Below are positions 1 to 64,000 of a stretch of DNA of 64,000 nucleotides, in pieces. The notes under the pieces were generated by a model that searched no databases, had not been told where the DNA came from, and was given only the letters and a program-made list of their open reading frames with translations. Position 1 is the stretch's first letter, and every line of letters starts with the position of its first letter. The position numbers were made by a program, and so were the translations under genes. The stretch covers positions 11,980 to 75,979 of the forward strand of contig JADJHU010000018.1 in assembly GCA_016707425.1 (NCBI GenBank), written 5' to 3'. The stretch comes from Gammaproteobacteria bacterium (GTDB lineage Bacteria; Pseudomonadota; Gammaproteobacteria; Steroidobacterales; Steroidobacteraceae).

Positions 1-572
1 TGCGGGCCACCGCGCTGCGAGAGGCGTTCCGCGCCCGTTTCCAGCATGAGGCCCATGGACACCGACACGGTGCGCAGCCGCGCGAGGTCCTCGCGCGTCA
101 TGACGCCTGGATTCAGATGCGGCAGCAGCCCGGTCTCTTCGAAGACCCGCCGTGCAACGGCGGCGACGTACTCGAGGGTGCTCCCGTACCCGAGTTCGGC
201 CAGCGCGCGGCGCGCCGCAGAATAGCGCAGCTCCGGTTTGTCCCCGAGGGTGAAGAGCGCCTCCTTGCAGCCTGCCGCGGCTCCCGCGCGGGCGATCTCG
301 AGCACTTCGTCAGGCGTGAGGTAGGCGGCGCGAAGCGAGCGCGGCGCCTTCGCGAAGGTGCAGTAATGACAGACGTCGCGACAGAGCTGGGTGAGCGGAA
401 TGAAGACCTTGCGCGAATAGCTCACCGTGCGGCCGTGGCCTTCGAGGGTGAGCTCCTCGGCCGCCGTGAGCAGGGGTCGCAGATCCCCGGTGTCTGCGAG
501 CGAGAGCGCTTGAGCCTCGCCCAGGCGCACGCCGGCGCGTGCCTTCGTCATTGCATCTTGCGCAGTGGACAT
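1..572 (-). CDS. cofG: FO synthase subunit CofG (FbiC N-terminal type radical SAM enzyme), 3' end cut by window edge
   Basis: Not in the ORF track because it runs off the left edge. My minus-strand translation from the ATG at 572-570 gives [21 protein letters not shown]...[32 protein letters not shown]...[12 protein letters not shown].... The CxxxCxxC radical-SAM triad sits in the KVFIPLT-LCRD-C-YC context typical of CofG. There is a 3-nt gap after the cofC stop. Confidence 0.8.
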
Positions 573-575
573 CCT

Positions 576-1259
576 TCAGGTTCCTGTGGCGCACTCCAGA
601 GCGAAGCGATTCCCGGTCAGCCTGCGCAGCCGGGCGAGATCCTCGGGCTCGTCCACGTCGAATGCGAGCCCCGGCTGCCGTACGACGGCGGCCTTTCGCC
701 CGAGCGCTGCCGCCTCGGCCAGATGCTTCGCGAAGCTGTCTGCTCCGAACTGGAAGCGAAAATTCGCCGGCAAAGTGAAGCATAGCGCATTCGTGCCGCA
801 TTCGCGCCGGTCAGGCGCAATGGCAAATCCGCCTGGAAGGCTTGCTGTAATGAGCGCACTGATCTCGGCCGGCTCGACGCAGGGAAGGTCTGCAGGCAGC
901 ACGAGGAGCCGTCGCCCGCCGCGCGCCGAGATCTGCTGTGCCGCCCGGGCAATCGTCTCGTTGATATCCTGGGCGCTGTCGGTGAGCCCCAGTACGCCGG
1001 CGGGCAGGAAGGCCGGGTCGGGTGTTACCACGGCGATATGCCCGATCTCAGGGGTACTGCGGAGCGCCCCGAGCACCTGTGCGAACAGGCTCCGCACCAG
1101 GTGCGCGCGCCCGGCTGCGTCCAGCACCGGGGCCAGCCGGCGCTTGCCGGTGCCTGGCATCTTCAGGGGCACGAGTGCCCAGCAGTCGCCGCCCGTGCCT
1201 TCCCCGGTCTCCATGGGCGGCAGTGTAGTGGCTTCGGCCGGCGCTTTGCATGACCACAC
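576..1259 (-). CDS. cofC: 2-phospho-L-lactate / PEP guanylyltransferase CofC (FbiD)
   Basis: Track ORF of 227 aa. WALVPLK...GKRRLAPVL, LLVLPADLP and GTNAL blocks are typical of CofC. It lies directly upstream of cofG. The track start is a GTG at 1259; an ATG at 1214 (METGEG...) is an equally plausible start. Confidence 0.8.
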   Translation of the reverse strand: MWSCKAPAEATTLPPMETGEGTGGDCWALVPLKMPGTGKRRLAPVLDAAGRAHLVRSLFAQVLGALRSTPEIGHIAVVTPDPAFLPAGVLGLTDSAQDINETIARAAQQISARGGRRLLVLPADLPCVEPAEISALITASLPGGFAIAPDRRECGTNALCFTLPANFRFQFGADSFAKHLAEAAALGRKAAVVRQPGLAFDVDEPEDLARLRRLTGNRFALECATGT

Positions 1260-1321
1260 GGAAATGGCCGCGATGCGCTATCTTTCCGCCGCGAACGATC
1301 TCGCGGGGGTCTCAGGAGCGG

Positions 1322-2233
1322 ATGGACATGGTTCAGGTAGCGATCGGCCTATACGGTCTGCAGCGTTGGTATGACGGCGATTTCGCCCCGGTCGTAGGGC
1401 TGGCGCGTTCCGCCGAGGAGGCCGGCGTCGACCAGGTGAGCATCACCGATCACGTGGTCATGGGTGAGAACCTGGACAAGTATCCCTATGGGCCGTTTCC
1501 GGCCCCGCTCGACTTCCCCTGGTTCGAGCCGCTCACCGTGCTCGCAGCGATCGCGGGCGGCACCAGCCGGGTCCGGCTGTCCGCCGGCGTACTGATCGCG
1601 CCGCTGCGCCCGGCGGTGTTGCTGGCCAAGCAGCTCGCGACGCTCGATGTGATGTCGCGCGGCCGCGTGAGCATCGGCCTCGGGCTCGGCTGGCAGAAGG
1701 AAGAGTACGACGCCGCAGGCGTGCCCTGGGAGGGCCGGTATGTGCGCCTCGAGGAGCAGGTGCGTGTCTGCAGGCTCCTCTGGTCCCAGGCTCCGGCAAG
1801 CTTTCAGGGCGAAACGGTGCGCTTCGAGCGCATTCACGCCTGGCCGCGTCCCGTGCAGCCCGGCGGCGTACCGATGTGGTTCGGGCTCGCGCCGAGCGAT
1901 CGCAACGTCGAGCGCATCGCCGAGCTCGGCGATGGCTGGATCCCGATGGAGCAGCGGCCAGACAAGCTCACGGGTCACATTGCACGGCTGCGCAAGGCCT
2001 TTGCCGCACGCGGTCGCGATCCCCAGAGTCTCGCCGTGCGCGTCGTGCTGCGCACCGTGTTCCGCGCCGACGGCAGCCCTGATCTCGAGGCAACGCTCTC
2101 GGCGGTTCCCGCGCTCGTGCACGCGGGTGTCACCATGGTTGAGGTGCTGCCACTGGTCTTCTGCCGAGGCCCGCAGGATTTCGACGCCTTCTGCAGGCGC
2201 CTGGCGGCCGTGAAGCGCGGGGCGGCGGCGTGA
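1322..2233 (+). CDS. Luciferase-like (LLM) oxidoreductase, probably F420-dependent
   Basis: Track ORF 1250..2233. I trimmed the start to MDMVQVAIG, with an AGGAG 4 nt upstream of ATG 1322. ITDHVVMGE, LAKQLATLDVMSRGRVSIGLGLGW and IAELGDGWIP are LLM hallmarks. It is divergent from cofC/cofG. Confidence 0.8.
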   Translation: MDMVQVAIGLYGLQRWYDGDFAPVVGLARSAEEAGVDQVSITDHVVMGENLDKYPYGPFPAPLDFPWFEPLTVLAAIAGGTSRVRLSAGVLIAPLRPAVLLAKQLATLDVMSRGRVSIGLGLGWQKEEYDAAGVPWEGRYVRLEEQVRVCRLLWSQAPASFQGETVRFERIHAWPRPVQPGGVPMWFGLAPSDRNVERIAELGDGWIPMEQRPDKLTGHIARLRKAFAARGRDPQSLAVRVVLRTVFRADGSPDLEATLSAVPALVHAGVTMVEVLPLVFCRGPQDFDAFCRRLAAVKRGAAA

Positions 2234-2679
2234 GCGCGGCCGCTGCCGGCACGCTCGCCGACGAGTGGGCGCTGCGCCGCCTCGTGCAGCTGTATGCGCG
2301 CGCGGTGGATCGTAACGATCCGGAGCTCTTCGTCTCGCTGTTCGTCGAGGATGCCGTGCTCGAAGGCCCGCAGTTTCACGTTGCCGGCCATGAGCAGATC
2401 CGGCTCGTGCCGGGCGATCTCGTGCAGAAGTTTCGCGCCACCATGCACTGCGTGTTCAACCAGACGGTGAACATCGCCGGTGATTCGGCGGACGGCGAGA
2501 CCTACTGTATTGCCTACCACCGCATCGAGGACGAGGGTGGGCGCCCGATGACACTCGACTGGGCGATCCGCTACCAGGATCGCTTCCTGCGGCGGGGGGG
2601 AGAGTGGCGGATTGCTTACCGCCGTCTCGTGGTCGAATGGACACGCACGGGACCGGTGGAGCTGCTGGAAAATCTTTAG
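2230..2679 (+). CDS. NTF2/SnoaL-like family protein
   Basis: 149 aa. The LRRLVQLYARAVDRNDPELFVSLFVEDAVLEG pattern is typical of SnoaL_4-type proteins. A GTGA overlap joins it to the upstream LLM stop. Confidence 0.7.
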   Translation: MSAAAAGTLADEWALRRLVQLYARAVDRNDPELFVSLFVEDAVLEGPQFHVAGHEQIRLVPGDLVQKFRATMHCVFNQTVNIAGDSADGETYCIAYHRIEDEGGRPMTLDWAIRYQDRFLRRGGEWRIAYRRLVVEWTRTGPVELLENL

Positions 2680-2743
2680 GCACATGGACTGGGAGAGATG
2701 CCTTGGTTCAAGGCATCTTCGCCGTTGACTGCCCCGCACACGC

Positions 2744-4201
2744 TCACTCGAGCGTGTCTGCCAGGCGCGCCGTCCGCAGGGCTTGACGGCGGACTTTGCC
2801 AGCGTCGTCGCGGAGCGGTTCGCGGACGAACTCGAGTGATCTCGGGAGTTTGTATGGAGCGAGCCGCTCTGCTAGGTATGCACGAAGCGCTGCCTTGTCT
2901 GGCTCGGTTTGATCGGCGATGTCGATGATCGCGTGCACACGTTGACCGAGATCCTGGTCCGGAAGGCCGATCACGGCGGAGGAACGCACTAATGGATGGC
3001 TGTCGAGTGCAGCTTCCACCTCCGCTGGATAGACATTTACGCCTCCGGAGAGGATGAGATCTGTTCGTCGGTCGACAAGATAGAGGTACCGATCCTCATC
3101 AAAGTACCCCAGATCCCCTAAGCTTTCCCACTCGCCCAGGACTTTTCCCTCAGCTCCGATATATCGGTACGTCGAACCGACGCCGCCCGGTGCCCGGAAA
3201 TAGATCTCGCCGATTTCCCTTGGGGGCAGTTCCCGCCCTGCATCATCGAGGATTCTGATGCCGTAACCCTGGGGCGATCGGCCGACCGAGCCCGGTCGCT
3301 GCAGCGCTTCATCGCCCCAGATCATCGTCCCGCCCATGTGTTCGGTACCGCCGTAGGCTTCGAGAACCCGTTGGGGCCCGAGCCAGTCGATCCAGGCTTC
3401 CTTGAGCCACACGGGGAAAGGTGCACCGGTGCTCATGGTGACGTTCAATGAGGAAAGGTCGCTGGCGCTTCGCTGTGCTTCGGGCAGGCGCCAGATCCGA
3501 TGCACCATCGTGGGAACCAGAAAGACCCAATCCACGCGGTGACGCTCGATAAGCGTCAGAGCCTCCCATGCGTCAAAGCGCTGCATCAGAACGATGGTTG
3601 CTCCCGTGAAGAGCCCGTACATGGAAAAGATGAACGGGCCTTGGTGGTACAGTGGCCCCGGAACGAGCTGCGTGCCATCGACTCTCATGCCGTGGGGTGG
3701 GTCGAGTGGGTCGTACTCGGCGGCAGCAGTCGCCACGATGATTTTGGGGCGACCCGTGCTCCCGCCAGAGGTCATTGCCTTCCATGATTGCGCCGTCTGG
3801 ATGCCTATGAGCGGCGAGTCGTCCACCGATGGATTGGGCTCCCAGTCTAGCTGCAGGTTCGGATACGGGCTTTTTTCCATGCCCACCAGCAATGCCGGAT
3901 GAGCAAGGTCGATGATGGCATTCCGCTCGAGGGCGGGCAGTCGATGCGAGATGGGCATCGGCGTGGCACCTGCCTTTAGGGCTCCAAAGATCGCGACGTA
4001 GAATGCGATGGTGTTCGGAAGCGCAATTGTCACGAAGTCGCCCGGTTCTACTCCCATATCGATGAAGACCCGGGCTGCACGATTCGATGCTCGCTCGAGC
4101 TCCATGCGCGTCATCGTCCGCTCTCCGCAGATCAATGCCACTCGAGCAGGGTCGCGCGCCGCGTGGAAGGCAAGGATTCTCGCCATGGGCAATGCAGCCA
4201 T
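2744..4201 (-). CDS. AMP-dependent acyl-CoA synthetase/ligase
   Basis: 485 aa. AMP-binding motif MTSGGSTGRPK, plus YGGTE and GDLGYFDEDRYLYLVDR core motifs. Confidence 0.85.
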   Translation of the reverse strand: MAALPMARILAFHAARDPARVALICGERTMTRMELERASNRAARVFIDMGVEPGDFVTIALPNTIAFYVAIFGALKAGATPMPISHRLPALERNAIIDLAHPALLVGMEKSPYPNLQLDWEPNPSVDDSPLIGIQTAQSWKAMTSGGSTGRPKIIVATAAAEYDPLDPPHGMRVDGTQLVPGPLYHQGPFIFSMYGLFTGATIVLMQRFDAWEALTLIERHRVDWVFLVPTMVHRIWRLPEAQRSASDLSSLNVTMSTGAPFPVWLKEAWIDWLGPQRVLEAYGGTEHMGGTMIWGDEALQRPGSVGRSPQGYGIRILDDAGRELPPREIGEIYFRAPGGVGSTYRYIGAEGKVLGEWESLGDLGYFDEDRYLYLVDRRTDLILSGGVNVYPAEVEAALDSHPLVRSSAVIGLPDQDLGQRVHAIIDIADQTEPDKAALRAYLAERLAPYKLPRSLEFVREPLRDDAGKVRRQALRTARLADTLE

Positions 4202-4444
4202 GATCGGACTGATCTCTACCGGTCAGCTTGGAACGACGGATGAACGTGACAGTGGTCCTGATCGCCGTCAACTAGTGGTTTGCTCGAGAGCCGTGTAGGC
4301 ACGAGCAGAGAACGACGGGCGCACGTCGGAGTCGGACGCCGCACCCCGAGGTGCCACGAGCGGCCGCCGACCGGTTGGCATCCCTCTGGCCCAACACGCT
4401 GCGGGAGGAGCATCAAATCCTGTGCCCCTGTAGATTGACGTGCA

Positions 4445-4888
4445 TCATGACTGGTGCTGCAGCTCGATCCAATTTCCTTCTGGATCCTCGATTGCTGCGA
4501 TCGTGACCGATGCGGCAAATATCTTCGGTCGCATTGCCACTTTATGGCCAGCCGCATCGCAACGCGCGACAAGGCCAGCAAGGTCCTTTACGTGAACCGT
4601 CAGGTAGCGCAGGCCGGCTGCGTTTCCGCGCAGCCCTCCGCGCACTACTGACACGCCCGGTTCCGACTCTCTTTGAATCAACTTGATGGCACTGCAGCCT
4701 GCACGGAGAAAAATAATCTTCCCAACCCTCGGCAAATGCATGCGACCACTTATGTCGAGTCCGAGAATGTTCGTGTAGAAAGCGAGAGACTGCTCGAGGT
4801 TTCCCACCACGAGGCCGACGTCAATGCCTGATTCATCGACGACCAAGTTGATACCACACGAGACTGGAATGAGCTCCCACGCTGCCAT
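4445..4888 (-). CDS. VOC (glyoxalase/bleomycin-resistance/dioxygenase) family protein
   Basis: 147 aa. LEQSLAFYTNILGL and IEDPEGNWIEL are typical VOC beta-alpha-beta-beta-beta module signatures. Confidence 0.7.
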   Translation of the reverse strand: MAAWELIPVSCGINLVVDESGIDVGLVVGNLEQSLAFYTNILGLDISGRMHLPRVGKIIFLRAGCSAIKLIQRESEPGVSVVRGGLRGNAAGLRYLTVHVKDLAGLVARCDAAGHKVAMRPKIFAASVTIAAIEDPEGNWIELQHQS

Positions 4889-5084
4889 GGCGTTCCCCGG
4901 GGTGTCAACAGCGATGGGGAGCGATGGGTATTGTCCACCATGAGCATTTGCTCACCCAGACCCGGCTTTGTCGCCTCGATCCTTCGTGATGTCTAGTTAG
5001 TTCTGACGAGGCGACGATGCGTGGGTATGCGTATGGTTTCAGCCGTTTCGTTTCCGAATACCGAGAGCAACCCAGGGGAGATTT

Positions 5085-7397
5085 ATGGATGCACGACGGG
5101 CGAATTCGGCCCTGATCAGGGGCGCGTTGGCCGCTATCGTCATGGTGGGGACGTGTGGCAGGGCGGACGCACAGGCGGCTGGGGCGCAGGCAACTACGAT
5201 GCAGCTGCAGGAAGTGACGGTTACCGCCCGGCGCCAGGAGGAGTCGCTCCAGGAAACGCCTGTCTCTGTCACCGCAGTCACGGGTGCACTTCTCGATAAG
5301 CTCAATATCCAGGACGTCACCCGGGTTTCGGAGCTCGCGCCAAATCTGCTGATTGCTCACCAGCCGTCAAGCACGACAGCGACCACCATCAGCCTTCGCG
5401 GCATCACGCAGAGCGAACCTGCGGCAACTGCTGAGCAGGGTGTCGGACTCTATCTGGACGGCGTCTATATCGCACGCACGGCGGGCGCGGTGTTCGATCT
5501 GGTGGATCTCGAACGCATCGAGGTGCTCCGTGGTCCCCAGGGCACTCTCTTCGGGCGTAACACCACCGGTGGCGCGGTGCAGCTCATTTCGAAGAAGCCA
5601 GGCGATCAGTTCGGCATTGAGGAGAAGCTCAGCTACGGGCGTTTCAGCGACTGGTACACCCGTACGCGACTCGACACGGGCTTTATCTTCGGCTCGCCCT
5701 TGAAGGCGACCGCGGCCTATTTGCACCGTGAGCGCAAGGGGTACGTTGATAATACCCTCGCACCATCCGATAGCGATCCGGGTTCTTTCGACAACAATGC
5801 TCTGTGGCTGGCGCTCAGTGCGGACGTTGCCGACCGCTTCCGCGCTTCATTCACGCTCGACTGGAACCGACGCAACGGCACGCCAACCTTCTTTCAGCTC
5901 ACTGCAGCGTCTGCGGATGTGGCTGCCTACTATGGCCGCTCTCCAGCTCTGGGCGGAGCCCCTTTCACCGTGAGCCGTGAGTTTCTGCGCACGGTCCAGC
6001 AGGCACCCTTCGATGGACGCTTCAACAGCAAGTCCGAGACTCTCGGCTACAACCTATCGCTCGAGGCGGACATCAACGATGGGCTGACGCTGAAATCGAT
6101 CAGCTCATACCGCTCCTTTGACCAGGATACGCTCTGCAGCCTCTCGGGTAACGGCGTGATGCGCGGTGTGACGGTGGATCCGGTGACGTATGCCTTTGCC
6201 GGTATCCAGGATCTGTATGGGCCGTACAGCTGCCGCAATGCGCCACAGCGTCAGTTTCAGTATTCCGAGGAGCTTCAGGCGCTCGGTCATGCGGGGCAAT
6301 GGAGCTATGTCGCTGGAGCGTTCTATTTCTTCGAGCGTTCCGCAGAGTTTAACCACCAGCGCCTGACGTATGTGCTGCCCGGTGGAGTCGCCGCGATGAA
6401 CCTTACGCCGTACCAGGCCTTCGGCGGCGAGACGGAGTCCGTGGCCGGCTTCGGGCAGCTGAGCTACCGCCCGGCAGTGCTTGACGAGAAGCTCGAACTC
6501 ACGGCAGGCCTACGCTATACCCAAGACAAGAAGAAGTTCTGGTCCTCGCTCTTCTCTGCGCAGGGCAACAAGGACTTCTCCAACACCAACTGGCTGACCT
6601 CGGTGAATTACAGGCTTACAAGTGACATCATGGGTTTTGCGCGCGTCTCCACGGGCTACAAGGCGGGTGGCTTTTCGCCTCGCTCGAACCAGCTCGTGCC
6701 CTTCAAGCCCGAGAAGGCGACGGCCTATGAGCTTGGACTCAAGGCCGAATGGTTCGACCGGCGGCTGCGCACGAATCTCTCGCTCTTCCAGACGAACTAC
6801 GAAGACCTGCAGGTGCAGCAGTTTCTCTCGGGTACTCGAGGAGCGAGCACGGTTACGGCAAATGCCGCAGACGCAACGATCAAAGGGTTTGAGCTTGAAA
6901 CTGTCGCGCTCCTGGCCGAAGGGCTCACGGTGGATGCTTCGTTCGGCTATCTGGATCCGAGTTACGATGAGTATCTGTTCAGAAACCCGGTAACCGATCA
7001 GGTGACCAATGTCGGTTCCTCCGCCCGCTTCCCCCATGCCGCAAAGGAGACGTTGCACGTGGGTGCGGAGTACGCATTCAAGCTTTTCAGTATCGGCCAG
7101 CTTTCGATGCGTCTCGACTGGTTCGATCGCAGCGAACGCTACTTCGGCGGACTCGATGTCATCAATCCCTTCAACGAACTGGTAAAGGATCCGGGCACGC
7201 AGAACCTGCGGGCCCGTATTGCACTCTCCCAGCTGCCTCTTGGCAGTAAGGGATCGTGGGAAGTCGCGCTCTGGGGCGACAATCTTACTAACCATGACAA
7301 CGTTGGCTACGGCATTGACTTCGGTGGCTTGGGCTTCGGTGGGCTATTCTTTACTGAGCCGCGCCGCGACGGGATCGATGTGTCGATGAAGTTGTGA
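5085..7397 (+). CDS. TonB-dependent receptor (TBDR1)
   Basis: 770 aa. Signal peptide, TonB-box/plug region LQEVTVTARRQEESLQETPVSVTAV, ERIEVLRGPQGTLFGRNT, and a beta-barrel C-terminus. Confidence 0.9.
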   Translation: MDARRANSALIRGALAAIVMVGTCGRADAQAAGAQATTMQLQEVTVTARRQEESLQETPVSVTAVTGALLDKLNIQDVTRVSELAPNLLIAHQPSSTTATTISLRGITQSEPAATAEQGVGLYLDGVYIARTAGAVFDLVDLERIEVLRGPQGTLFGRNTTGGAVQLISKKPGDQFGIEEKLSYGRFSDWYTRTRLDTGFIFGSPLKATAAYLHRERKGYVDNTLAPSDSDPGSFDNNALWLALSADVADRFRASFTLDWNRRNGTPTFFQLTAASADVAAYYGRSPALGGAPFTVSREFLRTVQQAPFDGRFNSKSETLGYNLSLEADINDGLTLKSISSYRSFDQDTLCSLSGNGVMRGVTVDPVTYAFAGIQDLYGPYSCRNAPQRQFQYSEELQALGHAGQWSYVAGAFYFFERSAEFNHQRLTYVLPGGVAAMNLTPYQAFGGETESVAGFGQLSYRPAVLDEKLELTAGLRYTQDKKKFWSSLFSAQGNKDFSNTNWLTSVNYRLTSDIMGFARVSTGYKAGGFSPRSNQLVPFKPEKATAYELGLKAEWFDRRLRTNLSLFQTNYEDLQVQQFLSGTRGASTVTANAADATIKGFELETVALLAEGLTVDASFGYLDPSYDEYLFRNPVTDQVTNVGSSARFPHAAKETLHVGAEYAFKLFSIGQLSMRLDWFDRSERYFGGLDVINPFNELVKDPGTQNLRARIALSQLPLGSKGSWEVALWGDNLTNHDNVGYGIDFGGLGFGGLFFTEPRRDGIDVSMKL

Positions 7398-8070
7398 AGA
7401 GCAGTACCTGCAGCGCCGGCGCATTTCCCGCGCGCTGCCCGGCCCGCTCGGCGTCCTCGTACGGCGGCACGGCCTGTGGCGCGAGATGGACGGCCCCGGT
7501 CGTGGCGATCGGTGGGTGACCGACCCGCCGTGCGAGATCCTCCGGTGTGAAGAAGCGCGCGGTGGACCAGGGCGCTTCGCCCTGGTCGGCGAGATGGCGA
7601 TACAGGGCCGCCCATGGACTGAGCGCGTGCAACAGCCCGACGGCGAGCCACCCTCCGGGCCGCGTGATCCGCAGTGCTTCGCGCAGGGCGGCATCGGGGT
7701 CGCGCACGAACTCCAGCGTCGCGAAGAACAGCACGCCATCCGCAACATCGTCTTCGAATGGCAGCGCCTCGGCGACCGCAGCAGACCATTCGATCGGCAG
7801 GCCGGCCGAACGTGGCTGACCCGCCGCGCGCATGGCGACGGACGGCTCCACCGCGATCATCCGGAATCCGCGGCCGGCAAGGTGTCGGCTGACATGACCG
7901 GTGCCCGCACCGACCTCGATGACGGAGCCGTTGCCAGGTGCGGGGAGGAGTTCGTCGAGGGCGGCCATCTCCGCCTGGTCGATGTATGCACCGAGGGCAG
8001 TGTCGAACCAGTGTTCGTAGGCTGGCGCGAGTGCCGCAAAGGGATCGTTCACAGCGGGTTGTCTGGTCAT
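7351..8070 (-). CDS. Class I SAM-dependent methyltransferase
   Basis: 239 aa. SAM motif I VIEVGAGTGHVS, followed by an acidic loop (IAVEPS). It starts 23 nt downstream of the dnaE2 stop on the same strand. Confidence 0.8.
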   Translation of the reverse strand: MTRQPAVNDPFAALAPAYEHWFDTALGAYIDQAEMAALDELLPAPGNGSVIEVGAGTGHVSRHLAGRGFRMIAVEPSVAMRAAGQPRSAGLPIEWSAAVAEALPFEDDVADGVLFFATLEFVRDPDAALREALRITRPGGWLAVGLLHALSPWAALYRHLADQGEAPWSTARFFTPEDLARRVGHPPIATTGAVHLAPQAVPPYEDAERAGQRAGNAPALQVLLFTTSSTHRSRRGAAQ

Positions 8071-8093
8071 TCCGGTTTCCGCAAGGGGCGCAG

Positions 8094-11000
8094 TCAGTGA
8101 AAGTCCCGTGAGCGCGTGGGCAATGCGCCCAGCCAGTGGCTGTAGTCTCGCACTTTCTCGGCAATGACATGGATGACGCCGGATTCGGACTGGATCTCGC
8201 CCTGGGCGATCAGGAGTCGTGAGGCGAGCACGGCCTGGCGCTGCTGCTGCAGAACGCCTGGCCAGACGATGAGATTCGTCACGCCACTTTCGTCTTCCAG
8301 ACTCATGAAGAGCACGCCCGAGGCCGTTTCAGGACGCTGTCGATGGGTGACGATGCCGGCGACCCGCACCCGGCGTCCGCTCGGCAGCCGCGGCAGCTCG
8401 TCGGCGCGCCGTACCTGCAGCGCGCTCAGGGAGCGGCGCAGGAGCGCGAGCGGATGACGCCCGAGTGTGAGCCCGAGACTCCGGTAATCGGCGAGCAGCT
8501 CCCCGGCTTCGCCCGGCGGCCGGAGCGGCAGTACCGGTTCGCGGGCCGAGGTGCCGGCCAGCATGCCCGGCAGGCGCTCGGTGCCCAGTGCGCCCCAGAG
8601 CGCCGCACGCCGGTGTGAGGCCAGCGCTCGCAGTGCACCCGCATTCGCCAGGAGTGTCAGCGTATGTCGATCGAGTCGTGCGCGATGCGCGAGCGACGTC
8701 ATGTCGGTGAAGGGTGCGCTGCTCCGGGCCGTCACGATGCGCTGGCCTTCCGCTTCCTGCAGGCCCGCGATGAGGCGCAGGCCCAGGCGCACCTCCGGCG
8801 TGCCGTCTGTCCCGTGCTCGAGCGTGCAGTCCCAGTCGCTCGCCTGTACGTCGACGGCACGGAAGACGACCCCATGGCGGCGCGCATCGGCCACGAGCTG
8901 TGCGGGTGCGTAGAAACCCATCGGCTGGCTGTTCAGGAGCCCGGCGGCAAACGCGGCATGCTGATGACAGCGCAGCCACGAGGAGACATAGGCGAGCAGC
9001 GCGAAGGAGGCAGCGTGGGCCTGGGGAAAGCCATAAGCGCCGAAACCCAGGATCTGCTGGAAGATTGATTCGGCGAAACCCCGTGCGTAACCGCGCGCGA
9101 GCATGCCGTCGATCAGTCGACTGCGAAACTGCTCGAGCCCTCCGCGGCGTTCCCAGGCGGCCATCGAGCGGCGCACCATGTCGGCCTCACCCGCTGAAAA
9201 TCCGGCTGCGACCATGGCGATCTCCATTACCTGCTCCTGGAAGAGCGGCACGCCATAGGTTCGGCCGAGGACGCGCTCCAGCTCCGCGCTTGGATAGGTG
9301 ACGGGCTCGAGTCCTTCGCGGCGACGCAGATAGGGATGCACCATTCCGCCCTGGATGGGCCCGGGGCGGATGATGGCGATCTGCACGACCAGGTCGAAAT
9401 ACTCGCGCGGCTTCAGTCTCGGCAGCATGGACATCTGCGCGCGGGACTCCACCTGGAAGACACCGGTCGACTCACCCCGGCAGAGCATCTCGTAGGTCTG
9501 CGGATCCTCGGGCGGAATGTCCTGCATCCGGAAAGGCTGGCCATCGAAGCGGCTCTTGAGTTCGAGCGCGCGGCGGATGACCGAGAGCATGCCGAGGCAC
9601 AGGCAGTCCACCTTGAGCAGCCCGAGCGCCTCGAGGTCGTTTTTGTCCCACTGGATGATCGTGCGATCAGGCATCGCCGCGTTCTCGACCGGCACGAGCG
9701 AGGAGAGCGGCTGCTCCGAGATGACGAAACCTCCCACGTGCTGGGAGAGATGGCGCGGAAAACCGACGAGCTGCGAGACGAGGGCGAAGAGCTGACGCGA
9801 GACTCGCGCGTCCGGATCGAAGCCCAGGCGGGCGAGCTGCCCGGGAATCTCGTTGCCATCGAACCAGTAGAGCGACTTCGCCAGTGCAGCGATGACGTCG
9901 GCGGGCAGACCGAGGGCCCTGCCCACGTCGCGCACTGCGAGGCGCCGGCGATAGGTGATCACGGTGGCGGCGAGTGCCGCGCGGTGGCGGCCGTATTTTT
10001 CATAGATGTGCTGGATGACTTCTTCGCGGCGCTGGTGCTCGAAGTCGATGTCGATGTCGGGAGGCTCGCGCCGCTCCCGGCTCACGAAGCGTTCCATGAG
10101 CATGGAGACACGCTCGGGATCAACCTCGGTGATCCCGAGTGCATAGCAGACGACGGAATTCGCCGCGCTACCCCGTCCCTGGCACAGAATGCCGCGGCCG
10201 CGCGCGAAGCGGACGATTTCCTCCACGGTCAGGAAGTAGTGCTCGAACCGCAGTTCCTCGATCAGCGCGAGCTCCTTTTCGACGAGGGCACGCACGTGCC
10301 CGGAAGCGCCCCGCGGCCAGCGTCGCAGGAGGCCTTCCTCGGTGAGGATGCGGAGATGTCCGATCGCCGTGCGATCCCGGGGAACGAGCTCGCGCGGGTA
10401 CTCGTAGCGCAGGGACGAGAGCGAGAAGGTGCAGCGTGCGGCGATCTCGAGCGTTCCTGCCAGGAAGTGAGGCGGATAGAGCCGTCGCAGCGTGGCGAGC
10501 GGACGCAAGTGACGTTCGCCATTGGCGAAGCCTGCACGCCCGATCTCCGCGACCGTCCTGCCCAGGCGGATCGCGGTCAGGACGTCGTGAAGCGCACGGC
10601 GCTCGCGCACGTGGTAGTGCACGTCGCCCATGGCGACGACGGCAATGCCCATGGAAGCAGCCAGCGCTTCGAGCCGTGCGAGGTGCTGCGTGCTCTGCTG
10701 CGCGAGGTCGTGGGTGAACCCCATAGCCCTGAATGCCAGGGGCAGCTGCGAGAACCATCCGGCGTGCCGTGCGTCGAGACTGGATGCGGCCATCCAGATG
10801 CCGATGCACCCGGAAAGGTCCGTCATGAAGTCCTCGCGACGGATGCGGTACCGACCCTTGGTGGCCAGGCGGCGTGCCTGCGTGATGAGCTCGCACAGCT
10901 GTGAATATGCAGCCTGCGTCGGCGCGAGCAGCACCACGCGATCGCCTTCGGGGAACCGGAACTGACTGCCCACGATGAGCTTGATGCCCGCTTCGCTCGC

Positions 11001-11159
11001 CGCCTCGTGAGCGCGGACCACTCCGGCGAGCGTGCACTCGTCCGTAAGCGCGATGGCCGCATAGCCGAGCTCTTTTGCACGGCGCACGAGCTCGTGCGGG
11101 TGCGAAGCACCTCGCTGGAAGGTGAAGCTGGAGCAGGCGAGCAGCTCGGCATAGCCCAT
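8094..11159 (-). CDS. dnaE2: Error-prone DNA polymerase DnaE2 (ImuC)
   Basis: Track ORF 8094..11285. I trimmed the start to MGYAELLACSSFTFQRGASHPHELV (PHP domain start typical of DnaE2). Pol III alpha core blocks occur throughout. The ATG at 11159 lies 5 nt after the imuB stop. Confidence 0.9.
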   Translation of the reverse strand: MGYAELLACSSFTFQRGASHPHELVRRAKELGYAAIALTDECTLAGVVRAHEAASEAGIKLIVGSQFRFPEGDRVVLLAPTQAAYSQLCELITQARRLATKGRYRIRREDFMTDLSGCIGIWMAASSLDARHAGWFSQLPLAFRAMGFTHDLAQQSTQHLARLEALAASMGIAVVAMGDVHYHVRERRALHDVLTAIRLGRTVAEIGRAGFANGERHLRPLATLRRLYPPHFLAGTLEIAARCTFSLSSLRYEYPRELVPRDRTAIGHLRILTEEGLLRRWPRGASGHVRALVEKELALIEELRFEHYFLTVEEIVRFARGRGILCQGRGSAANSVVCYALGITEVDPERVSMLMERFVSRERREPPDIDIDFEHQRREEVIQHIYEKYGRHRAALAATVITYRRRLAVRDVGRALGLPADVIAALAKSLYWFDGNEIPGQLARLGFDPDARVSRQLFALVSQLVGFPRHLSQHVGGFVISEQPLSSLVPVENAAMPDRTIIQWDKNDLEALGLLKVDCLCLGMLSVIRRALELKSRFDGQPFRMQDIPPEDPQTYEMLCRGESTGVFQVESRAQMSMLPRLKPREYFDLVVQIAIIRPGPIQGGMVHPYLRRREGLEPVTYPSAELERVLGRTYGVPLFQEQVMEIAMVAAGFSAGEADMVRRSMAAWERRGGLEQFRSRLIDGMLARGYARGFAESIFQQILGFGAYGFPQAHAASFALLAYVSSWLRCHQHAAFAAGLLNSQPMGFYAPAQLVADARRHGVVFRAVDVQASDWDCTLEHGTDGTPEVRLGLRLIAGLQEAEGQRIVTARSSAPFTDMTSLAHRARLDRHTLTLLANAGALRALASHRRAALWGALGTERLPGMLAGTSAREPVLPLRPPGEAGELLADYRSLGLTLGRHPLALLRRSLSALQVRRADELPRLPSGRRVRVAGIVTHRQRPETASGVLFMSLEDESGVTNLIVWPGVLQQQRQAVLASRLLIAQGEIQSESGVIHVIAEKVRDYSHWLGALPTRSRDFH

Positions 11160-11164
11160 GGCCT

Positions 11165-12568
11165 CTAGCTCCAGATGCCCTGCAGGTACCAGCGACTCGT
11201 GCGCACGTCCCGGTAGAGCCACCAGCGCGCCCCTTCCGGTGTGCGCGCCAGGTAGTAGTCTCGGGAAGAATCCTCGCCTGCCCACCAGCCTGCCTCGATA
11301 CGCTCGGGCTTGCCGCAGAGCGCGGGCAGGCGCTCGATGGGCTTTGCTTCGAGAAACCAGAGCGGCCGGTCGGGGTAATCATCGGAGAACGGTGGATCGG
11401 CTGTCGTGCCGTCCAGCACCCAGGCGCGCTCGGGGCGGTGATCGTCCGCCAGGCCCAGCCGGCGCACTGCCGTCTCACCCAGGCGGGCGCGCAGCCTGTC
11501 GAGGAGCACCGTCCAGTCTTCGTTTGGCCGGGCATCCTGATCGAAGAAATCCCCCTGACGGATCGCCGGCGCGAGGAGCTCATCGGCTGCCAGCCGGATG
11601 CCCGTGACGGCTTCAGGAAGGACCGTGCGCTCGAGCCGCTCACGCAGGAGCGCAAAGAGCCGCACGGCTTCGCGCTGCGGGCTGCTCGTGCGAACGTGGA
11701 GCATGGTTCGTGCAGCGCCTCGATGTTGCAGCGTCACGGTGAGATGCTGCAGGGCCAGGTCCCGCCCGCGCAGGAATCCCTCCAGCTCCTGGAGCAGGCG
11801 TCGCAGAGGGAAGAGGAGCCCCTCGACGGTCGCGATGGGGCAGGTGCAGTCATGGTCACGGCGGTAGCGGTCCGGCGCCCGGTGCCGCGGGCGCGGATCG
11901 GGCAACTCACCCGTGAGCTGCCGGAGATAGAGCGGCACCTCGGGACCGAAGCGGCGCGCGAGGGCGGCTGCGGGCAGCGCGAGCGCTTCGGCGATGGTGC
12001 GCAGCCCGGTGGCTCGCAGGGCAGCGACCACTTCGGGATCCAGCGCGAGAAGGCCGAGTTCCCCGGGACCGAGGCGTTCGAGCAGCGCCGGGCGGTCCAG
12101 GGCAATTCCCGAGCGCGCCTCGCGTGCCAGGATGGCGGCGCCTTCGAGGGTGGGCGCGACGCCCGAGTGTGCCGTGAAGCCGAGCGCAGCGATGCTCTCC
12201 TCGATGCGCCCGGTGAGTGCGGGCAGACTGCCGAAATAACGTGTGCTGCCCCCCACCTCCATCCAGAGAAGCCAGCGCGAGGCATCCAGGCACACCTCGG
12301 CGCTGAACTGCAGCGCCCAGTTGGCGAGACCTGCGAGGGCGCGTGCTTCCCGGGAAGGCGAGCGCTCGATGAGTCGCAGCGTGGGTTCTCTGGCCAGTGC
12401 CGTCACGGCATCGATGCCGGTTTCGATGCCTGCAGCGTGTGCCGAGGTGTTGCAGGCGAGGACGATGCGTCGCCCTCGCCGGCGATTCACGACGGCGCAC
12501 GGAAGGTTGGTTGGCGCAGGTTCGCGCTCGAGGGGGAGATTCGGAAGGAAGAGCGCCATCCAGAGCAT
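11165..12568 (-). CDS. imuB: Y-family polymerase-like protein ImuB
   Basis: 467 aa. MLWMALFLPNLPLE is the characteristic ImuB N-terminus. It sits between imuA and dnaE2. Confidence 0.85.
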   Translation of the reverse strand: MLWMALFLPNLPLEREPAPTNLPCAVVNRRRGRRIVLACNTSAHAAGIETGIDAVTALAREPTLRLIERSPSREARALAGLANWALQFSAEVCLDASRWLLWMEVGGSTRYFGSLPALTGRIEESIAALGFTAHSGVAPTLEGAAILAREARSGIALDRPALLERLGPGELGLLALDPEVVAALRATGLRTIAEALALPAAALARRFGPEVPLYLRQLTGELPDPRPRHRAPDRYRRDHDCTCPIATVEGLLFPLRRLLQELEGFLRGRDLALQHLTVTLQHRGAARTMLHVRTSSPQREAVRLFALLRERLERTVLPEAVTGIRLAADELLAPAIRQGDFFDQDARPNEDWTVLLDRLRARLGETAVRRLGLADDHRPERAWVLDGTTADPPFSDDYPDRPLWFLEAKPIERLPALCGKPERIEAGWWAGEDSSRDYYLARTPEGARWWLYRDVRTSRWYLQGIWS

Positions 12569-12580
12569 CGCAGTCGGTGC

Positions 12581-13231
12581 TCACTGGCGGTTGCCGCCGG
12601 GCGGCAAGGACAGGAGGAACTCACACGGATGCCCGCCGCGCACCTTGAGAACCTTGAGACGCAGCAGCCCGTCCCGGGGTTCGAGCTCCATGCGCAGGCC
12701 CGCAGGAGAAGCGTGCCTCAGGCTCGGGAGCGGTCGATAGATGAAGGCGAGCGCCTGGCTGCTTTCGGCGGCAAGCTGCAGTCGCCTCAGGTGACGGTCA
12801 TCGGCGTCTGTACTCCAGAGCAGCACCGCACCTGCGCCGCCTCGCAACAACTGTTCGGCGGCCCAGAGGCCTTCGTGATCGTTGGCTGCTGCGACCCATA
12901 CGAGTCGCCCGAGCGGCAGATCCGCACGCCGGAACGCCGGTGCGTAGGGCACGTATGGCGGGCGGACCAGCGCGATCTGCCTGCCCGCACGGGTGATCGT
13001 TTTCAGCGCAGGAAGAGCCAGGCTGAGCTCGCCGATCCCGTCGCAGTGCGGCACGAGCTCGACGAGCGTACCGAGAGGCCACCCACCACCCGGCAGCGTA
13101 CGGTCGAGCTCCTCGAAACTGCTGCGGACCGTGATGAGCGTCCCGTGTTCGCGTCCGCGCCAGAGATGCGGCAGCTCCTGGAGAAGCTGCTGGACTGTGA
13201 CGACAGGAGAGGCAGATTCTGGCGAGGGCAT
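12581..13231 (-). CDS. imuA: Translesion-synthesis associated protein ImuA (RecA/SulA-like)
   Basis: 216 aa. HLWRG...LDRTLPGGGWPLGTLVELV...GIGELSLALPAL is the typical ImuA core. It is the first gene of the cassette. Confidence 0.8.
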   Translation of the reverse strand: MPSPESASPVVTVQQLLQELPHLWRGREHGTLITVRSSFEELDRTLPGGGWPLGTLVELVPHCDGIGELSLALPALKTITRAGRQIALVRPPYVPYAPAFRRADLPLGRLVWVAAANDHEGLWAAEQLLRGGAGAVLLWSTDADDRHLRRLQLAAESSQALAFIYRPLPSLRHASPAGLRMELEPRDGLLRLKVLKVRGGHPCEFLLSLPPGGNRQ

Positions 13232-13259
13232 GTGCGCAGAGTAGGGCAGCGCGCCATGC

Positions 13260-13275
13260 CTGTACAGACATACAG
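13260..13275. promoter_or_regulatory. LexA (SOS) box, CTGT-N8-ACAG type
   Basis: Read directly: CTGTACAGACATACAG, a palindromic CTGT-N8-ACAG. It lies 29-44 nt upstream of the imuA ATG. Confidence 0.7.
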
Positions 13276-13295
13276 TCTATTTCGAGGGGGCTCAG

Positions 13296-13341
13296 CTAAT
13301 AAAATATTATATAAATCAATTGACTACAAATATTTTATCAT
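13296..13341. promoter_or_regulatory. AT-rich promoter-like tract upstream of imuA
   Basis: CTAATAAAATATTATATAAATCAATTGACTACAAATATTTTATCA lies in an otherwise GC-rich genome. It contains TATAAT and TTGA(C/T)T-like hexamers on both strands. It sits between the stop of the OYE gene and the LexA box. Confidence 0.4.
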
Positions 13342-13351
13342 GGTCTACGAC

Positions 13352-14413
13352 TCATCCGAGCGTGAGATAGTCGATATAGCCCTTCGGTCCCGGCGTATAG
13401 AGCGTCGCCCGGTCGAACTCAGCGAGCGGCAGCCCTTCACGCAGGCGGCGCACGAGATCGGGATTGCCGATGAAGTGGCGCGCGAAGGACACGGCCGCTG
13501 CGGCCCCCTGGTCGAGGTAGCGCTGCGCCGATTCCGGCGTCAGGCCGTCATTGAGCAGGATGGGTCCCCGGAAGTGCGCTCGAGCGAGTTCGAGACCGTG
13601 GATCCGGGGCGTTTTCATCCGGATGAGGTGCAGATAGGCGAGCCCGAGCGGATTCACTGCCTCGAGGAGCGTCCCGTAGGTCTCGACTGGATCGTCGTCA
13701 TGGGTGTCGTTGAAGTCGTTGCCCGCACGCAGCCGCAGGCCCACACGACCGCTGCCTGCAACCTCGCTCATGGCCGCGAGCGTCTCGACGACGAAGCGGG
13801 CGCGGTTTGCTGCGGAGCCGCCATAAGCGTCCGTACGATGATTGGCGCCGCTGGTGAGGAACTGCTCGGGCAGATAGCCGCTCCCGCAGTGGAGCTCGAC
13901 GCCGTCGAAGCCGGCTTCGAGCGCCAGTCGGGTCGCCTGCCGGTACTCGTCGATGACGCCGGGAATCTCCTCGAGTGCGAGTGCGCGCGGCATGTCGAAG
14001 TCCACCATGCCGGCAGCATCCGTATACATCTTGCCGGCTGCGCGGATCGCAGACGGTGCCACCGTCTCGGTGCCGGGATCCTTGTTGTAGTGGCTCGCGA
14101 TGCGCCCGCAGTGCATGAGCTGCACGACGATGCAGCCGCCCTCGTGGTGCACGGCATCCGTCACGGCGCGCCAGGCGCGCACCTGCTGCGAGGTGTGGAG
14201 ACCCGGTGTGCGGCAGTAACCCTTGCCGTTGGCGCTCGGTTGCGTGCCTTCGGTGACGATGAGCCCGGCACTTGCGCGCTGGCGGTAGTACTCGACATTC
14301 ATCGCCGTGGGCGCATCGCCTTCGCCCGCACGGCTGCGAGTCATCGGCGCCATGACGATGCGGTTGCGCAGGCTGAGATCACCCAGCCGGACGGGATCGA
14401 ACAGCGTCGGCAT
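13352..14413 (-). CDS. NADH:flavin oxidoreductase, Old Yellow Enzyme family (alkene reductase, NemA/XenB-like)
   Basis: 353 aa. LRNRIVMAPMTRSRA, QLMHCGR and ELHCGSGYLPEQFL are OYE hallmarks. Confidence 0.85.
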   Translation of the reverse strand: MPTLFDPVRLGDLSLRNRIVMAPMTRSRAGEGDAPTAMNVEYYRQRASAGLIVTEGTQPSANGKGYCRTPGLHTSQQVRAWRAVTDAVHHEGGCIVVQLMHCGRIASHYNKDPGTETVAPSAIRAAGKMYTDAAGMVDFDMPRALALEEIPGVIDEYRQATRLALEAGFDGVELHCGSGYLPEQFLTSGANHRTDAYGGSAANRARFVVETLAAMSEVAGSGRVGLRLRAGNDFNDTHDDDPVETYGTLLEAVNPLGLAYLHLIRMKTPRIHGLELARAHFRGPILLNDGLTPESAQRYLDQGAAAAVSFARHFIGNPDLVRRLREGLPLAEFDRATLYTPGPKGYIDYLTLG

Positions 14414-14419
14414 GGCAGC

Positions 14420-15037
14420 TCAGCTCACCCGCACGCGGGGCAGCGGCTGGCCGCGGCGCATGGTCTCGATGAACTTGCCGTAGGGCGCGGGTTCGGCCAC
14501 TGGCACATCGGGCTGCGGACCCTTGGTCCAGAAATCCTTCCACGTCGGGAAGAGATCGTGGAAGCCACCCTCGTAGGGTTCACGGCCGGGCCAGCGCATC
14601 TTCATGTCGCCGATGGGCGGCTTGTTGAGATCACTCGCATACCAGTAGAGCGGCAGGCGTCGCCGGAAATACCAGCGACCCTCGATGCGCTCATAGCGGT
14701 CGAAGTACATCATCTGCATGACGACCCACTCGGGCCCGGTCTCGTGTTCGTTCTTGGAGTACACGATGCCTTCGGCGGTGTCACGGTCGATGAATTCGAT
14801 GATGTGGCCGCCGGTGTGATGCGAGGTACCCGTGAATTGCACCCGGTGCACCTTGTCGAACCAGTTGCGCAGCGCCTGGCGGCCACTCTGGCCACCGCCG
14901 ACGCGCACGTCGGCCGGGAAGAGGCTCACCCAGGCGTCCGCATCGCGCATGTCGAGCGCGAGGGCGTACTTGGCGGGCAGCTGGCGGATTTCCTCGATGG
15001 CTTCGAGCCGGTCGATACGCTCGAGCAGTTCCTTCAT
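14420..15037 (-). CDS. NTF2/SnoaL-like family protein with C-terminal extension
   Basis: The track ORF starts at a TTG at 15061. I prefer the ATG at 15037 (MKELLERIDRLEAIEEIRQLPAKYALALDMRD...), a typical SnoaL_4 N-terminus. Confidence 0.7.
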   Translation of the reverse strand: MKELLERIDRLEAIEEIRQLPAKYALALDMRDADAWVSLFPADVRVGGGQSGRQALRNWFDKVHRVQFTGTSHHTGGHIIEFIDRDTAEGIVYSKNEHETGPEWVVMQMMYFDRYERIEGRWYFRRRLPLYWYASDLNKPPIGDMKMRWPGREPYEGGFHDLFPTWKDFWTKGPQPDVPVAEPAPYGKFIETMRRGQPLPRVRVS

Positions 15038-15057
15038 CTCTGGCAAGGCAGGTCCTC

Positions 15058-17355
15058 TCAACGGATGCTCACGGTGACCGCGTCGATGCGGCCGGTGAAG
15101 TCATTGTAGGGTGGGTAGTCGCCGACAGGCGAGCCGGTGTCGACGCCGATGTCGAAGGTCTCGTCGATCGTGAAGTAGTAAGGCGCCGTGCGTTCGAGGC
15201 GACCGCTGGCGACGGGCTTGCCGTCCACGGACAGGGTGATCGCCGCCGGTCGCCCGAAACCTTCGCCTTCGTAGGCCAGGTCGAGCGCGACGGCCGCTGC
15301 ACCGGGAGGCAGCGGGTCGTGGCCGACAAGGGTGCTGCGGCTCACGCCGAAGAGGCTGTAAGCGTAGGCCGGGTGGCCGGACGCATCGACATAGAGTGAC
15401 CAGCCGCCGTTTTTCCCGCCTTCCGCCGCGATCACGCCATGTGACGGCGCCCCGCCCTCGGGTGTGTGCAGCTTCGCCACGATGCGGTGCGAGCGAAAGA
15501 CGAAGGGCGGCGCCTGGGTCTCCGGCGTACCCACCGTGCCGCGATGGAAGACGAATTCGCTGCGTCCCGCGCTCAGGTTCGGCAGCCCGCGTGCGGGCTC
15601 GCCATCGAGCAGCGGCAGCACGTGATTGCGCGCAGCTTCCTGCTCGAACAGGGCCTGGAGCTCGCGAAGCTTCTGAGGTTCCTTTGCCGCGAGGTCATGT
15701 GCCTGGCTGAAGTCACGCGTGAGGTCGTAGAGCTCCCAGCGATCGGCCTCGAAGGGTCGGGGCTTCGAGTCCAGCAGGGCCCATGGGGCCTTGCCGTGGA
15801 AGGCACTCGCCATCCAGCCGTCGTGATAGATCGAGCGGTTGCCATAGATTTCGTAGTACTGCGTGGTGTGCCGGCTCGGCGCCGCCGCATCCGTGAAGCT
15901 GTAGAGCAGACTCACGCCGTCGATCTGCTGCTGCGGCACGCCGTTCACTGTGGCCGGTGCCTCGATGCCGGCAGCCTCCAGCACCGTGGGCATGATGTCG
16001 GCGACGAAGCCGTACTGAGAGCGGAGTCCCCCGGCATCACGGATGCGCGCCGGCCAGGTCACGACCATGGCATTGCGGATGCCACCCAGGTGCGAGGCGA
16101 CCTGCTTGGTCCACTGGAGGGGCGCATCCATTGCCCAGGCCCAGCCGGCCGGATAGTGGGCCGAGGCTGTCGGGCCACCGAGCTCATCGAGGCGGCGCAG
16201 CATCTCGGCATCCGGCATGAGCACGCCCTGGATCGCACCGTGCTCGGACCAGCCGCCCGCGAGACCGCCCTCGGCGCTCGCGCCGTTGTCACCGAAGATG
16301 TAGAAGAAGAGCGTATTGTCGGACTGGCCCATGGCGTCGAGTGCTGCGGCAAGGCGGCCGATCGCCGCGTCGGTGTGCGCGAGATAACCTGCATACACTT
16401 CCATGAGTCTCGAAGCGATACGCTGCCGCTCGGGACTGAGCGAACTCCACGCGGGCAGCTCCGCGGGGCGCGGCGTGAGTGCGGTGTTCTGCGGCACGAC
16501 ACCGAGCTTCTTCTGGCGGGCGAGGGTCTCTTCTCGCACGCGGTCCCAGCCCTGGTCGAACTTTCCGCGGAAGCGGGCGATCCATTCGGGAGGCGCCTGC
16601 AGGGGCGCGTGTGTGCCGCCCGGGGCGAAGTAGAGGAGAAAGGGCTTCTGCGGCACGAGTGATCTCTGCGCTTCGAGCCACTGGATCGCATGCGCGGTGA
16701 GATCGTCGTTCAGGTGGTAGCCCGGCCGGAGCGGCGGACGCGTCGGTGCCGTGCCTTCATAGAGCGTCGGGTGGAACTGATCGGTCTCGCCATCCATGAA
16801 GCCGTAGAACTTCTCGAAACCCATGCCAGTCGGCCAGCGATCGAAAGGCCCGGCCTGCGAGACTTCCCAGGGCGGCGCGAGATGCCACTTGCCGATGGCC
16901 GCCGTGCCGTAACCGTTCTGGCGCAGGACCTCTGCAAGCGTCGCAGCGCTCGGCGGCAGCATGCCGGTGCGCCCCGGATAGGGCGCCGGCGTGTTCATCA
17001 CGTTGCCGAGGCCGACGGCGTGCGAGTTGCGACCCGTGAGGAGCGAGGCGCGCGTGGGGCTGCATATTCCGGTCGTATGAAAAGTGTTGTAGCGCAGTCC
17101 GCGCTGCGCGAGGCGGTCGAGCGTCGGCGTCGGTACGGGACCTCCGAAAGTACTGGCAGCGCCGAAGCCGACGTCATCGAGCAGCACGATGACGACGTTC
17201 GGTGCACCGGTCGGGGCCTGGCGATGCGGGAAGAGGGCGGGTGAAGGTGAAGCTGCAGCTGCAGCGGGTGCAACCTCGAGCGCCGAGGTTCCGGAGAGCG
17301 CCAGCAGCAGGAGCGCGCAACTCCGGAGGGACCGAGTGGCGTGGCGGTGCAGCAT
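15058..17355 (-). CDS. Arylsulfatase (Cys-type, periplasmic), copy A
   Basis: The track ORF runs to 18033, but the signal peptide begins at the ATG at 17355 (MLHRHATRSLRSCALLLLALSG). Sulfatase signature HTTGICSPTRASLLTGRN. LLDDVGFG metal-binding N-terminus. Confidence 0.9.
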   Translation of the reverse strand: MLHRHATRSLRSCALLLLALSGTSALEVAPAAAAASPSPALFPHRQAPTGAPNVVIVLLDDVGFGAASTFGGPVPTPTLDRLAQRGLRYNTFHTTGICSPTRASLLTGRNSHAVGLGNVMNTPAPYPGRTGMLPPSAATLAEVLRQNGYGTAAIGKWHLAPPWEVSQAGPFDRWPTGMGFEKFYGFMDGETDQFHPTLYEGTAPTRPPLRPGYHLNDDLTAHAIQWLEAQRSLVPQKPFLLYFAPGGTHAPLQAPPEWIARFRGKFDQGWDRVREETLARQKKLGVVPQNTALTPRPAELPAWSSLSPERQRIASRLMEVYAGYLAHTDAAIGRLAAALDAMGQSDNTLFFYIFGDNGASAEGGLAGGWSEHGAIQGVLMPDAEMLRRLDELGGPTASAHYPAGWAWAMDAPLQWTKQVASHLGGIRNAMVVTWPARIRDAGGLRSQYGFVADIMPTVLEAAGIEAPATVNGVPQQQIDGVSLLYSFTDAAAPSRHTTQYYEIYGNRSIYHDGWMASAFHGKAPWALLDSKPRPFEADRWELYDLTRDFSQAHDLAAKEPQKLRELQALFEQEAARNHVLPLLDGEPARGLPNLSAGRSEFVFHRGTVGTPETQAPPFVFRSHRIVAKLHTPEGGAPSHGVIAAEGGKNGGWSLYVDASGHPAYAYSLFGVSRSTLVGHDPLPPGAAAVALDLAYEGEGFGRPAAITLSVDGKPVASGRLERTAPYYFTIDETFDIGVDTGSPVGDYPPYNDFTGRIDAVTVSIR

Positions 17356-17418
17356 GCCGGCTTCCTCCATCTGGGCAATGCGGTACAGTGTACGCTGAAA
17401 GAATGCGAGGAGGGATTC

Positions 17419-18180
17419 ATGGGCAGGCTGGCCGGCAGGATTGCAATCGTTACGGGTGGTGCGCGCGGCATCGGCGCGAGCGTCGGGCGGCTCTTCGTGA
17501 AGGAAGGTGCGCGTGTACTGATCACCGACGTGCGCGACGAACTCGGGGGCACGCTTGCGCGTGAGCTGGGTCCGAATGCCGTGTATCAGCATCTCGATGT
17601 CGGCCTCGAGAGTGACTGGGCGGCAGCGCACGATGTGGTACGCCGCCGTTTCGGGCCGCCTACGGTGCTGGTCAACAACGCCGGCATCTTCCGCACGGCG
17701 CCGATCGAGTCGCTCTCGCTGGAGAGTTACATGGAAATCGTTCGTACCAACCAGATCGGCGTCTTCCTCGGCATGCGCAGCTGCATCGCGCCCATGCGCG
17801 AGGCGGGCGGCGGGGCGATCGTCAACATCTCCTCGGCGCAGGGACTGGAGGGCATGACGAACGCGGTGGCCTACTGCGCCAGCAAGTTCGCCGTGACGGG
17901 CATGACGAAGACCGCCGGCATCGAGCTCGCGAAATACCGCATCCGCGTGAATTCCGTCCATCCCGGGCCGATCGCGACCATGCTGGTGGCCGAGGCTCAC
18001 GGCACCGGCGACATCGCTGCAGCCACGGCGCATGATCCGGGGGTGCCGGCCAGACGCTGGGGTCAGCCCGAGGATGTCGCACGCCTCGTGCTCTATCTCG
18101 CGTCGGAGGAGTCCTCCTACAGCACGGGCGGCGCCTTCACCGTCGACGGCGGACTGACTGCGGGTCTCATGTACGAATAG
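17419..18180 (+). CDS. SDR family oxidoreductase (hydroxysteroid dehydrogenase-like)
   Basis: Start trimmed to MGRLAGRIAIVTGGARGIG, with GAGGAGGGA upstream. NNAG, S...YxxxK (YCASK) and PGPI motifs. Confidence 0.85.
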   Translation: MGRLAGRIAIVTGGARGIGASVGRLFVKEGARVLITDVRDELGGTLARELGPNAVYQHLDVGLESDWAAAHDVVRRRFGPPTVLVNNAGIFRTAPIESLSLESYMEIVRTNQIGVFLGMRSCIAPMREAGGGAIVNISSAQGLEGMTNAVAYCASKFAVTGMTKTAGIELAKYRIRVNSVHPGPIATMLVAEAHGTGDIAAATAHDPGVPARRWGQPEDVARLVLYLASEESSYSTGGAFTVDGGLTAGLMYE

Positions 18181-18183
18181 GAT

Positions 18184-18207
18184 GCCCCGCCACGCGCGTG
18201 GCGGGGC
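18184..18207. terminator. GC-rich hairpin between convergent genes (candidate bidirectional terminator)
   Basis: GCCCCGCCAC-GCGC-GTGGCGGGGC is a perfect 10-bp stem with a 4-nt loop. It lies between the SDR stop (18180) and the NTF2 stop (18217). There is no clear U-tract. Confidence 0.45.
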
Positions 18208-18216
18208 GCAGGTGCA

Positions 18217-18669
18217 TCAGCTCGCCGATGCCCTGATGTGTGCCGGCACATTGTGCTGGAAGCCGCTCTCCTCGACCCGTCTGCTGATGCGCCAGCCCTT
18301 CGGCGTGCGCACGAACTCATCGGCATACCAGAGCCCGAGGAACATCACCTGCGAGCCGCCCGTGGGCAGCGGCACCTCCATCGGGTTGAAGCACACGGTG
18401 CGCGCCCGCGCGCGATCGCCCTCGAGCGTGATGTCGGTGTTGGCGATCATGTGGTAGTAGGTGGGGAAACCCTGCATGGCCGGCCCGAGCCAGGCTTTCA
18501 CCTTCGGATACGGCCCATCGATGCCGCCCATGGCGCGGTAGTCGATCCAGGCATCGGGCGTGAAGACCTGGTCCAGTCGGTCCCACGCGCGCTGATCGAT
18601 CGCGCTGCTGTAGGTCACCATCAGCTGCTGGATTTCCATGCGGTCGGAGATTTCCTGGAGGCTCAGCAT
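18217..18669 (-). CDS. NTF2/SnoaL-like family protein
   Basis: The track ORF extends to 19017 through Arg-rich junk. The real start is probably MLSLQEISDRMEIQQLMVTYSSAIDQRAWDRL at 18669. Confidence 0.7.
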   Translation of the reverse strand: MLSLQEISDRMEIQQLMVTYSSAIDQRAWDRLDQVFTPDAWIDYRAMGGIDGPYPKVKAWLGPAMQGFPTYYHMIANTDITLEGDRARARTVCFNPMEVPLPTGGSQVMFLGLWYADEFVRTPKGWRISRRVEESGFQHNVPAHIRASAS

Positions 18670-18689
18670 GATGATCTCCCTGGTCGATG

Positions 18690-20633
18690 TCAGTCCGGCA
18701 GTGTGAAGGCGACGATGGAGTCGCCGGTCTTCGAGCCGAGATACTTGTGGCCGCCGGCGGCAACGACCACGTACTGCTTGCCCCCGGGCTTCAGCCGATA
18801 GGTCATGGGCGTGGCCTGGACGCCGGCCGGCAGGTGCTGCGCCCAGAGCTGGCGCCCGCTGGCGACGTCGAAGGCGCGGAAGTAGCCATCGGTGCTCGCG
18901 CCGATGAAGACGAGTCCTGATGCGGTGACGATCGACCCGCCGATGTTCGGCACTCCGAGCTTCATCCAGAAGGGCCAGGGCGCGAGCTCGCGCGTGGTGC
19001 CGAGAGGCACCTCCCACAGGCGCTTTCCGGCTTTGAGATCGATGGCGAGCAGTGTCCCCCAGGGTGGAGGATTACAGGGGGCGCCGAAAGGCGAGAGCAT
19101 CCATTCGTGCTTGAAAGCATAGGGCGCACCGAAAGCCGGGTAGAAGCGTTCGCCGCGCTTCAGGCGCTCGTCGGCCTCCTTGCGCGGGATCGCCGTGACG
19201 ATCGCGGCAATGCGCGTGGAGTTGGTGACGAGGATCTGGCGTGCGGGATCGATCGAGACGCTGCCCCAGTTCAGGAAGCCGTTGCTGAAGGGAAAGGTGA
19301 CCGTACCCTCGAGCGAAGGCAGTGAGTAGCGCCCATCGTAGCGATGCGCGCGGAAGCGCTCGCGACACTTGCCGCGATCCCAGGGCGTGAAGCCCCACAT
19401 GTTCTCTTCCGAGAGATCTCCCGGGTAGACCGTATAGGCGTCGTTTGCCGGGAAGGGTTGTGTCGGCGACGGCGTTTCGCCCGACACGGCTCCCCCCTGG
19501 GGGACCGGGCGCTCCTCGACGGGCACGAGCGGCTCACCCGTCTCCCGGTTGAGGATGAAGATGTGGCGGGGCTTCGTCGCCTGGGCGACGGCCGGCACGG
19601 GGCCGCTGGGTCCGGGAAAATCGAAGAGCACCGGCTGTGCAGGCACGTCGAAGTCCCAGAGATCGTGATGCACGGTCTGGAAGTGCCAGACGACCCGGCC
19701 CGTGGCTGCCTCGAGGGCCACGAGCGAGCTCGAGTAATAGTCGAGCCCCTTGCGCAGGCCTCCGTAGAGATCGGGCGCGGTGTTGCCCGTGGGCACGAAG
19801 ACCAAGCCTCGCTCGGGATCGACCGAGAACACCGACCAGGCATTCGCCGTGCCGCGCGCGTAGGTGTCGCTCACGCCTGCGATCTTCGGATCCACGCGAT
19901 CCGGTGGCAGCGAGTTCCAGGCCCAGGCGAGCTCGCCCGTGTGCAGGTCGAAGGCGCGCACCACGCCGGCCGGTACGTCCACTTTCAGATTGTCGACGAC
20001 GTGCCCCCCGAGAATGATCCGGCCAGCGGCGACCACGGGCGGCGAGGTCATGATGTACTCGCCCGGTTGCACTTCGCCCAGGCCGGCACGCAGATCCACC
20101 GTGCCGTGCTCGCCGAAACCTTCACAGGGCTTGCCGGTGGCGGCATCGAGGGCGATGAGCCGCGCATCGAGCGTGCCGGTGAGCACGCGGCTGCGGCATT
20201 GCGCGCCGGCCGGGGCGGAGGTGTCTTCGTGGAAGGTCACGCCGCGGCATTGCTGCAGGTAGATGCCTTTGAGATTCACCCTGGGGTCGTAGGTCCAGAG
20301 CTCGCGCCCGGTTTCGGGGTCGAGTGCGATGACCCGGTTCAGCGGTGAGCAGAGGTAGAGCCGCCCCTCGCCGAGCACGGGCGTCGTCTCGAGCGTCGGG
20401 AACTGCATCGGCTCGGGGTTCCTGAGCGTACCCGTGTGATAGGTCCAGGCGATCTCGAGCCTCGAGACGTTCTCGGGTGTGATCTGCGTGAGCGGCGAAT
20501 AACGCAGCCCCGCCTCGCTGCCGCCCCAACTCGCCCATCCGGCCACCGGGCCCGAGTAATCGAGTGGCGCGGGGCGCTGACAGCCAGCGAGCACGGCGGC
20601 TGCGGCGAGTACGCTGCAGATAGGCAGACGCAT
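18690..20633 (-). CDS. PQQ-dependent dehydrogenase (quinoprotein beta-propeller), lipoprotein
   Basis: Lipobox MRLPICSVLAAAAVLAGC. About 640 aa with repeated W-containing propeller blades. The size and pattern fit the quinoprotein glucose/alcohol dehydrogenase family. Confidence 0.8.
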   Translation of the reverse strand: MRLPICSVLAAAAVLAGCQRPAPLDYSGPVAGWASWGGSEAGLRYSPLTQITPENVSRLEIAWTYHTGTLRNPEPMQFPTLETTPVLGEGRLYLCSPLNRVIALDPETGRELWTYDPRVNLKGIYLQQCRGVTFHEDTSAPAGAQCRSRVLTGTLDARLIALDAATGKPCEGFGEHGTVDLRAGLGEVQPGEYIMTSPPVVAAGRIILGGHVVDNLKVDVPAGVVRAFDLHTGELAWAWNSLPPDRVDPKIAGVSDTYARGTANAWSVFSVDPERGLVFVPTGNTAPDLYGGLRKGLDYYSSSLVALEAATGRVVWHFQTVHHDLWDFDVPAQPVLFDFPGPSGPVPAVAQATKPRHIFILNRETGEPLVPVEERPVPQGGAVSGETPSPTQPFPANDAYTVYPGDLSEENMWGFTPWDRGKCRERFRAHRYDGRYSLPSLEGTVTFPFSNGFLNWGSVSIDPARQILVTNSTRIAAIVTAIPRKEADERLKRGERFYPAFGAPYAFKHEWMLSPFGAPCNPPPWGTLLAIDLKAGKRLWEVPLGTTRELAPWPFWMKLGVPNIGGSIVTASGLVFIGASTDGYFRAFDVASGRQLWAQHLPAGVQATPMTYRLKPGGKQYVVVAAGGHKYLGSKTGDSIVAFTLPD

Positions 20634-20662
20634 GTTGACCCCCTCGCTATGCAAGCAGGTGC

Positions 20663-21136
20663 TCAGCCGCCCGGCAGCGAGCCGGGGCCGCCTGGCATCT
20701 GCAGGAACTCGATGAGCGTCGGATCGCCCTGGCGTTCGAGGTAGGCGAAGGTGGTGTCGGGGCTGAAGCGCTTGTACCAGATCGCCTCATACCCGAGCGG
20801 CTTCACTTTCTCGATCCAGCCGTCGGCGTCGTCCACGCGGAACTGCACGTGATGGATGCCCTCGCGCCCGCGCTCGATGAACTCGCGATGCGGGCTCTCG
20901 CCGCCCTGCCACTCGATGAGCTCGATCTCGAGACTGCCGCTGCGCCCGAAGGCCAGGGCGAGCTTCGCATCGGCGATGCGCCCGCGGTAGGTGACCGCCT
21001 GCACTGAACCATCCATGGTGGTGAAGGGTCCATAGAGCGGCTCGTACAGGGCCATGGAGGTGCGCAGGTCGCGCACGACGTGACCGAGCTGGGCGATCGA
21101 CGGCAGACCGAGCTGGCGGAGGGCGGTGGCGGTCAT
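20663..21136 (-). CDS. VOC family protein
   Basis: Start trimmed to MTATALRQLGLPSIAQLGHVVRDL at 21136. GIHHVQFRVDD is a typical VOC metal-site strand. Confidence 0.7.
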   Translation of the reverse strand: MTATALRQLGLPSIAQLGHVVRDLRTSMALYEPLYGPFTTMDGSVQAVTYRGRIADAKLALAFGRSGSLEIELIEWQGGESPHREFIERGREGIHHVQFRVDDADGWIEKVKPLGYEAIWYKRFSPDTTFAYLERQGDPTLIEFLQMPGGPGSLPGG

Positions 21137-21146
21137 CGGAGGTTCC

Positions 21147-22013
21147 TCAGCGGATGAAGTTCGCGGCGAAGCGGTCCATGTGCCGCTTCTTCTCCGCGAG
21201 CGTCGTGTGCTCACCGAGAACGAAGCGGAAGGGGTAGCTGATGGCTGTCTGCATGCCGCGCTCCTCGAGATGCAGGAACGTGCCTGCATCGGGGGGTGTG
21301 CTGACGGCACCGACGATTTCGAAAGGCAGATGTGCACGACCGGCCTCCCGACGGAGCCGCGTGAGCTCGGAGATGATTTTGGGCAGCTCCTCCGGGGAAT
21401 GGCCTGCGCCGATCCAGCCGTCTGCGAGTCCCGCGGCGCGGCGGAGCGCGGCGGGACTGTTGCCGCCGGTGTAGATGGGCACCGGCTGCGGAGGCGCGGG
21501 CGAGACTTCGAGTGGCGGAAAGTCGATGTGCCGGCCATGGTGCTCGACCATGCCACCTTTCCAGAGCTTGCGCAGCACCCCGATCATCTCGTCGCAGCGC
21601 GCGGCGCGCGTGCGGAAGTCGACGCCGTAGATGTCGAACTCCTCCTTCATCCAGCCGAGTCCGGCACCGAGCAGGAAGCGCCCCTGGCTGAGAATGGCCA
21701 GCGTGCCGGTGGCGCGCGCGACTTCGAAGACGTTGCGAAGCGGCAGGATGTAGATGGCGACGGTGAGGCGGATGCGACTCGTCACCGCGGCAAGTGCGCC
21801 GATCGTGGCCCAGCAGTCCGGGAAGAAGGCGTCGTGCGCCATGGGCGGCCGGCCATCGGCCGAATAAGGGTAGGGTGAGCGCACGTCCCGGGGGAAGACC
21901 CCATGGTCGCCCAGCATGATGCCGTCGAAACCGGCTTCCTCTGCATGGCGGACGACCTCGAGCAGCTGCCCGGGCTCAGTCCAGGTGACGGCCTGCCAGA
22001 ACTTCATTGGCAC
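21147..22013 (-). CDS. Luciferase-like (LLM) oxidoreductase, probably F420-dependent (Rv2161c-like)
   Basis: 288 aa. EEAGFDGIMLGDH, LAILSQGRFLLGAGLGWMKEEF and LADGWIG. Confidence 0.8.
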   Translation of the reverse strand: MPMKFWQAVTWTEPGQLLEVVRHAEEAGFDGIMLGDHGVFPRDVRSPYPYSADGRPPMAHDAFFPDCWATIGALAAVTSRIRLTVAIYILPLRNVFEVARATGTLAILSQGRFLLGAGLGWMKEEFDIYGVDFRTRAARCDEMIGVLRKLWKGGMVEHHGRHIDFPPLEVSPAPPQPVPIYTGGNSPAALRRAAGLADGWIGAGHSPEELPKIISELTRLRREAGRAHLPFEIVGAVSTPPDAGTFLHLEERGMQTAISYPFRFVLGEHTTLAEKKRHMDRFAANFIR

Positions 22014-22083
22014 CTCGCCCGCGGTGATTAATGTGCTATTTTCAATTTACCGCACATCGGGGCGTTTGAGGAGACCTTGAACG

Positions 22084-23361
22084 ATGGATGTAGTGAGACG
22101 ATTGGTTGAGGTCCGCCCAGATTTTTTCGCTGGCCGTTCTGCGGATCTCGAACGGGCCATTCCGATCGGGGAGTTCATCTGGCAGTCCTCCGGGCTCTCC
22201 AATGCCTATATGGTCGTGACTCGGGCAGGGCGGGTGATCATCAACACCGGCATGGGTCATGAGGCGCCGAGGCACAGACAGCTCTTCGACGCCGTGTGTG
22301 CAGGACCGACTCCGTACATCGTGCTTACGCAGGGACATGTCGATCACGTAGGCGGCGTGGCGCTGTTTCGCGAGCCGGGCACGAAGCTCGTCGCGCAGCG
22401 TAATCTGCCGCTCTGCCAGCGCGACGACCAGCGCATCAAGCAGGTACGTGAATCCCAGGCGGGCATCTGGTTCGGCGAGGCACTCGCGGCGGCGCGCCGG
22501 CCGCAGGATTCGCCAGCTACGGCCGCCGCGGCGCCGCCCTTGCAGGACGTGCCGGTGGCCGATGTGAGCTTCGAGGACCGCTGTGATTTCGAGCTCGGCG
22601 GGATGCGCTTTGAACTCCACGCCGTGCCAGGCGGGGAAACCATCGACAGCTGTGCCGTGTGGCTGCCCCAGCACCGGATTCTCTTTTCCGGCAACATGTT
22701 CGGGCCGCTGTTCCCGCACTTCCCGAACTTCAATACCATTCGCGGCGATCGCTACCGCTTCGTCGAGCCCTATCTCGAGTCGCTGCGGCGGGTGCGGGCG
22801 CTCGAACCGGAACTGCTGATCACCGGACACTTCGAGCCGATCGCCGGTCGCGAGCTGATCCGTGCCTGCTTCGATCGGCTCGAGCAGGCAGTCGACTACG
22901 TGCATCGCCGTACGCTGGAGGGGATGAATGCGGGCAGGGACATCTGGACGCTCATGCGGGAGGTCCGGCTGCCGCCCGAGCTCTACGTGGGCGAGGGCTA
23001 TGGCAAGGTGAGCTGGGCGGTGCGTACCATTTGGGAGCAGTACATGGGCTGGTTCAAGGCGCAGGCGACGAGCGAGCTCTATCCGACACAGCCTCGCGAG
23101 GTCCATGGCGAACTGGTGGCGCTCGCGGGGCCGGAGGCGGTGATCGCGCGAGGTCGCGCCTGGCTCGAGGCCGGGGATCCCGAGAGGGCCATGCTGCTCG
23201 CGGAAGCGGCGCTCGCCCACGACGGGCGTTCTCAGAGCGCGCAGCGGCTCGCACGGGATGCCAACCGCGCGCTGCTCGAGCGATCCGGCGGCGGCAATTT
23301 CTGGGAGGCGGGCTGGTTGCGCACGCAGATCCGCCGTCTCGAGCAGGACATGCAGGCATGA
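22084..23361 (+). CDS. MBL-fold hydrolase with alkyl-sulfatase dimerisation domain (no SCP2 tail)
   Basis: 425 aa. MBL motif region YIVLTQGHVDHVGG, followed by ...WEQYMGWFKA...AEAALAHD...NFWEAGWL, the alkyl-sulfatase dimerisation-type helices. Confidence 0.7.
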   Translation: MDVVRRLVEVRPDFFAGRSADLERAIPIGEFIWQSSGLSNAYMVVTRAGRVIINTGMGHEAPRHRQLFDAVCAGPTPYIVLTQGHVDHVGGVALFREPGTKLVAQRNLPLCQRDDQRIKQVRESQAGIWFGEALAAARRPQDSPATAAAAPPLQDVPVADVSFEDRCDFELGGMRFELHAVPGGETIDSCAVWLPQHRILFSGNMFGPLFPHFPNFNTIRGDRYRFVEPYLESLRRVRALEPELLITGHFEPIAGRELIRACFDRLEQAVDYVHRRTLEGMNAGRDIWTLMREVRLPPELYVGEGYGKVSWAVRTIWEQYMGWFKAQATSELYPTQPREVHGELVALAGPEAVIARGRAWLEAGDPERAMLLAEAALAHDGRSQSAQRLARDANRALLERSGGGNFWEAGWLRTQIRRLEQDMQA

Positions 23362-24111
23362 GCACCTGGACGAATCCACGCTATGACTATCGCGGCGCAC
23401 AGGTGCTGGTGACCGGCGGCACGTCGGGCATCGGAGCCGGTATCGCCGCGGCGTACCGCGAGGCGGGTGCGGACGTGGTCATCACAGGCACACGTGCGAC
23501 TGCAGCGGAGTACGAGGGCGACCTCGACGGCTTTCGCTATCTGCGACTGCGGGTCGAGAACGACGCGGAGATCGAAGAGGTGGCCACGGCGCTGCCGGCG
23601 CTCGACATCCTCGTGAACAACGCCGGTGGCAACTTTCGCGGCAGAGAACGAATACGAACCCGACGTCTTCGAGCGCGCCGTGCGGGTGAACCTCCTGAGT
23701 GTCTACCGCATGGCCCATGCCTGCCGGCCGAAGCTCGCGGCGAGCCGCATCCCGGGCGGGGCGAGCGTCATCGGGATCGGCTCCATGACCTGCTACTTCG
23801 GCGTCGAGGTCGTGCCGGGTTATGGCGCGGCCAAGGGTGGACTGATGCAGCTCACGAAGACGCTCGCGATCGCCTGGGCGAAGGACCGCATCCGCGTCAA
23901 CGCCGTGGCGGGTGGCCTCATCCGGAGCCGCATGACCGAGTATTTTCTGTCGACACCCGATGCCGAGCCCTCGCGCCTGCGTACGCCGATGCAGCGCTTC
24001 GGTACGCCCGAGGAAGTGGCAGGAGCTGTGCTCTTCCTGACGAGCGAGGCGGCCAGTTTCATCACGGGTCAGACGCTGCCCGTGGACGGCGGCTTCAGCG
24101 TCATGGGTTGA
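23358..24111 (+). pseudogene. SDR family oxidoreductase, interrupted by a +1 frameshift near 23630-23645
   Basis: N-terminus MSTWTNPRYDYRGAQVLVTGGTSGIGAGIA...LVNNAGGNF is in the frame of track ORF 22659. The C-terminus (ATFAAENEYEPDVFERAV...YGAAKGG...GQTLPVDGGFSVMG) is in the frame of track ORF 23626. An ATGA overlap joins it to the upstream MBL gene. Confidence 0.75.
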
Positions 24112-24143
24112 CCCGCGTGCAGAGACGGGTGGGAGGGAGTCAC

Positions 24144-24836
24144 GTGGGGGTGCGGAGCGGGGTCCCGACACCGCGCAGTCTCGCCACGCGCGCCCGGCTC
24201 ATCGGCGCGGCCGAGCGGCTGTTCGCGGAACGCAGCATCGAGGCGGTCTCGCTCAACGAGATCAGCAAGGCCGCCGGACAGCGTAACAGCAGCGTGTGCC
24301 AGTATCACTTCCGCAACAAGCAGGGACTGCTGCGGGCGATTCTCGACAAGCACATCCCAGGCATTGCCACGGCGCGCGAGGTACTTCTCGAGCAGCTCCG
24401 GCGCTCTGGGCGTCCGCCGGGCCTGCGCGCGCTGGTGCGGGCTTTCGTGCAGCCGGTGGCGGCAAAGTTGCATGATGCGGACGGCGGCAGGGAATTCGTG
24501 CGCATCAATGCCCAACTCATTGCGCTGTACACACTGTCGGTGCAGGGTGTGCCGGTCTCGCCGCTGAAGCTGGGGCTGCATGCCGATCGTTTTTTCGAGG
24601 AGCTGCGCCGGGTGCTACGCGCTGCGGGTATTCCCGAGGCGGTCGTGCAGCAACGACTGATGCTGGCCGCGGTGCTCGTGTTCCACGGGCTCGACGATCA
24701 CGTGCGCATGCTGGACGCTGCCAGCCGGCGCGCTGCGACGCGCGGTACCACCCTGTTCATTGCCAATCTCGAGGATTCGCTGGTCGCGCTGCTCTCGGCT
24801 CCCATGCCGGCGGCGAGACGGGCGCTCAACCGCTGA
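24144..24836 (+). CDS. TetR/AcrR family transcriptional regulator
   Basis: HTH region RARLIGAAERLFAERSIEAVSLNEISKAAGQRNSSVCQYHFRNKQGLL. GTG at 24144 follows GGGAGGGAG. It is embedded in the tail of the spurious 725-aa track ORF. Confidence 0.8.
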   Translation: MGVRSGVPTPRSLATRARLIGAAERLFAERSIEAVSLNEISKAAGQRNSSVCQYHFRNKQGLLRAILDKHIPGIATAREVLLEQLRRSGRPPGLRALVRAFVQPVAAKLHDADGGREFVRINAQLIALYTLSVQGVPVSPLKLGLHADRFFEELRRVLRAAGIPEAVVQQRLMLAAVLVFHGLDDHVRMLDAASRRAATRGTTLFIANLEDSLVALLSAPMPAARRALNR

Positions 24837-24855
24837 CCGTCGAAGGAGCACAGCT

Positions 24856-25674
24856 GTGACCAAGGCACACGATCTCAAGGACAAGTACGGCCCCTGGGCG
24901 CTCGTGACCGGCGCGTCGTCCGGCATCGGCGAGCAGTTCGCACGCCAGCTCGCCCGCAGTGACATCCATCTGCTGCTGGTCGCGCGCCGCGCGGAGCGGC
25001 TCGAGAGTCTTGCGCGGGAGCTGCGCCGGCGGCGCGGCCTTCAGGTCGAGGTGGTGACGGCCGATCTGTCCGAGGCAGACGGACCGGATCGCGTCGTGGC
25101 AGCGATCGGCGATCGCGACCTGGGGTTGCTCGTGAGCAATGCCGGCTTTGGCCTCAAGGGCGATTTCGCCCACCTCGAGCGCGCGCGCACCGAGGCGATG
25201 TTCAACGTCAACGCGCGTGCACCGATGCTGCTGGCCCACGCGGTGATCCCGCGGCTGCGGGCGCGCGGGCGCGGTGGCATCATCTTCACGGGCTCGGTGG
25301 AGGGCGAGGCACCCTATCCCTTCTCGAGCGCCTATGCGGCCACCAAGGCTTTCGTTCACAGCCTCGGTATGGGACTGCACGGCGAGCTCGCCGGCAGCGG
25401 GATCGACGTGCTCGTGCTCGCACCCGGGGCGACCGATACCGATGCGATCACCCTGCAGGGCTTCAGGCGTGAACTCATGCCGAACCTCATGGCGCCTGTC
25501 GAAGTCGCGAAACAGGCGCTACGCCAGCTTGGCAGGACTCCCCTGCACGTTCCGGGGCCGGAGAACCGCAAGTACGTGAACATGATGCGGCGCATGCCAC
25601 GCGAGAAGCTCATTGCTTTCAATGCGCAGACCATGTCGGCGGCGCTGGACGCCAGCGGTCGCGGACAGAACTGA
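24856..25674 (+). CDS. SDR family oxidoreductase
   Basis: GTG at 24856 follows GAAGGAG. WALVTGASSGIGEQFA, NAGFG and YAATKAF. Confidence 0.8.
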   Translation: MTKAHDLKDKYGPWALVTGASSGIGEQFARQLARSDIHLLLVARRAERLESLARELRRRRGLQVEVVTADLSEADGPDRVVAAIGDRDLGLLVSNAGFGLKGDFAHLERARTEAMFNVNARAPMLLAHAVIPRLRARGRGGIIFTGSVEGEAPYPFSSAYAATKAFVHSLGMGLHGELAGSGIDVLVLAPGATDTDAITLQGFRRELMPNLMAPVEVAKQALRQLGRTPLHVPGPENRKYVNMMRRMPREKLIAFNAQTMSAALDASGRGQN

Positions 25675-25693
25675 ACAGGGTGGAGCAGCCCGC

Positions 25694-26950
25694 ATGCCTC
25701 AGGCCATTCATATCGACGATCTGGCTGCACCGCGCCTGAGCGAGGTGCAGGCCGGGGCACTCGCCTGGGGCGAGACGGTCACGGTCGATTTCAGCGAGCA
25801 TGCCATCCTGGATGCTGCGCGCCAGCGTACCGGTCTCTCGGATTTCGGACCGGAGGATTTTCGGGAACGGCTGCGCGTGCTGCGTGAGGCCTGGGACGGC
25901 GATCCGGAGATCACGCGCTTCCATCGCACGGTGCTGCACGGATATCTGGGGCGCTATGCGGGCAATCGGCTCCTGATCCAGGATGCTCTGAAGCGGCATC
26001 CCGCGATCCTGAACGAGCGCATCGAGCGTCCCCTGATCGTCGTGGGCTTGCCGCGCTCCGGGACCACACATATGGTGAACCTGCTGGCGGCCGACCGCCG
26101 CCTGCACTCGCTGCCACTGTGGGAGTCCTACGAGCCTGTGCCGCTGCCGGGGGAGCCGGCGCCTGGCGACGAGACCGATCCGCGCTTCCGTCGCTGTGCC
26201 GAGGCTTGGGCGGGAATGCAGCAGGCAACCCCCCTCATCGCTTCGATGCACCCGATGAACCCCGAGCACATCCATGAAGAGCTCGAGCTCATGGGGCCGG
26301 ATTTCGCGTCCTACAACTTCGAGTGGCTCGGGCTGACGCCCCGGTGGCGGGATCACTATTTCGCGCACGACCAGACGCCGCACTATGAGTACATGAAGAA
26401 CGTGCTGCGCCTGCTGCAATGGCGCCGGGGAGAGCAGAAGCGCTGGGTGCTGAAATGCCCGCAGCATCTCGAGCAGCTGCCCGTGCTCATGAAGACCTTT
26501 CCCGATGCGACGGTGATCTTCACGCACCGCGACCCCGTGGCAGTGCTCCAGTCCACCGTTACCATGCAGGCCTATACGCAGCGCATGAATCGCCGGCATG
26601 TCGCGCTGCGCGCGCTGATCGACTACTGGAGCGACCGCATCGAGCGCCTGTTGCGCGCTTGCGTACGCGACCGCGATCTCGTGCCCGCGACGCGCAGCCT
26701 CGACTCTCCGTTTCATGTCTTCATGGCTGACCAGATGGGCACCATGGAGCGCGTCTATGCCACGGCCGGGCTCGAACTGGAGGCTCCGGCACGCGGGCAG
26801 CTCATGCGCTATGTGGCCGATCACCCGCGCGGCAAGGAAGGACAGGTGATCTACGATCTGCGCCGGGATTTCGGCGTCGATCCGGCTGCGCTACATGAGC
26901 GTTTCCGCTTCTACTTTGATCGCTTTCCAGTGAAGGCCGAGGTGCGCTGA
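25694..26950 (+). CDS. Sulfotransferase family protein (cytoplasmic, about 418 aa), copy 1
   Basis: Start trimmed to MPQAIHIDDL. PAPS 5'-phosphosulfate loop GLPRSGTTHM, and a THRDP 3'-phosphate-binding region. Paralogous to 41693..42952. Confidence 0.8.
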   Translation: MPQAIHIDDLAAPRLSEVQAGALAWGETVTVDFSEHAILDAARQRTGLSDFGPEDFRERLRVLREAWDGDPEITRFHRTVLHGYLGRYAGNRLLIQDALKRHPAILNERIERPLIVVGLPRSGTTHMVNLLAADRRLHSLPLWESYEPVPLPGEPAPGDETDPRFRRCAEAWAGMQQATPLIASMHPMNPEHIHEELELMGPDFASYNFEWLGLTPRWRDHYFAHDQTPHYEYMKNVLRLLQWRRGEQKRWVLKCPQHLEQLPVLMKTFPDATVIFTHRDPVAVLQSTVTMQAYTQRMNRRHVALRALIDYWSDRIERLLRACVRDRDLVPATRSLDSPFHVFMADQMGTMERVYATAGLELEAPARGQLMRYVADHPRGKEGQVIYDLRRDFGVDPAALHERFRFYFDRFPVKAEVR

Positions 26951-26967
26951 CTCCGGTCGCGGAGGAC

Positions 26968-27696
26968 TCAGGGCTGTGCGAAGCGCCCACGGCCGCAGAA
27001 GCGGTCGACAGCCTCTGCATCGGCCTTGCCGAAGGACTCGAGGTCGAGCGCTACGAAGTGCTGCTCCACCTCGAGACTCCGCTGTACGGCAGGGCGTGCC
27101 CCGATTTCAGTCAACCAGCGCTCGAGGGCAGGGTAGCGCACCGGCACGTCGTCCGATTGCAGCCACGGGAAGAACGCTCTGGCGGTGCGGATCCACGGAA
27201 AGGTCGCGACATCGGCGATCGAGTAGTCCGCGCCCCCAAGAAAGGGTGCCGCGGCGAGACGGGCCTCGAGCACCTTGAAGAGGCGTTTCGTCTCGCTCGC
27301 GTAGCGGTCTCGTCCGTAGTCATTGCCAGGCGGGGCAAAGCGGCAGAAATGCGAGTACTGGCCGAACATCGGGCCAATGGAGGCGATCTGCACCATGAGC
27401 CACTGCTCGACGACGGAACGAGCGGCAGGCGCAGCCGGCAGCAGGCGGCCCGTCTTTGCCGCGAGATACAGCAGGATCGCGCCGCTTTCGAATACCGTGA
27501 AGGGCCTGCCATCCGGGCCCTCGCCATCGACGATCACCGGCACCTTGTTGTTCGGATTCAGGCGGAGGAAGTCGGGGGCAAACTGTTCCCCCGTGGCCAC
27601 GTTCACGTGGTGGGTGCGATAGGGGAGACCGAGCTCCTCGAGCATGATCGTCACCTTGGTGACGTTGGGGCTGCACATGCCGTACAGGTCGATCAT
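26968..27696 (-). CDS. Nu-class glutathione S-transferase (YfcG-like)
   Basis: Start trimmed to MIDLYGMCSPNVTKVTIMLEELGL.... It is co-linear with my recollection of E. coli YfcG (MIDLY..., NPNNK-P-IVD, ESGAILLYLA). Confidence 0.85.
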   Translation of the reverse strand: MIDLYGMCSPNVTKVTIMLEELGLPYRTHHVNVATGEQFAPDFLRLNPNNKVPVIVDGEGPDGRPFTVFESGAILLYLAAKTGRLLPAAPAARSVVEQWLMVQIASIGPMFGQYSHFCRFAPPGNDYGRDRYASETKRLFKVLEARLAAAPFLGGADYSIADVATFPWIRTARAFFPWLQSDDVPVRYPALERWLTEIGARPAVQRSLEVEQHFVALDLESFGKADAEAVDRFCGRGRFAQP

Positions 27697-27738
27697 GGAC
27701 GTAATGTACACTGAACGCCTGGATGCGGGGGGCCATGT

Positions 27739-28176
27739 ATGGATCTCGAGACTCTGATCGCCGAGCGCGAAATTGCACACGCCATCTACGGCTTCGCGCG
27801 CGCGATGGATGAGCGCGACTGGGCGGCGCTCGACGACGTGCTCGTCGAGGAAGCGACGGCGGATCTCGGCGGAGGACCGGTGAGCGGCCGTGCGGCGATC
27901 ATCGCCTTCATGCGCAGTTTTCTCGACGGCTGCGGCCCCACGCAGCATCTGATCGGCAATCTCGTCGTGGAGGTGAGGGGTGAGCGGGCGACGAGCTGCT
28001 GCTACGTGAGCGACATGCACAAGGGGCTCGGCGACAGGGCGCATCTGACCTTCTCGACGCTCGGGGAATACCACGACAGCTGGGTACGCAGAGGCGGGCG
28101 ATGGTGGATGACCCATCGCCGCAAGCTCAACCGCGCGCATCTGGGCTCGATCGAGGTGCTGGGGCCGGGGCCCTGA
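27739..28176 (+). CDS. NTF2/SnoaL-like family protein
   Basis: 145 aa. REIAHAIYGFARAMDERDWAALDDVL...HLIGN pattern of SnoaL_4. Confidence 0.7.
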   Translation: MDLETLIAEREIAHAIYGFARAMDERDWAALDDVLVEEATADLGGGPVSGRAAIIAFMRSFLDGCGPTQHLIGNLVVEVRGERATSCCYVSDMHKGLGDRAHLTFSTLGEYHDSWVRRGGRWWMTHRRKLNRAHLGSIEVLGPGP

Positions 28177-28178
28177 CT

Positions 28179-28203
28179 GACTTCGGGCTCTTCAGGCGAA
28201 GTC
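28179..28203. terminator. Hairpin between convergent genes (weak terminator candidate)
   Basis: GACTTCG-(11 nt)-CGAAGTC lies between the stops at 28176 (+) and 28218 (-). Confidence 0.3.
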
Positions 28204-28217
28204 CGCGCTCGACGGTG

Positions 28218-29969
28218 CTACCTGCGTGGCGTGTACCAGATTGGTGAGGACCATGCACGCTCCTGGATGTGTGGGGCCGTGCCGGAGGGCGGTGGAACAC
28301 CATAACGCGTCGCGAGCAGCGTGGACCAACGCGGGGACGGCACTTCGAGCACACGCACGTAGTAGAGCGAGGCCTGGGCGGGATCGAATTCGGGGTCGCG
28401 CCAGAGTGCCTTCAGCTCGGCGGCACCGCGAGGGTCGCTGCCCTCCTTTCCGCTGACCACCCGCACATCGAAAATCCTCTCGCGGGCGGCACCCCGTTCG
28501 CTCCAGACCTTGATGATCTGCAGGCGCTCCAGCATCGCGCCGTAGGGGTCCTTGCGGGCCCAGACCAGGAACCGTGGACCGGTACCATCCGCGCGGCTCG
28601 GAGCCAGCTCGCCGCCCATCGGCACACCGCTGCCATATGCGACGCCCGCCCACTGCCTGCGATTCAGGATGTCATCCGGGAACGACCACCCGGCGAAGAA
28701 GCGGACCTGGATCTGCGTGCCGGAGGTGGCGAAGGTTTCCTTGCGGCGCAGCGCTGCATAGATGGCGGGTCGAGTGTTCTCTTCGGCCCACACACCTGTC
28801 AGAGCGCCGGAGCTCGTCTCGAGGCGTTGCACACTGCCAGAGCTCGTGTTGCCAGGCCGCAGGCGCGCAGCCGCAGCCTCGCGCGTGAACGCTTCAGCCG
28901 CCGGATCGATACCGATCATGTCGCCCGCATAGGCGTTCTCTGCTGCCGTGCTGACCCCATTGTGAAAATCCGTACCTCCCACGACACCGAAGCTGTAGGG
29001 ATTGATGCCGGTACGTTCAGCGATCACGAGGCCGCGGCCAAACGCCTCGCGCGCGTAACTGCCCGACACCTTGCCCACACGCTCGGAGGCGAGAAGATGA
29101 GCGAAGATCTCGAAATCCGCGAACGGATCCGCGCGGGAGAGCAATGGGTGTGTGTCGGACTGACCCTTGCTCTGGACGATCTCGGAGAGCGGCTCGTTGT
29201 CGACGCGGCTCCTGGCATACGCCGCGTCGATCGGCCTGCCGTCGCTGTCAGTCCAGTCATACATGAGGCCGTTGCTCGCGTTGGCGTTGTGCGGGATCGC
29301 CATCGCCTCGTGGCCCTGGGCGCGAATACGCTCCAGCCACGTCCACAGATCCTCCGGATGCTGCGACTCATACGACGAGAACGGCGCTGGAGGAGCGTGG
29401 TCACGGAAGATGACGTTCCGATGCAGGTTCTGCCCGTCAGGGTAGGAGGTCCATTCGAAGCCGATGAAGGTCGTGAACCGGCCTGGTTCGTAGGCGGCGT
29501 TTGCGGCGTCGATTTCCCGCTGCCACGAGTCGGCAAGGAACTGTCCGAGCGGTATGCCCGGGATCTGCCTGCCAGCCTTGATGAAGCTGACGATCGCGCT
29601 CCAGAAGGGGAATGGGCCCTTCTCGAGGTAGACCTTGCCGAGGTCGCTCCTGAATACGGGACTCCCGGGGTCTGCGAGCTGCGAAGAAAGCCCCAGATTC
29701 TCGACGTGATCCGTGATCGCGATGAAGTCCAGCGGCCGGTTCCGGCGAATCGTGCCCCCCATCCAGGATACCGGCTCCCCTCGGGCAAAGCGGTAGGCGT
29801 CCCCGGGGTCGAGAGTGCGGCCATTGAGAATGAAGGAGTCCAGGGAGAAGCTGGTGTGCAGGTGCAGGTCGCCGAAATAGACCTTGCGCGCTGGCGCCGG
29901 TCGTTCCTGCGCGACTCCGAGGCCGTGCAGCGCCATCACTGCGATGACTGCCAGTGCCGACCGCATCAT
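28218..29969 (-). CDS. DUF3604-family (PHP-like metal-dependent) exported protein
   Basis: Start trimmed to MMRSALAVIAVMALHGLGVAQ (signal peptide). VYFGDLHLHTSFSLDSF and ITDHVENLG are typical DUF3604 motifs. Confidence 0.75.
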   Translation of the reverse strand: MMRSALAVIAVMALHGLGVAQERPAPARKVYFGDLHLHTSFSLDSFILNGRTLDPGDAYRFARGEPVSWMGGTIRRNRPLDFIAITDHVENLGLSSQLADPGSPVFRSDLGKVYLEKGPFPFWSAIVSFIKAGRQIPGIPLGQFLADSWQREIDAANAAYEPGRFTTFIGFEWTSYPDGQNLHRNVIFRDHAPPAPFSSYESQHPEDLWTWLERIRAQGHEAMAIPHNANASNGLMYDWTDSDGRPIDAAYARSRVDNEPLSEIVQSKGQSDTHPLLSRADPFADFEIFAHLLASERVGKVSGSYAREAFGRGLVIAERTGINPYSFGVVGGTDFHNGVSTAAENAYAGDMIGIDPAAEAFTREAAAARLRPGNTSSGSVQRLETSSGALTGVWAEENTRPAIYAALRRKETFATSGTQIQVRFFAGWSFPDDILNRRQWAGVAYGSGVPMGGELAPSRADGTGPRFLVWARKDPYGAMLERLQIIKVWSERGAARERIFDVRVVSGKEGSDPRGAAELKALWRDPEFDPAQASLYYVRVLEVPSPRWSTLLATRYGVPPPSGTAPHIQERAWSSPIWYTPRR

Positions 29970-30589
29970 TGTCTGTGCCGCGCTCCCACGCGTCCTTGGC
30001 GAAGATCGTCCATGATACGGTCGACGATGCGGGCTCTGTAGCGCCGGTTGTAATAGGCCGGATCGACGAACATGTTCCACGCAACGCCGCCTGCCAGATG
30101 CAGCAGCATGTTCGCGGCCTGCAACGGCGCGACGGACGCGGGAATCTCGCGGCATTCGAGGGCCTGCCGCAAGTCCTCACAGAAGCGATCCCGTATTCCG
30201 GCCAGGCCTCCGCTCATATCCAGATGATCGTCCGGGTTCCCGAGCGTCATGCTCCAGAAGTGCACTCGCAGCTTCCAGTCCTGCACCGCGGCGGGTGTGA
30301 GAGGGATGAGGCAGCGCAGGCGCGCATGCGAGGCTGCGAGACCGCGCTTCCTGAGCGTGCACCGGCGCTCCTGCTCGATGAACCGTGCGTTCACCCACTG
30401 GAGCGTCTTGCGGAGGATGTCTTTTTTGTCCGCGAAGTGGTGCTCGACCACTCCCTTCGAAATGCCGCAGCGTTCGGCAATGGCTCGGATTGTCGCCCGT
30501 TCGGGACCGGATTCCCCGATGATCTCCGCGGCCACCTGGGCGATACGGTCCTGCCGGTTTCTCTCATACGTGCGTGGCATGCGGGGCAT
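29966..30589 (-). CDS. TetR/AcrR family transcriptional regulator
   Basis: Start trimmed to MPRMPRTYERNRQDRIAQVAAEIIGESGPERATIRAIAERCGISKGVVEHHFADKKDIL. The stop overlaps the DUF3604 start (ATGA). Confidence 0.85.
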   Translation of the reverse strand: MPRMPRTYERNRQDRIAQVAAEIIGESGPERATIRAIAERCGISKGVVEHHFADKKDILRKTLQWVNARFIEQERRCTLRKRGLAASHARLRCLIPLTPAAVQDWKLRVHFWSMTLGNPDDHLDMSGGLAGIRDRFCEDLRQALECREIPASVAPLQAANMLLHLAGGVAWNMFVDPAYYNRRYRARIVDRIMDDLRQGRVGARHRQ

Positions 30590-30604
30590 GGACACCGGGA
30601 AAAC

Positions 30605-30621
30605 GAATGCGTCTCGCATTC
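30605..30621. promoter_or_regulatory. 17-bp perfect palindrome, candidate TetR operator
   Basis: GAATGCG-TCT-CGCATTC starts 16 nt upstream of the TetR start codon, in the divergent intergenic region shared with the kinase operon. A second palindrome, GACAGCTGTC, lies at 30691-30700. Confidence 0.5.
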
Positions 30622-30773
30622 TAGGCCGTCCGGACGCCGCGCGGAACAGCAGGCAGCGTACTGCAACGGCTCCGTGGTCGGGATAATTAGGACAGCTGTC
30701 TTGTTTCGGACGCTCGTCTCGTCCAGAATCCCGCCACGTCTGAAGGGGGAGCAGGCGCGAGCGCCTGGAGAAC

Positions 30774-32150
30774 TTGCGGGTGTCGGCAATTCTGACCGAG
30801 GCGGATGTCTTCCCGTGGGCCGAGGCACGACTCGGAGGGCGGATTACTGCAGCCACGCGCCAGGGAGGACGCGAATCTGGAGGGCGACCGGGATGGTTCA
30901 TCACCGTCGAGCGGAGCGCGGGTCCCTCCCGGGCGTACATTCGCGGCGATCGCGGCGGCGACTTCGGCTATACGAAGGTCTACGGTCTGCAGCGTGAAGC
31001 GCGGATTCTGAAGCTCCTGCACGAGGAGGGCATTCCCGTTCCCGAGGTCCTGGCAGAGGGTTCGGACCCGAACGCCCTGATCCTGAGCTTCATCCAGGGA
31101 ACAAATGATTTCACGCTGATCGAGAGCCCTGCCGAGCGCGATCGCGTTGCGCGTGACTTCGCGCAGATCATGGCGCGGTGGCATGCGATTCCGGCGGAAA
31201 AATTCATGGAAATCGGTTTCGACCTGCCTCGTGCGCCAGCGGACTATGTGGTGAAGGATCTGGAAGTCTGGGAGAGCGGACATTTTCCGCTGCTGAAGGA
31301 GCCGGTTCCGCTCGTCACGTTTGCGTGTCTCTGGCTGCGACGCAATGTGCCCGAGCTGCCGGCACGGACAGTGCTCGTGCAGGGTGACACCGGGCCCGGC
31401 CAGTTTCTCTTCCGGGACGGCAAGGTGCAGGGCGTGATCGACTGGGAGCTTGCAACCCTCGGCGACCCCATGCGCGAGCTGGCGCACATCCGCACTCGGG
31501 ATGTCTGGTATCCCACCGGCAACCTCCCAAGGTGGTTCCAGTACTACAGTGAGTACTCCGGCGTGCCGCTCGACCTGCCGCGGATACGCTATTACTCGGT
31601 AATTGCCATGCTGACCACGGCGCTCGCCCTCGGGCCCGTCGTGCAGCGTCTGCATCCGCGCACCGACCATGCAGAATGGATCGCACAGGACATATGGTCC
31701 AAGCGCGCGACCGCAGAGGCGCTGGCCGAGGTCACGGGAACGGAGCTCGACCCGGTCGAACTCCCCACGGGGGACTCCCCGCACGTGTCGAGACTCTTCG
31801 ACGTGCTGGAGGAGAATCTGCGCGAGGAGCACCTCCCGCAGATCACCGACGGGTTCCAGCAGCACCGTGTGCGGATGCTGCTTCGGCTGGTGGCACACAT
31901 GCGTAATCTTGGTGAGATCGGTCGGGAAATCGAGGCGCTCGAGCTCGCCGACATGGCGAGCGTGCTCGGCCATGTCCCGAAGAATGTGCGCGCGGGGACG
32001 CGCGATCTCGAGCAGCTGGTTCGGCGCGCGGGTCCTGACCTTGATCAGACGCTGATCCAGTACTTTTACCGCCATTCACTTCGCGAGGGCGCGCTGATGC
32101 GCGGTGGAATGGGCCGGGCGGAGCACGCCCGCACTTCGCCGGTCACCTGA
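30774..32150 (+). CDS. Phosphotransferase (APH/choline-kinase-like) family protein
   Basis: 458 aa. Catalytic-loop region VLVQGDTGPGQFLF and IDWELATLGDP (DxD-type Mg site). The track start is a TTG at 30774; a GTG at 30780 follows GGAGA. Confidence 0.75.
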   Translation: MRVSAILTEADVFPWAEARLGGRITAATRQGGRESGGRPGWFITVERSAGPSRAYIRGDRGGDFGYTKVYGLQREARILKLLHEEGIPVPEVLAEGSDPNALILSFIQGTNDFTLIESPAERDRVARDFAQIMARWHAIPAEKFMEIGFDLPRAPADYVVKDLEVWESGHFPLLKEPVPLVTFACLWLRRNVPELPARTVLVQGDTGPGQFLFRDGKVQGVIDWELATLGDPMRELAHIRTRDVWYPTGNLPRWFQYYSEYSGVPLDLPRIRYYSVIAMLTTALALGPVVQRLHPRTDHAEWIAQDIWSKRATAEALAEVTGTELDPVELPTGDSPHVSRLFDVLEENLREEHLPQITDGFQQHRVRMLLRLVAHMRNLGEIGREIEALELADMASVLGHVPKNVRAGTRDLEQLVRRAGPDLDQTLIQYFYRHSLREGALMRGGMGRAEHARTSPVT

Positions 32151-32163
32151 GGGGAGAAGACTC

Positions 32164-32592
32164 GTGAATGTCGCTCAGGAAACCATCGTCGCGGGCTTTT
32201 TCGAGGCCATCGCGAACGCCGACCGCGAGACGATGCTTGCGCTCATGGACCCGGAAGCACAGTGGGTCGTCCCGAGAACGGCCGTCGCCCCCTATGCTGG
32301 CCGCCATCGAGGTGCGGCGAAAATCGTCGACATGATGCTGCAGGCGACGACGGCGACGTTCCTTCCGGGCACGGTCCGGCACCGCGTGCTGACGCAGATG
32401 AGCGACGCGAGTCGCGTGATGGCGGAAACGGAAATGGTGGCGCGGCAGACCGGCGGCTGCGAATACCGCAATTTCTATGTATTCATCTTCGAATTTCGGG
32501 ACGGCCGGATCTGCGAGATCCGGGAACACGTGGACACCGCCTACGCCATTCAGTTCTTTGGCGCAGGCCAGCAGGCGACGGAGGCACCATGA
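32164..32592 (+). CDS. NTF2/SnoaL-like (ketosteroid-isomerase-like) protein
   Basis: GTG at 32164 (VNVAQETIVAGFFEAIANADRETMLALMDPEAQW...). FIFEFRDGRICEIREHVD is the typical C-terminal strand pair. Confidence 0.7.
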   Translation: MNVAQETIVAGFFEAIANADRETMLALMDPEAQWVVPRTAVAPYAGRHRGAAKIVDMMLQATTATFLPGTVRHRVLTQMSDASRVMAETEMVARQTGGCEYRNFYVFIFEFRDGRICEIREHVDTAYAIQFFGAGQQATEAP

Positions 32593-33920
32593 ATATGGAT
32601 CGAAGAGGCCGCCCGGACGAGGCGGGGACAAATGCGACACCCACCACTTCCCGCCGGACCGTGCTCGAGGCCGGCGGCGTGCTGGGTGCACTGGCGGCCC
32701 TGGCAGGCGGGGCGTCGCCGGCGTTCGCGCAGGCGAGCGGGGGATCCTCGGACGCGCAGATGCTGAAGGCCTTCGACGCTTTCCTCGCGACGCTGCGGAG
32801 ATCGGCGGAGATCGGCTTCGCCCAGAGCGCGTCGCGCCGCCCCTACGATCGCGCGGCGGGGCTGCGGCACATTCTCGACAACCTCTCCCTCGGTCTGTCC
32901 TTCCTTCTGCACAACGCCGACGGGATGCATCCGGAACTGCTCCACTATTTCGATCCCCAGCGCAAGCAGGGTGGAGACAACCAGGATGCGCTCTACGTAG
33001 GCGCGAATCTCGATGGCTCCCAGACGTACCGCCTCCACGGTGATCGGGGCACCGCCCGATTCTTTGCGATCACGGTGGTCGAGAAGGGGCCGACCCCTTT
33101 TGGGGGGCGTTCGAGCGCCTATCTCTTCGGCCACGATATGAAGGTCGAGCCGGACGGCCGCTTCGAGGTGGTCCTGAGCCCCAGGCCTCATCCAGGCAAC
33201 TGGCTCGAACTCGGGCCGAACACACTGCGGGTCACGGTGCGACAGTTCTTCGCGGACTGGGAGAACGAGCGCCCGATGCGCGCCATGATCGAGCGGGTCG
33301 GTCCTCCGGTTCCGCCACCGCTGATCACGGCCGAGACGGTGATGGCGGCGCTCGAGTCCACCGGGGCCTGGATCGAGAGCACCGTGAGCTTCTGGCAGAA
33401 GATGATCGGAATCTTCGCCCGCAAGCCGAACACCTTCCAGCGGTGGCGTGACCTCGACACGACCAAGGTCGACGCGACGCCGGGCGGGGATCCCTGGAAC
33501 TGCTACTGGAGTGTGCCGGAGGACTCGGCGCTCATCGTGCGCGTGCGCCCGCCTCAGTGCAGGTTCTGGAATCTCGAGTTCAACAACCCCTGGTGGGAGA
33601 CCCACGACTACCGGTACCGGCTCTCCGGCACGAACGTGCATCACGCGGTGCTCGAGGAGGATGGGGAACTCATCGCCGTTGTCGCACATGACGACCCGGG
33701 TCTTCCGAACTGGCTCGATCCCGGCGGCTTCACGGAAGGAATGATGGGCATGCGCTGGATGTTCGCCGACACCAGACCTCAGCCGCAGTGCACGCTGGTG
33801 AAGCGCTCGGCGCTCGAGGGGGCATTGCCCGGGAAGATCAGGCGAATCACGCCCGAGCAGCGGCAGGGGCAGCTCGCGGCACGCCACCGCGGGATCTACA
33901 ACCGCTTCGGCTGGATGTGA
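32589..33920 (+). CDS. Unplaced family protein DUFx-1 (Tat-exported)
   Basis: ATGA overlap with the upstream NTF2 gene. Twin-arginine leader TSRRTVLEAGGVLGALAALAGGASPAFAQ. Paralogous to 36161, 40485 and 51519. Confidence 0.75.
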   Translation: MNMDRRGRPDEAGTNATPTTSRRTVLEAGGVLGALAALAGGASPAFAQASGGSSDAQMLKAFDAFLATLRRSAEIGFAQSASRRPYDRAAGLRHILDNLSLGLSFLLHNADGMHPELLHYFDPQRKQGGDNQDALYVGANLDGSQTYRLHGDRGTARFFAITVVEKGPTPFGGRSSAYLFGHDMKVEPDGRFEVVLSPRPHPGNWLELGPNTLRVTVRQFFADWENERPMRAMIERVGPPVPPPLITAETVMAALESTGAWIESTVSFWQKMIGIFARKPNTFQRWRDLDTTKVDATPGGDPWNCYWSVPEDSALIVRVRPPQCRFWNLEFNNPWWETHDYRYRLSGTNVHHAVLEEDGELIAVVAHDDPGLPNWLDPGGFTEGMMGMRWMFADTRPQPQCTLVKRSALEGALPGKIRRITPEQRQGQLAARHRGIYNRFGWM

Positions 33921-33942
33921 TGCAACTCCGACAGACAGGAAT

Positions 33943-36150
33943 ATGGAATCAATGAACAGAACTCTCGTATCGACCCTGCTCGGCCCCGTAGCGCTGGCGC
34001 TTGCCCATGCTGCATCCGGGCAGGCCCCGGGCGACCCGCCGGGGGAAACCACAGGACTCCAGGAAATCGTCGTGACCGCGCAGAAGCGCGAGCAGAATCT
34101 CCAGGACGTGCCGATCGCGATCTCGGCAATCGCCCCCGATTACATCGAGAAGCACCAGATCACGACGATCACGAGCCTGACCAGCCTCGCTCCCAACCTC
34201 AAGATCGATCCCGCCGGGGCCAATCAGACGACCTCGACGATCGCCATCCGGGGCAATGTCCAGGGAAACCCGCAGCTCTACTTCGAACCTTCGGTCGGCC
34301 TGTATCTCGATGGTGTTTACATCGGCAAGGCTCAGGGTTCGATCTTCGATGTCGCGGACATCGAGAGAATCGAGGTGCTCCGCGGACCGCAGGGCACGCT
34401 CTACGGGCGCAATACCGTCGGCGGCGCCGTAAACATCATCGCGAAGAAGCCGAGCGGGGAGGGGGGGAAGGTCGAAGCGTCCTACGGAAACTTCGACTAC
34501 TGGCGCGTCCGGGGGTCGCTCGATCTGCCGCGCTTCGGCTTCTTCAGTGCCAAGCTCTCCGGGCAGATGGCCGAGCGCGCCGGCTTCTACGATGTGGCCG
34601 GCAACCCCGCGACCGACGAGGCACAGACGCTCGACAGCAAGAGCGTCATGCTGCAGCTGCGGGCGGAGCCGACCGAGGCGCTGGTCCTGGATTACGTGTT
34701 CGACCTGAGCGTGGTGGATCAGCAGGCCGGCTACGGCGCTCCGATCAGCGGCGTGGGCACTCTTGCGCCCTACGTGTTTCCGCGGAAGCGGCCGGAGAAC
34801 GTGAGCTTCAACAGCCCGAATTATGAGTATGCCCGCAATCACGGGCATGCACTCACGGCGGCTCTGCGATTCGGGGATGCCGCCACACTGAAGTCGATCA
34901 CCGCCTATCGCGAGCAGACCTACCACGATGCGCTCGATCTCGATGGTTCGCCGCTTTCACTGGGCTTGTCGTCGCGAGACACGCGTTATCGGCAACTCAG
35001 CCAGGAGTTTCAGCTCTCGGGGCGGGCGGCGCGGCTGAACTATGTCGCGGGGCTCTACTATTTCGAAGACGATGGCTTCGTGTTCAACCCGCAGTCCTTT
35101 TTCAATGGGTTCTCGCGTGTGGATTCGCGCTTTGGATTCACGACCAGGGCGTATGCAGCCTACGCACAGGGTGACTACGAGCTGACCGATTCGCTTACGC
35201 TTACGGCGGGTCTGCGCTACACGGACGAGAGGAAGACCATCGAGCGCTATTTCGCACGCCTCGCTCCGGTGCAGGCGGTCGTGATCAATCTGCCCGATGG
35301 CGCGGCGCCGGATGCGAGCTTCTCCAAGCTGTCGCCAACGGCGACGCTCGCTTACAAGATCAATCCGGACGTGAATGTCTATGCACGCTACGCGCAGGGC
35401 TACCGCAGCGGTGGCTTCAACGGAGTTTCCACAACCGTGGCGGATGTCCTGACACAGTTCCAGCCGCAGACACAGAACAGCTATGAGATCGGGCTGAAGT
35501 CCAGGCTGTTCGACAACCATGCGACGCTCAACGTGGCCGCGTTCTGGGATGAGTCGAAGGACCTGCAGCTCTCGGTGTTCCGCGCCGTCACCTCGGCGGC
35601 CAGCACCGTGGTCAATGCCGGTGCCGCACGCGTTCGCGGGATCGAGATTGAGGCCGGCGCGCGGCCGGTCGAATCCCTGTTCCTGCAGGCGGCGTTCGGC
35701 TATCTCGATGCCGAATACAAGCGGTACATCGACGCGGGCGTGGATGTCGCGGACAACCGCTCTTTTCCGTATGCCCCGAAGTACAGCTTCTCGACGAGCG
35801 TGCAGTGGACGGCGTTGCAGCGTGATTTCGGCAAGCTCGACCTGATCGTCGATCTCAGCAGGCTCTCCGGCTACTACCAGTCCGCCGCCGCACTTCGGCC
35901 GGCCAGCCCCACGGAGATCGATGCGCACAACACGCACAGCCCCGGACGCACGATGCTCGATGCGCGGGCGATCCTGAGCGAGTTCCCGATGGGTGGACTC
36001 AAGGGAGAGCTGTCGCTCTGGGGCCGGAATCTCCTGAACGAGGACGACCCGCAGTTCTTCATTGACTTCGGGGCCAATTTCCAGCGTCTCGCCGTCGCTT
36101 ACTTTCCGGACCCTCGTACCTACGGGATGACCTTGAGCGTGCGTTTCTGA
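33943..36150 (+). CDS. TonB-dependent receptor (TBDR2)
   Basis: 735 aa. Signal peptide, LQEIVVTAQKREQNLQDVPIAISAI, IEVLRGPQGTLYGRNT, and C-terminal ...PRTYGMTLSVRF. Confidence 0.9.
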   Translation: MESMNRTLVSTLLGPVALALAHAASGQAPGDPPGETTGLQEIVVTAQKREQNLQDVPIAISAIAPDYIEKHQITTITSLTSLAPNLKIDPAGANQTTSTIAIRGNVQGNPQLYFEPSVGLYLDGVYIGKAQGSIFDVADIERIEVLRGPQGTLYGRNTVGGAVNIIAKKPSGEGGKVEASYGNFDYWRVRGSLDLPRFGFFSAKLSGQMAERAGFYDVAGNPATDEAQTLDSKSVMLQLRAEPTEALVLDYVFDLSVVDQQAGYGAPISGVGTLAPYVFPRKRPENVSFNSPNYEYARNHGHALTAALRFGDAATLKSITAYREQTYHDALDLDGSPLSLGLSSRDTRYRQLSQEFQLSGRAARLNYVAGLYYFEDDGFVFNPQSFFNGFSRVDSRFGFTTRAYAAYAQGDYELTDSLTLTAGLRYTDERKTIERYFARLAPVQAVVINLPDGAAPDASFSKLSPTATLAYKINPDVNVYARYAQGYRSGGFNGVSTTVADVLTQFQPQTQNSYEIGLKSRLFDNHATLNVAAFWDESKDLQLSVFRAVTSAASTVVNAGAARVRGIEIEAGARPVESLFLQAAFGYLDAEYKRYIDAGVDVADNRSFPYAPKYSFSTSVQWTALQRDFGKLDLIVDLSRLSGYYQSAAALRPASPTEIDAHNTHSPGRTMLDARAILSEFPMGGLKGELSLWGRNLLNEDDPQFFIDFGANFQRLAVAYFPDPRTYGMTLSVRF

Positions 36151-36160
36151 GGAACCTCTC

Positions 36161-37525
36161 ATGATCAGGCGAATGAGGGTGAGCGACCGCCACGTGAGGA
36201 GCCGGGTCGCCGCCCTGGCTGCGCTGATCGCTGTTGCGGCGAGCTCGCAACCGTTGGCGGCTGCGAGTGGCTCTGTGCTGGCCACGAAGGAACAGCTTGC
36301 GGGCGAGGCCCTCGCCCTGCGTGTACTGGCGAGTGCGCCGATGCGCAGACAGATCGAGGTACTGGAGGAGACGTATCGGCAGGACGCGCAGGGATCGACT
36401 CCAGCCGGCGGGGCGACGATCCGGCGGGCGGCGGATTCGGTGGCGGCTGCCGCGGCGTATTATGCGGTGATCGACGACGCGGACCGCCCGGTCTTTCTGT
36501 GGATTGGCAATGCCCCACATCGCTGGTTCGGGATCGAGGCACCGCGCGCAGGCTTCGGCATCGAGAATCCCGACAATGTCTACCGCGAGACGACCGTCGA
36601 CAGCGGGGCGCGATACGAGATCCGCGGCCGGGTGCGGCATCCGGGCCCGGCCGAACTGCACTTCGTGGTGATGGACTCGATTCCGGGGACGACGCCTGTA
36701 AGCGTCGAGGGTGGGCAGATACTCACGACGCTGCGCAGCGATGGGATGAAGATTGCCCCGGACGGCTCGTTCACTGTCACCGTGGATCGCGATCCGGCCG
36801 GCGGCCGCTCCAATCACCTCCAGCTGCCGCGCGAGGGCAAGTACCCGCTGCTCGTACGGGACCTGCTCACGGACTGGACCACACAGAAGCCCGTGGCCCT
36901 CGAGATTCGTCGCGTTGCGGGCCCAGCCCTCGCGCGGCCCCGGACCGAGGCCGAGGTGGCCCGGCGCGCCGCGGAGCTGCTGTCGCTGATCGGACCGTAC
37001 TGGGTAGCCTACGACAACCGCTTCGTCTATTCGAAGCCCCGCAATCAGGTCGCTGCGCCTCGTCATCGGCCCGGCGGCCGGGGCTTCTCCAGCAGTGGTC
37101 ATTTCGAGCTCGGCAGCGATGAGGCGCTCGTCGTGACGGTCGATCCACTCGGGGCCCGATCGCTCGGCTTTCAGCTCACCGACCCATGGGGGGTGGCTCT
37201 GGAGTACATCGGGCGGACGAGCAGTCTCAACAATGCCCAGGCGGCGGCGAACCCGGATGGCACGATCACGTTCGTCGTGACGGCCAGCGATCCGGGGGTC
37301 TACAACTGGCTCGACACCGATGCACTTGGATCGGGGATGTTCGCGATCCGCTGGCAGGCGCTGCCCGAGGGTACGAGCGGTGAACGGGCGGTGCGTGACG
37401 CACGAGTCGTGAAGCGCACGCAGCTGGAGGAGGCGCTGCCGGCGGGAACGAGATTCGTCACGCCCGCGCAACGGCGCGCGCAACAGGCCGCGCGGGCACG
37501 GGGCTATGCGCGGCGGCTCGAATGA
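36161..37525 (+). CDS. Unplaced family protein DUFx-2 (Sec-type leader, divergent copy)
   Basis: 454 aa. Leader RVAALAALIAVAASSQPLAAAS. Shares DEALVVTV, DPGVYNWLD, IRW and VTPAQR blocks with the other copies. Confidence 0.7.
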   Translation: MIRRMRVSDRHVRSRVAALAALIAVAASSQPLAAASGSVLATKEQLAGEALALRVLASAPMRRQIEVLEETYRQDAQGSTPAGGATIRRAADSVAAAAAYYAVIDDADRPVFLWIGNAPHRWFGIEAPRAGFGIENPDNVYRETTVDSGARYEIRGRVRHPGPAELHFVVMDSIPGTTPVSVEGGQILTTLRSDGMKIAPDGSFTVTVDRDPAGGRSNHLQLPREGKYPLLVRDLLTDWTTQKPVALEIRRVAGPALARPRTEAEVARRAAELLSLIGPYWVAYDNRFVYSKPRNQVAAPRHRPGGRGFSSSGHFELGSDEALVVTVDPLGARSLGFQLTDPWGVALEYIGRTSSLNNAQAAANPDGTITFVVTASDPGVYNWLDTDALGSGMFAIRWQALPEGTSGERAVRDARVVKRTQLEEALPAGTRFVTPAQRRAQQAARARGYARRLE

Positions 37526-37609
37526 GGCCGGGGTCGCAGGGCTGGTGAGCCGGGGCCGCGGGCGGTGTGGCTGCTATGATCCAGCACGCTCCATGGATGT
37601 CGCCTGCCA

Positions 37610-38213
37610 ATGACCTGCCCGAAGCCACCGACTGCCCGCACGCTGCAGCGCCAGGATACTTTCAGCCGCGTCTACGAGGCGGCGCTGAGCGAGTTCAGGA
37701 GGGTCGGGGTCGAGCAGGCGACCGTGAGCGAGATCTGCCGGCGGGCCGGCGTTGCCAAGGGCACGTTCTTTTTTCATTTCCCCACGAAGGATCACGTGCT
37801 GCTGGCAAGACAGCAGCGGATCTCGGAGGCGATGGCAGAGAGGATCAGTGCGGAGCTCCAGGACGTTCCCGACGCGCGGGCGTTCCTGCAGCGCCTGACC
37901 AAAATCGTCATGGAGGAGCATCAGGCTGTCGGCGATGTCGAGCTCGTGCGCCAGATCAACCTGGCTATCGTCCGCCTGGGGGGTCCCGCGGCTCGGCGTG
38001 GGACACACCGCCTTTGGCGTGGCGCTTGCGAGACAGATCGGCCGGCTCCAGCGGGAGGGAGTGATCCGCTCGGGTGTGAATGCGGCGAGACTCGCCGACT
38101 GCCTGCGGCTCAGCTTCTTCGGGTTTCTGCTCAATCCTCAGTCCTCCTTCGAGACGAGCCGCCGGCAGCTCGCGCTCCTGACGAAACTCCTGGCCGAGGC
38201 TCTCGTCACCTGA
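37610..38213 (+). pseudogene. TetR/AcrR family regulator, +1 frameshift at or near a G6 run (37978-37983)
   Basis: The N-terminal HTH (FSRVYEAALSEFRRVGVEQATVSEICRRAGVAKGTFFFHFPTKDHVL) is in the frame of track ORF 37610. A plausible helical C-terminus (HTAFGVALARQIGRLQREGVIRSGVNAARLADCLRLSFFGFLLNP...) is in the frame of track ORF 37935. The in-frame tail of ORF 37610 is Arg/Pro/Gly junk. Confidence 0.7.
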
Positions 38214-38263
38214 GCCATCCGAAACTCATTGACCGCGGTCAGTCAAGCGCATAGGATGCCCGC

Positions 38264-39439
38264 ATGGACTTCGAGTTCTCTCGTGACGAGCAGTCCTTCC
38301 TGCGGGAGGTGGATGGATTCCTCAGGGCGAACCACGATCCGCGGGTGATGGATCCCGGTCGGGAGAATCTGGCACAGCTGGTGGATACGCCTGAGCGGCG
38401 TACCTTCATGAAGCGACTGGCGGGGCAGGGCTGGCTCGGCATCACCTGGCCGAAGGAGCTCGGCGGCCAGGGCGGGCGGGGATTCTACGAATACCTGCTG
38501 AACGAGAAACTTTCCTCGGTCGGTGCGCCACAGCTCGGCAAGGGCACAGGCGTGGTCGGGAAGACTCTCATCAAAGTCGCGTCGGGGAAACTGGCGGGAG
38601 TTCTCCCCAGGATCCTGAATGCCGAGATCGAATTCGCCATCGGCTACTTCGAGCCGTCGGCCGGCTCGATGCGGCCGCCATGCGTCTCGGCCGAGCGCGC
38701 GGGCGAAGGTTGGGTGCTGAACGGGCAAAAGGTCTTCACGACCTCGGCGCACTTCGCGGACTGGTATTGGGTGGGGGCTCGCACCGATCCGGATGCGCCG
38801 AAGCACCACGGCATTTCGCTCTTTCTGGTATCCATGGACCATCCAGGACTCACGATCCACCCGATGCATACCATCGGTGGTGAACGGACGAATGCGGTCT
38901 TCTTCGACGATGTCTTCGTGCATGACGATTACCGGGTCGGGGAACTGAACAAGGGGTTCCAGTACATTGCCGAAGCGCTCGACCTGGAGCGCTTCGGCAT
39001 GTTCACCTTCTCGCCGATCCGCGCGCGCGTCGAGCTGCTGTGTGATTTCGTGAAGAGCGGACAGCGCGACGGCAAATCCCTGAAGGACGACGCGATCATC
39101 CGGCAGAGAGTGGCTCAGCTCGCGACCGAGTGCGAAGTGGCGCGTCTTCTCGGTGTGCGCTTCGTCGATGCGGCACTCGATGCGAACAGGACGCCCACCA
39201 TCCAGGCGTCCGAGTACAAGCTCTACGCGACGGAATTTTCCCGCCGTCTGGCCGATGCGACGATGGAGATCGTGGGCGTCGGCAGCCAGCTGCTGGCCGG
39301 CGCACCGGACGCGCCGCTCTCGGGTCGTGCTCCGGGCAGCTATACGCTCACGGTGCTCGAGACGATCGGTGGAGGCACCTCCGAGGTGCAGAAGAACATC
39401 ATTGCGACGCGCAAGCATGGCTTGCCGAAGAATTTCTGA
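38264..39439 (+). CDS. Acyl-CoA dehydrogenase family protein
   Basis: 391 aa. GWLGITWPKELGGQG, LNGQKVFTTSA and ETIGGGTSEVQKNIIA. A short out-of-frame-looking patch is described under findings. Confidence 0.85.
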   Translation: MDFEFSRDEQSFLREVDGFLRANHDPRVMDPGRENLAQLVDTPERRTFMKRLAGQGWLGITWPKELGGQGGRGFYEYLLNEKLSSVGAPQLGKGTGVVGKTLIKVASGKLAGVLPRILNAEIEFAIGYFEPSAGSMRPPCVSAERAGEGWVLNGQKVFTTSAHFADWYWVGARTDPDAPKHHGISLFLVSMDHPGLTIHPMHTIGGERTNAVFFDDVFVHDDYRVGELNKGFQYIAEALDLERFGMFTFSPIRARVELLCDFVKSGQRDGKSLKDDAIIRQRVAQLATECEVARLLGVRFVDAALDANRTPTIQASEYKLYATEFSRRLADATMEIVGVGSQLLAGAPDAPLSGRAPGSYTLTVLETIGGGTSEVQKNIIATRKHGLPKNF

Positions 39440-39462
39440 CTCACAGGAGTGTCGATCCAGCC

Positions 39463-40488
39463 ATGAAGGTCTACACCACGGCCCCCCTCGAGGACCCGCG
39501 TCAGGCACGTACGATCTATCCGGAGCTCGAGAGGATCGGTTACGACGGAGTGTTCTCCTTCGAGGCGAAGCACGATCCCTTCGTGCCGCTGGCCGTCGCC
39601 GCCGAGCACACGCAGAAGCTGCGCCTCGGCACGGGCATCGCGATTGCCTTTGCCCGGAATCCCATGAACCTCGCCAATCTGGGCTACGACCTGCAGTCGA
39701 TCACCGGCGGGCGCTTCGTGCTCGGGCTCGGCTCCCAGGTGAAGCCTCACATCGAGAAGCGGTTCAGCTCCGTGTGGTCGCATCCGGCCGAGCGCATGCG
39801 CGAGATCGTGCTCGCCATCAAGGCGATCTGGAGCTGCTGGGAGGGTCGGTCAGAGCTGAACTTCCGCGGCCGGTTCTACACGCACACGATCATGATCCCG
39901 GCCTTCAATCCGGGACCCAATCCCTTCGGGCCGCCGCCCATTCTCACCGGTGGATTCGGCCCGATGATGACCGCCGTGGCCGGTGAGGCGGCCGACGGCT
40001 TCATTGCCCATCCCTTCAATACCCGGCGCTCGCTTCTCGAGAACACGCTGCCGGCGCTCGAGGCGGGACTCGCGAAATCCGGGCGCCAGCGCGCCGACCT
40101 CGAGGTGATCTGCGCGACGCTCGTGGTCACTGCCGCAACCGAGGAGGCGCTCGAAGCCTCAAAGCTCGCCGCACGCAAGCAGCTCGCCTTCTATGGATCG
40201 ACGCCCGCCTATCGACCGACGCTGGCCTGCCACGGGTGGGAAGGCATTCACGGGGAACTGAACCGCCTGTCGAAGGCCGGACGCTGGGACGACATGACGA
40301 GTCTCATCACCGATGACATCCTGAACGAGATCGCGGTGGTCGGCGAACCACACACCATTGCCACGAAGCTGCAGGCGCGCCTCGAGGGGATCGCGGACGG
40401 GGTCAGTCTCACGCACAACCGGTGCCCGGATCCGGGCCATTGGGCCGGTGTCGTCCAGGATCTCAGGAAGCATCGGAAGCCGCGATGA
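39463..40488 (+). CDS. Luciferase-like (LLM) oxidoreductase, probably F420-dependent (MSMEG_2256-like)
   Basis: Start trimmed to MKVYTTAPLED.... ERIGYDGVFSFEAKHDPF, GRFVLGLGSQVKPHIEKRF and EAADGFIAHPF. Confidence 0.8.
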   Translation: MKVYTTAPLEDPRQARTIYPELERIGYDGVFSFEAKHDPFVPLAVAAEHTQKLRLGTGIAIAFARNPMNLANLGYDLQSITGGRFVLGLGSQVKPHIEKRFSSVWSHPAERMREIVLAIKAIWSCWEGRSELNFRGRFYTHTIMIPAFNPGPNPFGPPPILTGGFGPMMTAVAGEAADGFIAHPFNTRRSLLENTLPALEAGLAKSGRQRADLEVICATLVVTAATEEALEASKLAARKQLAFYGSTPAYRPTLACHGWEGIHGELNRLSKAGRWDDMTSLITDDILNEIAVVGEPHTIATKLQARLEGIADGVSLTHNRCPDPGHWAGVVQDLRKHRKPR

Positions 40489-41672
40489 GCGACGATCATG
40501 AGAGAGTACTTCGGCGTGCGTGGGAGAGCTTCTGCGACGAGCTGAAGCGCGCGGTGGATATTCCGCTCCGCGCGCCCGTCCCGGCGCAGGTCGCGACGCG
40601 TGCCGCGGGCTTCGAAGCGCTGGCGCGCAACATCTCTCTTGCACTGAATTTCCATCACGACTACGCGGATCCCCGGTATCCCGAGCTGATTCACTACTTC
40701 GATCCCGTACGGAAGCAGGGCGGTGACAACACCGATGCGGTCTACGTCGGTGCGACCATCAATGGCACCGACACTTATCGGATCAGCGGCGATCGCGGTA
40801 CCGCGCGCTTCTTCGGGATCACTTCGGTCGAGCGCGGCCAGACGCCCTGGGGCGGCAAGGTCGCCCACACTCTTTTCGGCCGCGATCTCGAGGTCGGGCC
40901 GGACGGCTGCTTCGAACTCATTTGCAGCCCGACGCCGCATCCGGGCAACTGGCTGAGGACGACGCCTGAGACCTTCCGGATCACTTTTCGTCAGTTCTTC
41001 GCCGACTGGGAGCACGAACGGCCGATGAAGGCGCGCATCGACCGTCTGACGGGCGACATGAGCCCGCCGGCACCGATCACGCCCGAGAGGCTGGCCGAGC
41101 AGCTGCAGGCCTCGGCGCGATGGGTGGGAGAGTCGCTCGCGTTCTGGGTCCGCATGATCAACATGTGGAAGGTCATGCCGAACACCTTCCGGTCCTACAA
41201 GCAGCTCGCGGACCAGGCCATCGACGCCACGCCTGGCGGCGAACCGATGATTGCCTACTGGGCGCTGCCACCGGACGAAGCGCTGATCGTGCGTGTGCGC
41301 CCGCCCGCCTGTCCGTACTGGGCGGTCGAGTTCGGTAATTTCTGGTGGACGAGCATGGACTATCGCTACCGGCTCTCGAACACGAACTGTCATTATGCCG
41401 AGCTCGAGGACGACGGTGAGCTGATCGTGGTGATCGCCCACGAGGACCCTGGCCTGCCGAACTGGCTCGAGACATCGGGTTTCGCCGAAGGCTACGTCAC
41501 CTACCGCTGGATGCGGGCGGAGAGCTGCCCGGAGCCGAAGGCCACGCAGGTCAAGACGGCGGAGCTGTTCAGATACCTGCCGCAGAACGCCAGGCGCATC
41601 ACCCCGGAGGCGCGGTGCGAGCAGCTCGCGGCCCGTCGTCGTGGCGTCATCAACCGCTTCGGCAATCTCTGA
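40485..41672 (+). CDS. Unplaced family protein DUFx-3 (no leader, cytoplasmic copy)
   Basis: ATGA overlap with the LLM stop. MSDDHERVLRRAWESF... has no signal peptide. Closest paralogue of DUFx-1 (shared HYFDP, RKQGGDN, GDRGTARFF, PHPGNWL, RQFFADWE, ALIVRVRPP, DYRYRLS, DPGLPNWL, RRITPE). Confidence 0.75.
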   Translation: MSDDHERVLRRAWESFCDELKRAVDIPLRAPVPAQVATRAAGFEALARNISLALNFHHDYADPRYPELIHYFDPVRKQGGDNTDAVYVGATINGTDTYRISGDRGTARFFGITSVERGQTPWGGKVAHTLFGRDLEVGPDGCFELICSPTPHPGNWLRTTPETFRITFRQFFADWEHERPMKARIDRLTGDMSPPAPITPERLAEQLQASARWVGESLAFWVRMINMWKVMPNTFRSYKQLADQAIDATPGGEPMIAYWALPPDEALIVRVRPPACPYWAVEFGNFWWTSMDYRYRLSNTNCHYAELEDDGELIVVIAHEDPGLPNWLETSGFAEGYVTYRWMRAESCPEPKATQVKTAELFRYLPQNARRITPEARCEQLAARRRGVINRFGNL

Positions 41673-41692
41673 GGCCGCACGAGGAGAGGCGC

Positions 41693-42952
41693 ATGGCACA
41701 GGAGCGGAACGGAGCGTGGACGCCACCGCCGCGACCGGAGTGGGTCGCCCGCGTCAACGAGGAAGGGCGCAGCATGGACATCGCGAGCCTGGTGCCGCTG
41801 CAGCCGGGCGAGCTTCTCGAGACGGCGATGCGCAACACGGGCCTCTCGGACTTCGGCTCCGGCGAGTGGCGCGAGCCCTTCGAGGTTCTGGTGAAATCGC
41901 TCGAGGAGGAGGCGGAGCTCAACCTCTTCGGACGGCTGATGACGCGCAGCGATCTGCTCATCTGGCTGCAGGAGCGGCTGGAGATCGAGGAGGCATACCG
42001 TCGCCATCCGGAGATCGATGCGGAAGTGCTCGCAGAGCCCGTCTTCATCGTCGGACAGCCCCGCTCCGGCACCTCGATCCTCTTCGAGCTGCTGTCCCAG
42101 GATGCGCAATTCGGCGTGCCGACGAACTGGGAGATCATGTTTCCGTGCCCACCGCCGGAAGCCGCGACCTACCGGACCGACCCGCGGATCGCCAGGGCGG
42201 AGCATCTGCTCACGCAGTGGTATCGGGTTGCGCCGACCTTTCGCACCATGCACGAGCTTGGGGCCACGATCCCCAACGAATGCAAGGTGGCGATGAACTG
42301 CACTTTCGTCAGTGACAACCTCACGGGGATTTTCCAGGTGCCGGGCTACTATGCCTGGCTGATGAAGGCGGACCTGACCTACCCGTACGCCTACTACCGG
42401 CGCATGCTGAAACTCCTGCAATGGCGCAACCCCCGCCGCTACTGGCTCCTCAAGTCGCCGTCGCACATCTGGAGCCTGCCGACGCTGTTCAAGGTCTTCC
42501 CGGATGCCCGCGTGATCTACACTCATCGCGATCCGATTGTGACCCGGGCCTCGGTCACCAATCTGCTCGGCACGATCTACTGGATGCGCAGTGACAAGGT
42601 CTTCGACGCGGAGGCTTTCGAACGCGTGCTCGAGCCGGAGGGCGTCGCAGCCGGGATGAACCTGGTGATCGATCAGATCGAGAAGGGCGAGATCCCGCGT
42701 GCACGGATTCACGACTTCCAGTTCGCGGATCTCATCGAGCGGCCGATCGAGGCGGTGCGTTCGCTCTACGACCGCGCCGGACTGCAGTGGACCGCCGCAG
42801 CGCAGGCCGGCATGGAGGCTTACCTCGCACACAAGCCGAAGGGAAAGTTCGGTGCGCACCGCTACGAGGTGAGCGACGGTGCGCAGATCGAGCGCGAGCG
42901 CCGGCTCTATGCGCGCTACCAGCGATTTCACGGCGTTCGGAACGAAGTCTGA
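41693..42952 (+). CDS. Sulfotransferase family protein (cytoplasmic, about 419 aa), copy 2
   Basis: Start trimmed to MAQERNGAW after GAGGAGAGG. GQPRSGTSILF and YTHRDP motifs. Co-linear with copy 1 (shared NTGLSDFG, LLQWR, LKSP/CPQH blocks). Confidence 0.8.
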   Translation: MAQERNGAWTPPPRPEWVARVNEEGRSMDIASLVPLQPGELLETAMRNTGLSDFGSGEWREPFEVLVKSLEEEAELNLFGRLMTRSDLLIWLQERLEIEEAYRRHPEIDAEVLAEPVFIVGQPRSGTSILFELLSQDAQFGVPTNWEIMFPCPPPEAATYRTDPRIARAEHLLTQWYRVAPTFRTMHELGATIPNECKVAMNCTFVSDNLTGIFQVPGYYAWLMKADLTYPYAYYRRMLKLLQWRNPRRYWLLKSPSHIWSLPTLFKVFPDARVIYTHRDPIVTRASVTNLLGTIYWMRSDKVFDAEAFERVLEPEGVAAGMNLVIDQIEKGEIPRARIHDFQFADLIERPIEAVRSLYDRAGLQWTAAAQAGMEAYLAHKPKGKFGAHRYEVSDGAQIERERRLYARYQRFHGVRNEV

Positions 42953-42978
42953 TCCCGGATGAACAGAGGAGCGAAGGC

Positions 42979-43806
42979 ATGGATCTCGGACTGAAGGGCA
43001 AGACCGTCGTCATTACCGGCGGGAGCGGTGGGATCGGTCAGGGTCTGGTGATGGAGTTCGCACGCGAAGGGGCGAACGTGGTCTCTGCATCACGCGACAT
43101 GAAAGTAGGCGAGAAGCTTGCGGCCCTGGCGCGGGAACAGGGCTTCGCGGGCAGCGTGCTGCCGGTGTCGACCGATGTCACGAAGCGCGCGAGCGTGGAC
43201 GCCATGATCGCACAAGCGCAGCAGCGCTTCGGGCCTGTGGACGCGCTGGTCAACAACGCGGGGGGCGTCAAACGCAGCTGCGCCTTCGAGGAACTCGACG
43301 ACGAGACGCGCCGCTGGGAGCTCGCCCTTAATATCGATGGCGTCGTCAACTGCACACTCGCTGTCGCCCAGGACATGCTCTCGCGAGGCAGGGGGAGCGT
43401 CGTCAACATTTCCTCGAACTCCTCTCTTCTCGGGGAGGCAGCCCAGCAGGTGGTGCACTACGGCTCGACCAAGGGTTTCGTGAACAGTTTCTCGAAGGCG
43501 CTCGCCTACGAGTGGGGCCCAAAGGGCGTGCGCGTGAACACGATCGCCCCCGGCTGGATCGTGCCGCACCGGGACGAGGACATTTCGGCAGGCAGCTTCT
43601 GGAACCGGCTGGAATTCGTCGGCACACCCGAGGGGATGCAGAAGGCGCTCGAGGCCGGGACGCTGCCGAACATGAGCCATCTGCCGATCAAGCGGCTCGG
43701 GCGCCCCGAGGAGGTGGCCCATCTCGCCATGTTCCTCGCCTCCGAGATCTCGGGCTACATCACGGGTCAGCTGATTTCCATCAGTGGTGGGGTGTACATG
43801 CCATGA
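42979..43806 (+). CDS. SDR family oxidoreductase
   Basis: Start trimmed to MDLGLKGKTVVITGGSGGIGQG. NNAGG and YGSTKGF. Confidence 0.85.
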   Translation: MDLGLKGKTVVITGGSGGIGQGLVMEFAREGANVVSASRDMKVGEKLAALAREQGFAGSVLPVSTDVTKRASVDAMIAQAQQRFGPVDALVNNAGGVKRSCAFEELDDETRRWELALNIDGVVNCTLAVAQDMLSRGRGSVVNISSNSSLLGEAAQQVVHYGSTKGFVNSFSKALAYEWGPKGVRVNTIAPGWIVPHRDEDISAGSFWNRLEFVGTPEGMQKALEAGTLPNMSHLPIKRLGRPEEVAHLAMFLASEISGYITGQLISISGGVYMP

Positions 43807-44582
43807 GGACCGCGCCCATGAGTCTCGAGGGGCGCACCGCCATCGTCACCGGCGCAGGCTCGGGCATTGGGGCTGCGATCGCACGACGCCTGGCCGGAGC
43901 CGGCGCTCGAGTGATCGCGGCAGACATTCGGACCGAGGCCGTCGAGACACTGGCCGCCGGGACCCGGGAGGTCACGGCGTGCCGCTGTGATGTCACGCAT
44001 GCGGCCGAGGTCGATGCGCTGGTCGGGAGCGCCGTCGAGCGCTTTGGGCGGCTCGATGTGATGGTCAACAACGTCGGGCAGTCGATCGCCGGCTGGCTGA
44101 AGGATGCGACGGACGAGGAGTGGCAGCGGGTGCTCGCGCTGACGCTCTCCTCGGCGTTCTACGGCGTGCGCGCTGCGCTTCGCGTCATGCTGCCTCGGGG
44201 TTCCGGGAGCATCATCAATATTTCGTCGGGTGCAGGCTTTGGCGGCTCGCCGGGTCTTGCCACCTACGGGGCGGCGAAAGCCGGTGTCAACAATCTCACT
44301 CAGTCGGCGGCCGTGGAGAATGCCCGAAGCGGCGTACGCATCAATGCCATCTCGCCCGGAGCGATCGAGACACCTGCGATTCTTGCCTGGGCACGGAGCC
44401 TTCCGGGTGGAGTACCCGCCTATGAGGCGACGCTGCTGCCGGGGCGCTTCGGGAGGCCGGACGAGATTGCTGCGGCCGCACTCTTTCTCGCGTCCGACGA
44501 GGCGAGCTTCGTAAACGGCGCGGTGCTGCCGGTGGACGGGGCCGCATCCGCACGCATGCCGGCCATCGAGGTGCCCAAGTAG
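43803..44582 (+). CDS. SDR family oxidoreductase
   Basis: ATGA overlap with the upstream SDR. GRTAIVTGAGSGIGAAIA, NNVG, YGAAKAG and PGAIETP. Confidence 0.85.
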   Translation: MRTAPMSLEGRTAIVTGAGSGIGAAIARRLAGAGARVIAADIRTEAVETLAAGTREVTACRCDVTHAAEVDALVGSAVERFGRLDVMVNNVGQSIAGWLKDATDEEWQRVLALTLSSAFYGVRAALRVMLPRGSGSIINISSGAGFGGSPGLATYGAAKAGVNNLTQSAAVENARSGVRINAISPGAIETPAILAWARSLPGGVPAYEATLLPGRFGRPDEIAAAALFLASDEASFVNGAVLPVDGAASARMPAIEVPK

Positions 44583-44611
44583 CCGCGCGCCTCCAGTATG
44601 GCTGGGCCATC

Positions 44612-45799
44612 GTGGCCGTTGCCTTTCTCGCGCAACTGCTGGCGATGGGCACGACAGCCTATGGCTTCGGCTTGCTCGTCAAGCCGATGGCTGCCGAATA
44701 CGGACTGTCGCGCGCTGATGTCAACAGTGGCCTGATCCTGCTGCTCGTTGGCATGGCTGCGGCCTCGCCCTTCATCGGCCGGGCCTTCGATCGGCTGCCA
44801 GGCCGCGTGCTGTTTGCCGGCGCGGCGCTGGTATTCGGCCTCGGCTGTGCGGCCGTCGCCGCGACGCGATCGCTGTGGCTGATGGCTGCGGCGACGGTTC
44901 TGCCACTGGCGATCGGAGCGGCCGCGCTGGGTCCGCTGGCCGGCTCGACGCTCATTGCGCGCTGGTTCGATCATCACCGCGGACGCGCTCTCGGCGTGCT
45001 GGCGGTCTCCTCCTCCGCAGGGGGTCTCGTCGTGTTGCCCCTGATGGCACTCCTGGTCGAGGCTCTTGGCTGGCGCATGGCGCTGACCCTCATGGGCGCC
45101 GCGACGGCGCTGCTCATCGTGCCGCTGGCGCTGATGATCATCCGCGAACGTGATCAGGAGGACTCTGCCCGGGAGGACGCGCCTGCGCCAGCGTCCCACG
45201 CGCGGCCAGAGGGACCCGATGTGCGCCGGTGGACGGTGGGGGAACTCCTCCGTGCGCGTGACTTCTGGCTGCTCGCACTCTGTGTCGGACTGATCACGGG
45301 TGTCGATCAGGCGCTGCTCGCTTCGCTCATCGCCCACGGCACGGATCGGGGATTTTCACTGCAGGCGGCCAGCCTTCTGGTGTCCGCGATCTCGGGCTCG
45401 GCGATTGCCGGCAAGCTCATCGTCGGGACGCTCGCCGATCGCATCGACATGCGCTGGCTGGTTTGGACCGTGGCAGTGCTCACCGAGGTCTATCTCGGCT
45501 GTCTGCTTGCGCAAACCGGCTACGGTACGCTCTTCGTCGCGTCGCTCCTGGTCGGCATGGCCATTGGGGGCGTGATGCCGCTCTGGGCGGCGTTCATCGG
45601 GGCCCGCTTCGGAGCCGCGTCGTTCGGGACTGCGATGGGGCTGATGATCCCGGTGCAGATGCCGCTCACACTCACGTGTCTGCGCTATGTGGGGCATGCC
45701 TATGACGTGTCCGGGAGCTATGAGCCGGCGTTCCTCGCCTTCGCAGGCATCATGCTGTTTGCAGCGCTGGCCGTGCTGCCGGTGAGGGTGGCGCGCTGA
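44612..45799 (+). CDS. MFS transporter
   Basis: 395 aa, about 12 hydrophobic segments. The D-R-x-G-R-like loop FDRLPGRV lies after TM2. GTG start. Confidence 0.8.
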   Translation: MAVAFLAQLLAMGTTAYGFGLLVKPMAAEYGLSRADVNSGLILLLVGMAAASPFIGRAFDRLPGRVLFAGAALVFGLGCAAVAATRSLWLMAAATVLPLAIGAAALGPLAGSTLIARWFDHHRGRALGVLAVSSSAGGLVVLPLMALLVEALGWRMALTLMGAATALLIVPLALMIIRERDQEDSAREDAPAPASHARPEGPDVRRWTVGELLRARDFWLLALCVGLITGVDQALLASLIAHGTDRGFSLQAASLLVSAISGSAIAGKLIVGTLADRIDMRWLVWTVAVLTEVYLGCLLAQTGYGTLFVASLLVGMAIGGVMPLWAAFIGARFGAASFGTAMGLMIPVQMPLTLTCLRYVGHAYDVSGSYEPAFLAFAGIMLFAALAVLPVRVAR

Positions 45800-46029
45800 G
45801 AAGGGTGCGCGCCGTCACCCAGGTTCGGACCTTCACCGGCCAGACGGCGCCTATCAGCCAACGGCCTGGCCGCTGCCCACACCCGCGCCCACACCGGGCC
45901 CAACCCGCGCGCAGCGGCTCAGCTCAGCGCCACGAGGCGCACGCGCGGGCCACGCCGCACGGACGCCAGGCCACGCGCCGCCAGCAACACCACCCGGCAC
46001 TCCGGCTCGACCCCTCCTCCCAGCTCACG

Positions 46030-46041
46030 CCCCCCCCCCCC
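46030..46041. repeat. Homopolymer C12
   Basis: Counted directly in the sequence. Confidence 0.95.
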
Positions 46042-46127
46042 ACCCGATCCGGGTCCCGGCCTGTGCCCAAGCGACTTCGACCCCACAGCCCGCCCCACGC
46101 CGTCAGTTCCAGACCCCCCGCACGCAG

Positions 46128-46155
46128 CCCCCCCCCCCCCCCCCCCCCCCCCCCC
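46128..46155. repeat. Homopolymer C28
   Basis: Counted directly. The run ends 46 nt upstream of the CoA-transferase ATG (46202) and 35 nt upstream of its AGGAGG. Confidence 0.95.
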
Positions 46156-46201
46156 GTGCCGGAGACAGCATGGCGGCAGGCGCAACACGTAGGAGGCACT
46201 C

Positions 46202-47419
46202 ATGACCCTGGCACTGGAAGGCATTCGCGTCCTCGACTGGACCATCTGGCAGCAGGGACCCATCGGCACGGCGCTGCTCGGCGATCTTGGGGCGGAGGTC
46301 ATCAAGCTCGAGGCGCTCGAGGGCGACCCGGGCCGTGGTCTGGTGCGCCTCTCTGGTATGGGTCTCGCAGAACGCCCGAACTTCTACATCGAGGCGAACA
46401 ACCGCAACAAGAAGAGCCTTGCGCTCGACCTGAAGAAACCGGAAGCGCGCGAGATCGTCCACGAACTCGTGAAGCGCGCGGATGTCTTCGCACAGAACTT
46501 CCGCGTCGGAGTGGCCGAGCGTCTCGGACTCGACTACGAGACTCTGCGTGACCACAACCCGAGGCTCATCTATGCGCACGCGACGGGCTTCGGGCCCAAG
46601 GGCCCCGAGGCCGCCGTGGCCGCGATGGACCAGATGGGCATTGCCCGATCGGGGCTCATGCTCGCAGTGGGCGAGCCCGACGCCCCACCGCAGCAGATCG
46701 CCGGCGGCATCGCGGACCAGATGAGCGGCATCATGCTCGCCTGGGGCGTGCTCGCCGCCTTGGTCGCACGTGAGCGTCATGGCATGGGGCAGAAGGTCGA
46801 CGTGTCCCAACTCGGATCGATGGCGCTCCTGCAGGGGCTCAATCTCTCCGCCAGGCTCATGCTGGGGACAGCGATCCCGCGCGTGCGCCGCAGCGAGTCG
46901 GCAAATCCGCTCTGGAATCACTACCGCTGCGCGGACGGGCTCTGGCTCGTGCTCGGCATGGCACAGGGCGAGCGCCATTGGGCGGCATTCTGTCGCGCCC
47001 TCGGCGCTCCTGAGATCGAAGGCCTGTGGAGCGGGGCTCGCGCGTCGGCTGCGAGCGGCGATGCGGCCGCCACGGCGGCCGTGGCAGCGCTCGATGAGCG
47101 CTTTGCCAGCCGCCCGCGTGCGGAGTGGCTGGCGCAGCTGCGCGCCGCGAGCGCGGATTTCATCGTCGCACCGGTCAATCGCCTGGAAGATCTCCCGGAT
47201 GATCCCCAGGTACGGGCCAACGAGTACGTCACGGAGTTCGATCATCCCCAGCACGGTCCGACACGCATGGTTGGTTTCCCGGTGGGACTCTCCGCGACGC
47301 CGGCATCCATCCGGGCTGCGGCGCCTGAGCTCGGACAGCATACGGAGGAGGTGCTGCAGGAGTTGCTCGGTTACGACTGGGAGCGCATCGGACACCTGCG
47401 TGCGCGCGGCGTGATCTAG
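46202..47419 (+). CDS. CaiB/BaiF family (class III) CoA-transferase
   Basis: 405 aa. GIRVLDWTIWQQGPIGTALLGDLGAEVIKLE is the family N-terminal signature. Confidence 0.9.
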   Translation: MTLALEGIRVLDWTIWQQGPIGTALLGDLGAEVIKLEALEGDPGRGLVRLSGMGLAERPNFYIEANNRNKKSLALDLKKPEAREIVHELVKRADVFAQNFRVGVAERLGLDYETLRDHNPRLIYAHATGFGPKGPEAAVAAMDQMGIARSGLMLAVGEPDAPPQQIAGGIADQMSGIMLAWGVLAALVARERHGMGQKVDVSQLGSMALLQGLNLSARLMLGTAIPRVRRSESANPLWNHYRCADGLWLVLGMAQGERHWAAFCRALGAPEIEGLWSGARASAASGDAAATAAVAALDERFASRPRAEWLAQLRAASADFIVAPVNRLEDLPDDPQVRANEYVTEFDHPQHGPTRMVGFPVGLSATPASIRAAAPELGQHTEEVLQELLGYDWERIGHLRARGVI

Positions 47420-47434
47420 CCGGAGAGGAACACC

Positions 47435-48307
47435 ATGGCGGTCACTCTGACGGGCCTCGAGGGCAGGACGGCAATCGTCACCGGTGCCGGGCGCATGAGG
47501 AGCATCGGCCGCTCGATTGCCCTGGTGCTGGCCCGTGCGGGCTGCGACGTGGTCGTGACCGGCAGCGGAAGGGCGCCCGAGCGCTACCCTGAGGATGAGC
47601 GGCGCGCTGGCTGGCGCGATGTCGAATCGGTAGCGGAGGAGATCCGCACGCTCGGGCGTCGCGCGCTGGCCGCGGTCTGCGATGTGGCGGACGCCGAGGC
47701 AGTGCAAACACTCCTGGAGCGCGTTACACGCGAATTTGGCGACATCGATGTGCTTGTGAACAACGCCGGATCGGCCTTCGGATCCGACCGTGTGCCCGTC
47801 GTCGATCTGCCCGTTCCCGAGTGGCATCGGGTCATCGCCACGAATCTGCACGGCACCTTCTACATGTCGCAGGCTGTCGCGCGTCGGATGGTGGCGCAGG
47901 GCCGCGGCGGCAGCATCGTGAACATCTCCAGTCTGTCGGCGCGCCTGCTGTCGGCGGATAGCGGGGTCTACGCCGCATCGAAGGCGGCGGTGAACGCGCT
48001 TTCGACTGTCATGGCCGCCGAGCTCGGGCCGCACCGGATCCGTGTCAACGCCGTGTGCCCGGGCATCATCGACACGAGTCGCCATGACGAACTGCGGAGC
48101 ACCGCGCTCTGGGAGAGCGTCATCAGAAGCTTCGTGCCACTCGGGCGCGCAGGCACGGGCGGGGATATCGCCAATCTCGTGGCCTTCCTGTGCAGCGACG
48201 AGGGCGCGTGGATCACGGGACAGCACATTTACATCGACGGCGGCCACGGCTTCACGCCGCGCAGCGCGCCGTCGCATACAGACGGATCATCGCAAGGAGA
48301 CGCATGA
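47435..48307 (+). CDS. SDR family oxidoreductase
   Basis: 290 aa. GRTAIVTGAGRMRSIGRSIA, NNAG, YAASKAA and PGIIDT. Confidence 0.85.
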   Translation: MAVTLTGLEGRTAIVTGAGRMRSIGRSIALVLARAGCDVVVTGSGRAPERYPEDERRAGWRDVESVAEEIRTLGRRALAAVCDVADAEAVQTLLERVTREFGDIDVLVNNAGSAFGSDRVPVVDLPVPEWHRVIATNLHGTFYMSQAVARRMVAQGRGGSIVNISSLSARLLSADSGVYAASKAAVNALSTVMAAELGPHRIRVNAVCPGIIDTSRHDELRSTALWESVIRSFVPLGRAGTGGDIANLVAFLCSDEGAWITGQHIYIDGGHGFTPRSAPSHTDGSSQGDA

Positions 48308-49077
48308 TGGCATGGTGGAACAGGTTCTCTCTCGAAGGCAGGACGGCGCTCGTGACGGGCGGCTCGCGTGGCATCGGCCGTGCCACGGCGGAGTTGCTGG
48401 CGCAGGCGGGTGCGCACGTGGTCGTCTCTTCCCGCAACGGCGCCGACCTGGACGAGGTGGTGAGAGGGATCCGGTCGGCGGGAGGGAAGGCGGAGGCCAT
48501 CCCTGCGCACATCGGGCGGATCGAGGACGTCGAGGCCCTGCTCGCCGAGCTCGAGCGCCGGGCGCTGCACGTCGACACCCTCGTGAACAATGCCGGCATC
48601 AGTCCACTCGTGAAGGAGCCCTTCTCTGGCACCTCGCTCGAGCTCTGGCAGAAGATCATGGACGTGAATCTGCGCGGGCCGTTTCTGCTCAGCGCGCGTC
48701 TCGGGCGCGCCATGGCTGCTCGCCGCTCGGGCTCGATCGTCAACATCAGTTCCACGGGAGCGTTGCGGACGAGCCCGCTCATCGGGGCCTACTGCGTCTC
48801 GAAGAGGGCGGTGAATACGCTCACCGAAGTGTTCGCCAAGGAATTCGGGACGCACGGCGTGCGGGTGAACACGATCAGCTGTGGTCTCGTCGAGACCGCC
48901 ATGGGTGACTGGACGATCAAGGACCAGAAGGCCTACGACTTCACACTGGGCATGACGCCGCTCGCGCGCCATGCCCAACCGGACGAGGTGGCCTATGCGG
49001 TGCTGTTCCTCGTCAGCGGCGCGGCGAGCTTCGTCACGGGCGCTAATCTCGCCGTGGACGGCGGGACGGGCATCTAG
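48304..49077 (+). CDS. SDR family oxidoreductase
   Basis: ATGA overlap with the upstream SDR. GRTALVTGGSRGIGRA, NNAG and YCVSKRA. Confidence 0.85.
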   Translation: MMAWWNRFSLEGRTALVTGGSRGIGRATAELLAQAGAHVVVSSRNGADLDEVVRGIRSAGGKAEAIPAHIGRIEDVEALLAELERRALHVDTLVNNAGISPLVKEPFSGTSLELWQKIMDVNLRGPFLLSARLGRAMAARRSGSIVNISSTGALRTSPLIGAYCVSKRAVNTLTEVFAKEFGTHGVRVNTISCGLVETAMGDWTIKDQKAYDFTLGMTPLARHAQPDEVAYAVLFLVSGAASFVTGANLAVDGGTGI

Positions 49078-51199
49078 ATCGCCGCGGCGACCTCCGCGGC
49101 GCTGCGCATCGCACCCTCGATGTAACTCACGCCGCGGCAGTCGCCGACCACGTGCACCGCGAAGCTCGCCGCGCGCAGCTGCTCCGCGAGCGCCAGGTCT
49201 CCGCTCGCGCCCTTGGCGACGATGACGTGATCAGCCAGGATCGCGGCACCCTGGCCTGCGGCATCCGTGAAGCGCACGCACTCGGCCTCGATGCGGATAT
49301 CGCTCGCGCCAGCACGCAATGTGACGCCGTGCTCTTCGAGCTCTTCGATGAGGCGCATACGTCGCACGATCGTGAGACCTGCTCCGAGTCGCGGGACGTC
49401 ATCGACCACTCCCACCGTGCGACCACGCTCGCTCAGGAACTCGGCCAGTTCGAGGCCGACGAGCTCGCCGCCGACGATGGCGATGCGCTTGCCGAGTGGC
49501 ATCCACTGGTGCGTCGCCCTGCGTACGAAGTCGAGGTTGGCCGTCATGCCGGTGGCGGCGCCGATCTTCGTCGCGAGCCGCGTCGTCCAGCCGGTCTTCT
49601 TCTCCAGGGCCTCCGAGCTCTCTCCCAGTACGAGTCGCCGCAGATCGTCGCCGCTGAAGACGTGAGGGAGATCACTGCCCGGGATCGGGGGCATGCTGCG
49701 ACGGGCGCCGGTTGCGACGACGACCGCATCTGCCGAGAGAGATCGCAGGAGTTCGGGCGTCGCAACCGTGCCGAGGCGTACTTCCACGTGCGAGGCTTCG
49801 ACCTGGCGCGCGAGCCAGTCGAGCAGCCGCTCGTTGGCAGCGTAAGCCAGTGCCGCGAAGCGGAGCGTTCCACCCAGCTGATCACCACGCTCGAGCAGCA
49901 CGACCTCGTGCCCGGCGCGATCGAGGCGGCGCGCTGCTTCCATGCCGCCGGGTCCGCCGCCCACGACCACCACGCGTTTGCGCGTCGCCGCGGCGGGCGG
50001 TGCCGGCCGGAGTGACTCGAAACACGTCTCGGGATTCACGGCGCAGCGCGCATGCTCCTGGATGTAGATTGCGCTGATACACGTATAGCAATAGATGCAG
50101 GGCAGAACATCCTGAGGGCGGCCTTCCTTCAGCTTCCTCGGGAGATGCGGGTCAGCGAGGAGTTTTCGACCCATCGCCACGAAGTCGATGGAGCCGTCGG
50201 CGATGCGCGCATCGCCCACTTCGGGCTCGACACGACCGGAGGCGATGACGGGAATACGGACTGCCGCCTTGATGGCCGCAGCAAAGGCAGGTTCACACCT
50301 GGCTCATGTGGAGTGTGCGAGGCGGAGTGGAGCTTTCCATGGTCCGTATCGTGGTAGGCCGTGACGGTGATCGCGTTCGCACCCGCGTCCTGGGCCATGC
50401 ACGCCGTGCGTTTCGCATCGTCGATGGTGATCCCGCCCTCCTTGCCGACCTCCCGGGAATCGAGCTTGCACCACATCGCAAAGTCGGGGCCGACCGCGGC
50501 GCGCACGGCGCGCAGCACCTCGAGAAGGAAGCGCACACGGTTCTCGAGGCTGCCGCCGTATTCGTCCGTGCGCCGGTTCGAGCGCGGTGAGACGAAAGAG
50601 GAGAGGAGGTAACCGTGGCCGCCGTGGACTTCGACGCCGTCGGCACCCGCACGCTTCGCGCGTACCGCGGCTGCTGCAAACTGATTCACGACGGTGCGGA
50701 TGTCGTCGGCCGTCATGACCCTGAAGTCCACGTTCCTGATCTGGGGTGCGGGTGACTTGGCGATCTCCTCGAGCAGCCACATGCTGCTGACGTCCCTCTT
50801 CGGCGGTTCGGGGAGTGAAGGCACCCAGAGCGGCCGCCCCGCCTTCATGTCTTCGGGTGCGACGAGACCACCGTGATGCAGCTGCAGCGAGAACTTCGCC
50901 CCGTGGCGGTGGATCGCTTCGGCCATCGCCGCGATTCCGGGGATGAAGCGGTCGTCGGAGATCGCGATCTGGCCCGGCTGATTTCCACCGGCCGGCCAGG
51001 CGACGCCTGCCACCCCCGTGTTCACCAGCGCCACGCCACCGCGAGCCTGCTCCTCGTGAAAGGCACGGATACGCTCGCCGCAGGTGCCATCGGGTTCGGC
51101 GAGATTGACGCCCATGGCGGTGACGATGATGCGGTTGCGGAGCTCGAGTGGCCCGATACGGCCGGGAGAGAGGAGGTGTGCGAAAGCTCCAGATGCCAT
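49074..51199 (-). pseudogene. Two-domain NADH:flavin oxidoreductase (OYE FMN domain + FAD/NAD(P) domain, 2,4-dienoyl-CoA reductase-like), split by a frameshift near 50290-50300
   Basis: N-terminal track ORF 50129..51199 (LRNRIIVTAMGVNL, LHHGG, EVHGGHGYLLSSF) decays into junk after ...HTPHEPGV. The expected continuation PAFAAAIKAAVRIPVIASGRVEPEVGDARIADGSIDFVAMGRKLLADP...CIYCYTC...VVVVGGGPGGMEAA is in the frame of track ORF 49074..50219. Confidence 0.75.
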
Positions 51200-51518
51200 G
51201 GCTCAGGCTCCGTGTCTTCGGTGGGTCCCGACCCGAAAATCCTGGCCGGGAGCGGGTGGCAGAAGGATACGCGGTCGGCGTCGACAGGCGCAAAATCTTC
51301 GCGCACGCGATCCCTGCCGCTGCCTGCGGATGGCCGGACTGGAAGAAATCGGCACTTTGCGCAGAGCCCTGATCGGGACTACTCTCAGCGTGACGCCAGC
51401 AATGTGATCGGCGCCGCGACGGAGGGCATGTTCGTGGAGACATTTGAGTGACGGGTGATGACAGGCGCCGGCGCGCGCCGCGCGCGGGACTCCGAAGGCT
51501 TCTGCCGCCAGCGGGCGC

Positions 51519-52856
51519 GTGGGGCGCAGGGAGCTGTTCAGTGCTGCGCTGGCAGGCGGCGCTGCGGCAATGTTGCCGTCGACATCGATGGCGGAAGTGG
51601 CGGGGAAGGCGGCAACGGCAGGCGGGCTGCCCGAGGGCCTCCTGTCCTGGGGGCAGTATCTCGATCTCCTGCGACCGGCTGGCGAGCTCGCGCGCATCAC
51701 GCTGGAGCCGGAAAGCGAGCAGCTTCGCGCGGAGCTCTACCGACAGCTGGCGATGAACCTGTCGTCGGGCTATTTCATGTATTTCCAGTCCGACGCCCGC
51801 TATCCGGACTGGATGCCGTTCCTGAACTCGGTCTTCACTCTGCAGCCGAATCCCGACGATACGTACTGGCTCGCGCATCTGGATGACAAGGGGACCTATC
51901 GCATCTCGGGCACGCGCGGGACGGTGCACATCCTGTCGTTCGTGCTGACGCCGCATCTGATGGGTGGCTCCGACGAGCTCGCCGAGTCTCTAAGCAAGGA
52001 ATCTGCCGGGAAGCCTGCGCAGCCGGCGAACAATGCGGGTTTCCATGATGTAAGCGAGCTCGCGCTCGGTGCCAACGGCGAGTTCGAGGTGCTGCTTTCC
52101 CGACGGCGCCCAGATGGCTACACGGGCGACTGGTGGCCCCTGGAGGCCGGCGTCTCGAGCATCATGGTGCGGCAGAGATCTTACGACTGGGGCAATGAGC
52201 GGGACGCGCGTTTCGCCATCGAGCGGGTGGATCCGATCGCACCCGATGCGCCGTTGAAGCCACGCATGAGTGCGGCGGAGATCGACCAGAGGCTGAGGCG
52301 ACTCCTGGGTGAGTACACGGCGCGGCTTTCGCGCATGTGGCTCACGTACCAGAAGAATGTCGTGGACCGCGGGATCGTCAACCGCTTCGAATTCACGGGC
52401 CTTGGGGGATCGCTGCCGGTGCAGGTGTACTGGCAGGGCATGTACGAGCTCGGACCGGAGGAGGCGCTGATCCTCGAGACCGACATGCCGAAGAAGCAGC
52501 GCTACTGGAACGTGCAGCTCAACGATGCCCTGTGGAATGCCACTGAGTTCATCTACCGCCAGAGCAGCCTGAATGGCCATCAGGCGCGGCTGGACGCGGA
52601 TGGCAGGTTCCGGGCGGTCATCTCGCTGCAGGATCCGGGCGTCTGGAACTGGCTCGATCCGGCCGGTTACCTCGAGGGCATGGTCATCGGGCGATGGTAC
52701 GAAGCGGACTCGCATCCCATGCCGACACTGACGCGAGTCCCGTTCGCGAAGGTGCGCGAGCATCTGCCGCCGGACACGGTCATGGTCACGCGTGAACAAC
52801 GCGCCGGACAGCTGCGCAAGCGGCGCATCGGCGGGCAACTGCGTCGGCGCTGGTGA
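51519..52856 (+). CDS. Unplaced family protein DUFx-4 (short RR leader, divergent copy)
   Basis: GTG start. GRRELFSAALAGGAAAMLPSTSMA leader. Shares EEALILET, DPGVWNWLDPAGYLEGMVIGRW and VTREQR blocks with the other copies. Confidence 0.7.
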   Translation: MGRRELFSAALAGGAAAMLPSTSMAEVAGKAATAGGLPEGLLSWGQYLDLLRPAGELARITLEPESEQLRAELYRQLAMNLSSGYFMYFQSDARYPDWMPFLNSVFTLQPNPDDTYWLAHLDDKGTYRISGTRGTVHILSFVLTPHLMGGSDELAESLSKESAGKPAQPANNAGFHDVSELALGANGEFEVLLSRRRPDGYTGDWWPLEAGVSSIMVRQRSYDWGNERDARFAIERVDPIAPDAPLKPRMSAAEIDQRLRRLLGEYTARLSRMWLTYQKNVVDRGIVNRFEFTGLGGSLPVQVYWQGMYELGPEEALILETDMPKKQRYWNVQLNDALWNATEFIYRQSSLNGHQARLDADGRFRAVISLQDPGVWNWLDPAGYLEGMVIGRWYEADSHPMPTLTRVPFAKVREHLPPDTVMVTREQRAGQLRKRRIGGQLRRRW

Positions 52857-52863
52857 GGGCATC

Positions 52864-55227
52864 ATGAGATTCGATCGAAGCATGTTCGTTGCCTTGAGTC
52901 TGCTTGCGGGGCTCGCGGTTTCGGCAGTCCGGGCGCAGGGAGTGGCATCGACGGCGGGCGGCGTCGTGCTGCCGAAGACACCGCCGCCTTTCACCGGTAC
53001 GATCGGGCGCACCTACGCCGAGTCGAAACCCGCCGCACTTCAGCCGGTGCGCGCCCCCGAAGGCGCGCCCAACGTGCTGCTGGTCATGACAGACGATGTA
53101 GGCTTCGCCGCATCGTCCACTTTCGGCGGGCCGATTCCCACGCCGAATCTCGACCGGCTTGCGGCGAGCGGCCTCAAGTACAACCGCTTCCACACGACAG
53201 CCATGTGTTCACCGACACGTGCGGCACTCCTCACGGGGCGCAACCACCACGCGGTGGGCAGCGGCATCGTCACCGATCTGGCGGCGGGCTATCCGGGCTA
53301 TTCGGGCGTCATGCCCAAGAGCGCTGCGACGGTGGCGGAGGTGCTGAAGCAGAGCGGCTACAACACCGCGATGTTCGGCAAGCACCATAACGTGCAGGCA
53401 GGCGCATCGTCCGCGGCAGGACCCTTCGACCAGTGGCCGACGGGCCTGGGCTTCGAGTACTTCTACGGCTTCGTGGCCGCCGAGGCGAACCAGTTCAGTC
53501 CGGCGCTCTACCGCGGGACCTCGCGCGTGGCGGCACCCAAGGGTGTCATGCTCGACCAGGCACTGATCGATGACGCCATCCGCTGGGTGCACAACCAGCA
53601 GGCCGGTGACCCGGACAAGCCCTTCTTCATCTACCTTGCGCCGGGAACGGCGCATGCGCCGCATCAGGCACCCAGGGAGTGGATCGCGAAGTTCAAGGGT
53701 CGCTTCGACCAGGGCTGGGATGAGCTGCGTGATGAGATTCTCGCTCGCCAGAAGGCACTCGGTGTGGTGCCGCAGGACGCACAGCTCACGCCGCGACCGC
53801 CGGGGATTCCTGCGTGGGAGGCCGTCTCGCCGGGCCTGAAACGCACGACCGCCCGCATGATGGAAGTCTACTCAGGGATGCTCGCGCACCAGGACTATCA
53901 GTTCGGGCGGCTCGTGGACGAACTCACACGCATGGGCAAGCTCGACAATACCCTGGTGATTTTCATCGAAGGTGACAACGGGGCCTCGGCCGAGGGTGAG
54001 GTTTTCGGTCACACGAATCCGATGGGCAATTTCGCGAATGGGGCGGCGGAGACCGAGGCCGAGCAGCTCGCCATGCTCGACGAGCTCGGCGGCCCGAACA
54101 CCACCGAGAACTATGCGGCGGGCTGGGCGTGGGCGCTGGATACGCCGCTCAAGTGGACAAAGCAGATTGCCTCGCACCTGGGTGGCGTGCGCAATGGCAT
54201 GGTGCTCTCCTGGCCGGCACGCATTGCCTCGCGAGGGCTTCGCACCCAGTTTCATCACGTGATCGATGTGGCACCCACCATCCTCGAGGCCGCCGGCGTG
54301 CCGCAGCCGACGAGCGTCAATGGCGTACCGCAGCAGCGCGTGGATGGCATCAGCATGGTTTACAGCTTCGCGTCCGCCGATGTCCCGGGGCGCCGCCGGA
54401 CGCAGTACTTCGAGATGATGGGCAACCGCGCCATCTATCATGACGGCTGGATGGCTTCCAGCACCCCGACGCGCGTCACCTGGATGCGTCAGCGGCTCGC
54501 GAACAAGGCGACGCCTGAGGACTACGACTGGGAGCTCTACGATCTCGAACACGATTTCTCTCAGGCCGATGATCTCGCATCCCGGAATCCGGGGAAGCTC
54601 GCCGAGCTGCAGGCGCTGTTTGACCGTGAGGCGCAGCGTAACCACGTCTATCCGCTCGACGACCGGCTCGATCTGACGCGCTTCGCGGCTGCGGTGGCGC
54701 TCGGGGCGAAGCCGCGTCCGAGCTATGTCTACTGGGGCAAGGACGTCACCGTTCCGGCCGAACTCGCGCCGAACTTCCGGGGCTCCTTCACACTCACTGC
54801 GGAACTCGACACCACTGCGGGCGACAGCGGGGTGCTCGCGGCGCTCGGCGGGAAGTTCGCGGGCTGGAGTTTCTATCTGAAGGAGGGGAAGCCGGTGGTG
54901 CTCATGGCCGGCGCGCATCGGCCAGACCGGGTCTTCCGCGTGGAGGCAGGTGAGCGCGTGCCACGGGCACCGACGACCGTGCGCTACGACTTTGCCTCGG
55001 AAGGCGTCGGGCGGGGCGGCCTCATGCGCATCAGCATCGACGGGCGCGAAGTGGGACAGGGGCGGATCGAGCGCACCATCGTGCGGACTGTCGAGATGAC
55101 CGATACCTTCGACGTCGGCTTCGATGGCGATACGCAGGTCACCGACGAGTATGCAGGCGACGGGCGCTTCGGCGGTGAAATCCGCAAACTGACCGTCGAG
55201 CAACGGCCGCTCATGACTGGAGGGTGA
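52864..55227 (+). CDS. Arylsulfatase (Cys-type, periplasmic), copy B
   Basis: Start trimmed to MRFDRSMFVALSLLAGLAVSAVRAQG. MTDDVGFAASS and HTTAMCSPTRAALLTGRN. Confidence 0.9.
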   Translation: MRFDRSMFVALSLLAGLAVSAVRAQGVASTAGGVVLPKTPPPFTGTIGRTYAESKPAALQPVRAPEGAPNVLLVMTDDVGFAASSTFGGPIPTPNLDRLAASGLKYNRFHTTAMCSPTRAALLTGRNHHAVGSGIVTDLAAGYPGYSGVMPKSAATVAEVLKQSGYNTAMFGKHHNVQAGASSAAGPFDQWPTGLGFEYFYGFVAAEANQFSPALYRGTSRVAAPKGVMLDQALIDDAIRWVHNQQAGDPDKPFFIYLAPGTAHAPHQAPREWIAKFKGRFDQGWDELRDEILARQKALGVVPQDAQLTPRPPGIPAWEAVSPGLKRTTARMMEVYSGMLAHQDYQFGRLVDELTRMGKLDNTLVIFIEGDNGASAEGEVFGHTNPMGNFANGAAETEAEQLAMLDELGGPNTTENYAAGWAWALDTPLKWTKQIASHLGGVRNGMVLSWPARIASRGLRTQFHHVIDVAPTILEAAGVPQPTSVNGVPQQRVDGISMVYSFASADVPGRRRTQYFEMMGNRAIYHDGWMASSTPTRVTWMRQRLANKATPEDYDWELYDLEHDFSQADDLASRNPGKLAELQALFDREAQRNHVYPLDDRLDLTRFAAAVALGAKPRPSYVYWGKDVTVPAELAPNFRGSFTLTAELDTTAGDSGVLAALGGKFAGWSFYLKEGKPVVLMAGAHRPDRVFRVEAGERVPRAPTTVRYDFASEGVGRGGLMRISIDGREVGQGRIERTIVRTVEMTDTFDVGFDGDTQVTDEYAGDGRFGGEIRKLTVEQRPLMTGG

Positions 55228-55229
55228 GG

Positions 55230-57557
55230 ATGCCGTCGATGGTCCGCCTCGCGCGGGATACCGCGCTCGTTTTGACTGCGCTCATGTCTATGCCGGCAGC
55301 CTTCGGCCAGACGGCCGCAAGCTCTGCAGTGCGGGTCGCAGCGCCCGCGCCACCGTTGCAGGTGCAGGCACCAAAGGGCGCGCCGAACGTGGTCGTCGTA
55401 CTCCTGGACGACGTGGGTTTCGCGGCGTCCTCGACTTTCGGTGGCCCTGCTGAAACGCCTGTGCTCGATGCCCTCGCCCGCGAGGGTCTGCGCTACAACC
55501 GCTTCCACACTACCGGCATCTGCTCGCCGACGCGCGCAGCGCTCCTCTCCGGGCGCAACGCGCACGCCGTCGGGATCGGCGCCGTGATGAACTCTGCCGA
55601 TGAGCGGCCTGGCTATCAGGGCGTGCACGCGCGCGATGCGGCCACGATGGCCGAGATCCTGCGGGATAACGGCTACAACACGGCGGCCTTCGGCAAGTGG
55701 CACCAGACGCCCGATTGGGAGATCTCGCAATCGGGTCCCTTCGATCGCTGGCCCACCGGGCAGGGTTTCGAGAAGTTCTACGGTTTCCTCGGGGGCGAAA
55801 CGGATCAATTCGAACCCACCCTCATCGAGGGCACGACGCCCGTGATGCGCCCGGCCGGCAAGGGCTACCACCTGACCGAGGATCTTGCCAACCGCGCGAT
55901 AGCATGGATGCGCGTCCAGCACTCGGTGACGCCTGAGAAGCCTTTCTTCCTCTACTTCGCTCCGGGCGCAACGCATGCGCCGCTCCAGGCTCCGGGCGAG
56001 TGGATCGAGAAGTACCGCGGACGTTTCGAACAGGGCTGGGACCGCCTGCGCGAGGAGATCCTGGCGCGACAGAAAGAGCTTGGCGTGGTGCCGAAGGGCA
56101 CAGTGCTCACGCCCCGGCCCGAGGGGCTGCCGGCCTGGGAGGCACTCGGCGCGGATGACAAGAAGATCGCCTCGCGCCTGATGGAAGTCTACGCGGGCTT
56201 TCTCGCCCACACCGATGCGCAGGTCGGGCGCATCGTGCAGGCGCTCAAAGAAGCTGGTGAGTTCGACAACACGCTCTTTGTCTACATCGTGGGCGACAAT
56301 GGCGGCTCGGCCGAAGGTGGCATGCTCGGCAGCCTGAACTACATGGGCGCCATCCAGGGGCTGCAGGAGGATCGGGCGCAGATGCTCGGCCGCCTCGAGA
56401 GCTTCGGGGGTCCCGCGACCTATCCACATTACCCGGCAGCCTGGGCCTGGGCGATGGATACGCCCTTTCAGTGGACCAAGAGCGTCGCGTCACACCTCGG
56501 CGGCACGCGCAATCCGATGGTGATCACCTGGCCGAAGCGCATCCACGATCACGGCGGGCTGCGCAGCCAGTTCGGACACGTGAACGACATCCTGCCGACC
56601 GTGCTGGAAGCTGCCGGCCTCGACGCACCCGCCGTGTTCCAGGGCATCCGCCAGAAGCCGCTCGATGGCACGAGTCTCGTCTACAGCTTCGCCGATGCGA
56701 AGGCGCCCGAGCGCCACACCACTCAGTACTTCGAGATCTTCGGGCATCGGGCGATCTATCACGAGGGCTGGATGGCCTCGGCGTTTCACGCGCGGCTTCC
56801 GTGGCAGGTCATCTCGATGAGCCAGAAGCCTTTCGAGTCCGACCGCTGGGAGCTCTACGATCTCAGGCGCGACTTCTCCCAGGCGCACGATCTCGCCGCG
56901 AAGGAGCCCGAGCGTCTCGAAGCTCTGCAGGCGCTCTTTATGCAGGAGGCCGAACGCAATCAGGTCCTGCCCTTGAAGGGCCAGGTGCTGAATGCGAAGC
57001 TCCCGAGTCTCACGGGCGGGCGTACGGAGTTCACCTACTATTCCGGCGCGGTGGGCATCCCGGAGAAGGGCGCACCGCCGATCTTCAATCGCTCGTGGAG
57101 CGTGTCGGCGACGATCGAGGTGCCCGGCTCCGAGGCGCGAGGTGTGATCGCTGCCATGGGCGGAGCGCCTGCGGGCTGGTCGCTCTATCTCGACTCTGAA
57201 GGTAAGCCCGCCTTCCACTATCGCGCCTTCGAGGCCGGTTCGATCGAGCTCGCGGGCGGGAAGCCCCTCGGGGCCGGCCGGCACGTCGTGCAGGTGGACT
57301 TCGATTACGACGGCGGGGGCTTCGGCAAGGGCGGCACCGCGCGCCTCACGCTCGACGGTGAGCCGCAGGGCGAGGGGCGGGTGGCCACCACGCCGCCGGC
57401 CTACTTCTCCATCAACGAGACCTTCGACATCGGCCTCGACACCGGCTCTGCCGCAGGGCGCTATCCGTCGGATGCGGCGCCCGGCTATCCCTTCAGTGGC
57501 GGGCGCATCGAACGCGTGGACGTGCGCCTGCGCGCGGCCACGGTGGGGCGGCTGTGA
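55230..57557 (+). CDS. Arylsulfatase (Cys-type, periplasmic), copy C
   Basis: MPSMVRLARDTALVLTALMSMPAAFGQ. LLDDVGFAASS and HTTGICSPTRAALLSGRN. It starts 2 nt after the copy B stop. Closest paralogue of copy A. Confidence 0.9.
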   Translation: MPSMVRLARDTALVLTALMSMPAAFGQTAASSAVRVAAPAPPLQVQAPKGAPNVVVVLLDDVGFAASSTFGGPAETPVLDALAREGLRYNRFHTTGICSPTRAALLSGRNAHAVGIGAVMNSADERPGYQGVHARDAATMAEILRDNGYNTAAFGKWHQTPDWEISQSGPFDRWPTGQGFEKFYGFLGGETDQFEPTLIEGTTPVMRPAGKGYHLTEDLANRAIAWMRVQHSVTPEKPFFLYFAPGATHAPLQAPGEWIEKYRGRFEQGWDRLREEILARQKELGVVPKGTVLTPRPEGLPAWEALGADDKKIASRLMEVYAGFLAHTDAQVGRIVQALKEAGEFDNTLFVYIVGDNGGSAEGGMLGSLNYMGAIQGLQEDRAQMLGRLESFGGPATYPHYPAAWAWAMDTPFQWTKSVASHLGGTRNPMVITWPKRIHDHGGLRSQFGHVNDILPTVLEAAGLDAPAVFQGIRQKPLDGTSLVYSFADAKAPERHTTQYFEIFGHRAIYHEGWMASAFHARLPWQVISMSQKPFESDRWELYDLRRDFSQAHDLAAKEPERLEALQALFMQEAERNQVLPLKGQVLNAKLPSLTGGRTEFTYYSGAVGIPEKGAPPIFNRSWSVSATIEVPGSEARGVIAAMGGAPAGWSLYLDSEGKPAFHYRAFEAGSIELAGGKPLGAGRHVVQVDFDYDGGGFGKGGTARLTLDGEPQGEGRVATTPPAYFSINETFDIGLDTGSAAGRYPSDAAPGYPFSGGRIERVDVRLRAATVGRL

Positions 57558-57647
57558 GCCACGCGTGTCCCGCCAAGCCGTACGCAGGCGGGCGGCTGAG
57601 ACCACCGCCATCTGGCGTGACCTGCAGTTCGACCCGGCGCTGAGGCA

Positions 57648-58580
57648 GTGCCGGACATGCGCCGCGGACTGCGGGCTTTCTTCCGCGAGCCGACCGTGCA
57701 GTTCCTGCTGCTCGGGGCGCTGCTCTATGGCGCGAGCCTGCTGCATGCGCGGCTGAACGATCCGCGGCGGATCGTGATCGGCGCGGCGGATGTCGCGCGC
57801 CTCGGGCAGCTATACGCGCAACAGTTCGGTGTGGCGCCTTCGCCCTCCCAGCTCGAGTGGCTGATCGAGCGCCATGTTCGCGACGAGGTGCTCTACCGCG
57901 AGGGCCTCGCGCTCGGGCTCGGCGAGGCCGACGAGGTGGTGCGGCGGCGCATCGTGCAGAAGATGGAGTTCCTGAGCGATGACGAAAGTCCGGTCGCCGC
58001 ACCGACCGCCGCGGAGCTGCGCGCCTTCTATGCCGCGCATGCCGAGCGCTATCGCAGCCCGGCGCGCGTGAGCTTCACGCAGCGCTACTTCTCGCCCGAT
58101 CCTGGCGGTGAGGCTGCGGCCCGTGAGCGCGCTGCGCGCGCACTCGCACTGCTGGCGGCGCAAGGCGGCAGTGGCGCGGCGACGGCCGGCGACCCCTTCT
58201 GGGACCGCGAGTATCTCGAGCGCGCAGATCTCCTCGAGATCGAACGGGTCTTCGGGCGGGGCGAGCTTTCCACCCGCGTCTTCGAGCTTCCCGAGGGCCG
58301 CTGGTCCGGGCCGCTGCGCTCGGGTTTCGGCTGGCATCTCGTGCGCATCGAGGCTCGCGAGGCACCGCGGCTCGCTTCCTTCGCCGAGATGGAATCCGCG
58401 CTGCGTTCGGACTGGCAGGACGAGCAGCGCGCGCAGCGCAAGCGTGCGGGGCTCGAGCGTCGGATGCAGGGCTATCGGATCGTGCGCGAGTACGCAACCC
58501 GGGACGCAGGTGCTGCGCAGGGTGCGAGTACCGCGAGGGCCGGTGGGGCGACCCCCGTCCTCGAGAGCACCGGCCAGTGA
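57648..58580 (+). CDS. Membrane-anchored parvulin-type peptidyl-prolyl isomerase-like protein
   Basis: 310 aa. N-terminal TM (VQFLLLGALLYGASLL). The C-terminal rotamase-like block is GRWSGPLRSGFGWHLVRI. Confidence 0.65.
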   Translation: MPDMRRGLRAFFREPTVQFLLLGALLYGASLLHARLNDPRRIVIGAADVARLGQLYAQQFGVAPSPSQLEWLIERHVRDEVLYREGLALGLGEADEVVRRRIVQKMEFLSDDESPVAAPTAAELRAFYAAHAERYRSPARVSFTQRYFSPDPGGEAAARERAARALALLAAQGGSGAATAGDPFWDREYLERADLLEIERVFGRGELSTRVFELPEGRWSGPLRSGFGWHLVRIEAREAPRLASFAEMESALRSDWQDEQRAQRKRAGLERRMQGYRIVREYATRDAGAAQGASTARAGGATPVLESTGQ

Positions 58581-59608
58581 GCGGGCGTGTACGGCTCTTG
58601 CGCTCGCTCGCACTCACGCTAATCCTGTGGACTGCGGCCGCGGCCGTACCGGCGCACGAGGTGCGCCCAGCGCTCTTCGAGATCCGTCGCAGCACGAACT
58701 CGCAGTGCGAGATTCTCTGGAAGCAGCCAGTCGCGGGCGAGCTGGCTGTGCGACTGGTGCCGCGGCTTTCGGCAGGCTGGCTCGATGCCCCACCTGCAAG
58801 CGAGTCGCGCGCACCCGGGCATCGGGCCCTGCGCTGGTTGCGGGCAGATTGCCCGCTCGAACCCCTCGAGGCGCAGTCGCTTGCAGTCGAGGGCCTCGAT
58901 GCGACGCTCACCGACGTGCTGGTGCGCGTGGACTTCGGCGACGGACGGAGGCTCCAGCACATCCTCCGTCCGGGAGATGCGCCGCTGGCGCTCGCAGGCA
59001 CCAGCGTCGCGCGCACGGCGGGCGCCACGCCCGGGAGTGGGGCTTATTTCCGCCTCGGCGTGGTACACATCCTCGAGGGCGTCGATCATCTGGCTTTCGT
59101 GCTCGCGCTCGTGCTGCTCGTCGGGCTGCGCGCGCGGCTGGTCACGGCCGTAACCGGCTTTACCGTGGCACACAGTTTTACGCTCGGGGCCACCGCACTC
59201 GGGTTGCTTCGGCCCTGGCCGGCTTTCATCGAAATGCTGGTCGCGCTCAGTATCCTGTTCGTGGCCGCCGAGGCGCTGCGTGCCCGAGGCGCCGCGCCGG
59301 GCACGCTTACCCAGCGCTGGCCCGAGCTCGCTGCCCTCGGCTTTGGCCTCCTGCACGGCTTTGCCTTTGCGGGTGCGCTGAGCGAAATCGGGCTGCCACG
59401 AGACGAAACACTGCTGGCGATCCTGCTCTTCAACCTCGGAGTGGAGGCCGGACAGCTCGTCTTCATTGCCGCGGTGCTCGCCGTGAGCCTGGCCGTGCTG
59501 CGCGTGAATTTCCGCCTGCCGCCACGGATGGCCGAGCTCCCCGCGTATGTGATCGGCGCCTGCGCGGGTTTCTGGACGATCGAGCGAGCACTCGTCGTGT
59601 TTGCGTGA
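58577..59608 (+). CDS. HupE/UreJ family membrane protein with an extra N-terminal periplasmic domain
   Basis: GTGA overlap with the upstream gene. Signal peptide. The C-terminal half contains GVVHILEGVDHLAFVLALVLL, TVAHSFTL and GLLHGFAFAG, typical of HupE/UreJ-2. Confidence 0.75.
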   Translation: MSGRVRLLRSLALTLILWTAAAAVPAHEVRPALFEIRRSTNSQCEILWKQPVAGELAVRLVPRLSAGWLDAPPASESRAPGHRALRWLRADCPLEPLEAQSLAVEGLDATLTDVLVRVDFGDGRRLQHILRPGDAPLALAGTSVARTAGATPGSGAYFRLGVVHILEGVDHLAFVLALVLLVGLRARLVTAVTGFTVAHSFTLGATALGLLRPWPAFIEMLVALSILFVAAEALRARGAAPGTLTQRWPELAALGFGLLHGFAFAGALSEIGLPRDETLLAILLFNLGVEAGQLVFIAAVLAVSLAVLRVNFRLPPRMAELPAYVIGACAGFWTIERALVVFA

Positions 59609-59650
59609 GGTCCTGTTGCCCGAGGCGGGCGCCCCTGCGACACTGAGCTT

Positions 59651-60145
59651 ATGTCCGATGCTTTCACAGCCCAGCTCGACAGCAGCTCGCTCACTGCCGT
59701 CCTCCATCACGCCGGCGGCGAGCTCGCGCGCCGGCACGAGGCGCTGTGGCAGGCGGTCTGGCGGCAGAAGCATGTGCCAGCGCCCGTGCTCGAGCTCTGC
59801 CGGCTGCGTCTCGCGCAGCTGCACGGCGCCGTGCACGAACTCGAGGCTCCACCACCCCGCGATGCCCGCGAGAGGCTCGATGCGGCGAAGAGCAGGAGCG
59901 TCATCACAGGTTCATGGGTCCGTGAGTCCTGCCTCTCGCCAGCCGAGCGCAGTGCACTCGAGTTTGCCGAGGTTTACGGCCAGGATCCGCAGGCCATCAC
60001 GGACGAGCTCGCCGCGGCGGTGAAGGAGCACTTCGGAGATGCGGGGCTCGTCGCCCTGATCGAGGCACTCGGGGTGATCGACGGGCGCATCCGGCTGGCG
60101 ATGATGCTCGGTGCGTTGCTGCCACGGGAGGAGAATCATGAGTGA
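59651..60145 (+). CDS. Carboxymuconolactone decarboxylase (AhpD-like) family protein
   Basis: 164 aa, all-helical pattern. LELCRLRLAQLHG and ALEFAEVY blocks. It lacks the second Cys of the CxxC motif. Confidence 0.65.
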   Translation: MSDAFTAQLDSSSLTAVLHHAGGELARRHEALWQAVWRQKHVPAPVLELCRLRLAQLHGAVHELEAPPPRDARERLDAAKSRSVITGSWVRESCLSPAERSALEFAEVYGQDPQAITDELAAAVKEHFGDAGLVALIEALGVIDGRIRLAMMLGALLPREENHE

Positions 60146-60653
60146 GGGACTGCGGGCGGGAACGCCCGGGCGCGCGACCGGGCACGTGATTCGTGACAGC
60201 AGCCTGGGGCTCGTCCCGGAGACGCTCCAACCGATCCTCGATCTGCAGGATGCCATCTGGCATCGGGCGAGCGTCGGCCCCGCGATCATGGAGATGCTGA
60301 GGCTGCGCAATGCGCGCACCGTGAACTGCGTCTTCTGCAAGAGCGTGCGCTACGACATCGCACGCGCTGACGGCCTCACCGAGGACAAGGTCGAGCAGAT
60401 CGATGACGGGTTCTCGCACAGCACACTCTCCGAGCGCGAGAAGCTCGTGCTCGCCTTCGCGGACCTCTACCTGCGCACACCTGATCGGGTCGATCCTGCG
60501 CTTGCCGCGCGGCTGCGCCGCGAATTCACGCCTGAGCAGATCGCACACATGGCGATCGGTCTTACCACCTGCCATGCGCTCTCGCGCTGCGCCGTGAGTC
60601 TCGGGGGAATGCCCGAAAGCCTGCCGGTAATGGAGATGCCGGTTCCGGCGTAA
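60138..60653 (+). CDS. Carboxymuconolactone decarboxylase (AhpD-like) family protein
   Basis: Start trimmed to MSEGLRAG. LRLRNARTVNCVFCKSV (CxxC) and EREKLVLAFADLY. 8-nt overlap with the upstream CMD gene. Confidence 0.75.
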   Translation: MSEGLRAGTPGRATGHVIRDSSLGLVPETLQPILDLQDAIWHRASVGPAIMEMLRLRNARTVNCVFCKSVRYDIARADGLTEDKVEQIDDGFSHSTLSEREKLVLAFADLYLRTPDRVDPALAARLRREFTPEQIAHMAIGLTTCHALSRCAVSLGGMPESLPVMEMPVPA

Positions 60654-60760
60654 GCCGCACCCAATCAGGGCAAAAATGTCCGGTCGCTGATGGAAGCGGT
60701 CCTGCTTGGCGACCTCGCTCCGAAGCTACCATCGGCTCTTCGCTAGCCAGGGCGAGGAGG

Positions 60761-61791
60761 ATGGTAATGACTCGATGGTCCAGGGCAGAACTCGAGGATG
60801 CACTGCGGCATCTTCTGAAGGTGACAGATTACTGTTTCGCCTCAGAACCGCGGGATCTCTCAGACTGGTATCAGTGCTACACGGACGATGTGGTCTGGCA
60901 CGACCTCGGCTCGGGTTCAACAACGGCTGGGATGACGAGATCCGTGGCCTGGGCGCCGTACGGGCCTGGATGGAGAGTCACAACGCCATCCACCCGCACG
61001 ATGCCATGAAATACTGGCCTGTGCCCTGGTTCGTCATCGACGAGGAGCACGGCTGGGCTGCATGTGAATGGCTCAATCGAATGCGCGATCCTGGGACTGG
61101 AGAGGTGTTCGAGGAGAAGTGCTACTCGTATTTCATCTATGGCGGCAATCGCCGCTGGCGTTACGAGCTGGACGTCTACAACCCGCTGCGCATGCGAACG
61201 ATGATGGCTCACTGGGTGCGAGCGCGCGAGAAGGCTGAAGCCGCTGGTATCCCGTTGCCTGCAATCGACATGGCGTGGGGCGCAAAGATCGTCCGACCCG
61301 AAGAAGAGGTGGCACGGCGCTGGTCGCGCGATGAGCTCGAGCACGCGTTCAACCACTACGTCGAGAGTTGCAAACGCTCATTTGCGACCGGCAAGCCCGA
61401 GGAGCACGCGCGTTGCTTCACCGAGGACGTGACCTACCGCGAGCTCGGCGCCGGGTTCCAGGCGGGCTGGCAGGAAGAAGTTCGTGGGCGGGTTGCGGTT
61501 CTCAGTTGGCTAGAAGGATTGGCGCGGATCGAATCGGATCGACACATCCAGCCGTATTCCGTCAGCTGGCACATCATCGATGCCGAGCGCGGGTGGGTGG
61601 TGTTCGAGTGCCTCAATGAGATGCACGACCCGGGAAGTGGCGAGATTCTCCAGGCACGAAGCCTGAGCCGCATGAAGTACGGCGGCGCGAATCAATGGCG
61701 ATTCAAGGAGGACATCTACGACCCGATGCGGAGGCGCGGCATGCTGGCTCGCTGGCGTGAAGCGCATCGTCAGAACGCCGGCCGGCGGTAG
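60761..61791 (+). pseudogene. Tandem double NTF2/SnoaL-like domain protein, -1 frameshift near 60913-60920
   Basis: The first 50 aa (MVMTRWSRAELEDALRHLLKVTDYCFASEPRDLSDWYQCYTDDVVWHDLGSG) are in the frame of track ORF 60761. The rest (FNNGWDDEIRGLGAVRAWME...) is in the frame of track ORF 60706. The second half repeats the pattern (RRWSRDELEHAFNHYVESC...YRELGAGFQAGWQEEVRG...). Confidence 0.65.
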
Positions 61792-61859
61792 CTCCGGCGT
61801 CGGGACAACGTGTTCGTTCGGGCGCGCTTGCGAAGCGCCCGCAATTACCTGAGGACTGT

Positions 61860-64000
61860 ATGAGAGAGCGACATTTCCGTTCGATCGTTGTGGCTGGTGT
61901 CTATGGAGCGGCAAGCGCGGTTGCTGCCGCACAAGGGGCGCAGGCGCAGATCTCCGACTCCCAGGGGGAGACTCTTGGGTTGCAGGAGGTGACGGTGACG
62001 GCGCGGCGCCAGGAGGAATCCCTGCAAAAGGCGCCAGTGGCGGTGACGGCCGTCAGCGGGGAAGTGCTGGACCAGATGAACATCCAGGACGTCACCCGGG
62101 TCTCTGAACTGACGCCCAACCTCACGATTGCGCACCAGACGGCGAGCACGACGTCGTCATCGATCCAGATTCGGGGCATTGGACAGAGCGAACCCGCAGC
62201 GACTGCGGAGCAGGCAGTCGGGATCTATCTCGATGGCGTGTACATTGCCCGTACCTCGGGCGCGATCTTCGATCTCGTCGACCTCGAGCGCATCGAGGTG
62301 CTCAGGGGACCGCAAGGAACATTGTTCGGTCGTAACACGCCGGGCGGTGCGGTGCAGCTGATCTCGAAGAAGCCGGCTGAGACCTTCGGCATCGAAGAGA
62401 AGCTCAGCTATGGGCGATTCAACGACTGGTACAGCCGCACCCGGATCGATACAGGGCGTCTCTTCGGTTCGCCGGTGAAGGCCACGGTGGCCTATTTGCA
62501 TCGCCAGCGCGATGGATACGTGGACAATATACTTGCGCCATCCGACAAGGACCCGGGTTCCTTCGACAACAATGCCGTATGGCTGGCGCTTGCGGGGGAC
62601 CTCACGGACGGCTTCCACGCCGCATTTACGTTCGACTGGAATCAGCGCAGCGGGGCTCCGGTGTTCTTTCAACTGACGGCGGCATCACCGGACGCGACCG
62701 CTTACTACGGACGCTCTGCGGCCCTGGGTGGTGCGCCATTCACCGTCACGCGGGAGTTCCGGCGCACGGTCGAGCAGGCGTCATTCGATGGCCGCTTTCT
62801 CGCCAAGTCCGAGAGTCTCGGCTACAACCTGACACTTCAGGGGAATCTCAGCGATTCACTGACGCTCAAGTCGATCAGTGCCTATCGATCCTATCGGCAG
62901 GACACGACGGGCGTCCAGACCGGCAATGGCGTGATGCGTGGGATCGTGATGGATCCGGTGACCTTCGCCACGAGCGTGGGCGACGTTTATGGTCCCTACA
63001 GTCAGTTTCATTCGCCGCAGCCGCAGTCCCAGTATTCAGAGGAGCTGCAATTGCTTGGGACGGCGGGCCATTGGAGCTACATCGCGGGCCTATTCTATTT
63101 TCACGAGCGCGCCGCGGAGTATAACCATCAACGATTCACGTTCGTGCTGCCTGGGGGCGGGGCCGCGATGAATCTGTCGGCCGTGCAGGCGTTTGGCGGC
63201 GAGACGGAATCCGTGGCCGGCTTCGGACAGGTGAGCTATCGACCTGCGGCACTCCAGGATCGCCTCGAACTCACGGGAGGGTTGAGATATACACAGGATG
63301 ACAAGAAGTTCTGGTCATGGGCGTTTCCCGCGGATCCGGGTGCCAGGAATTTCACGAACACGTCATGGCTTGCCTCGGCGAGCTATCAGTTTTCCGACAA
63401 CGTCATGTCCTTCATGCGTGTATCGACGGGGTACAAGGCGGGTGGCTTTTCGCCACGATCAGACGTGCGGGCGAGTTTCAAACCAGAGGAGGCGACGGCC
63501 TACGAGCTGGGATTGAAGGGCGAGTGGTGGGACCGACGGGTACGCACCAATCTCTCGGTGTTCCAGACGGATTACAAGGATCTTCAGGTTCCCGTGTTTC
63601 GTGCGGGTTCCGGAGGGTTGAGCTCGATCGTCACGAACGCCGGTGAGGCCACCATCAGGGGGTTCGAAGTCGAGGCTGTCGCGAGAGTCGCCGAGGGACT
63701 CACCATTAATGCATCCTACGGCTACATCGATCCGAAGTATGACAAGTACATGTACCGGGATCCGGTTACCGATCTGCTGGTGAATGTCGCTGATCGGGCT
63801 CGATTCATAAACGTGGCGAAGAACAGCCTGCATGCGGGCGTGGAGTACGTGGCACGGCCATTCCGAATTGGGCAGTTCTCGGCCAGTGCCGACTGGTTCG
63901 ATCGGAGCGAGCGATACTTCTTCCCGCTGGATTTCGTCAGTGTCTTCAATGAGCAGGTGAAGGACCCCGGTACCGAGAACCTTCGCGTGCGCCTCGCATT
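61860..64000 (+). CDS. TonB-dependent receptor (TBDR3), 3' end beyond window
   Basis: Not in the track because there is no stop before the window end. My translation from ATG 61860 gives MRERHFRSIVVAGVYGAASAVAAAQG...LQEVTVTARRQEESLQKAPVAVTAV...ERIEVLRGPQGTLFGRNTPGGAVQLISKKP.... No track ORF occupies this frame downstream. Close paralogue of TBDR1. Confidence 0.85.
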   Translation, partial: MRERHFRSIVVAGVYGAASAVAAAQGAQAQISDSQGETLGLQEVTVTARRQEESLQKAPVAVTAVSGEVLDQMNIQDVTRVSELTPNLTIAHQTASTTSSSIQIRGIGQSEPAATAEQAVGIYLDGVYIARTSGAIFDLVDLERIEVLRGPQGTLFGRNTPGGAVQLISKKPAETFGIEEKLSYGRFNDWYSRTRIDTGRLFGSPVKATVAYLHRQRDGYVDNILAPSDKDPGSFDNNAVWLALAGDLTDGFHAAFTFDWNQRSGAPVFFQLTAASPDATAYYGRSAALGGAPFTVTREFRRTVEQASFDGRFLAKSESLGYNLTLQGNLSDSLTLKSISAYRSYRQDTTGVQTGNGVMRGIVMDPVTFATSVGDVYGPYSQFHSPQPQSQYSEELQLLGTAGHWSYIAGLFYFHERAAEYNHQRFTFVLPGGGAAMNLSAVQAFGGETESVAGFGQVSYRPAALQDRLELTGGLRYTQDDKKFWSWAFPADPGARNFTNTSWLASASYQFSDNVMSFMRVSTGYKAGGFSPRSDVRASFKPEEATAYELGLKGEWWDRRVRTNLSVFQTDYKDLQVPVFRAGSGGLSSIVTNAGEATIRGFEVEAVARVAEGLTINASYGYIDPKYDKYMYRDPVTDLLVNVADRARFINVAKNSLHAGVEYVARPFRIGQFSASADWFDRSERYFFPLDFVSVFNEQVKDPGTENLRVRLA

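Follow-up and report, generated by a model that had tools for sequence, protein, structure and literature searches.

A sulfotransferase–DUF1214–SDR gene cassette in a catabolic-type operon of a gammaproteobacterium

Gene content of module B and its surroundings

Here we describe module B, a string of seven open reading frames (ORFs) on the plus strand of a Gammaproteobacteria MAG (the source is not an actinobacterium). It lies in a 64-kb window, by which we mean the whole stretch of DNA that was analysed. From 5' to 3', the ORFs encode an acyl-CoA dehydrogenase (ACAD), a luciferase-like oxidoreductase (LLM), a DUF1214 protein, a PAPS sulfotransferase (ST), two classical SDRs (SDR1 and SDR2) and an MFS transporter, and a split TetR gene lies upstream. 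The intergenic gaps from ACAD to MFS are 23, −4, 20, 26, −4 and 29 nt. The ORF coordinates confirm the seven-gene string and the exact gaps given in an earlier note on this DNA, and its reading of the string as an operon is borne out by the operon-like layout. The gene families, checked with Pfam and NCBIfam profiles, also agree with that note for all seven genes, its 'DUFx' being DUF1214 (PF06742).

The ACAD (38264–39439) contains three ACAD Pfam domains and is ChsE4/FadE26-like (PimC-large-like). Tcur3483 (E 4e-52) and ChsE4 from M. tuberculosis (4X28_A; E 3e-49) are its nearest relatives of solved structure, whereas generic ACADs match it at E 1e-28 or weaker. The LLM (39463–40488; Bac_luciferase) scores 456 bits against TIGR03617 'F420_MSMEG_2256' (cutoff 278), has Mer-type F420 enzymes as its nearest solved structures and is predicted to be F420-dependent. 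The DUF1214 protein (40485–41672) matches PF06742 at 37 bits (cutoff 25), and the 419-residue ST (41693–42952) matches Sulfotransfer_3 (PF13469) at 112 bits. SDR1 (42979–43806; adh_short, 169 bits) is followed by SDR2 (43803–44582; adh_short_C2, 209 bits), the start of which overlaps the SDR1 stop. The MFS protein (44612–45799; MFS_1, 132 bits) is of the monocarboxylate/oxalate-formate type; among NCBIfam models the highest-scoring are those for L-lactate, oxalate/formate and conjugated-bile-salt MFS transporters, none of which reaches its cutoff.

Two further genes lie 3' of the string. A family III CoA-transferase (46202–47419, plus strand; CoA_transf_3, 374 bits) follows after a 400-nt gap, and its membership in module B is open to doubt; just 4 of the 80 loci that we fetched for ST homologues (50–88% identity) have a CoA-transferase close to the ST. 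On the minus strand (49074–51199), Pfam identifies an OYE + Pyr_redox flavoenzyme (2,4-dienoyl-CoA reductase/BaiCD-like) in two ORFs, split at about 50261–50267; the gene is a single ORF in locus L057. OYE/DCR-like ene-reductase genes recur at 16 of the 80 loci no more than 3 kb from the ST, and in L055, which has no DUF1214 gene, one overlaps the ST start.

The TetR-family regulator (37610–38213, plus strand; TetR_N, 48.6 bits) occupies two frames, with residues 1–125 in the frame of position 37610 and residues 125–201 in another frame that ends at 38213. The switch falls inside a GGGGGG run (about 37977–37982). An intact TetR from locus L040 matches the window in different frames at 84% (residues 1–125) and 86% identity (residues 125–201; tblastn), and orthologues occupy the same position 5' of the ACAD or LLM gene in L003, L004, L006, L009, L011–L013, L040, L043, L050 and L052. 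The frameshift reported earlier is thus present as a two-frame split. Because the window holds other indel-type anomalies (the split dienoyl-CoA-reductase-like gene and a compensated ACAD frameshift at about 38660–38690), the apparent pseudogene may be an assembly error.

The sulfotransferase, its DUF1214 partner and their conservation

Both motifs described earlier for the ST are found (GQPRSGTS, residues 121–128; THRDP, residues 277–281), and the key residues R124, G126, T127, H278, R279 and S287 do not vary among the proteobacterial and mycobacterial homologues. Full-length sequence matches to Stf9 (2Z6V; E 4e-41) and Stf1 (2ZQ5; E 1e-37) identify the ST, as judged from sequence, as a full-length relative of these mycobacterial enzymes, and Foldseek comparison gave TM scores of 0.72–0.82 to them. 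Given the invariant motif residues and the Stf9/Stf1 fold, the ST looks PAPS-competent. Membership in the CurM/OLS group was considered and rejected, since fold similarity is weak (TM 0.32–0.49) and thioesterase, ACP and PKS context is absent. To our knowledge, neither Stf1 nor Stf9 has a known physiological acceptor, and our literature search found no paper on one.

The DUF1214 protein of module B is leaderless, as had been proposed, and the window's three other DUF1214 copies each have a Tat or Sec signal. It matches 6ANS by sequence at E 4e-61, and its AF2 model (pLDDT 85) superimposes on that structure with TM scores of 0.83–0.89. The fold consists of two beta-sandwiches plus helices. A fold search found no enzyme relatives; its matches were structural-genomics entries only, with no assigned activity among them. 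Across 131 representatives (pairwise identity below 50%), a polar site made up of D84, Y87, Y98, R169, N233, D292, N301, D310, D321, N326 and R341 is at least 90% conserved at each position. The ST-adjacent copies examined are all leaderless with two exceptions: in L038 a Tat-signal paralogue lies 370 nt from a second ST, and in P0377 the N-terminus is uncertain. Exported paralogues instead adjoin TonB-dependent receptors, sulfatases or DUF3604 genes. One metagenomic protein, P0439, fuses an SRPBCC (lipid-binding) domain, an ST (40% identity, E 2e-97) and a DUF1214 part (33% identity, E 3e-50), and P0407 is a fusion of DUF1214 with a SnoaL/LEH-like domain.

The extent of the conserved unit became apparent from 72 ST loci of alpha-, beta- and gammaproteobacteria with enough flank for synteny analysis. 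In 63 of these, no more than 2.5 kb separates the ST from a DUF1214 gene; 61 of the pairs share a strand and 39 are immediate neighbours, with either gene first. Searching from the DUF1214 side, a Sulfotransfer_3 gene was adjacent in four of five informative contexts, and at about 12% of ST loci DUF1214 was absent, HMM search included. An SDR1 orthologue (at least 55% identity) is found within 2.5 kb in 37 of the 72 loci, often between DUF1214 and ST, making SDR1 the third core member. The other genes vary: orthologues of the ACAD and the LLM (at least 60% identity) occur in 9 and 16 of the 72 loci, an SDR2-related SDR (at least 40% identity) in 12, and an MFS homologue within 10 kb in 8 of 80; 17 Halieaceae-type loci have a different LLM 3' of the ST. 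The conserved unit is the ST with a cytoplasmic DUF1214 protein, usually with SDR1, and not the whole seven-gene string, in which ACAD and MFS are accessory.

The same cassette, on sequence grounds, is Rv3531c–Rv3530c–Rv3529c of M. tuberculosis. Rv3531c resembles the DUF1214 protein (28% identity, E 9e-34), Rv3530c resembles SDR1 (29% identity, E 9e-26) and Rv3529c resembles the ST (E 1e-41), and the three overlapping genes form an operon beside kshA. Rv3531c is preceded by a KstR operator (PMC1995591), and its transposon mutants are depleted on cholesterol, the cholesterol/glycerol ratio being 0.28 (p 1e-4; PMC3182942 supplement), a modest effect that could have a polar cause.

Accidental juxtaposition of unrelated genes, for which only the mixed look of the gene set speaks, is ruled out by synteny over three proteobacterial classes, by the mycobacterial trio and by the gene fusion; we give it next to no credence. 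The earlier note named homologous operons without the ST or DUFx as the sign of a chance pairing, and the comparison shows the opposite, with ST and DUF1214 as the constant part and ACAD, LLM and MFS as the changing ones. Its view that an ST in a catabolic setting is unusual does not stand: the ST family is encoded in 297 species-representative genome hits, and its context is nearly always catabolic-looking, including the KstR regulon. It is thus firmly shown that ST and DUF1214, with or without the SDR, form one conserved functional unit in catabolic contexts, and module B is best explained as a TetR-controlled catabolic operon with this cassette as its core.

A possible sulfation step in lipid or steroid breakdown

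Because the cassette is common to marine and wastewater Proteobacteria and the M. tuberculosis cholesterol regulon, lipid or steroid breakdown may include a previously undescribed sulfation step. The steroid link rests on the M. tuberculosis trio and the similarity of the ACAD; 9,10-seco pathway genes were not found within the 64-kb window. We tentatively favour, with a probability of roughly 40%, a reading in which a lipophilic intermediate bearing a hydroxyl is sulfated at the expense of PAPS and DUF1214 deals with the resulting ester, perhaps by eliminating sulfate. The starting compound would be a lipophilic acid, probably similar to a steroid or isoprenoid, handled as a CoA thioester, as the ChsE4-like ACAD and the nearby CoA-transferase suggest, and the SDR(s) and LLM would adjust a hydroxyl group in oxidation state or stereochemistry. 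The ST, going by its family and motifs, would sulfate that hydroxyl in the cytoplasm with PAPS as donor. DUF1214 may then bind the ester, and sulfate would leave by elimination, giving an alkene, or by substitution, so that a hydroxyl beyond the reach of redox chemistry alone could be removed or moved; the OYE-type ene-reductases that recur by the cassette may reduce the double bond so formed. Sulfate as a leaving group, already suggested earlier, gains circumstantial support from these OYE neighbours and the DUF1214–SnoaL fusion, and elimination is also consistent with the sulfate-eliminating enzymes among the ST fold neighbours (retinol dehydratase, CurM-ST and OLS-ST). The expense of PAPS in a catabolic step counts against sulfation, and neither PAPS-synthesis nor PAP-phosphatase genes were among the recurrent neighbours of ST loci.

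A pure binding or chaperone role of DUF1214 fits the genomics equally well. It figures in a second, doubtful though by no means far-fetched reading, in which the ST conjugates hydroxylated or phenolic compounds that are toxic or dead ends and that cells encounter during growth on hydrophobic substrates (phase-II-like), DUF1214 binds and hands over the amphiphilic product non-catalytically, and a transporter such as the MFS protein exports it. The MFS gene directly 3' in module B, a DUF1214 fold without enzyme relatives, the lipid-binding SRPBCC domain of P0439 and exported paralogues beside TonB-dependent receptors, as fits a ligand-binding family, all argue for it. However, MFS genes are rare at ST loci, the cassette keeps company with dehydrogenases, ene-reductases, ACADs and TetRs and not with efflux systems, normal growth on cholesterol carbon needs Rv3531c, and the invariance of so many DUF1214 polar residues exceeds what a generic lipid pocket needs.

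Stf0 acts in the formation of sulfolipid-1, and Stf3, with Cyp128, in that of sulfomenaquinone, both in M. tuberculosis; all Stf members with assigned roles that we know of are biosynthetic. The membership of the ST in this family (stf0–stf3 are listed in PMC3141025), and an adjoining oxidoreductase recalling the Cyp128/Stf3 logic, would accord with a cassette that makes a sulfated lipid or signalling metabolite, the LLM or an SDR readying the hydroxyl. We consider this unlikely: the neighbours are of catabolic type (ChsE4-like ACAD, CoA-transferase, dienoyl-CoA-reductase-like gene, TetR repressors and TonB-dependent receptors), the M. tuberculosis trio is under the cholesterol-catabolism repressor KstR, and lipid-synthesis or export machinery (PKS, acyltransferase or MmpL-like) is not recurrent with the cassette.

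The window is unusually rich in sulfate-ester genes, with three large S1 sulfatases (15058–18033, 52792–55227 and 55224–57557), an alkylsulfatase-like MBL protein (22084–23361) and a second ST (25613–26950), besides two TonB-dependent receptors. A signal-bearing DUF1214 gene lies directly 5' of two of the sulfatases, and leaderless orthologues elsewhere lie 5' of an ST. The island could on this basis import sulfate esters (steroid or alkyl sulfates), with DUF1214 binding them in both compartments and the ST, reversed or trans-sulfating, recovering activated sulfate or shuffling positions. Sulfate transfer from an alkyl sulfate to PAP is, however, thermodynamically unfavourable, and because an S1 sulfatase occurs within 10 kb at just 5 of 80 ST loci (the alkylsulfatase-like gene at 2), the link belongs to this island rather than to the cassette, making the proposal decidedly improbable.

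Least probable among the sulfation schemes is sulfation of a 4-hydroxyacyl-CoA by the ST with elimination by the adjacent ACAD (ACAD10/11- or LvaA/LvaC-like), or CurM-like olefin formation by ST and thioesterase through decarboxylative elimination; we think either very improbable. The ACAD gene is indeed two genes 5' of the ST in the same operon, and CurM-ST and OLS-ST are remote fold neighbours, but the ACAD accompanies few STs and is nearest to ChsE4 and Tcur3483, both steroid side-chain enzymes, and CurM-ST aligns at TM 0.32–0.45 only. The earlier note had also pointed to an APH-like kinase and an ACAD in the island. Both are present, although the kinase gene (30774–32150) is part of a different unit, some 6 kb 5' of the ACAD gene and separated from it by the TetR gene, a TonB-dependent receptor gene and two DUF1214 genes, and an APH gene is found close to the ST at 3 of 80 loci. 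The analogies to ACAD10/11 and CurM are thus not supported in the form given earlier.

Comparison with known systems

For the favoured sulfation–elimination chemistry, we take the nearest precedent to be retinol dehydratase (1FML, 1X8K). This Spodoptera enzyme sulfates an alcohol with PAPS and eliminates the sulfate to give an alkene; it is a single cytosolic SULT-type enzyme that has no partner protein and is only very remotely similar to the ST (TM about 0.31–0.39). CurM/OLS ST–thioesterase didomains share the PAPS sulfotransferase fold and the concept of sulfation to create a leaving group, but are PKS-embedded and act on ACP-bound beta-hydroxyacyl chains with a dedicated thioesterase, all of which module B lacks. 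ACAD10/11 and LvaA/LvaC likewise make a leaving group out of an unreactive hydroxyl in a catabolic pathway, at the expense of an activated group; they use ATP and phosphate with a kinase and ACAD fused or adjacent, whereas PAPS and sulfate are proposed here and the ChsE4-like ACAD is dispensable to the cassette. Another phosphorylation–elimination system is the 25-hydroxysteroid kinase/lyase of Sterolibacterium.

The clostridial bai operon (bile-acid 7-alpha-dehydroxylation) has similar parts to those in and around module B, at the family level only: SDRs of the hydroxysteroid dehydrogenase kind, a family III CoA-transferase, OYE + Pyr_redox enzymes (BaiCD/BaiH type) and an MFS transporter, with a SnoaL-fold counterpart here nearby or fused to DUF1214. 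Module B has no BaiE or BaiB orthologue, and bai presumably contains neither a sulfotransferase nor DUF1214. Among DUF1214 structures, 6ANS (B. cenocepacia) is a close full-length relative, and the two-domain DUF1254+DUF1214 proteins VPA0735 and VPA0106 (V. parahaemolyticus) match in part (TM about 0.4).

In sequence as well as in structure (TM 0.73/0.78), the ST is matched best by M. avium Stf9, along its full length and with conserved PAPS motifs, at only about 26–30% identity. The M. tuberculosis stf1 operon, at only 28–29% identity, has the order DUF1214–SDR–ST, as do the Halieaceae loci, in contrast to DUF1214–ST–SDR in module B, which further contains the ChsE4-like ACAD, the TIGR03617 LLM, SDR2 and the MFS gene, in a gammaproteobacterial host and a sulfatase-rich island. 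Both nevertheless combine a leaderless DUF1214-like protein, an SDR and an Stf-type ST with an N-terminal helical extension, in translationally coupled genes, a catabolic context and the company of a TetR-family repressor.

Module B and its sulfotransferase

Module B (37610–45799) consists of a split TetR gene followed by seven genes on the + strand: an ACAD (38264–39439), a luciferase-like oxidoreductase (LLM; 39463–40488), a DUF1214 protein (40485–41672; Pfam PF06742), a sulfotransferase (ST; 41693–42952; Pfam PF13469), two SDRs (SDR1, 42979–43806; SDR2, 43803–44582) and an MFS transporter (44612–45799). The gaps between successive genes, from ACAD to MFS, are 23, −4, 20, 26, −4 and 29 nt. 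All genes listed in the earlier note are present with the gaps it gave, and the families are backed by Pfam and NCBIfam; what the note called 'DUFx' is DUF1214. The LLM belongs to TIGR03617, a predicted F420-dependent family (456.4 bits; NCBIfam cutoff 278.15); no F420-biosynthesis family was matched by Pfam among the ORFs scanned in the 64-kb window. The PDB matches of SDR1 are FabG-like SDRs of a generic kind; 17-beta- and 7-alpha-HSDHs are two of many, and the matches point to no particular specificity. A promoter and terminator scan of 37300–46400 yielded one promoter-like and five terminator-like sites, no excess over shuffles, and is uninformative about the operon limits.

The TetR gene upstream of ACAD does occupy two reading frames, as had been noticed: residues 1–125 lie in the frame of 37610 and residues 125–201, ending at 38213, in a second frame, the switch falling inside a GGGGGG run (~37977–37982). 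Two more indel-type anomalies occur inside 13 kb, namely a compensated frameshift in ACAD (~38660–38690; window 'AGSMRPPCVSAERAGEGW' versus orthologue 'AGSDAAAMRLKAERRGEGW') and an OYE/Pyr_redox gene broken into two ORFs at ~50261–50267. Because of these two, the TetR 'pseudogene' is possibly an assembly artefact. Reading the frameshift as a sign of derepression is unsafe, given the G6 homopolymer and the nearby indel anomalies. An SDR ORF at 23626–24111 spans only the C-terminal half of its domain. Together, the anomalies in TetR, ACAD, OYE/Pyr_redox and this SDR suggest errors of the MAG assembly, not decay of the island. A TetR gene lies directly upstream in at least ten related loci as well; that of module B scores only 22.5 bits against the KstR model (cutoff 280), and no operator was identified.

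The ST matches Sulfotransfer_3 at 112.1 bits (cutoff 27; aa 116–367). Its homology to mycobacterial Stf enzymes is full-length, an N-terminal helical extension of ~110 aa included: phmmer aligned aa 40–410 with M. avium Stf9 (2Z6V; E 3.9e-41) and aa 40–401 with M. tuberculosis Stf1/Rv3529c (2ZQ5; E 1.1e-37). The AF2 model (pLDDT 84) gives Foldseek TM values of 0.72–0.82 to Stf9 and Stf1, compared with ~0.3–0.57 for all other sulfotransferases (TPST, CurM-ST, OLS-ST, 3-OST, cytosolic SULTs and retinol dehydratase). The two motifs pointed out previously were found at aa 121–128 (GQPRSGTS, the 5'-phosphosulfate-binding loop) and aa 277–281 (THRDP, which with S287 forms the 3'-phosphate-binding motif), and there is no variation at G121, R124, G126, T127, H278, R279 and S287 among 23 sequences from Proteobacteria and mycobacteria. 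The ST therefore belongs to the Stf1/Stf9 family; its PAPS-binding motifs are intact, and PAPS-dependent activity is predicted. Its nearest relatives in species-representative genomes are from Steroidobacteraceae, Rhodocyclaceae/Thauera and Halieaceae. An actinobacterial origin, to which the GC content and the F420 and Stf families might point, is rejected on the grounds of these relatives and of the 100% identity of the ST and DUF1214 proteins to those of a Gammaproteobacteria MAG.

Conservation of the cassette and its surroundings

We fetched 80 loci with ST homologues (50–85% identity; designated L0xx) from species-representative genomes and mapped all window proteins onto them; synteny was counted over the 72 in which the ST has flanking sequence of 2.6 kb or more on each side. 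A DUF1214 homologue lies within 2.5 kb of the ST in 63 of the 72 (88%), on the same strand in 61 of those 63. The two genes are directly adjacent in 39 loci, and about 20 more have exactly one SDR1 orthologue between them. SDR1 orthologues are present in 37 of the 72 loci, orthologous LLMs in 16 and ACADs in 9; a different LLM stands 3' of the ST in 17 Halieaceae-type loci. The order TetR–ACAD–LLM–DUF1214–ST occurs only in a Steroidobacteraceae-like set (L003, L004, L011, L013, L040, L043, L050 and L052). Given these counts and this restriction, the invariant core is the ST with a cytoplasmic DUF1214 protein, usually together with SDR1, and ACAD, LLM, SDR2 and MFS are accessory. In the reverse direction, a DUF1214-profile search of 1.84 billion proteins gave 4832 clusters at E ≤ 1e-3; of the representatives' contexts inspected, four of five informative ones had an adjacent Sulfotransfer_3 gene, with an SDR also present in three of the four. 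Accidental juxtaposition of ST and DUF1214, which the earlier note had allowed for, is refuted by the conserved adjacency; ST, DUF1214 and SDR are tightly coupled in evolution, in catabolic contexts and across phyla.

The mechanistic analogies proposed for module B fared less well. Against a CurM/OLS sulfotransferase–thioesterase, no thioesterase, ACP or PKS domain was found by Pfam in the module B genes or the flanking genes scanned, and the nearest structures are not CurM-ST or OLS-ST: 4GBM and 4GOX align with the ST at TM 0.32–0.49 (E ~1e-5) and rank under Stf9, Stf1 and the tyrosylprotein sulfotransferases (TPSTs). Against a kinase–ACAD pair of the ACAD10/11 or LvaA–LvaC type, the island does hold both an APH-like kinase and an ACAD; the kinase sits in a separate unit ~6 kb upstream, ACAD accompanies the ST in only the 9 of 72 loci, and no ACAD10 or ACAD11 chain is named among the 60 best listed solved relatives of the ACAD. 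Because the defining features of neither system were found, the ST is neither a CurM/OLS sulfotransferase–thioesterase nor part of an ACAD10/11-type pair, and we regard the ACAD-dependent elimination as highly improbable.

In about 12% of the ST loci no DUF1214 was detected, even by HMM search of six-frame translations. At one of these (L055, 7950–11239) a 677-aa ORF resembling the OYE-type flavoenzyme has its stop inside the beginning of the ST gene, which is followed by an SDR; five others (L059, L066, L068, L071 and L073) have an OYE-like match 1.3–1.5 kb upstream of the ST. An OYE-type flavoenzyme may be an alternative partner of the ST for the same chemistry where DUF1214 is missing. In 16 of all 80 loci, the ST has an OYE/DCR-like gene no more than 3 kb away. 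ORFs of the 80 loci were clustered with a crude ORF caller, antisense 'shadow' clusters being disregarded; the recurrent clusters of unassigned ORFs that were scanned (LLM, acyl-CoA synthetase, PQQ-ADH, EthD, Dabb, transketolase, aminotransferase, FMO and AraC) included none of the PAPS-supply genes cysC, cysN, cysD and cysQ. Four operons (L040, L043, L050 and L052) are mosaic: their ACAD, LLM, DUF1214 and SDR1 are 82–92% identical to those of the window, and their ST only 58–59%, compared with 83–85% in L002–L004. The ST appears to have been swapped as a cassette, perhaps with a change of acceptor specificity.

Outside module B, the window forms a catabolic island in which sulfate-ester genes are unusually abundant. 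It encodes three large S1 sulfatases of the formylglycine type (15058–18033, 52792–55227 and 55224–57557; ORFs of ~780–990 aa), whose unusual length presumably parallels that of the large mycobacterial Ats proteins; for the one searched against the PDB (55224–57557), the nearest entries are a Bacteroides arylsulfatase and AtsA of P. aeruginosa. An alkylsulfatase-like MBL protein (22084–23361) is leaderless, resembles Pisa1, a sec-alkylsulfatase, and SdsA1 only distantly (E ~5e-12) and lacks their C-terminal region, and a second Stf-type ST of 445 aa (25613–26950) is 30% identical to that of module B. Two TonB-dependent receptors, a PQQ alcohol dehydrogenase, OYE-type flavoenzymes, a GST, a DUF3604 protein and the APH-like kinase are also present. 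A salvage of sulfate esters, or a reverse transfer, could be tied to these island sulfatases. Within 10 kb of the ST, S1 sulfatases occur in 5 of the 80 loci, the alkylsulfatase-like gene in 2, APH in 3 and MFS in 8; sulfatase richness is a trait of this island, not of the cassette, and we consider salvage or reverse transfer very unlikely. Module B is a Stf-type ST locus extended with ACAD, LLM and MFS in a sulfatase-rich gammaproteobacterial island.

Several features of the island stand apart from the cassette. The alkylsulfatase-like protein, SDR genes and the second ST form a 'Module A' (22084–26950) that recurs in L004 (1–4659), where it directly abuts module B; its cytoplasmic ST and alkylsulfatase-like enzyme suggest a make-and-break sulfate-ester cycle, for example for stereoinversion of a secondary alcohol. 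The exported DUF3604 protein (28218–30155, − strand; 611 bits to PF12228) has homologues of 39–40% identity in two loci: that of L013 stands just 3' of the ST, with a signal-bearing DUF1214 after it, and that of L022 is ~7 kb away from the ST; DUF3604 is another uncharacterised family travelling with such islands. An imuA-like/imuB/dnaE2 error-prone polymerase cassette (8094–13231, − strand) also lies inside the island, with a DNA_pol3_alpha protein of 1063 aa, an IMS-family protein and a 216-aa protein without Pfam match.

DUF1214 proteins and their compartments

The module B DUF1214 protein matches PF06742 at 37 bits (cutoff 25). The B. cenocepacia protein 6ANS, itself uncharacterised, aligns with it in sequence (E 4e-61) and in structure (TM 0.83–0.89); Vibrio DUF1254/DUF1214 proteins are more distant matches. 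The fold search of its model returned structural-genomics entries only and no enzyme fold. Cry toxins, SIDT and cupin dioxygenases were set aside as fold relatives (TM <0.2). Among 131 representatives of <50% identity, D84, Y87, Y98, R169, N233, D292, N301, D310, D321, N326 and R341 are at least 90% conserved. Since this polar set persists across such diverged proteins, it indicates a specific binding or catalytic site.

Four DUF1214 paralogues are present in the window, and the module B copy alone is leaderless. The others carry a Tat-type signal (SRRTVLEAGG; 32589–33920), a Sec-type signal (36161–37525) and a Tat-like one (MGRRELF; 51519–52856), and adjoin a TonB-dependent receptor or sulfatases: the first two flank the receptor at 33943–36150 and the third precedes two exported S1 sulfatases. 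The ST-adjacent DUF1214 proteins examined are leaderless with two exceptions: in L038, a paralogue with a Tat signal stands 370 nt away from a second ST, and P0377, a homologous protein, has an uncertain N terminus. Orthologues of the 51519–52856 copy have no signal in L003 and L040, where they precede an ST paralogue, whereas the window copy has a signal and precedes sulfatases; compartment and partner thus co-vary. On sequence grounds, the ST and its DUF1214 partner are both cytoplasmic.

The two families also occur in one chain. P0439, a 963-aa metagenomic protein (locus L084, 18–2909), is a continuous fusion of an SRPBCC (Polyketide_cyc2) domain, a Stf-type ST and DUF1214; identity to the module B proteins is 40% for the ST part (E 2e-97) and 33% for the DUF part (E 3e-50). 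Its neighbours encode a TetR, a molybdopterin oxidoreductase, an SDR, an acyl-CoA synthetase and a BVMO. In P0407 (539 aa), DUF1214 is fused to a SnoaL_2/limonene-epoxide-hydrolase-like domain. On a rival reading, the ST would conjugate a compound for export, with DUF1214 as a binding protein. Module B does end in an MFS gene; we view conjugation and export as possible, though improbable.

Mycobacterial counterpart and possible chemistry

DUF1214, ST and SDR genes are adjacent on one strand in the window (40485–43806), in an M. tuberculosis-complex locus (L082, 2486–5546) and in M. kansasii (L083, 6077–9146). The Stf1 sequence was largely rebuilt from a HMMER alignment, which led to a 384-aa M. 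tuberculosis-complex protein (P0121) and from it to L082. There, three overlapping genes lie next to kshA: Rv3531c (375 aa, no Pfam match on record), Rv3530c (a 260-aa SDR) and Rv3529c (Stf1, 384 aa). The same trio is found near hsaEFG-type genes and kshA in M. kansasii. Over 341 aa, Rv3531c shares 28% identity with the DUF1214 protein of module B (E 9e-34); Rv3530c matches SDR1 at E 9e-26 and Stf1 the window ST at E 1e-41. The cassette of module B is what corresponds, in Proteobacteria, to the stf1 operon of M. tuberculosis. Between Rv3531c and Rv3532 there is a KstR operator (PMC1995591), and Rv3531c insertion mutants are depleted on cholesterol versus glycerol (ratio 0.279, p 1.0e-4; PMC3182942 supplement). 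The trio lies inside the heavily studied cholesterol regulon, and its first gene is of importance to cells growing on cholesterol.

We put at roughly 0.4 the probability of an obligatory sulfation step in catabolism, in which DUF1214 acts on the sulfate ester or together with it. From the families, a TetR-controlled operon would act on a lipophilic substrate, probably a steroid- or isoprenoid-like acid as CoA ester; the SDRs and LLM would adjust a hydroxyl or ketone, and the ST would O-sulfate the hydroxyl with PAPS. Hypothetically, DUF1214 would then bind the sulfate ester, with sulfate as leaving group in an elimination or substitution, and OYE-type ene-reductases would reduce the product, the net result being removal of the hydroxyl. 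The recurrent ene-reductase neighbours and the DUF1214–SnoaL fusion fit such a leaving group, as do the retinol dehydratase and CurM/OLS precedents and the SRPBCC fusion P0439, whose separate lipid-binding domain leaves less need for DUF1214 to be a pure lipid carrier. That DUF1214 is itself the sulfate-eliminating enzyme is doubtful. We would call equally speculative the full proposal of a two-component, PAPS-driven dehydroxylation, in which the Stf-type ST would activate an unreactive alcohol on a steroid or isoprenoid, DUF1214, as a new sulfate-ester lyase or transferase family, would expel the sulfate, and OYE-type ene-reductases would complete the reductive removal of the hydroxyl.

To our knowledge, bacterial PAPS sulfotransferases have almost solely biosynthetic roles (sulfolipids, Nod factors, natural products), and the cassette might make a sulfated lipid or signal. 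Here, one ST family sits nearly always in catabolic gene sets and is tied to the large DUF1214 family by conserved adjacency, compartment match and gene fusion; a biosynthetic role seems unlikely. The literature searched gave no function for the cassette, DUF1214 or Rv3529c–Rv3531c: mentions of DUF1214 and DUF1254 were not functional, and searches pairing sulfotransferases with steroid degradation, with the carrier genera or with sulfate elimination yielded nothing on the cassette. Were the dehydroxylation reading true, obligatory catabolic sulfation would be a conserved trait shared by the KstR regulon of M. tuberculosis and Proteobacteria of marine and wastewater habitats, and a first function would fall to DUF1214, a family of >4800 clusters at 50% identity, and to the orphan genes Rv3529c–Rv3531c. 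Interest lies less in module B alone than in the widespread, cross-phylum ST–DUF1214–SDR unit in catabolic settings. The comparative data yield a testable pairing, ST and DUF1214 with or without SDR on hydroxylated steroids or terpenoids, and culturable carriers include Thauera terpenica 58Eu, Sphingobium estronivorans, Croceicoccus estronivorus, Kineobactrum sediminis and mycobacteria. A positive outcome would give DUF1214 a function and could expose sulfate-ester intermediates in lipid breakdown.

The nearest solved relatives of the ACAD are Tcur3483 (6WY8_B, E 3.6e-52) and ChsE4/FadE26 (4X28_A, E 2.9e-49), with generic ACADs at 1e-28 or weaker. Tcur3483 and ChsE4 are subunits of steroid side-chain ACADs. 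No partner gene of the ChsE5 type accompanies the single ACAD of module B, and related loci likewise have one. Compared with the ChsE4–ChsE5 alpha2beta2 enzyme, module B is therefore missing the adjacent second ACAD gene but shares the similarity to the ChsE4 subunit.

Follow-up and report, generated by a model that had tools for sequence, protein, structure and literature searches.

A 28-nt poly-C run upstream of a CoA-transferase gene is very probably a consensus artefact across a lysR presence/absence polymorphism

Introduction

Does a run of 28 consecutive cytosines in front of a CoA-transferase gene exist in the chromosome, or only in the deposited sequence? The run lies in the 64,000-nt stretch of contig JADJHU010000018.1 that was analysed here (the window). 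Homopolymers longer than 10 nt are rare in bacteria, and homopolymer indels are documented in nanopore consensus sequences (PMC9262707). A first-pass annotation, made from the letters of the window, had set several readings of the run side by side: a slipped-strand promoter switch such as that of the Bordetella fim genes, an i-motif or a G-quadruplex on the complementary strand, or an artefact caused by a two-colour poly-G read or a mis-join. In this work the site was compared with the same site in independent near-identical assemblies, and the sequence around the run was traced to its source.

The poly-C run in the deposited sequence

As the first-pass annotation reported, the C28 run occupies positions 46128-46155 of the deposited sequence and is followed by 46 nt and then by the ATG of the CoA-transferase gene at 46202. 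The features around the run are given below, where L186, L189, L190 and L191 are comparison contigs assembled from other sequencing runs.

44612-45799, plus strand: intact MFS transporter gene (Pfam MFS_1, E=2e-38), 99.7-99.9% identical to L189 and L190 with 0 gaps
45804-46156, plus strand: 353-nt C-rich "spacer", a collinear, deletion-only image of a ~1.0-kb lysR region
46030-46041, plus strand: C12 run, of the same origin as the C28 run and immediately 3' of the lysR-matching block CTCCCAGCTCACGC
46128-46155, plus strand: C28 run, present in the deposited sequence but missing from L189 and L190, contigs of 99.5-99.9% identity
46157-46201, plus strand: genuine 45-nt leader with the Shine-Dalgarno motif GGAGG at 46192-46196, common to the lysR-deleted variant
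46202-47419, plus strand: intact family III CoA-transferase gene (Pfam CoA_transf_3, E=1e-111, profile positions 1-366 of 366), 99.2-99.5% identical to the Logan contigs with 0 gaps
47435-48307, plus strand: short-chain dehydrogenase (SDR) gene, also called in L186 and L191
48307-49077, plus strand: second short-chain dehydrogenase gene, encoding 256 aa according to the gene call in L191

Elsewhere in the window, a TetR gene (37610-38254, plus strand) is a single ORF of 214 aa with the TetR_N domain at residues 23-66.

The C28 site is located mid-contig, without an N gap and with unique flanks on both sides. In the 3.35-Mb genome (19 contigs), the C or G runs that come next in length are the C12 of the C-rich spacer, a single G12 and a handful of 9-mers, and the C28 tract is the only very-low-entropy 30-nt window of the whole genome. 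No homopolymer junk was found at the ends of any of the contigs. Since only about 2e-7 runs of this length are expected from composition alone, the C28 run is not a product of chance. The G12, which is a C12 on the other strand and the sole other 12-mer run in the genome, lies outside the window at C9:82748-82759; it comes after ...GCGCTGA, and its in-frame translation could give the upstream gene a proline-rich tail at the C-terminus, APALTPPPPASSPPQP*.

The sequence in which the run is embedded is itself unusual. The 402-nt spacer between the MFS and CoA-transferase genes (45800-46201) is composed of 63 A, 205 C, 104 G and 30 T, and its C content rises toward the 3' end, where the runs form the series C6, C12 and C28. 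The spacer gave no Rfam match, no second copy in the genome and no plasmid match, and a search for a sigma-70-like promoter and an intrinsic-terminator consensus found neither. Codon periodicity was absent from the spacer on both strands, which fits a frame-scrambled image of a gene.

The site in independent near-identical assemblies

The contigs used for comparison were the members of the 90%-identity cluster of the CoA-transferase in independent Logan assemblies of other sequencing runs. They differ from the window by 0.1-0.7% and thus represent close strains, not the same DNA. Contig L189 (SRR11845619) matches window positions 43596-45803 and 46156-47921, and contig L190 (SRR11845634) matches positions 44715-45803 and 46156-47921, in both cases with 99.5-99.9% identity and 0 gaps. 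Since the two flank matches are contiguous in both contigs, and window positions 45803 and 46156 fall on the same base of L189, the window contains 353 extra nt (45804-46156), which make up the whole C-rich spacer with its C6, C12 and C28 runs. The junction in L189 and L190 reads ...GCGCGCTGAGAAG-TGCCGGGCACAGCATGGCGGCAGGCGCAACACGTAGGAGGCACTC-ATG (TGAGAAG-TGCCGGGCACAGCATGGCGGCAGGCGCAACACGTAGGAGGCACTC-ATG), and the distance from the MFS stop to the CoA-transferase start is 49 nt.

A different form of the site was found in other members of the cluster. In L187, whose flanks are 94% and 90% identical to the window on the two sides, a full LysR gene of 302 aa (HTH_1 and LysR_substrate domains) and a 112-nt spacer are found at the same place. 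Contig L191, which is 99.4% identical to the window over 2891 nt with 0 gaps, contains the last 537 nt of lysR and the same spacer as L187. Only 67 nt of the L187-type spacer are covered by L188, and the junction form is common to L187, L188 and L191, which come from three sequencing runs. Contig L186 (99.25% identity, 0 gaps) breaks off 11 nt ahead of the ATG, at the very point from which the two variants diverge. No C or G run of at least 7 nt occurs in any of the 8 related loci.

The site has two natural states: a lysR gene between the MFS and CoA-transferase genes, or a clean deletion that leaves a 49-nt spacer. In coordinates, this lysR presence/absence polymorphism sets window 45797-46201 against L189 2205-2253 and L187 1311-2343. 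In the lysR-deleted form, where a 49-nt spacer fuses the MFS operon to the CoA-transferase/SDR/SDR genes, the latter are probably transcribed as part of the upstream unit.

The MFS and CoA-transferase genes are genuine neighbours in these relatives. More distant material was also searched. Exact look-up of both flanking proteins and an exact-pattern scan of metagenome contigs gave no match, and a metagenome scan with the MFS protein returned relatives of only 66% identity, which were without the spacer. The relatives of the CoA-transferase in genome contigs reached at most 73% identity (Myxococcota and Binatia MAGs); they lie in other gene contexts and are without C or G runs.

Derivation of the spacer from lysR

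The 353-nt insert was aligned with lysR. BLAST gave blocks on the same strand and in the same order (insert/lysR: 7-45/42-80, 101-161/209-286, 203-227/351-376, 267-279/490-502 and 292-307/939-954), and in the longest of them all 17 of the 17 gap positions correspond to bases that are absent from the window. The global alignment of the insert with lysR scored 350.5, whereas shuffled inserts scored 244.9 +/- 8.1 (z=13) and the reverse-complement control 263.5. When the insert was treated as an ordered subsequence, 220 of its first 226 nt (97%) could be placed in order within lysR nt 1-400; the corresponding values were 195.5 +/- 2.1 for shuffles and 195.9 +/- 3.6, with a maximum of 204, for unrelated genome segments. 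For the last ~125 nt, which include the C28 run, the homology to lysR is given by two short anchors (E=0.15 and 0.53) and by collinearity, the subsequence test being saturated there.

The retained bases are strongly unequal. Relative to lysR, 60% of C, 33% of A, 28% of G and 15% of T were kept, and there are only 2 mismatches. The 353-nt spacer derives from lysR on the same strand and in the same order, by deletions only. Since most of the bases other than C were dropped from GC-rich coding DNA, cytosines that had been separated merge, and this accounts for the strand-biased composition of the spacer, for the rise of C toward its 3' end and for the C6, C12 and C28 runs.

Assembly quality and the probable origin of the spacer

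One contig, of 1.03 Mb, contains a complete 16S gene in its interior, which suggests that the genome was assembled from long reads. Repeat copies, compared over 104 kb, gave 1043 gap openings and 1212 mismatches, with over half of the gaps lengthening a run of the same base, whereas the comparison of unique regions with the Logan contigs gave 0 gaps. The IS copies are garbled, and so is one of the tuf copies: when C15:939269-940457 was compared with C15:955584-956775, one copy was found to have lost 2 nt at one place and 1 nt at another, ~250 nt away. The damaged copy is without the conserved DKPFLMPVEDV motif and reads ERPLV where the other has DKPFL. These deletions are a consensus error in a duplicated essential gene. 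Garbling is thus found also at other sites where reads of different copies can mix (one tuf copy, repeats) and unique DNA has 0 gaps; indel-riddled multi-copy genes next to clean unique DNA fit a consensus taken over mixed reads.

Other irregularities of the assembly were also seen. Between repeat copies there is, in general, roughly 1 gap in every 100 nt. Several small contigs repeat, at 94-96% identity and with very many gaps, sequence that larger contigs also contain (C19:1-2526 and C18:96109-98649; C12:1-5406 and C3:181641-187058; C10 and C2:150081-155450) and are probably strain haplotigs or poorly polished duplicates. In the window, a two-domain NADH:flavin oxidoreductase / pyridine-nucleotide-disulphide reductase is split at 49074-51199 on the minus strand. 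Its 381-aa ORF (49074-50219) opens with the last 30 positions of the Oxidored_FMN profile, which places the FMN domain upstream in another frame. Given the assembly, this frameshift may be a consensus error and not the mark of a pseudogene.

The limits of the garbled stretch, 45803 and 46156, are exactly those of the deletion in L189 and L190. Since the limits are those of a natural deletion, a consensus over mixed reads is the most likely cause of the garbling. The assembly shows neither of the two natural states of the site, and in their place stands a collinear subset of the bases of lysR, of which about two thirds are lost in very many small deletions. Cytosine has survived best and thymine worst, with the result that adjacent cytosines join into C6, C12 and lastly C28. 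The most likely source of such losses would be consensus calling in which base and gap competed, column by column, in a pile-up of mixed lysR-present and lysR-deleted reads, and we infer that a mixed pile-up of this kind caused the garbling.

An artefact is to be recognised by ordinary sequence at the site in independent near-identical assemblies, as seen in the 49-nt junction of L189 and L190 and in the lysR of L191 and L187; by an aberrant stretch that can be derived from the true sequence through collinear deletions, as found here (z=13, 97%, 2 mismatches); and by limits that are those of a real variant, together with errors clustered at heterogeneous pile-ups, both of which were observed. 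From these facts, the C28 run, the C12 run and the entire 353-nt C-rich spacer are very probably a consensus artefact, being neither a real feature of the chromosome nor a genetic switch.

The spacer resembles the residual consensus errors of long-read and hybrid MAGs in being dominated by indels and in belonging to a class of errors confined to repeats and polymorphic sites, the garbled stretch being bounded by a real structural variant. The published consensus errors, however, are mostly 1-nt errors in true homopolymers, whereas here a long homopolymer is newly created. It arises by the loss of bases between cytosines, across a 1-kb presence/absence polymorphism.

A decayed lysR remnant

A collinear similarity to lysR would equally be expected of a pseudogene. 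The 353 nt could accordingly be a decayed lysR remnant that is physically present in this strain, with C-runs formed by real mutation, and a haplotig search found no intact copy of this lysR elsewhere in the assembly, as such a remnant would also predict. This explanation is nevertheless very unlikely. The flanks are 99.4-99.9% identical to those of strains in which lysR is intact or cleanly deleted, and this allows a handful of changes per kb. In contrast, about 650 of 1000 bases would have to be lost in very many deletions of 1-4 nt, with 2 mismatches and a fourfold bias between bases, which is too much for that divergence. With the flanks differing by only 0.1-0.7%, there was no time for hundreds of base-biased micro-deletions. 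Furthermore, the limits of the supposed remnant match the deletion end points of another haplotype to the base. To our knowledge, no mutational process gives such base-biased micro-deletion with almost no substitutions. It is highly improbable that the C-rich spacer and the C28 run are real through a strongly base-biased micro-deletion process that eroded lysR within ~0.5% divergence; if this were true, no longer poly-C tract would have been reported from a bacterial chromosome, and the run would stand before a catabolic operon.

A functional tract in the leader

Another explanation takes the run as real DNA of high mutability, placed in the promoter or leader of the CoA-transferase operon and acting as a slipped-strand contingency switch or as an extreme rut site. 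Another genus of the order does have genuine poly-C tracts, of 14-27 nt, ahead of genes for surface proteins. In the Bordetella fim2, fim3 and fimX genes, a poly-C stretch on the sense strand likewise lies a few tens of nt upstream of the gene; these tracts, which differ from strain to strain and control the surface fimbriae, measure 10-18 C in B. pertussis and at most 20 C in B. bronchiseptica (PMC1891110). In contrast, the run in the window is absent from near-identical strains and stands in garbled sequence before genes of cytoplasmic enzymes.

Judged against promoter-type contingency loci such as Bordetella fim and Neisseria opc/porA, the site differs in each respect. No tract of variable length was found at the orthologous site in the 8 related loci, where the site is either 49 nt or lysR. 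A run of 28 nt cannot be the 16-18-nt spacer between -35 and -10 elements, and no sigma-70-like promoter whose element spacing it could fit was found in the spacer. The genes downstream encode a CoA-transferase and two SDRs, which are cytoplasmic catabolic enzymes and not surface antigens or other host-interaction proteins. The slipped-strand switch proposed by the first-pass annotation is therefore unsupported, since the near-identical independent assemblies have neither the tract nor the C-rich spacer, and the i-motif or G-quadruplex is unsupported for the same reason.

Rho loading was considered as a further function. The rut sites are at least 70-80 nt of C-rich, G-poor, unstructured and untranslated RNA (RhoTermPredict criteria, PMC6407284). 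The spacer as written resembles them in both composition and folding: its C/G ratio is above 2 over ~250 nt with a peak of 5.5, which places it in the top 1e-5 of 78-nt windows, its RNA is less folded than shuffles (z=+3.07) with the run as an unpaired loop, and Rho is encoded in the genome. However, none of the independent near-identical assemblies contains the sequence with these properties, which arose from lysR through deletions alone. Moreover, C-rich spacers are not a general feature of the genome, as 287 co-directional spacers have a mean sense-strand skew of about 0 and this one is the single extreme outlier among them. The spacer differs from rut sites in that its composition was very probably made by the artefact, the genuine junction being 49 nt or a lysR gene. 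The Rho/rut explanation was for this reason set aside; on the sequence as written, at least 78 nt are C-rich (C/G >1), unstructured and untranslated, but that sequence is very probably not genuine. A functional tract of either kind is thus highly unlikely.

Tracts of the genuine kind were seen in G234, a single-contig genome of the same order and another family. Paralogous loci of this genome carry poly-G runs of 23, 14 and 18 nt at the same position:

L149 2102-2124 (G234:C1:133053): poly-G run of 23 nt
L153 2102-2115: poly-G run of 14 nt
L157 2084-2101: poly-G run of 18 nt

The flanks of one pair of copies are nearly 100% identical, and for another copy the identity is 81%. On the strand where it is poly-C, the tract is found ~27 nt upstream of the GTG start of a gene for a large secreted FN3-domain protein. 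Since the tract keeps the same position with different lengths in diverged paralogues, it is real, and these tracts look like a genuine contingency-locus family in an environmental lineage. A further C27 (G234:C1:680468-680494) lies inside a weaker, 71%-identical copy, apart from the set that shares the same position. The G234 tracts resemble the run in the window in that poly-C stands on the sense strand ~27 nt before a start codon, and differ from it in that the run in the window is without paralogue support.

Poly-G read tails, mis-joins and long C runs in related genomes

The least probable explanation, and an extremely remote one, is a poly-G read tail from two-colour Illumina chemistry, or a chimera in which homopolymer junk links two unrelated loci. 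Such junk is frequent among MAGs of the lineage: runs of at least C16 occur in 42 of the 201 genomes of the family and runs of at least C18 in 55 of the 301 genomes of the order, and most of the 50 loci read were junk, consisting of contig ends, N gaps, mixed C/G runs and poly-A/T chains. These censuses gave mostly junk and a few real tracts, and they set priors only and could not decide the present case. The tract in the window, however, is mid-contig, without N and with clean contig ends, and shows none of the contig end, N gap or mixed low-complexity sequence by which poly-G tails are recognised. From the way in which such reads arise, poly-G tails would be expected to dead-end and not to bridge two unique flanks on the same strand. 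Furthermore, the MFS and CoA-transferase genes are truly adjacent in relatives, the sequence adjoining the run is recognisably lysR, and the two sides agree in GC content and tetranucleotide signature (r=0.996). A chimera between organisms was rejected on account of this single signature. Of the artefact suggested by the first-pass annotation, the verdict stands, as the tract is absent in relatives and the spacer derives from lysR, whereas the mechanism of a two-colour poly-G read or a mis-join falls, as the tract is mid-contig and its flanks are truly adjacent.

Two of the long C runs in other genomes deserve description. At L097 (G213:C11, ~827600), a stretch of ~600 nt gradually loses G, from 23% to 0%, and ends in the series C16/C13/C13/C20/C30, after which normal sequence returns abruptly; a nearly C-free patch lies ~1 kb from this series. 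The locus has the same architecture as the window in a more extreme form, and is probably the same kind of consensus failure. At L093 1501-1516 (G189:C15:399655), a C16 separates the gene of a fatty-acid desaturase from that of a sulfotransferase. Other species of the genus do not have this pair side by side, and in G458 the distance between the two is ~900 kb, so this C16 is located at a synteny breakpoint and is suspect.

Conclusions

The consensus artefact that very probably underlies the C28 run calls for caution, as a consensus across a strain-level presence/absence polymorphism can create a striking homopolymer in a MAG. Such an artefact can pass tests of function made on the sequence: here it had the properties required for Rho loading and resembled known phase-variation switches. 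Here it was betrayed by a gradient of composition that leads up to the homopolymer, by the sudden resumption of ordinary sequence, and by repeats full of indels at other places in the assembly. What is genuine at the site is modest: near-identical strains differ in a LysR regulator located between the MFS operon and the CoA-transferase/SDR/SDR genes.

Follow-up and report, generated by a model that had tools for sequence, protein, structure and literature searches.

Among solved proteins, the best counterpart of sulfC, one of the two sulfatases considered here, is the Pseudomonas aeruginosa arylsulfatase PAS (AtsA; PDB 1HDH), an enzyme of 536 aa that we take to be cytoplasmic. For the DUF1214 protein encoded ahead of these sulfatases, the closest solved relative is 6ANS from Burkholderia cenocepacia, a structural-genomics entry of 390 aa, which is about the length of the leaderless members of the family; as no function is recorded for 6ANS, it is uninformative on mechanism. 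VPA0735 and VPA0106 of Vibrio parahaemolyticus (2P3Y, 3VB9, 3U07), likewise uncharacterised structural-genomics targets, combine DUF1254 with DUF1214, and the literature search on these two domains retrieved no functional study. At the level of gene order, the same DUF family occurs in a cassette with an Stf1-type sulfotransferase, with or without an SDR gene, while periplasmic sulfatases are found in TonB-dependent receptor (TBDR) loci such as that of a Halioglobus MAG (L100), with the order FecR-TBDR-sulfB-sulfC.

The locus compared with these systems lies in a window of 64,000 nucleotides, the whole stretch of Steroidobacteraceae DNA that was analysed, and consists of three genes on the plus strand, here called Module D: DUFx-4 (51519-52856), encoding 445 aa from a GTG start, sulfB (52864-55227; 787 aa) and sulfC (55230-57557; 775 aa). 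The best start of sulfB, ATG 52864, is 7 nt past the DUFx-4 stop with GAGGG just 5', and that of sulfC, ATG 55230, is 2 nt past the sulfB stop with GGAGGG 5'; the alternative sulfC start GTG 55224 would create an overlap with sulfB. Both sulfB and sulfC have a Shine-Dalgarno sequence of their own, located within or just after the last codons of the preceding gene, and the tight packing described in the original prediction is borne out. We infer co-transcription of the three genes, with a promoter presumably residing, to judge by position, in the intergenic region 51200-51518 (unstranded), which is bordered by a divergent, frameshifted OYE-like gene. Scans of 51000-58000 detected neither a sigma-70-like site nor a convincing terminator within or past Module D, and an inverted-repeat search upstream of DUFx-4 returned nothing usable as an operator. 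Unlike the TBDR-sulfatase loci, Module D has no adjoining receptor gene: none lies within its gene string, and the nearest candidate starts at about 61761, about 4 kb downstream.

SulfB and sulfC are ordinary exported sulfatases, for which hydrolysis of sulfate esters is predicted from sequence. Both match Pfam Sulfatase (PF00884) far above the cut-off of 25 bits (1.1e-59 and 202.7 bits for sulfB; 2.3e-63 and 214.7 bits for sulfC), and the motif CSPTR, at 53206-53220 and 55521-55535 respectively, is invariant across an alignment of 26 sulfatase sequences, in keeping with the description of the pair as Cys-type (S1) enzymes of about 780 aa. Their hydrophobic N-termini, read by eye, appear to be Sec-type leaders, as had been proposed. 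NCBIfam arylsulfatase and choline-sulfatase equivalogs match these proteins only far below threshold. The third paralogue, sulfA (copy A; 765 aa; Pfam Sulfatase 3.1e-59), has the same architecture, as originally described, with its strand now corrected: it occupies 15058-17355 on the minus strand. SulfB shares 49-52% identity with sulfC and sulfA; for sulfA the figures are 52% with sulfB and 60% with sulfC.

The long extension beyond the catalytic domain is recovered in a structural model of sulfC, in which residues ~595-770 (57012-57539, plus strand) are predicted to fold confidently as an all-beta sandwich; the blocks covering residues 620-770 of this AF2 model consist of strands only, at pLDDT mostly 81-96 (one block 65). 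As a special trait, the extension does not survive comparison: it is the rule in a very large family of "arylsulfatases" about 760 aa long. The domain is possibly concanavalin-A-like, a call based solely on sub-threshold matches to Pfam Laminin_G_3 in 4 of the 26 family members (best 2.8e-4), because Foldseek matches obtained with the full-length sulfC model were dominated by the catalytic domain.

The two best solved sulfatase relatives, 1HDH and 7ALL, the latter being, as we understand it, the S1_4 sulfatase BT4683, both score at 1e-70, and representatives of other subfamilies at 1e-34 or weaker. The sulfC alignment covers the whole PAS chain (phmmer 7e-70, 30% identity, TM 0.83), and the formylglycine motif CSPTR is common to both proteins, as is the GK-H signature; the alignment spans residues 51-566 only, beginning at PAS residue 4, with the N-terminal 50 residues of sulfC having no PAS counterpart. 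SulfB and sulfC differ from PAS in their apparent Sec-type leaders and in the additional beta-sandwich of ~200 aa at the C-terminus. PAS is assigned to SulfAtlas subfamily S1_4 (PMC5066984), and by sequence sulfB and sulfC seem to resemble this S1_4-type enzyme.

DUFx-4 is, on sequence grounds, a member of a 6ANS-like branch of the DUF1214 superfamily. The family had been regarded as unplaced, a view superseded by a match to Pfam DUF1214 (PF06742) that is marginal and confined to residues 319-394 (1.6e-6, 29.0 bits against a cut-off of 25), together with a sequence match to 6ANS at 2e-36 (26% identity); the precomputed PF06742 label is carried by 117 of the 120 listed homologues. Foldseek, run with the AF2 model (pLDDT 79.6), places 6ANS on top (TM 0.83, E 2e-34), followed by VPA0106 and VPA0735 at 1e-9 to 1e-10. 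The latter two share DUF1214 with DUFx-4 and are matched with a Foldseek probability of 1.0, but at a TM of only ~0.4 and 9-11% identity, and DUFx-4 has no detectable DUF1254: none of the four DUFx paralogues of the window matches that domain at E<=0.01. No NCBIfam model matches DUFx-4 or the sulfotransferases. The family is sizeable (858 of 8,000 scored candidates at E<=1e-10), and because no characterised homologue or fold relative was found in these searches, any activity ascribed to DUFx-4 is conjecture.

Very probably, DUFx-4 is exported. Its predicted Tat leader (51519-51593, plus strand), a motif reading of the N-terminus MGRRELFSAALAGGAAAMLPSTSMA, is followed by EV and comprises G-R-R-E-L-F, then SAALAGGAAAML, then S-M-A, with a moderately hydrophobic h-region and an inferred cleavage site. 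The motif RR-x-[LF]-[LF] with a hydrophobic stretch recurs in all nine longer relatives that were read (P0002-P0006, P0008, P0014, P0048 and P0111), including the other four members of the immediate DUFx-4 clade (support 100/99), every member of which is predicted to be exported; the genome also encodes TatC (7.8e-69). Tat-type export as originally proposed is therefore well founded, if still a prediction. The opposing possibility, that DUFx-4 is translated from Met18 and remains in the cytoplasm, where it could not meet periplasmic sulfatases, follows the public gene call (P0001; 428 aa, N-terminus MLPSTS), which lacks the RR motif because it starts at Met18. Upstream of the GTG at 51519 the Shine-Dalgarno sequence is indeed weak, a start there gives an n-region of just two residues, and the majority of the family, at ~390 aa, is leaderless. 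However, the RR motif and hydrophobic stretch of all nine longer relatives align with the DUFx-4 N-terminus, and the first 35 residues of the model are disordered or helical and lie outside the fold, making a cytoplasmic DUFx-4 quite improbable.

Evidence from outside Module D ties the DUF family to sulfate-ester metabolism. Across 85 loci of other genomes, an Stf1-type sulfotransferase is directly adjacent to 48 of the 65 cytoplasmic DUFs as against 1 of the 20 exported ones (Fisher 3e-8), and of the 16 DUF paralogues in the source genome, 7 have a Sulfotransfer_3 gene no more than 300 nt away (P<5e-5). The partner enzyme matches the Stf1-type structures 2Z6V and 2ZQ5. The closest DUFx-4 paralogue of the genome, on contig C4 (59-62% identical), also has a sulfotransferase directly beside it. 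DUFx-4 differs from this cassette in being exported and in having no adjacent sulfotransferase (the nearest, at 41615-42952, is about 8.5 kb upstream), while sulfatases occupy the sulfotransferase's position, sulfB being the next gene downstream. Exported relatives come instead after TonB-dependent receptors: a TBDR is present in the gene strings of P0003, P0004 and P0014, and the P0004 locus reads ECF sigma/FecR, TBDR, Tat-type DUF, DUF. The genes that follow the closest DUFx-4 relatives vary, being another DUF, an MFS transporter, or TetR/SDR/ECH.

Junctions between the DUF family and sulfatases of other lineages do recur. An exported copy and such a sulfatase lie in one string of same-strand genes in two places beyond Module D, namely the locus of P0003 (DUFx-4 clade, 70% identical), with the order TBDR, Tat-type DUF, exported 562 aa CAPTR sulfatase, DUF, and contig C2, with TBDR, a sulfC paralogue (76%), DUF3604, E1 alpha/beta, SDR plus PQQ-ADH and a Sec-type DUFx. 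In L112 and L113 a DUF gene begins 20 nt after a sulfA-like sulfatase; these DUFs are cytoplasmic, and in L112 the neighbouring sulfatase is exported. Orthologous sulfB-sulfC pairs (78-83% identity; sulfC 79-83%) are present in three Steroidobacteraceae MAGs (L095-L097), preceded by a TonB-dependent receptor or by nothing recognised; DUFx-4 is absent upstream of the pair in all three and in the Halioglobus locus, and a TBDR stands in the gene strings of L095, L096 and L100. The slot right behind TBDRs is occupied both by sulfB-sulfC orthologues and by the closest relatives of DUFx-4. The exact DUFx-4/sulfB/sulfC order was found only in the source genome. Among JGI metagenome loci of close DUFx-4 relatives, a sulfatase stood beside the DUF in none of 55, with the closest contigs too short to inform, and over 80 genome loci and four metagenome contigs only 3 of 84 had a sulfatase within 10 kb. 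In the source genome itself, DUFs lie near sulfatases only slightly more often than chance predicts (P about 0.02 at 1.5 kb).

The claim that tight linkage points to a shared substrate therefore stands in part: the family-level sulfate-ester connection and the junctions with other sulfatase lineages speak for it, whereas the linkage itself is unconserved in orthologous sulfatase pairs and proximity barely exceeds chance. Since sulfB-sulfC orthologues occur without an upstream DUFx-4 and the neighbours of its closest relatives are varied, DUFx-4 is not an obligate sulfatase partner. The account we favour, at about even confidence, is that Module D is a translationally coupled, periplasmic three-gene unit for organosulfates, probably lipid-like ones, with DUFx-4 as an accessory. 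A hydrophobic sulfate ester would enter through a TonB-dependent receptor and be hydrolysed by sulfB and sulfC, envisaged as Sec-exported, formylglycine-dependent, PAS-like enzymes with an added C-terminal beta-sandwich. Exported DUFs may have lost the sulfotransferase partner; they are found behind TonB-dependent receptors and, repeatedly, near sulfatases. As cytoplasmic kin pair with sulfotransferases and exported kin with TBDRs and sulfatases, DUFx-4 could have an accessory role, recognising or transforming molecules of the class handled by the sulfatases, either the sulfate ester or the alcohol released from it.

It is possible, though we consider it doubtful, that the adjacency is instead a by-product of rearrangement in a catabolic island, whereby a DUFx-4 block and a sulfB-sulfC block were merely joined. 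DUFx-4 would then derive from a CoA-transferase/SDR/SDR/OYE block and the sulfatases from a TBDR/CMD block, with only a broadly shared pathway between them. The genes directly upstream of DUFx-4 (CoA-transferase, SDR, SDR and the divergent OYE-like gene) indeed parallel the order of the Sphingobium loci, CoA-transferase ... OYE, SDR, Tat-type DUF; a CMD1-CMD2 pair follows sulfB-sulfC in L097 and is also found downstream of Module D, at 59651-60653; and the orthologous sulfatase pairs do without DUFx-4. Against simple joining, the 7 nt gap, together with the overlap between a Shine-Dalgarno sequence and the DUFx-4 stop, argues for selected co-expression, DUF-sulfatase junctions recur in other sulfatase lineages, two of them with exported copies, and, given the strong sulfotransferase link of the family, a connection through sulfate esters is the more economical interpretation. 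Close linkage ahead of two sulfatases is the sole support for a further proposal, that DUFx-4 serves sulfB and sulfC specifically as a maturation or folding factor, acting for example in formylglycine formation or periplasmic folding. This is extremely improbable, and we reject it because orthologous sulfatases exist without DUFx-4, as do paralogous ones of the same type, and because FGE genes lie elsewhere: FGE-sulfatase (PF03781) has two above-cut-off matches in the genome, on C15 and C1, neither linked to Module D, and the product of one of these genes would mature sulfB and sulfC. Most of the DUF family, moreover, is cytoplasmic and paired with sulfotransferases rather than sulfatases. In the organosulfate unit that we favour, DUFx-4 is accordingly read as neither an obligate sulfatase subunit nor a maturation factor.

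Whereas sulfB and sulfC are ordinary sulfatases, DUFx-4 belongs to a large family with a crystal structure but without functional literature, and the division between cytoplasmic members with sulfotransferases and exported members with TBDRs and sulfatases gives this family a testable theme, the sulfate esters of hydrophobic alcohols. It is tempting, if rather speculative and on balance unlikely, to extend this theme and see in the 6ANS-like DUF1214 family an unrecognised class of proteins whose substrates are sulfate esters derived from lipid-like alcohols; the sulfate might, for instance, be eliminated or displaced. Members in the cytoplasm would then use the esters made by an Stf1-type partner, with sulfation serving as a catabolic activation step, a scheme that would also cover a cassette of the mycobacterial cholesterol regulon, and exported members such as DUFx-4 would take ready-made environmental organosulfates, together with sulfatases, behind TonB-dependent receptors. 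If the sulfate-ester theme itself is right, it would bear on the role of bacterial Stf1-type sulfotransferases within lipid and steroid catabolic clusters, as well as on the uptake and degradation of environmental organosulfates, including steroid, bile-alcohol and alkyl sulfates, by wastewater and soil Proteobacteria.

Module D consists of three consecutive genes on the forward strand: DUFx-4 (51519-52856), an exported-type member of the 6ANS-like DUF1214 family with 445 aa and the N-terminus MGRRELFSAALAGGAAAMLPSTSMAEV, followed by the sulfatase genes sulfB and sulfC. The best start of sulfB is ATG 52864, with a GAGGG Shine-Dalgarno sequence 6 nt ahead that lies, together with the DUFx-4 stop, within GGTGAGGGCATCATG; that of sulfC is ATG 55230, directly preceded by GGAGGGTGAGG. 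These starts give gaps of 7 nt (DUFx-4/sulfB) and 2 nt (sulfB/sulfC), and the three ORF positions of the original prediction are borne out. Third-position GC of 0.81-0.83 in all three frames alike argues that each is truly coding. Genes around the module encode a CoA-transferase, SDRs, an OYE-type reductase, acyl-CoA dehydrogenases and luciferase-like monooxygenases. The OYE/2,4-dienoyl-CoA-reductase-like flavoprotein gene directly upstream (49074-51199, minus strand) is split over two frames with overlapping halves (FMN domain 50129-51199, FAD/NAD domain 49074-50219), owing to a frameshift or else to a sequencing error; locus L004 encodes the same architecture unbroken, in 672 aa, beside a DUFx-4 relative.

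Both sulfatases are Cys-type enzymes, as had been proposed, with CSPTR and a Pfam Sulfatase match of ~1e-60, and both appear to carry hydrophobic N-terminal leaders. The third paralogue, sulfA (15058-17355, minus strand), has the same length and 50-60% identity to the other two. In sequence searches of solved structures, sulfC scores best against the P. aeruginosa arylsulfatase 1HDH (7e-70, residues 51-566 aligned) and 7ALL (4e-70), with all those of other sulfatase subfamilies at 1e-34 or weaker; 1HDH is classified as S1_4 in SulfAtlas (PMC5066984). None of the NCBIfam equivalogs was applicable to the sulfatases. The AlphaFold model of sulfC (pLDDT 74) superposes on 1HDH with TM 0.83 and 30% identity. 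The anticipated C-terminal extension is present, in that residues ~595-770 fall outside the 1HDH alignment; they are confidently predicted to form an all-beta domain, to which Pfam Laminin_G_3 matches below threshold and in only 4 of 26 relatives. The extension is not unusual, since the best 120 relatives listed, among at least 8,000 candidates at E<=1e-30 (all that were scored), measure 731-793 aa; they are labelled mostly "arylsulfatase" and come from Cupriavidus, Burkholderia, Sphingomonas, Novosphingobium, Halioglobus and Steroidobacteraceae. A further long sulfatase of the source genome, on contig C1 (52891-55258; 52-59% identity to sulfB), lies in two adjacent pieces with a break at 53460 and is probably frameshifted.

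Pfam DUF1214 matches DUFx-4 marginally over threshold and over residues 319-394 only; no DUF1254 domain was detected in it, and functional work on DUF1214 or DUF1254 was not found in the literature. The single solved structure matched by its sequence is 6ANS (2e-36), an uncharacterised Burkholderia cenocepacia protein, to which the predicted model (pLDDT 79.6) aligns at TM 0.83. The fold search with this model returned no match of known function, and the DUF1254/DUF1214 structural-genomics targets VPA0106 and VPA0735 matched only remotely. The four DUF paralogues of the window (28-32% identity to DUFx-4) share many invariant polar residues, including N111, D113, Y116, R218, D223, R236, R347, S349, N352, D372, N377 and R392, a pattern that suggests a specific polar site, not a purely greasy pocket. 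Four relatives of 584-591 aa (P0027, P0038, P0046, P0063) join a DUFx-4 homologue to SnoaL/NTF2-like domains, a combination that would support a small hydrophobic substrate.

The 858 homologues of DUFx-4 are mostly ~390 aa long and begin near its residue 37-41, so most are taken to be cytoplasmic. In all nine longer relatives read, an RR-x-[LF]-[LF] motif with a hydrophobic stretch aligns with GRRELF of DUFx-4. In the maximum-likelihood tree DUFx-4 groups with P0002, P0003, P0004 and P0005 in a 100/99-supported clade whose every member bears a leader, and at least five gains or losses of the leader are required to explain the whole tree. Tat-type export of DUFx-4, as originally predicted, is thus likely, given the twin-arginine leader kept in relatives and the presence of TatC in the genome. 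The public gene call (P0001, 428 aa) begins at Met18 and loses the conserved twin-arginine motif (51519-51570), because of which DUFx-4 would be annotated as cytoplasmic.

The source genome (3.35 Mb) holds 16 copies of the DUF family and 19 of 20 relatives of the same family or order hold none, which amounts to a strong expansion or acquisition specific to the lineage; in-frame stops interrupt at least two copies (C4:161712-162752 and C8:45327-45623). With loci taken as they stand and shared ancestry ignored, as in all neighbour statistics here, a Sulfotransfer_3 gene lies within 300 nt of 7 of the 16 copies (random expectation 0.15, P<5e-5), and a sulfatase within 1.5 kb of only two (P=0.018). 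The same partner recurs elsewhere. Across four metagenome contigs and 80 loci of other genomes, which range from Steroidobacteraceae to Sphingobium and Paraburkholderia, a sulfotransferase occurs within 10 kb of the DUF in 66 of the 84, directly downstream as a rule, and a sulfatase in only three. This partner is of the Stf1 type (PDB 2Z6V at 4e-41, 2ZQ5 at 1e-37). The neighbourhood divides in a sharp dichotomy according to the leader, an adjacent sulfotransferase being found for 48 of 65 cytoplasmic copies versus 1 of 20 exported ones (Fisher 3e-8, shared ancestry ignored). The DUF list from 50 genomes comprises at least ~150 entries, and adjacency counts drawn from that list are lower bounds.

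Exported copies keep other company. Four occur in the source genome: DUFx-1 and DUFx-2, which flank a TonB-dependent receptor (TBDR) in the window, DUFx-4, and a Sec-type copy on contig C2. The last closes a seven-gene string (C2:162614-177047, minus strand; L177:2614-17047) of STN-domain TBDR, a sulfC paralogue (76%), DUF3604, TPP-dependent E1 alpha and beta, SDR plus PQQ alcohol dehydrogenase, and DUF; the string resembles a periplasmic pathway in which desulfation precedes alcohol oxidation. Its SDR (domain 7-201) and full PQQ alcohol-dehydrogenase propeller (471-1067) share one open frame of 1092 aa (L177:4134-7412, minus strand), which may be a real fusion or contain an internal start for the PQQ gene; in L097 they are two separate genes. 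Among close relatives of DUFx-4, P0004 (68% identity) follows ECF sigma/FecR and a TBDR and precedes a second DUF, P0014 (60%) stands between a TBDR and an MFS gene, and P0003 (70%) between a TBDR and a sulfatase followed by another DUF. That sulfatase (562 aa, leader, CAPTR) has only 31% identity to sulfA-C. P0006 and P0048 reside in beta-oxidation/P450 clusters, and Sphingobium copies are placed after OYE and SDR genes. In two other MAGs (L112:7282-10796, L113:7079-10635) a leaderless, cytoplasmic DUF (49-53% identity to DUFx-4), split in two frames in L113, begins 20 nt after an exported sulfA-like sulfatase. The P0003, C2 and L112/L113 arrangements indicate that, beyond Module D, DUF-sulfatase junctions arose with other sulfatase lineages, with exported copies in two.

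Long sulfC-type sulfatases occur in 38 of 50 DUF-bearing genomes, frequently as tandem pairs. Three Steroidobacteraceae MAGs (L095, L096, L097) encode pairs truly orthologous to sulfB-sulfC, at 78-83% identity. In L095 and L096 the pair is preceded by a divergent TBDR, and downstream past an opposite-strand gene lies an unrelated cytoplasmic DUF; a Halioglobus locus (L100) reads FecR/TBDR, sulfB, sulfC. In none of these four loci does a DUFx-4 orthologue precede the pair. In L097 the pair runs on directly (2378-5590) into CMD1-CMD2, the AhpD/CMD-like genes also found downstream of Module D (59651-60653); in the window (57648-60653) a PpiC-type rotamase and a HupE/UreJ_2 membrane protein gene lie between (57648-59608), which suggests an insertion. 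Large multihaem-cytochrome proteins adjoin the TBDR/sulfB/sulfC loci at L095:2036-4528 and L097:8075-10297, both with HEAT repeats and the latter also with TPR repeats. DUF3604, with genes directly beside sulfC-type sulfatases in L101, L102 and C2:169822-171741 and another in the window (28218-30155), is a second uncharacterised family travelling with these enzymes. In L165, TetR, SDR and ECH genes come after a DUFx-4 fragment (75% identity).

This fragment and the orthologous pairs lacking an upstream DUFx-4 make Module D look, by gene order, as if two conserved blocks had been joined: the first would be CoA-transferase/SDR/SDR/OYE/DUF, as in Sphingobium, and the second sulfB-sulfC with the CMD pair. 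The tight DUFx-4/sulfB/sulfC coupling is specific to the source genome, and DUFx-4 is not an obligate partner of the sulfatases. Two FGE-domain genes (sulfatase maturation enzyme) lie elsewhere in the genome, and a maturation role for DUFx-4 is unlikely. The main competing explanation, a rearrangement without direct interplay between DUFx-4 and the sulfatases, agrees with the absence of the linkage from orthologous pairs and is a possible, if rather doubtful, account. The same absence weakens the proposal that DUFx-4 and the sulfatases share a substrate, which the family-level link to sulfate esters favours.

That link ties the DUF family to sulfate-ester chemistry in both compartments, with sulfotransferases in the cytoplasm and with sulfatases and TonB-dependent uptake in the periplasm. 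On this basis there is about an even chance that Module D processes organosulfates in the periplasm as a unit, with DUFx-4 recognising or converting the sulfatases' compounds. The genes surrounding Module D, together with the PQQ alcohol dehydrogenase present in related gene strings, point to a putative hydrophobic alcohol moiety, for which steroids, bile alcohols and alkyl chains are candidates.
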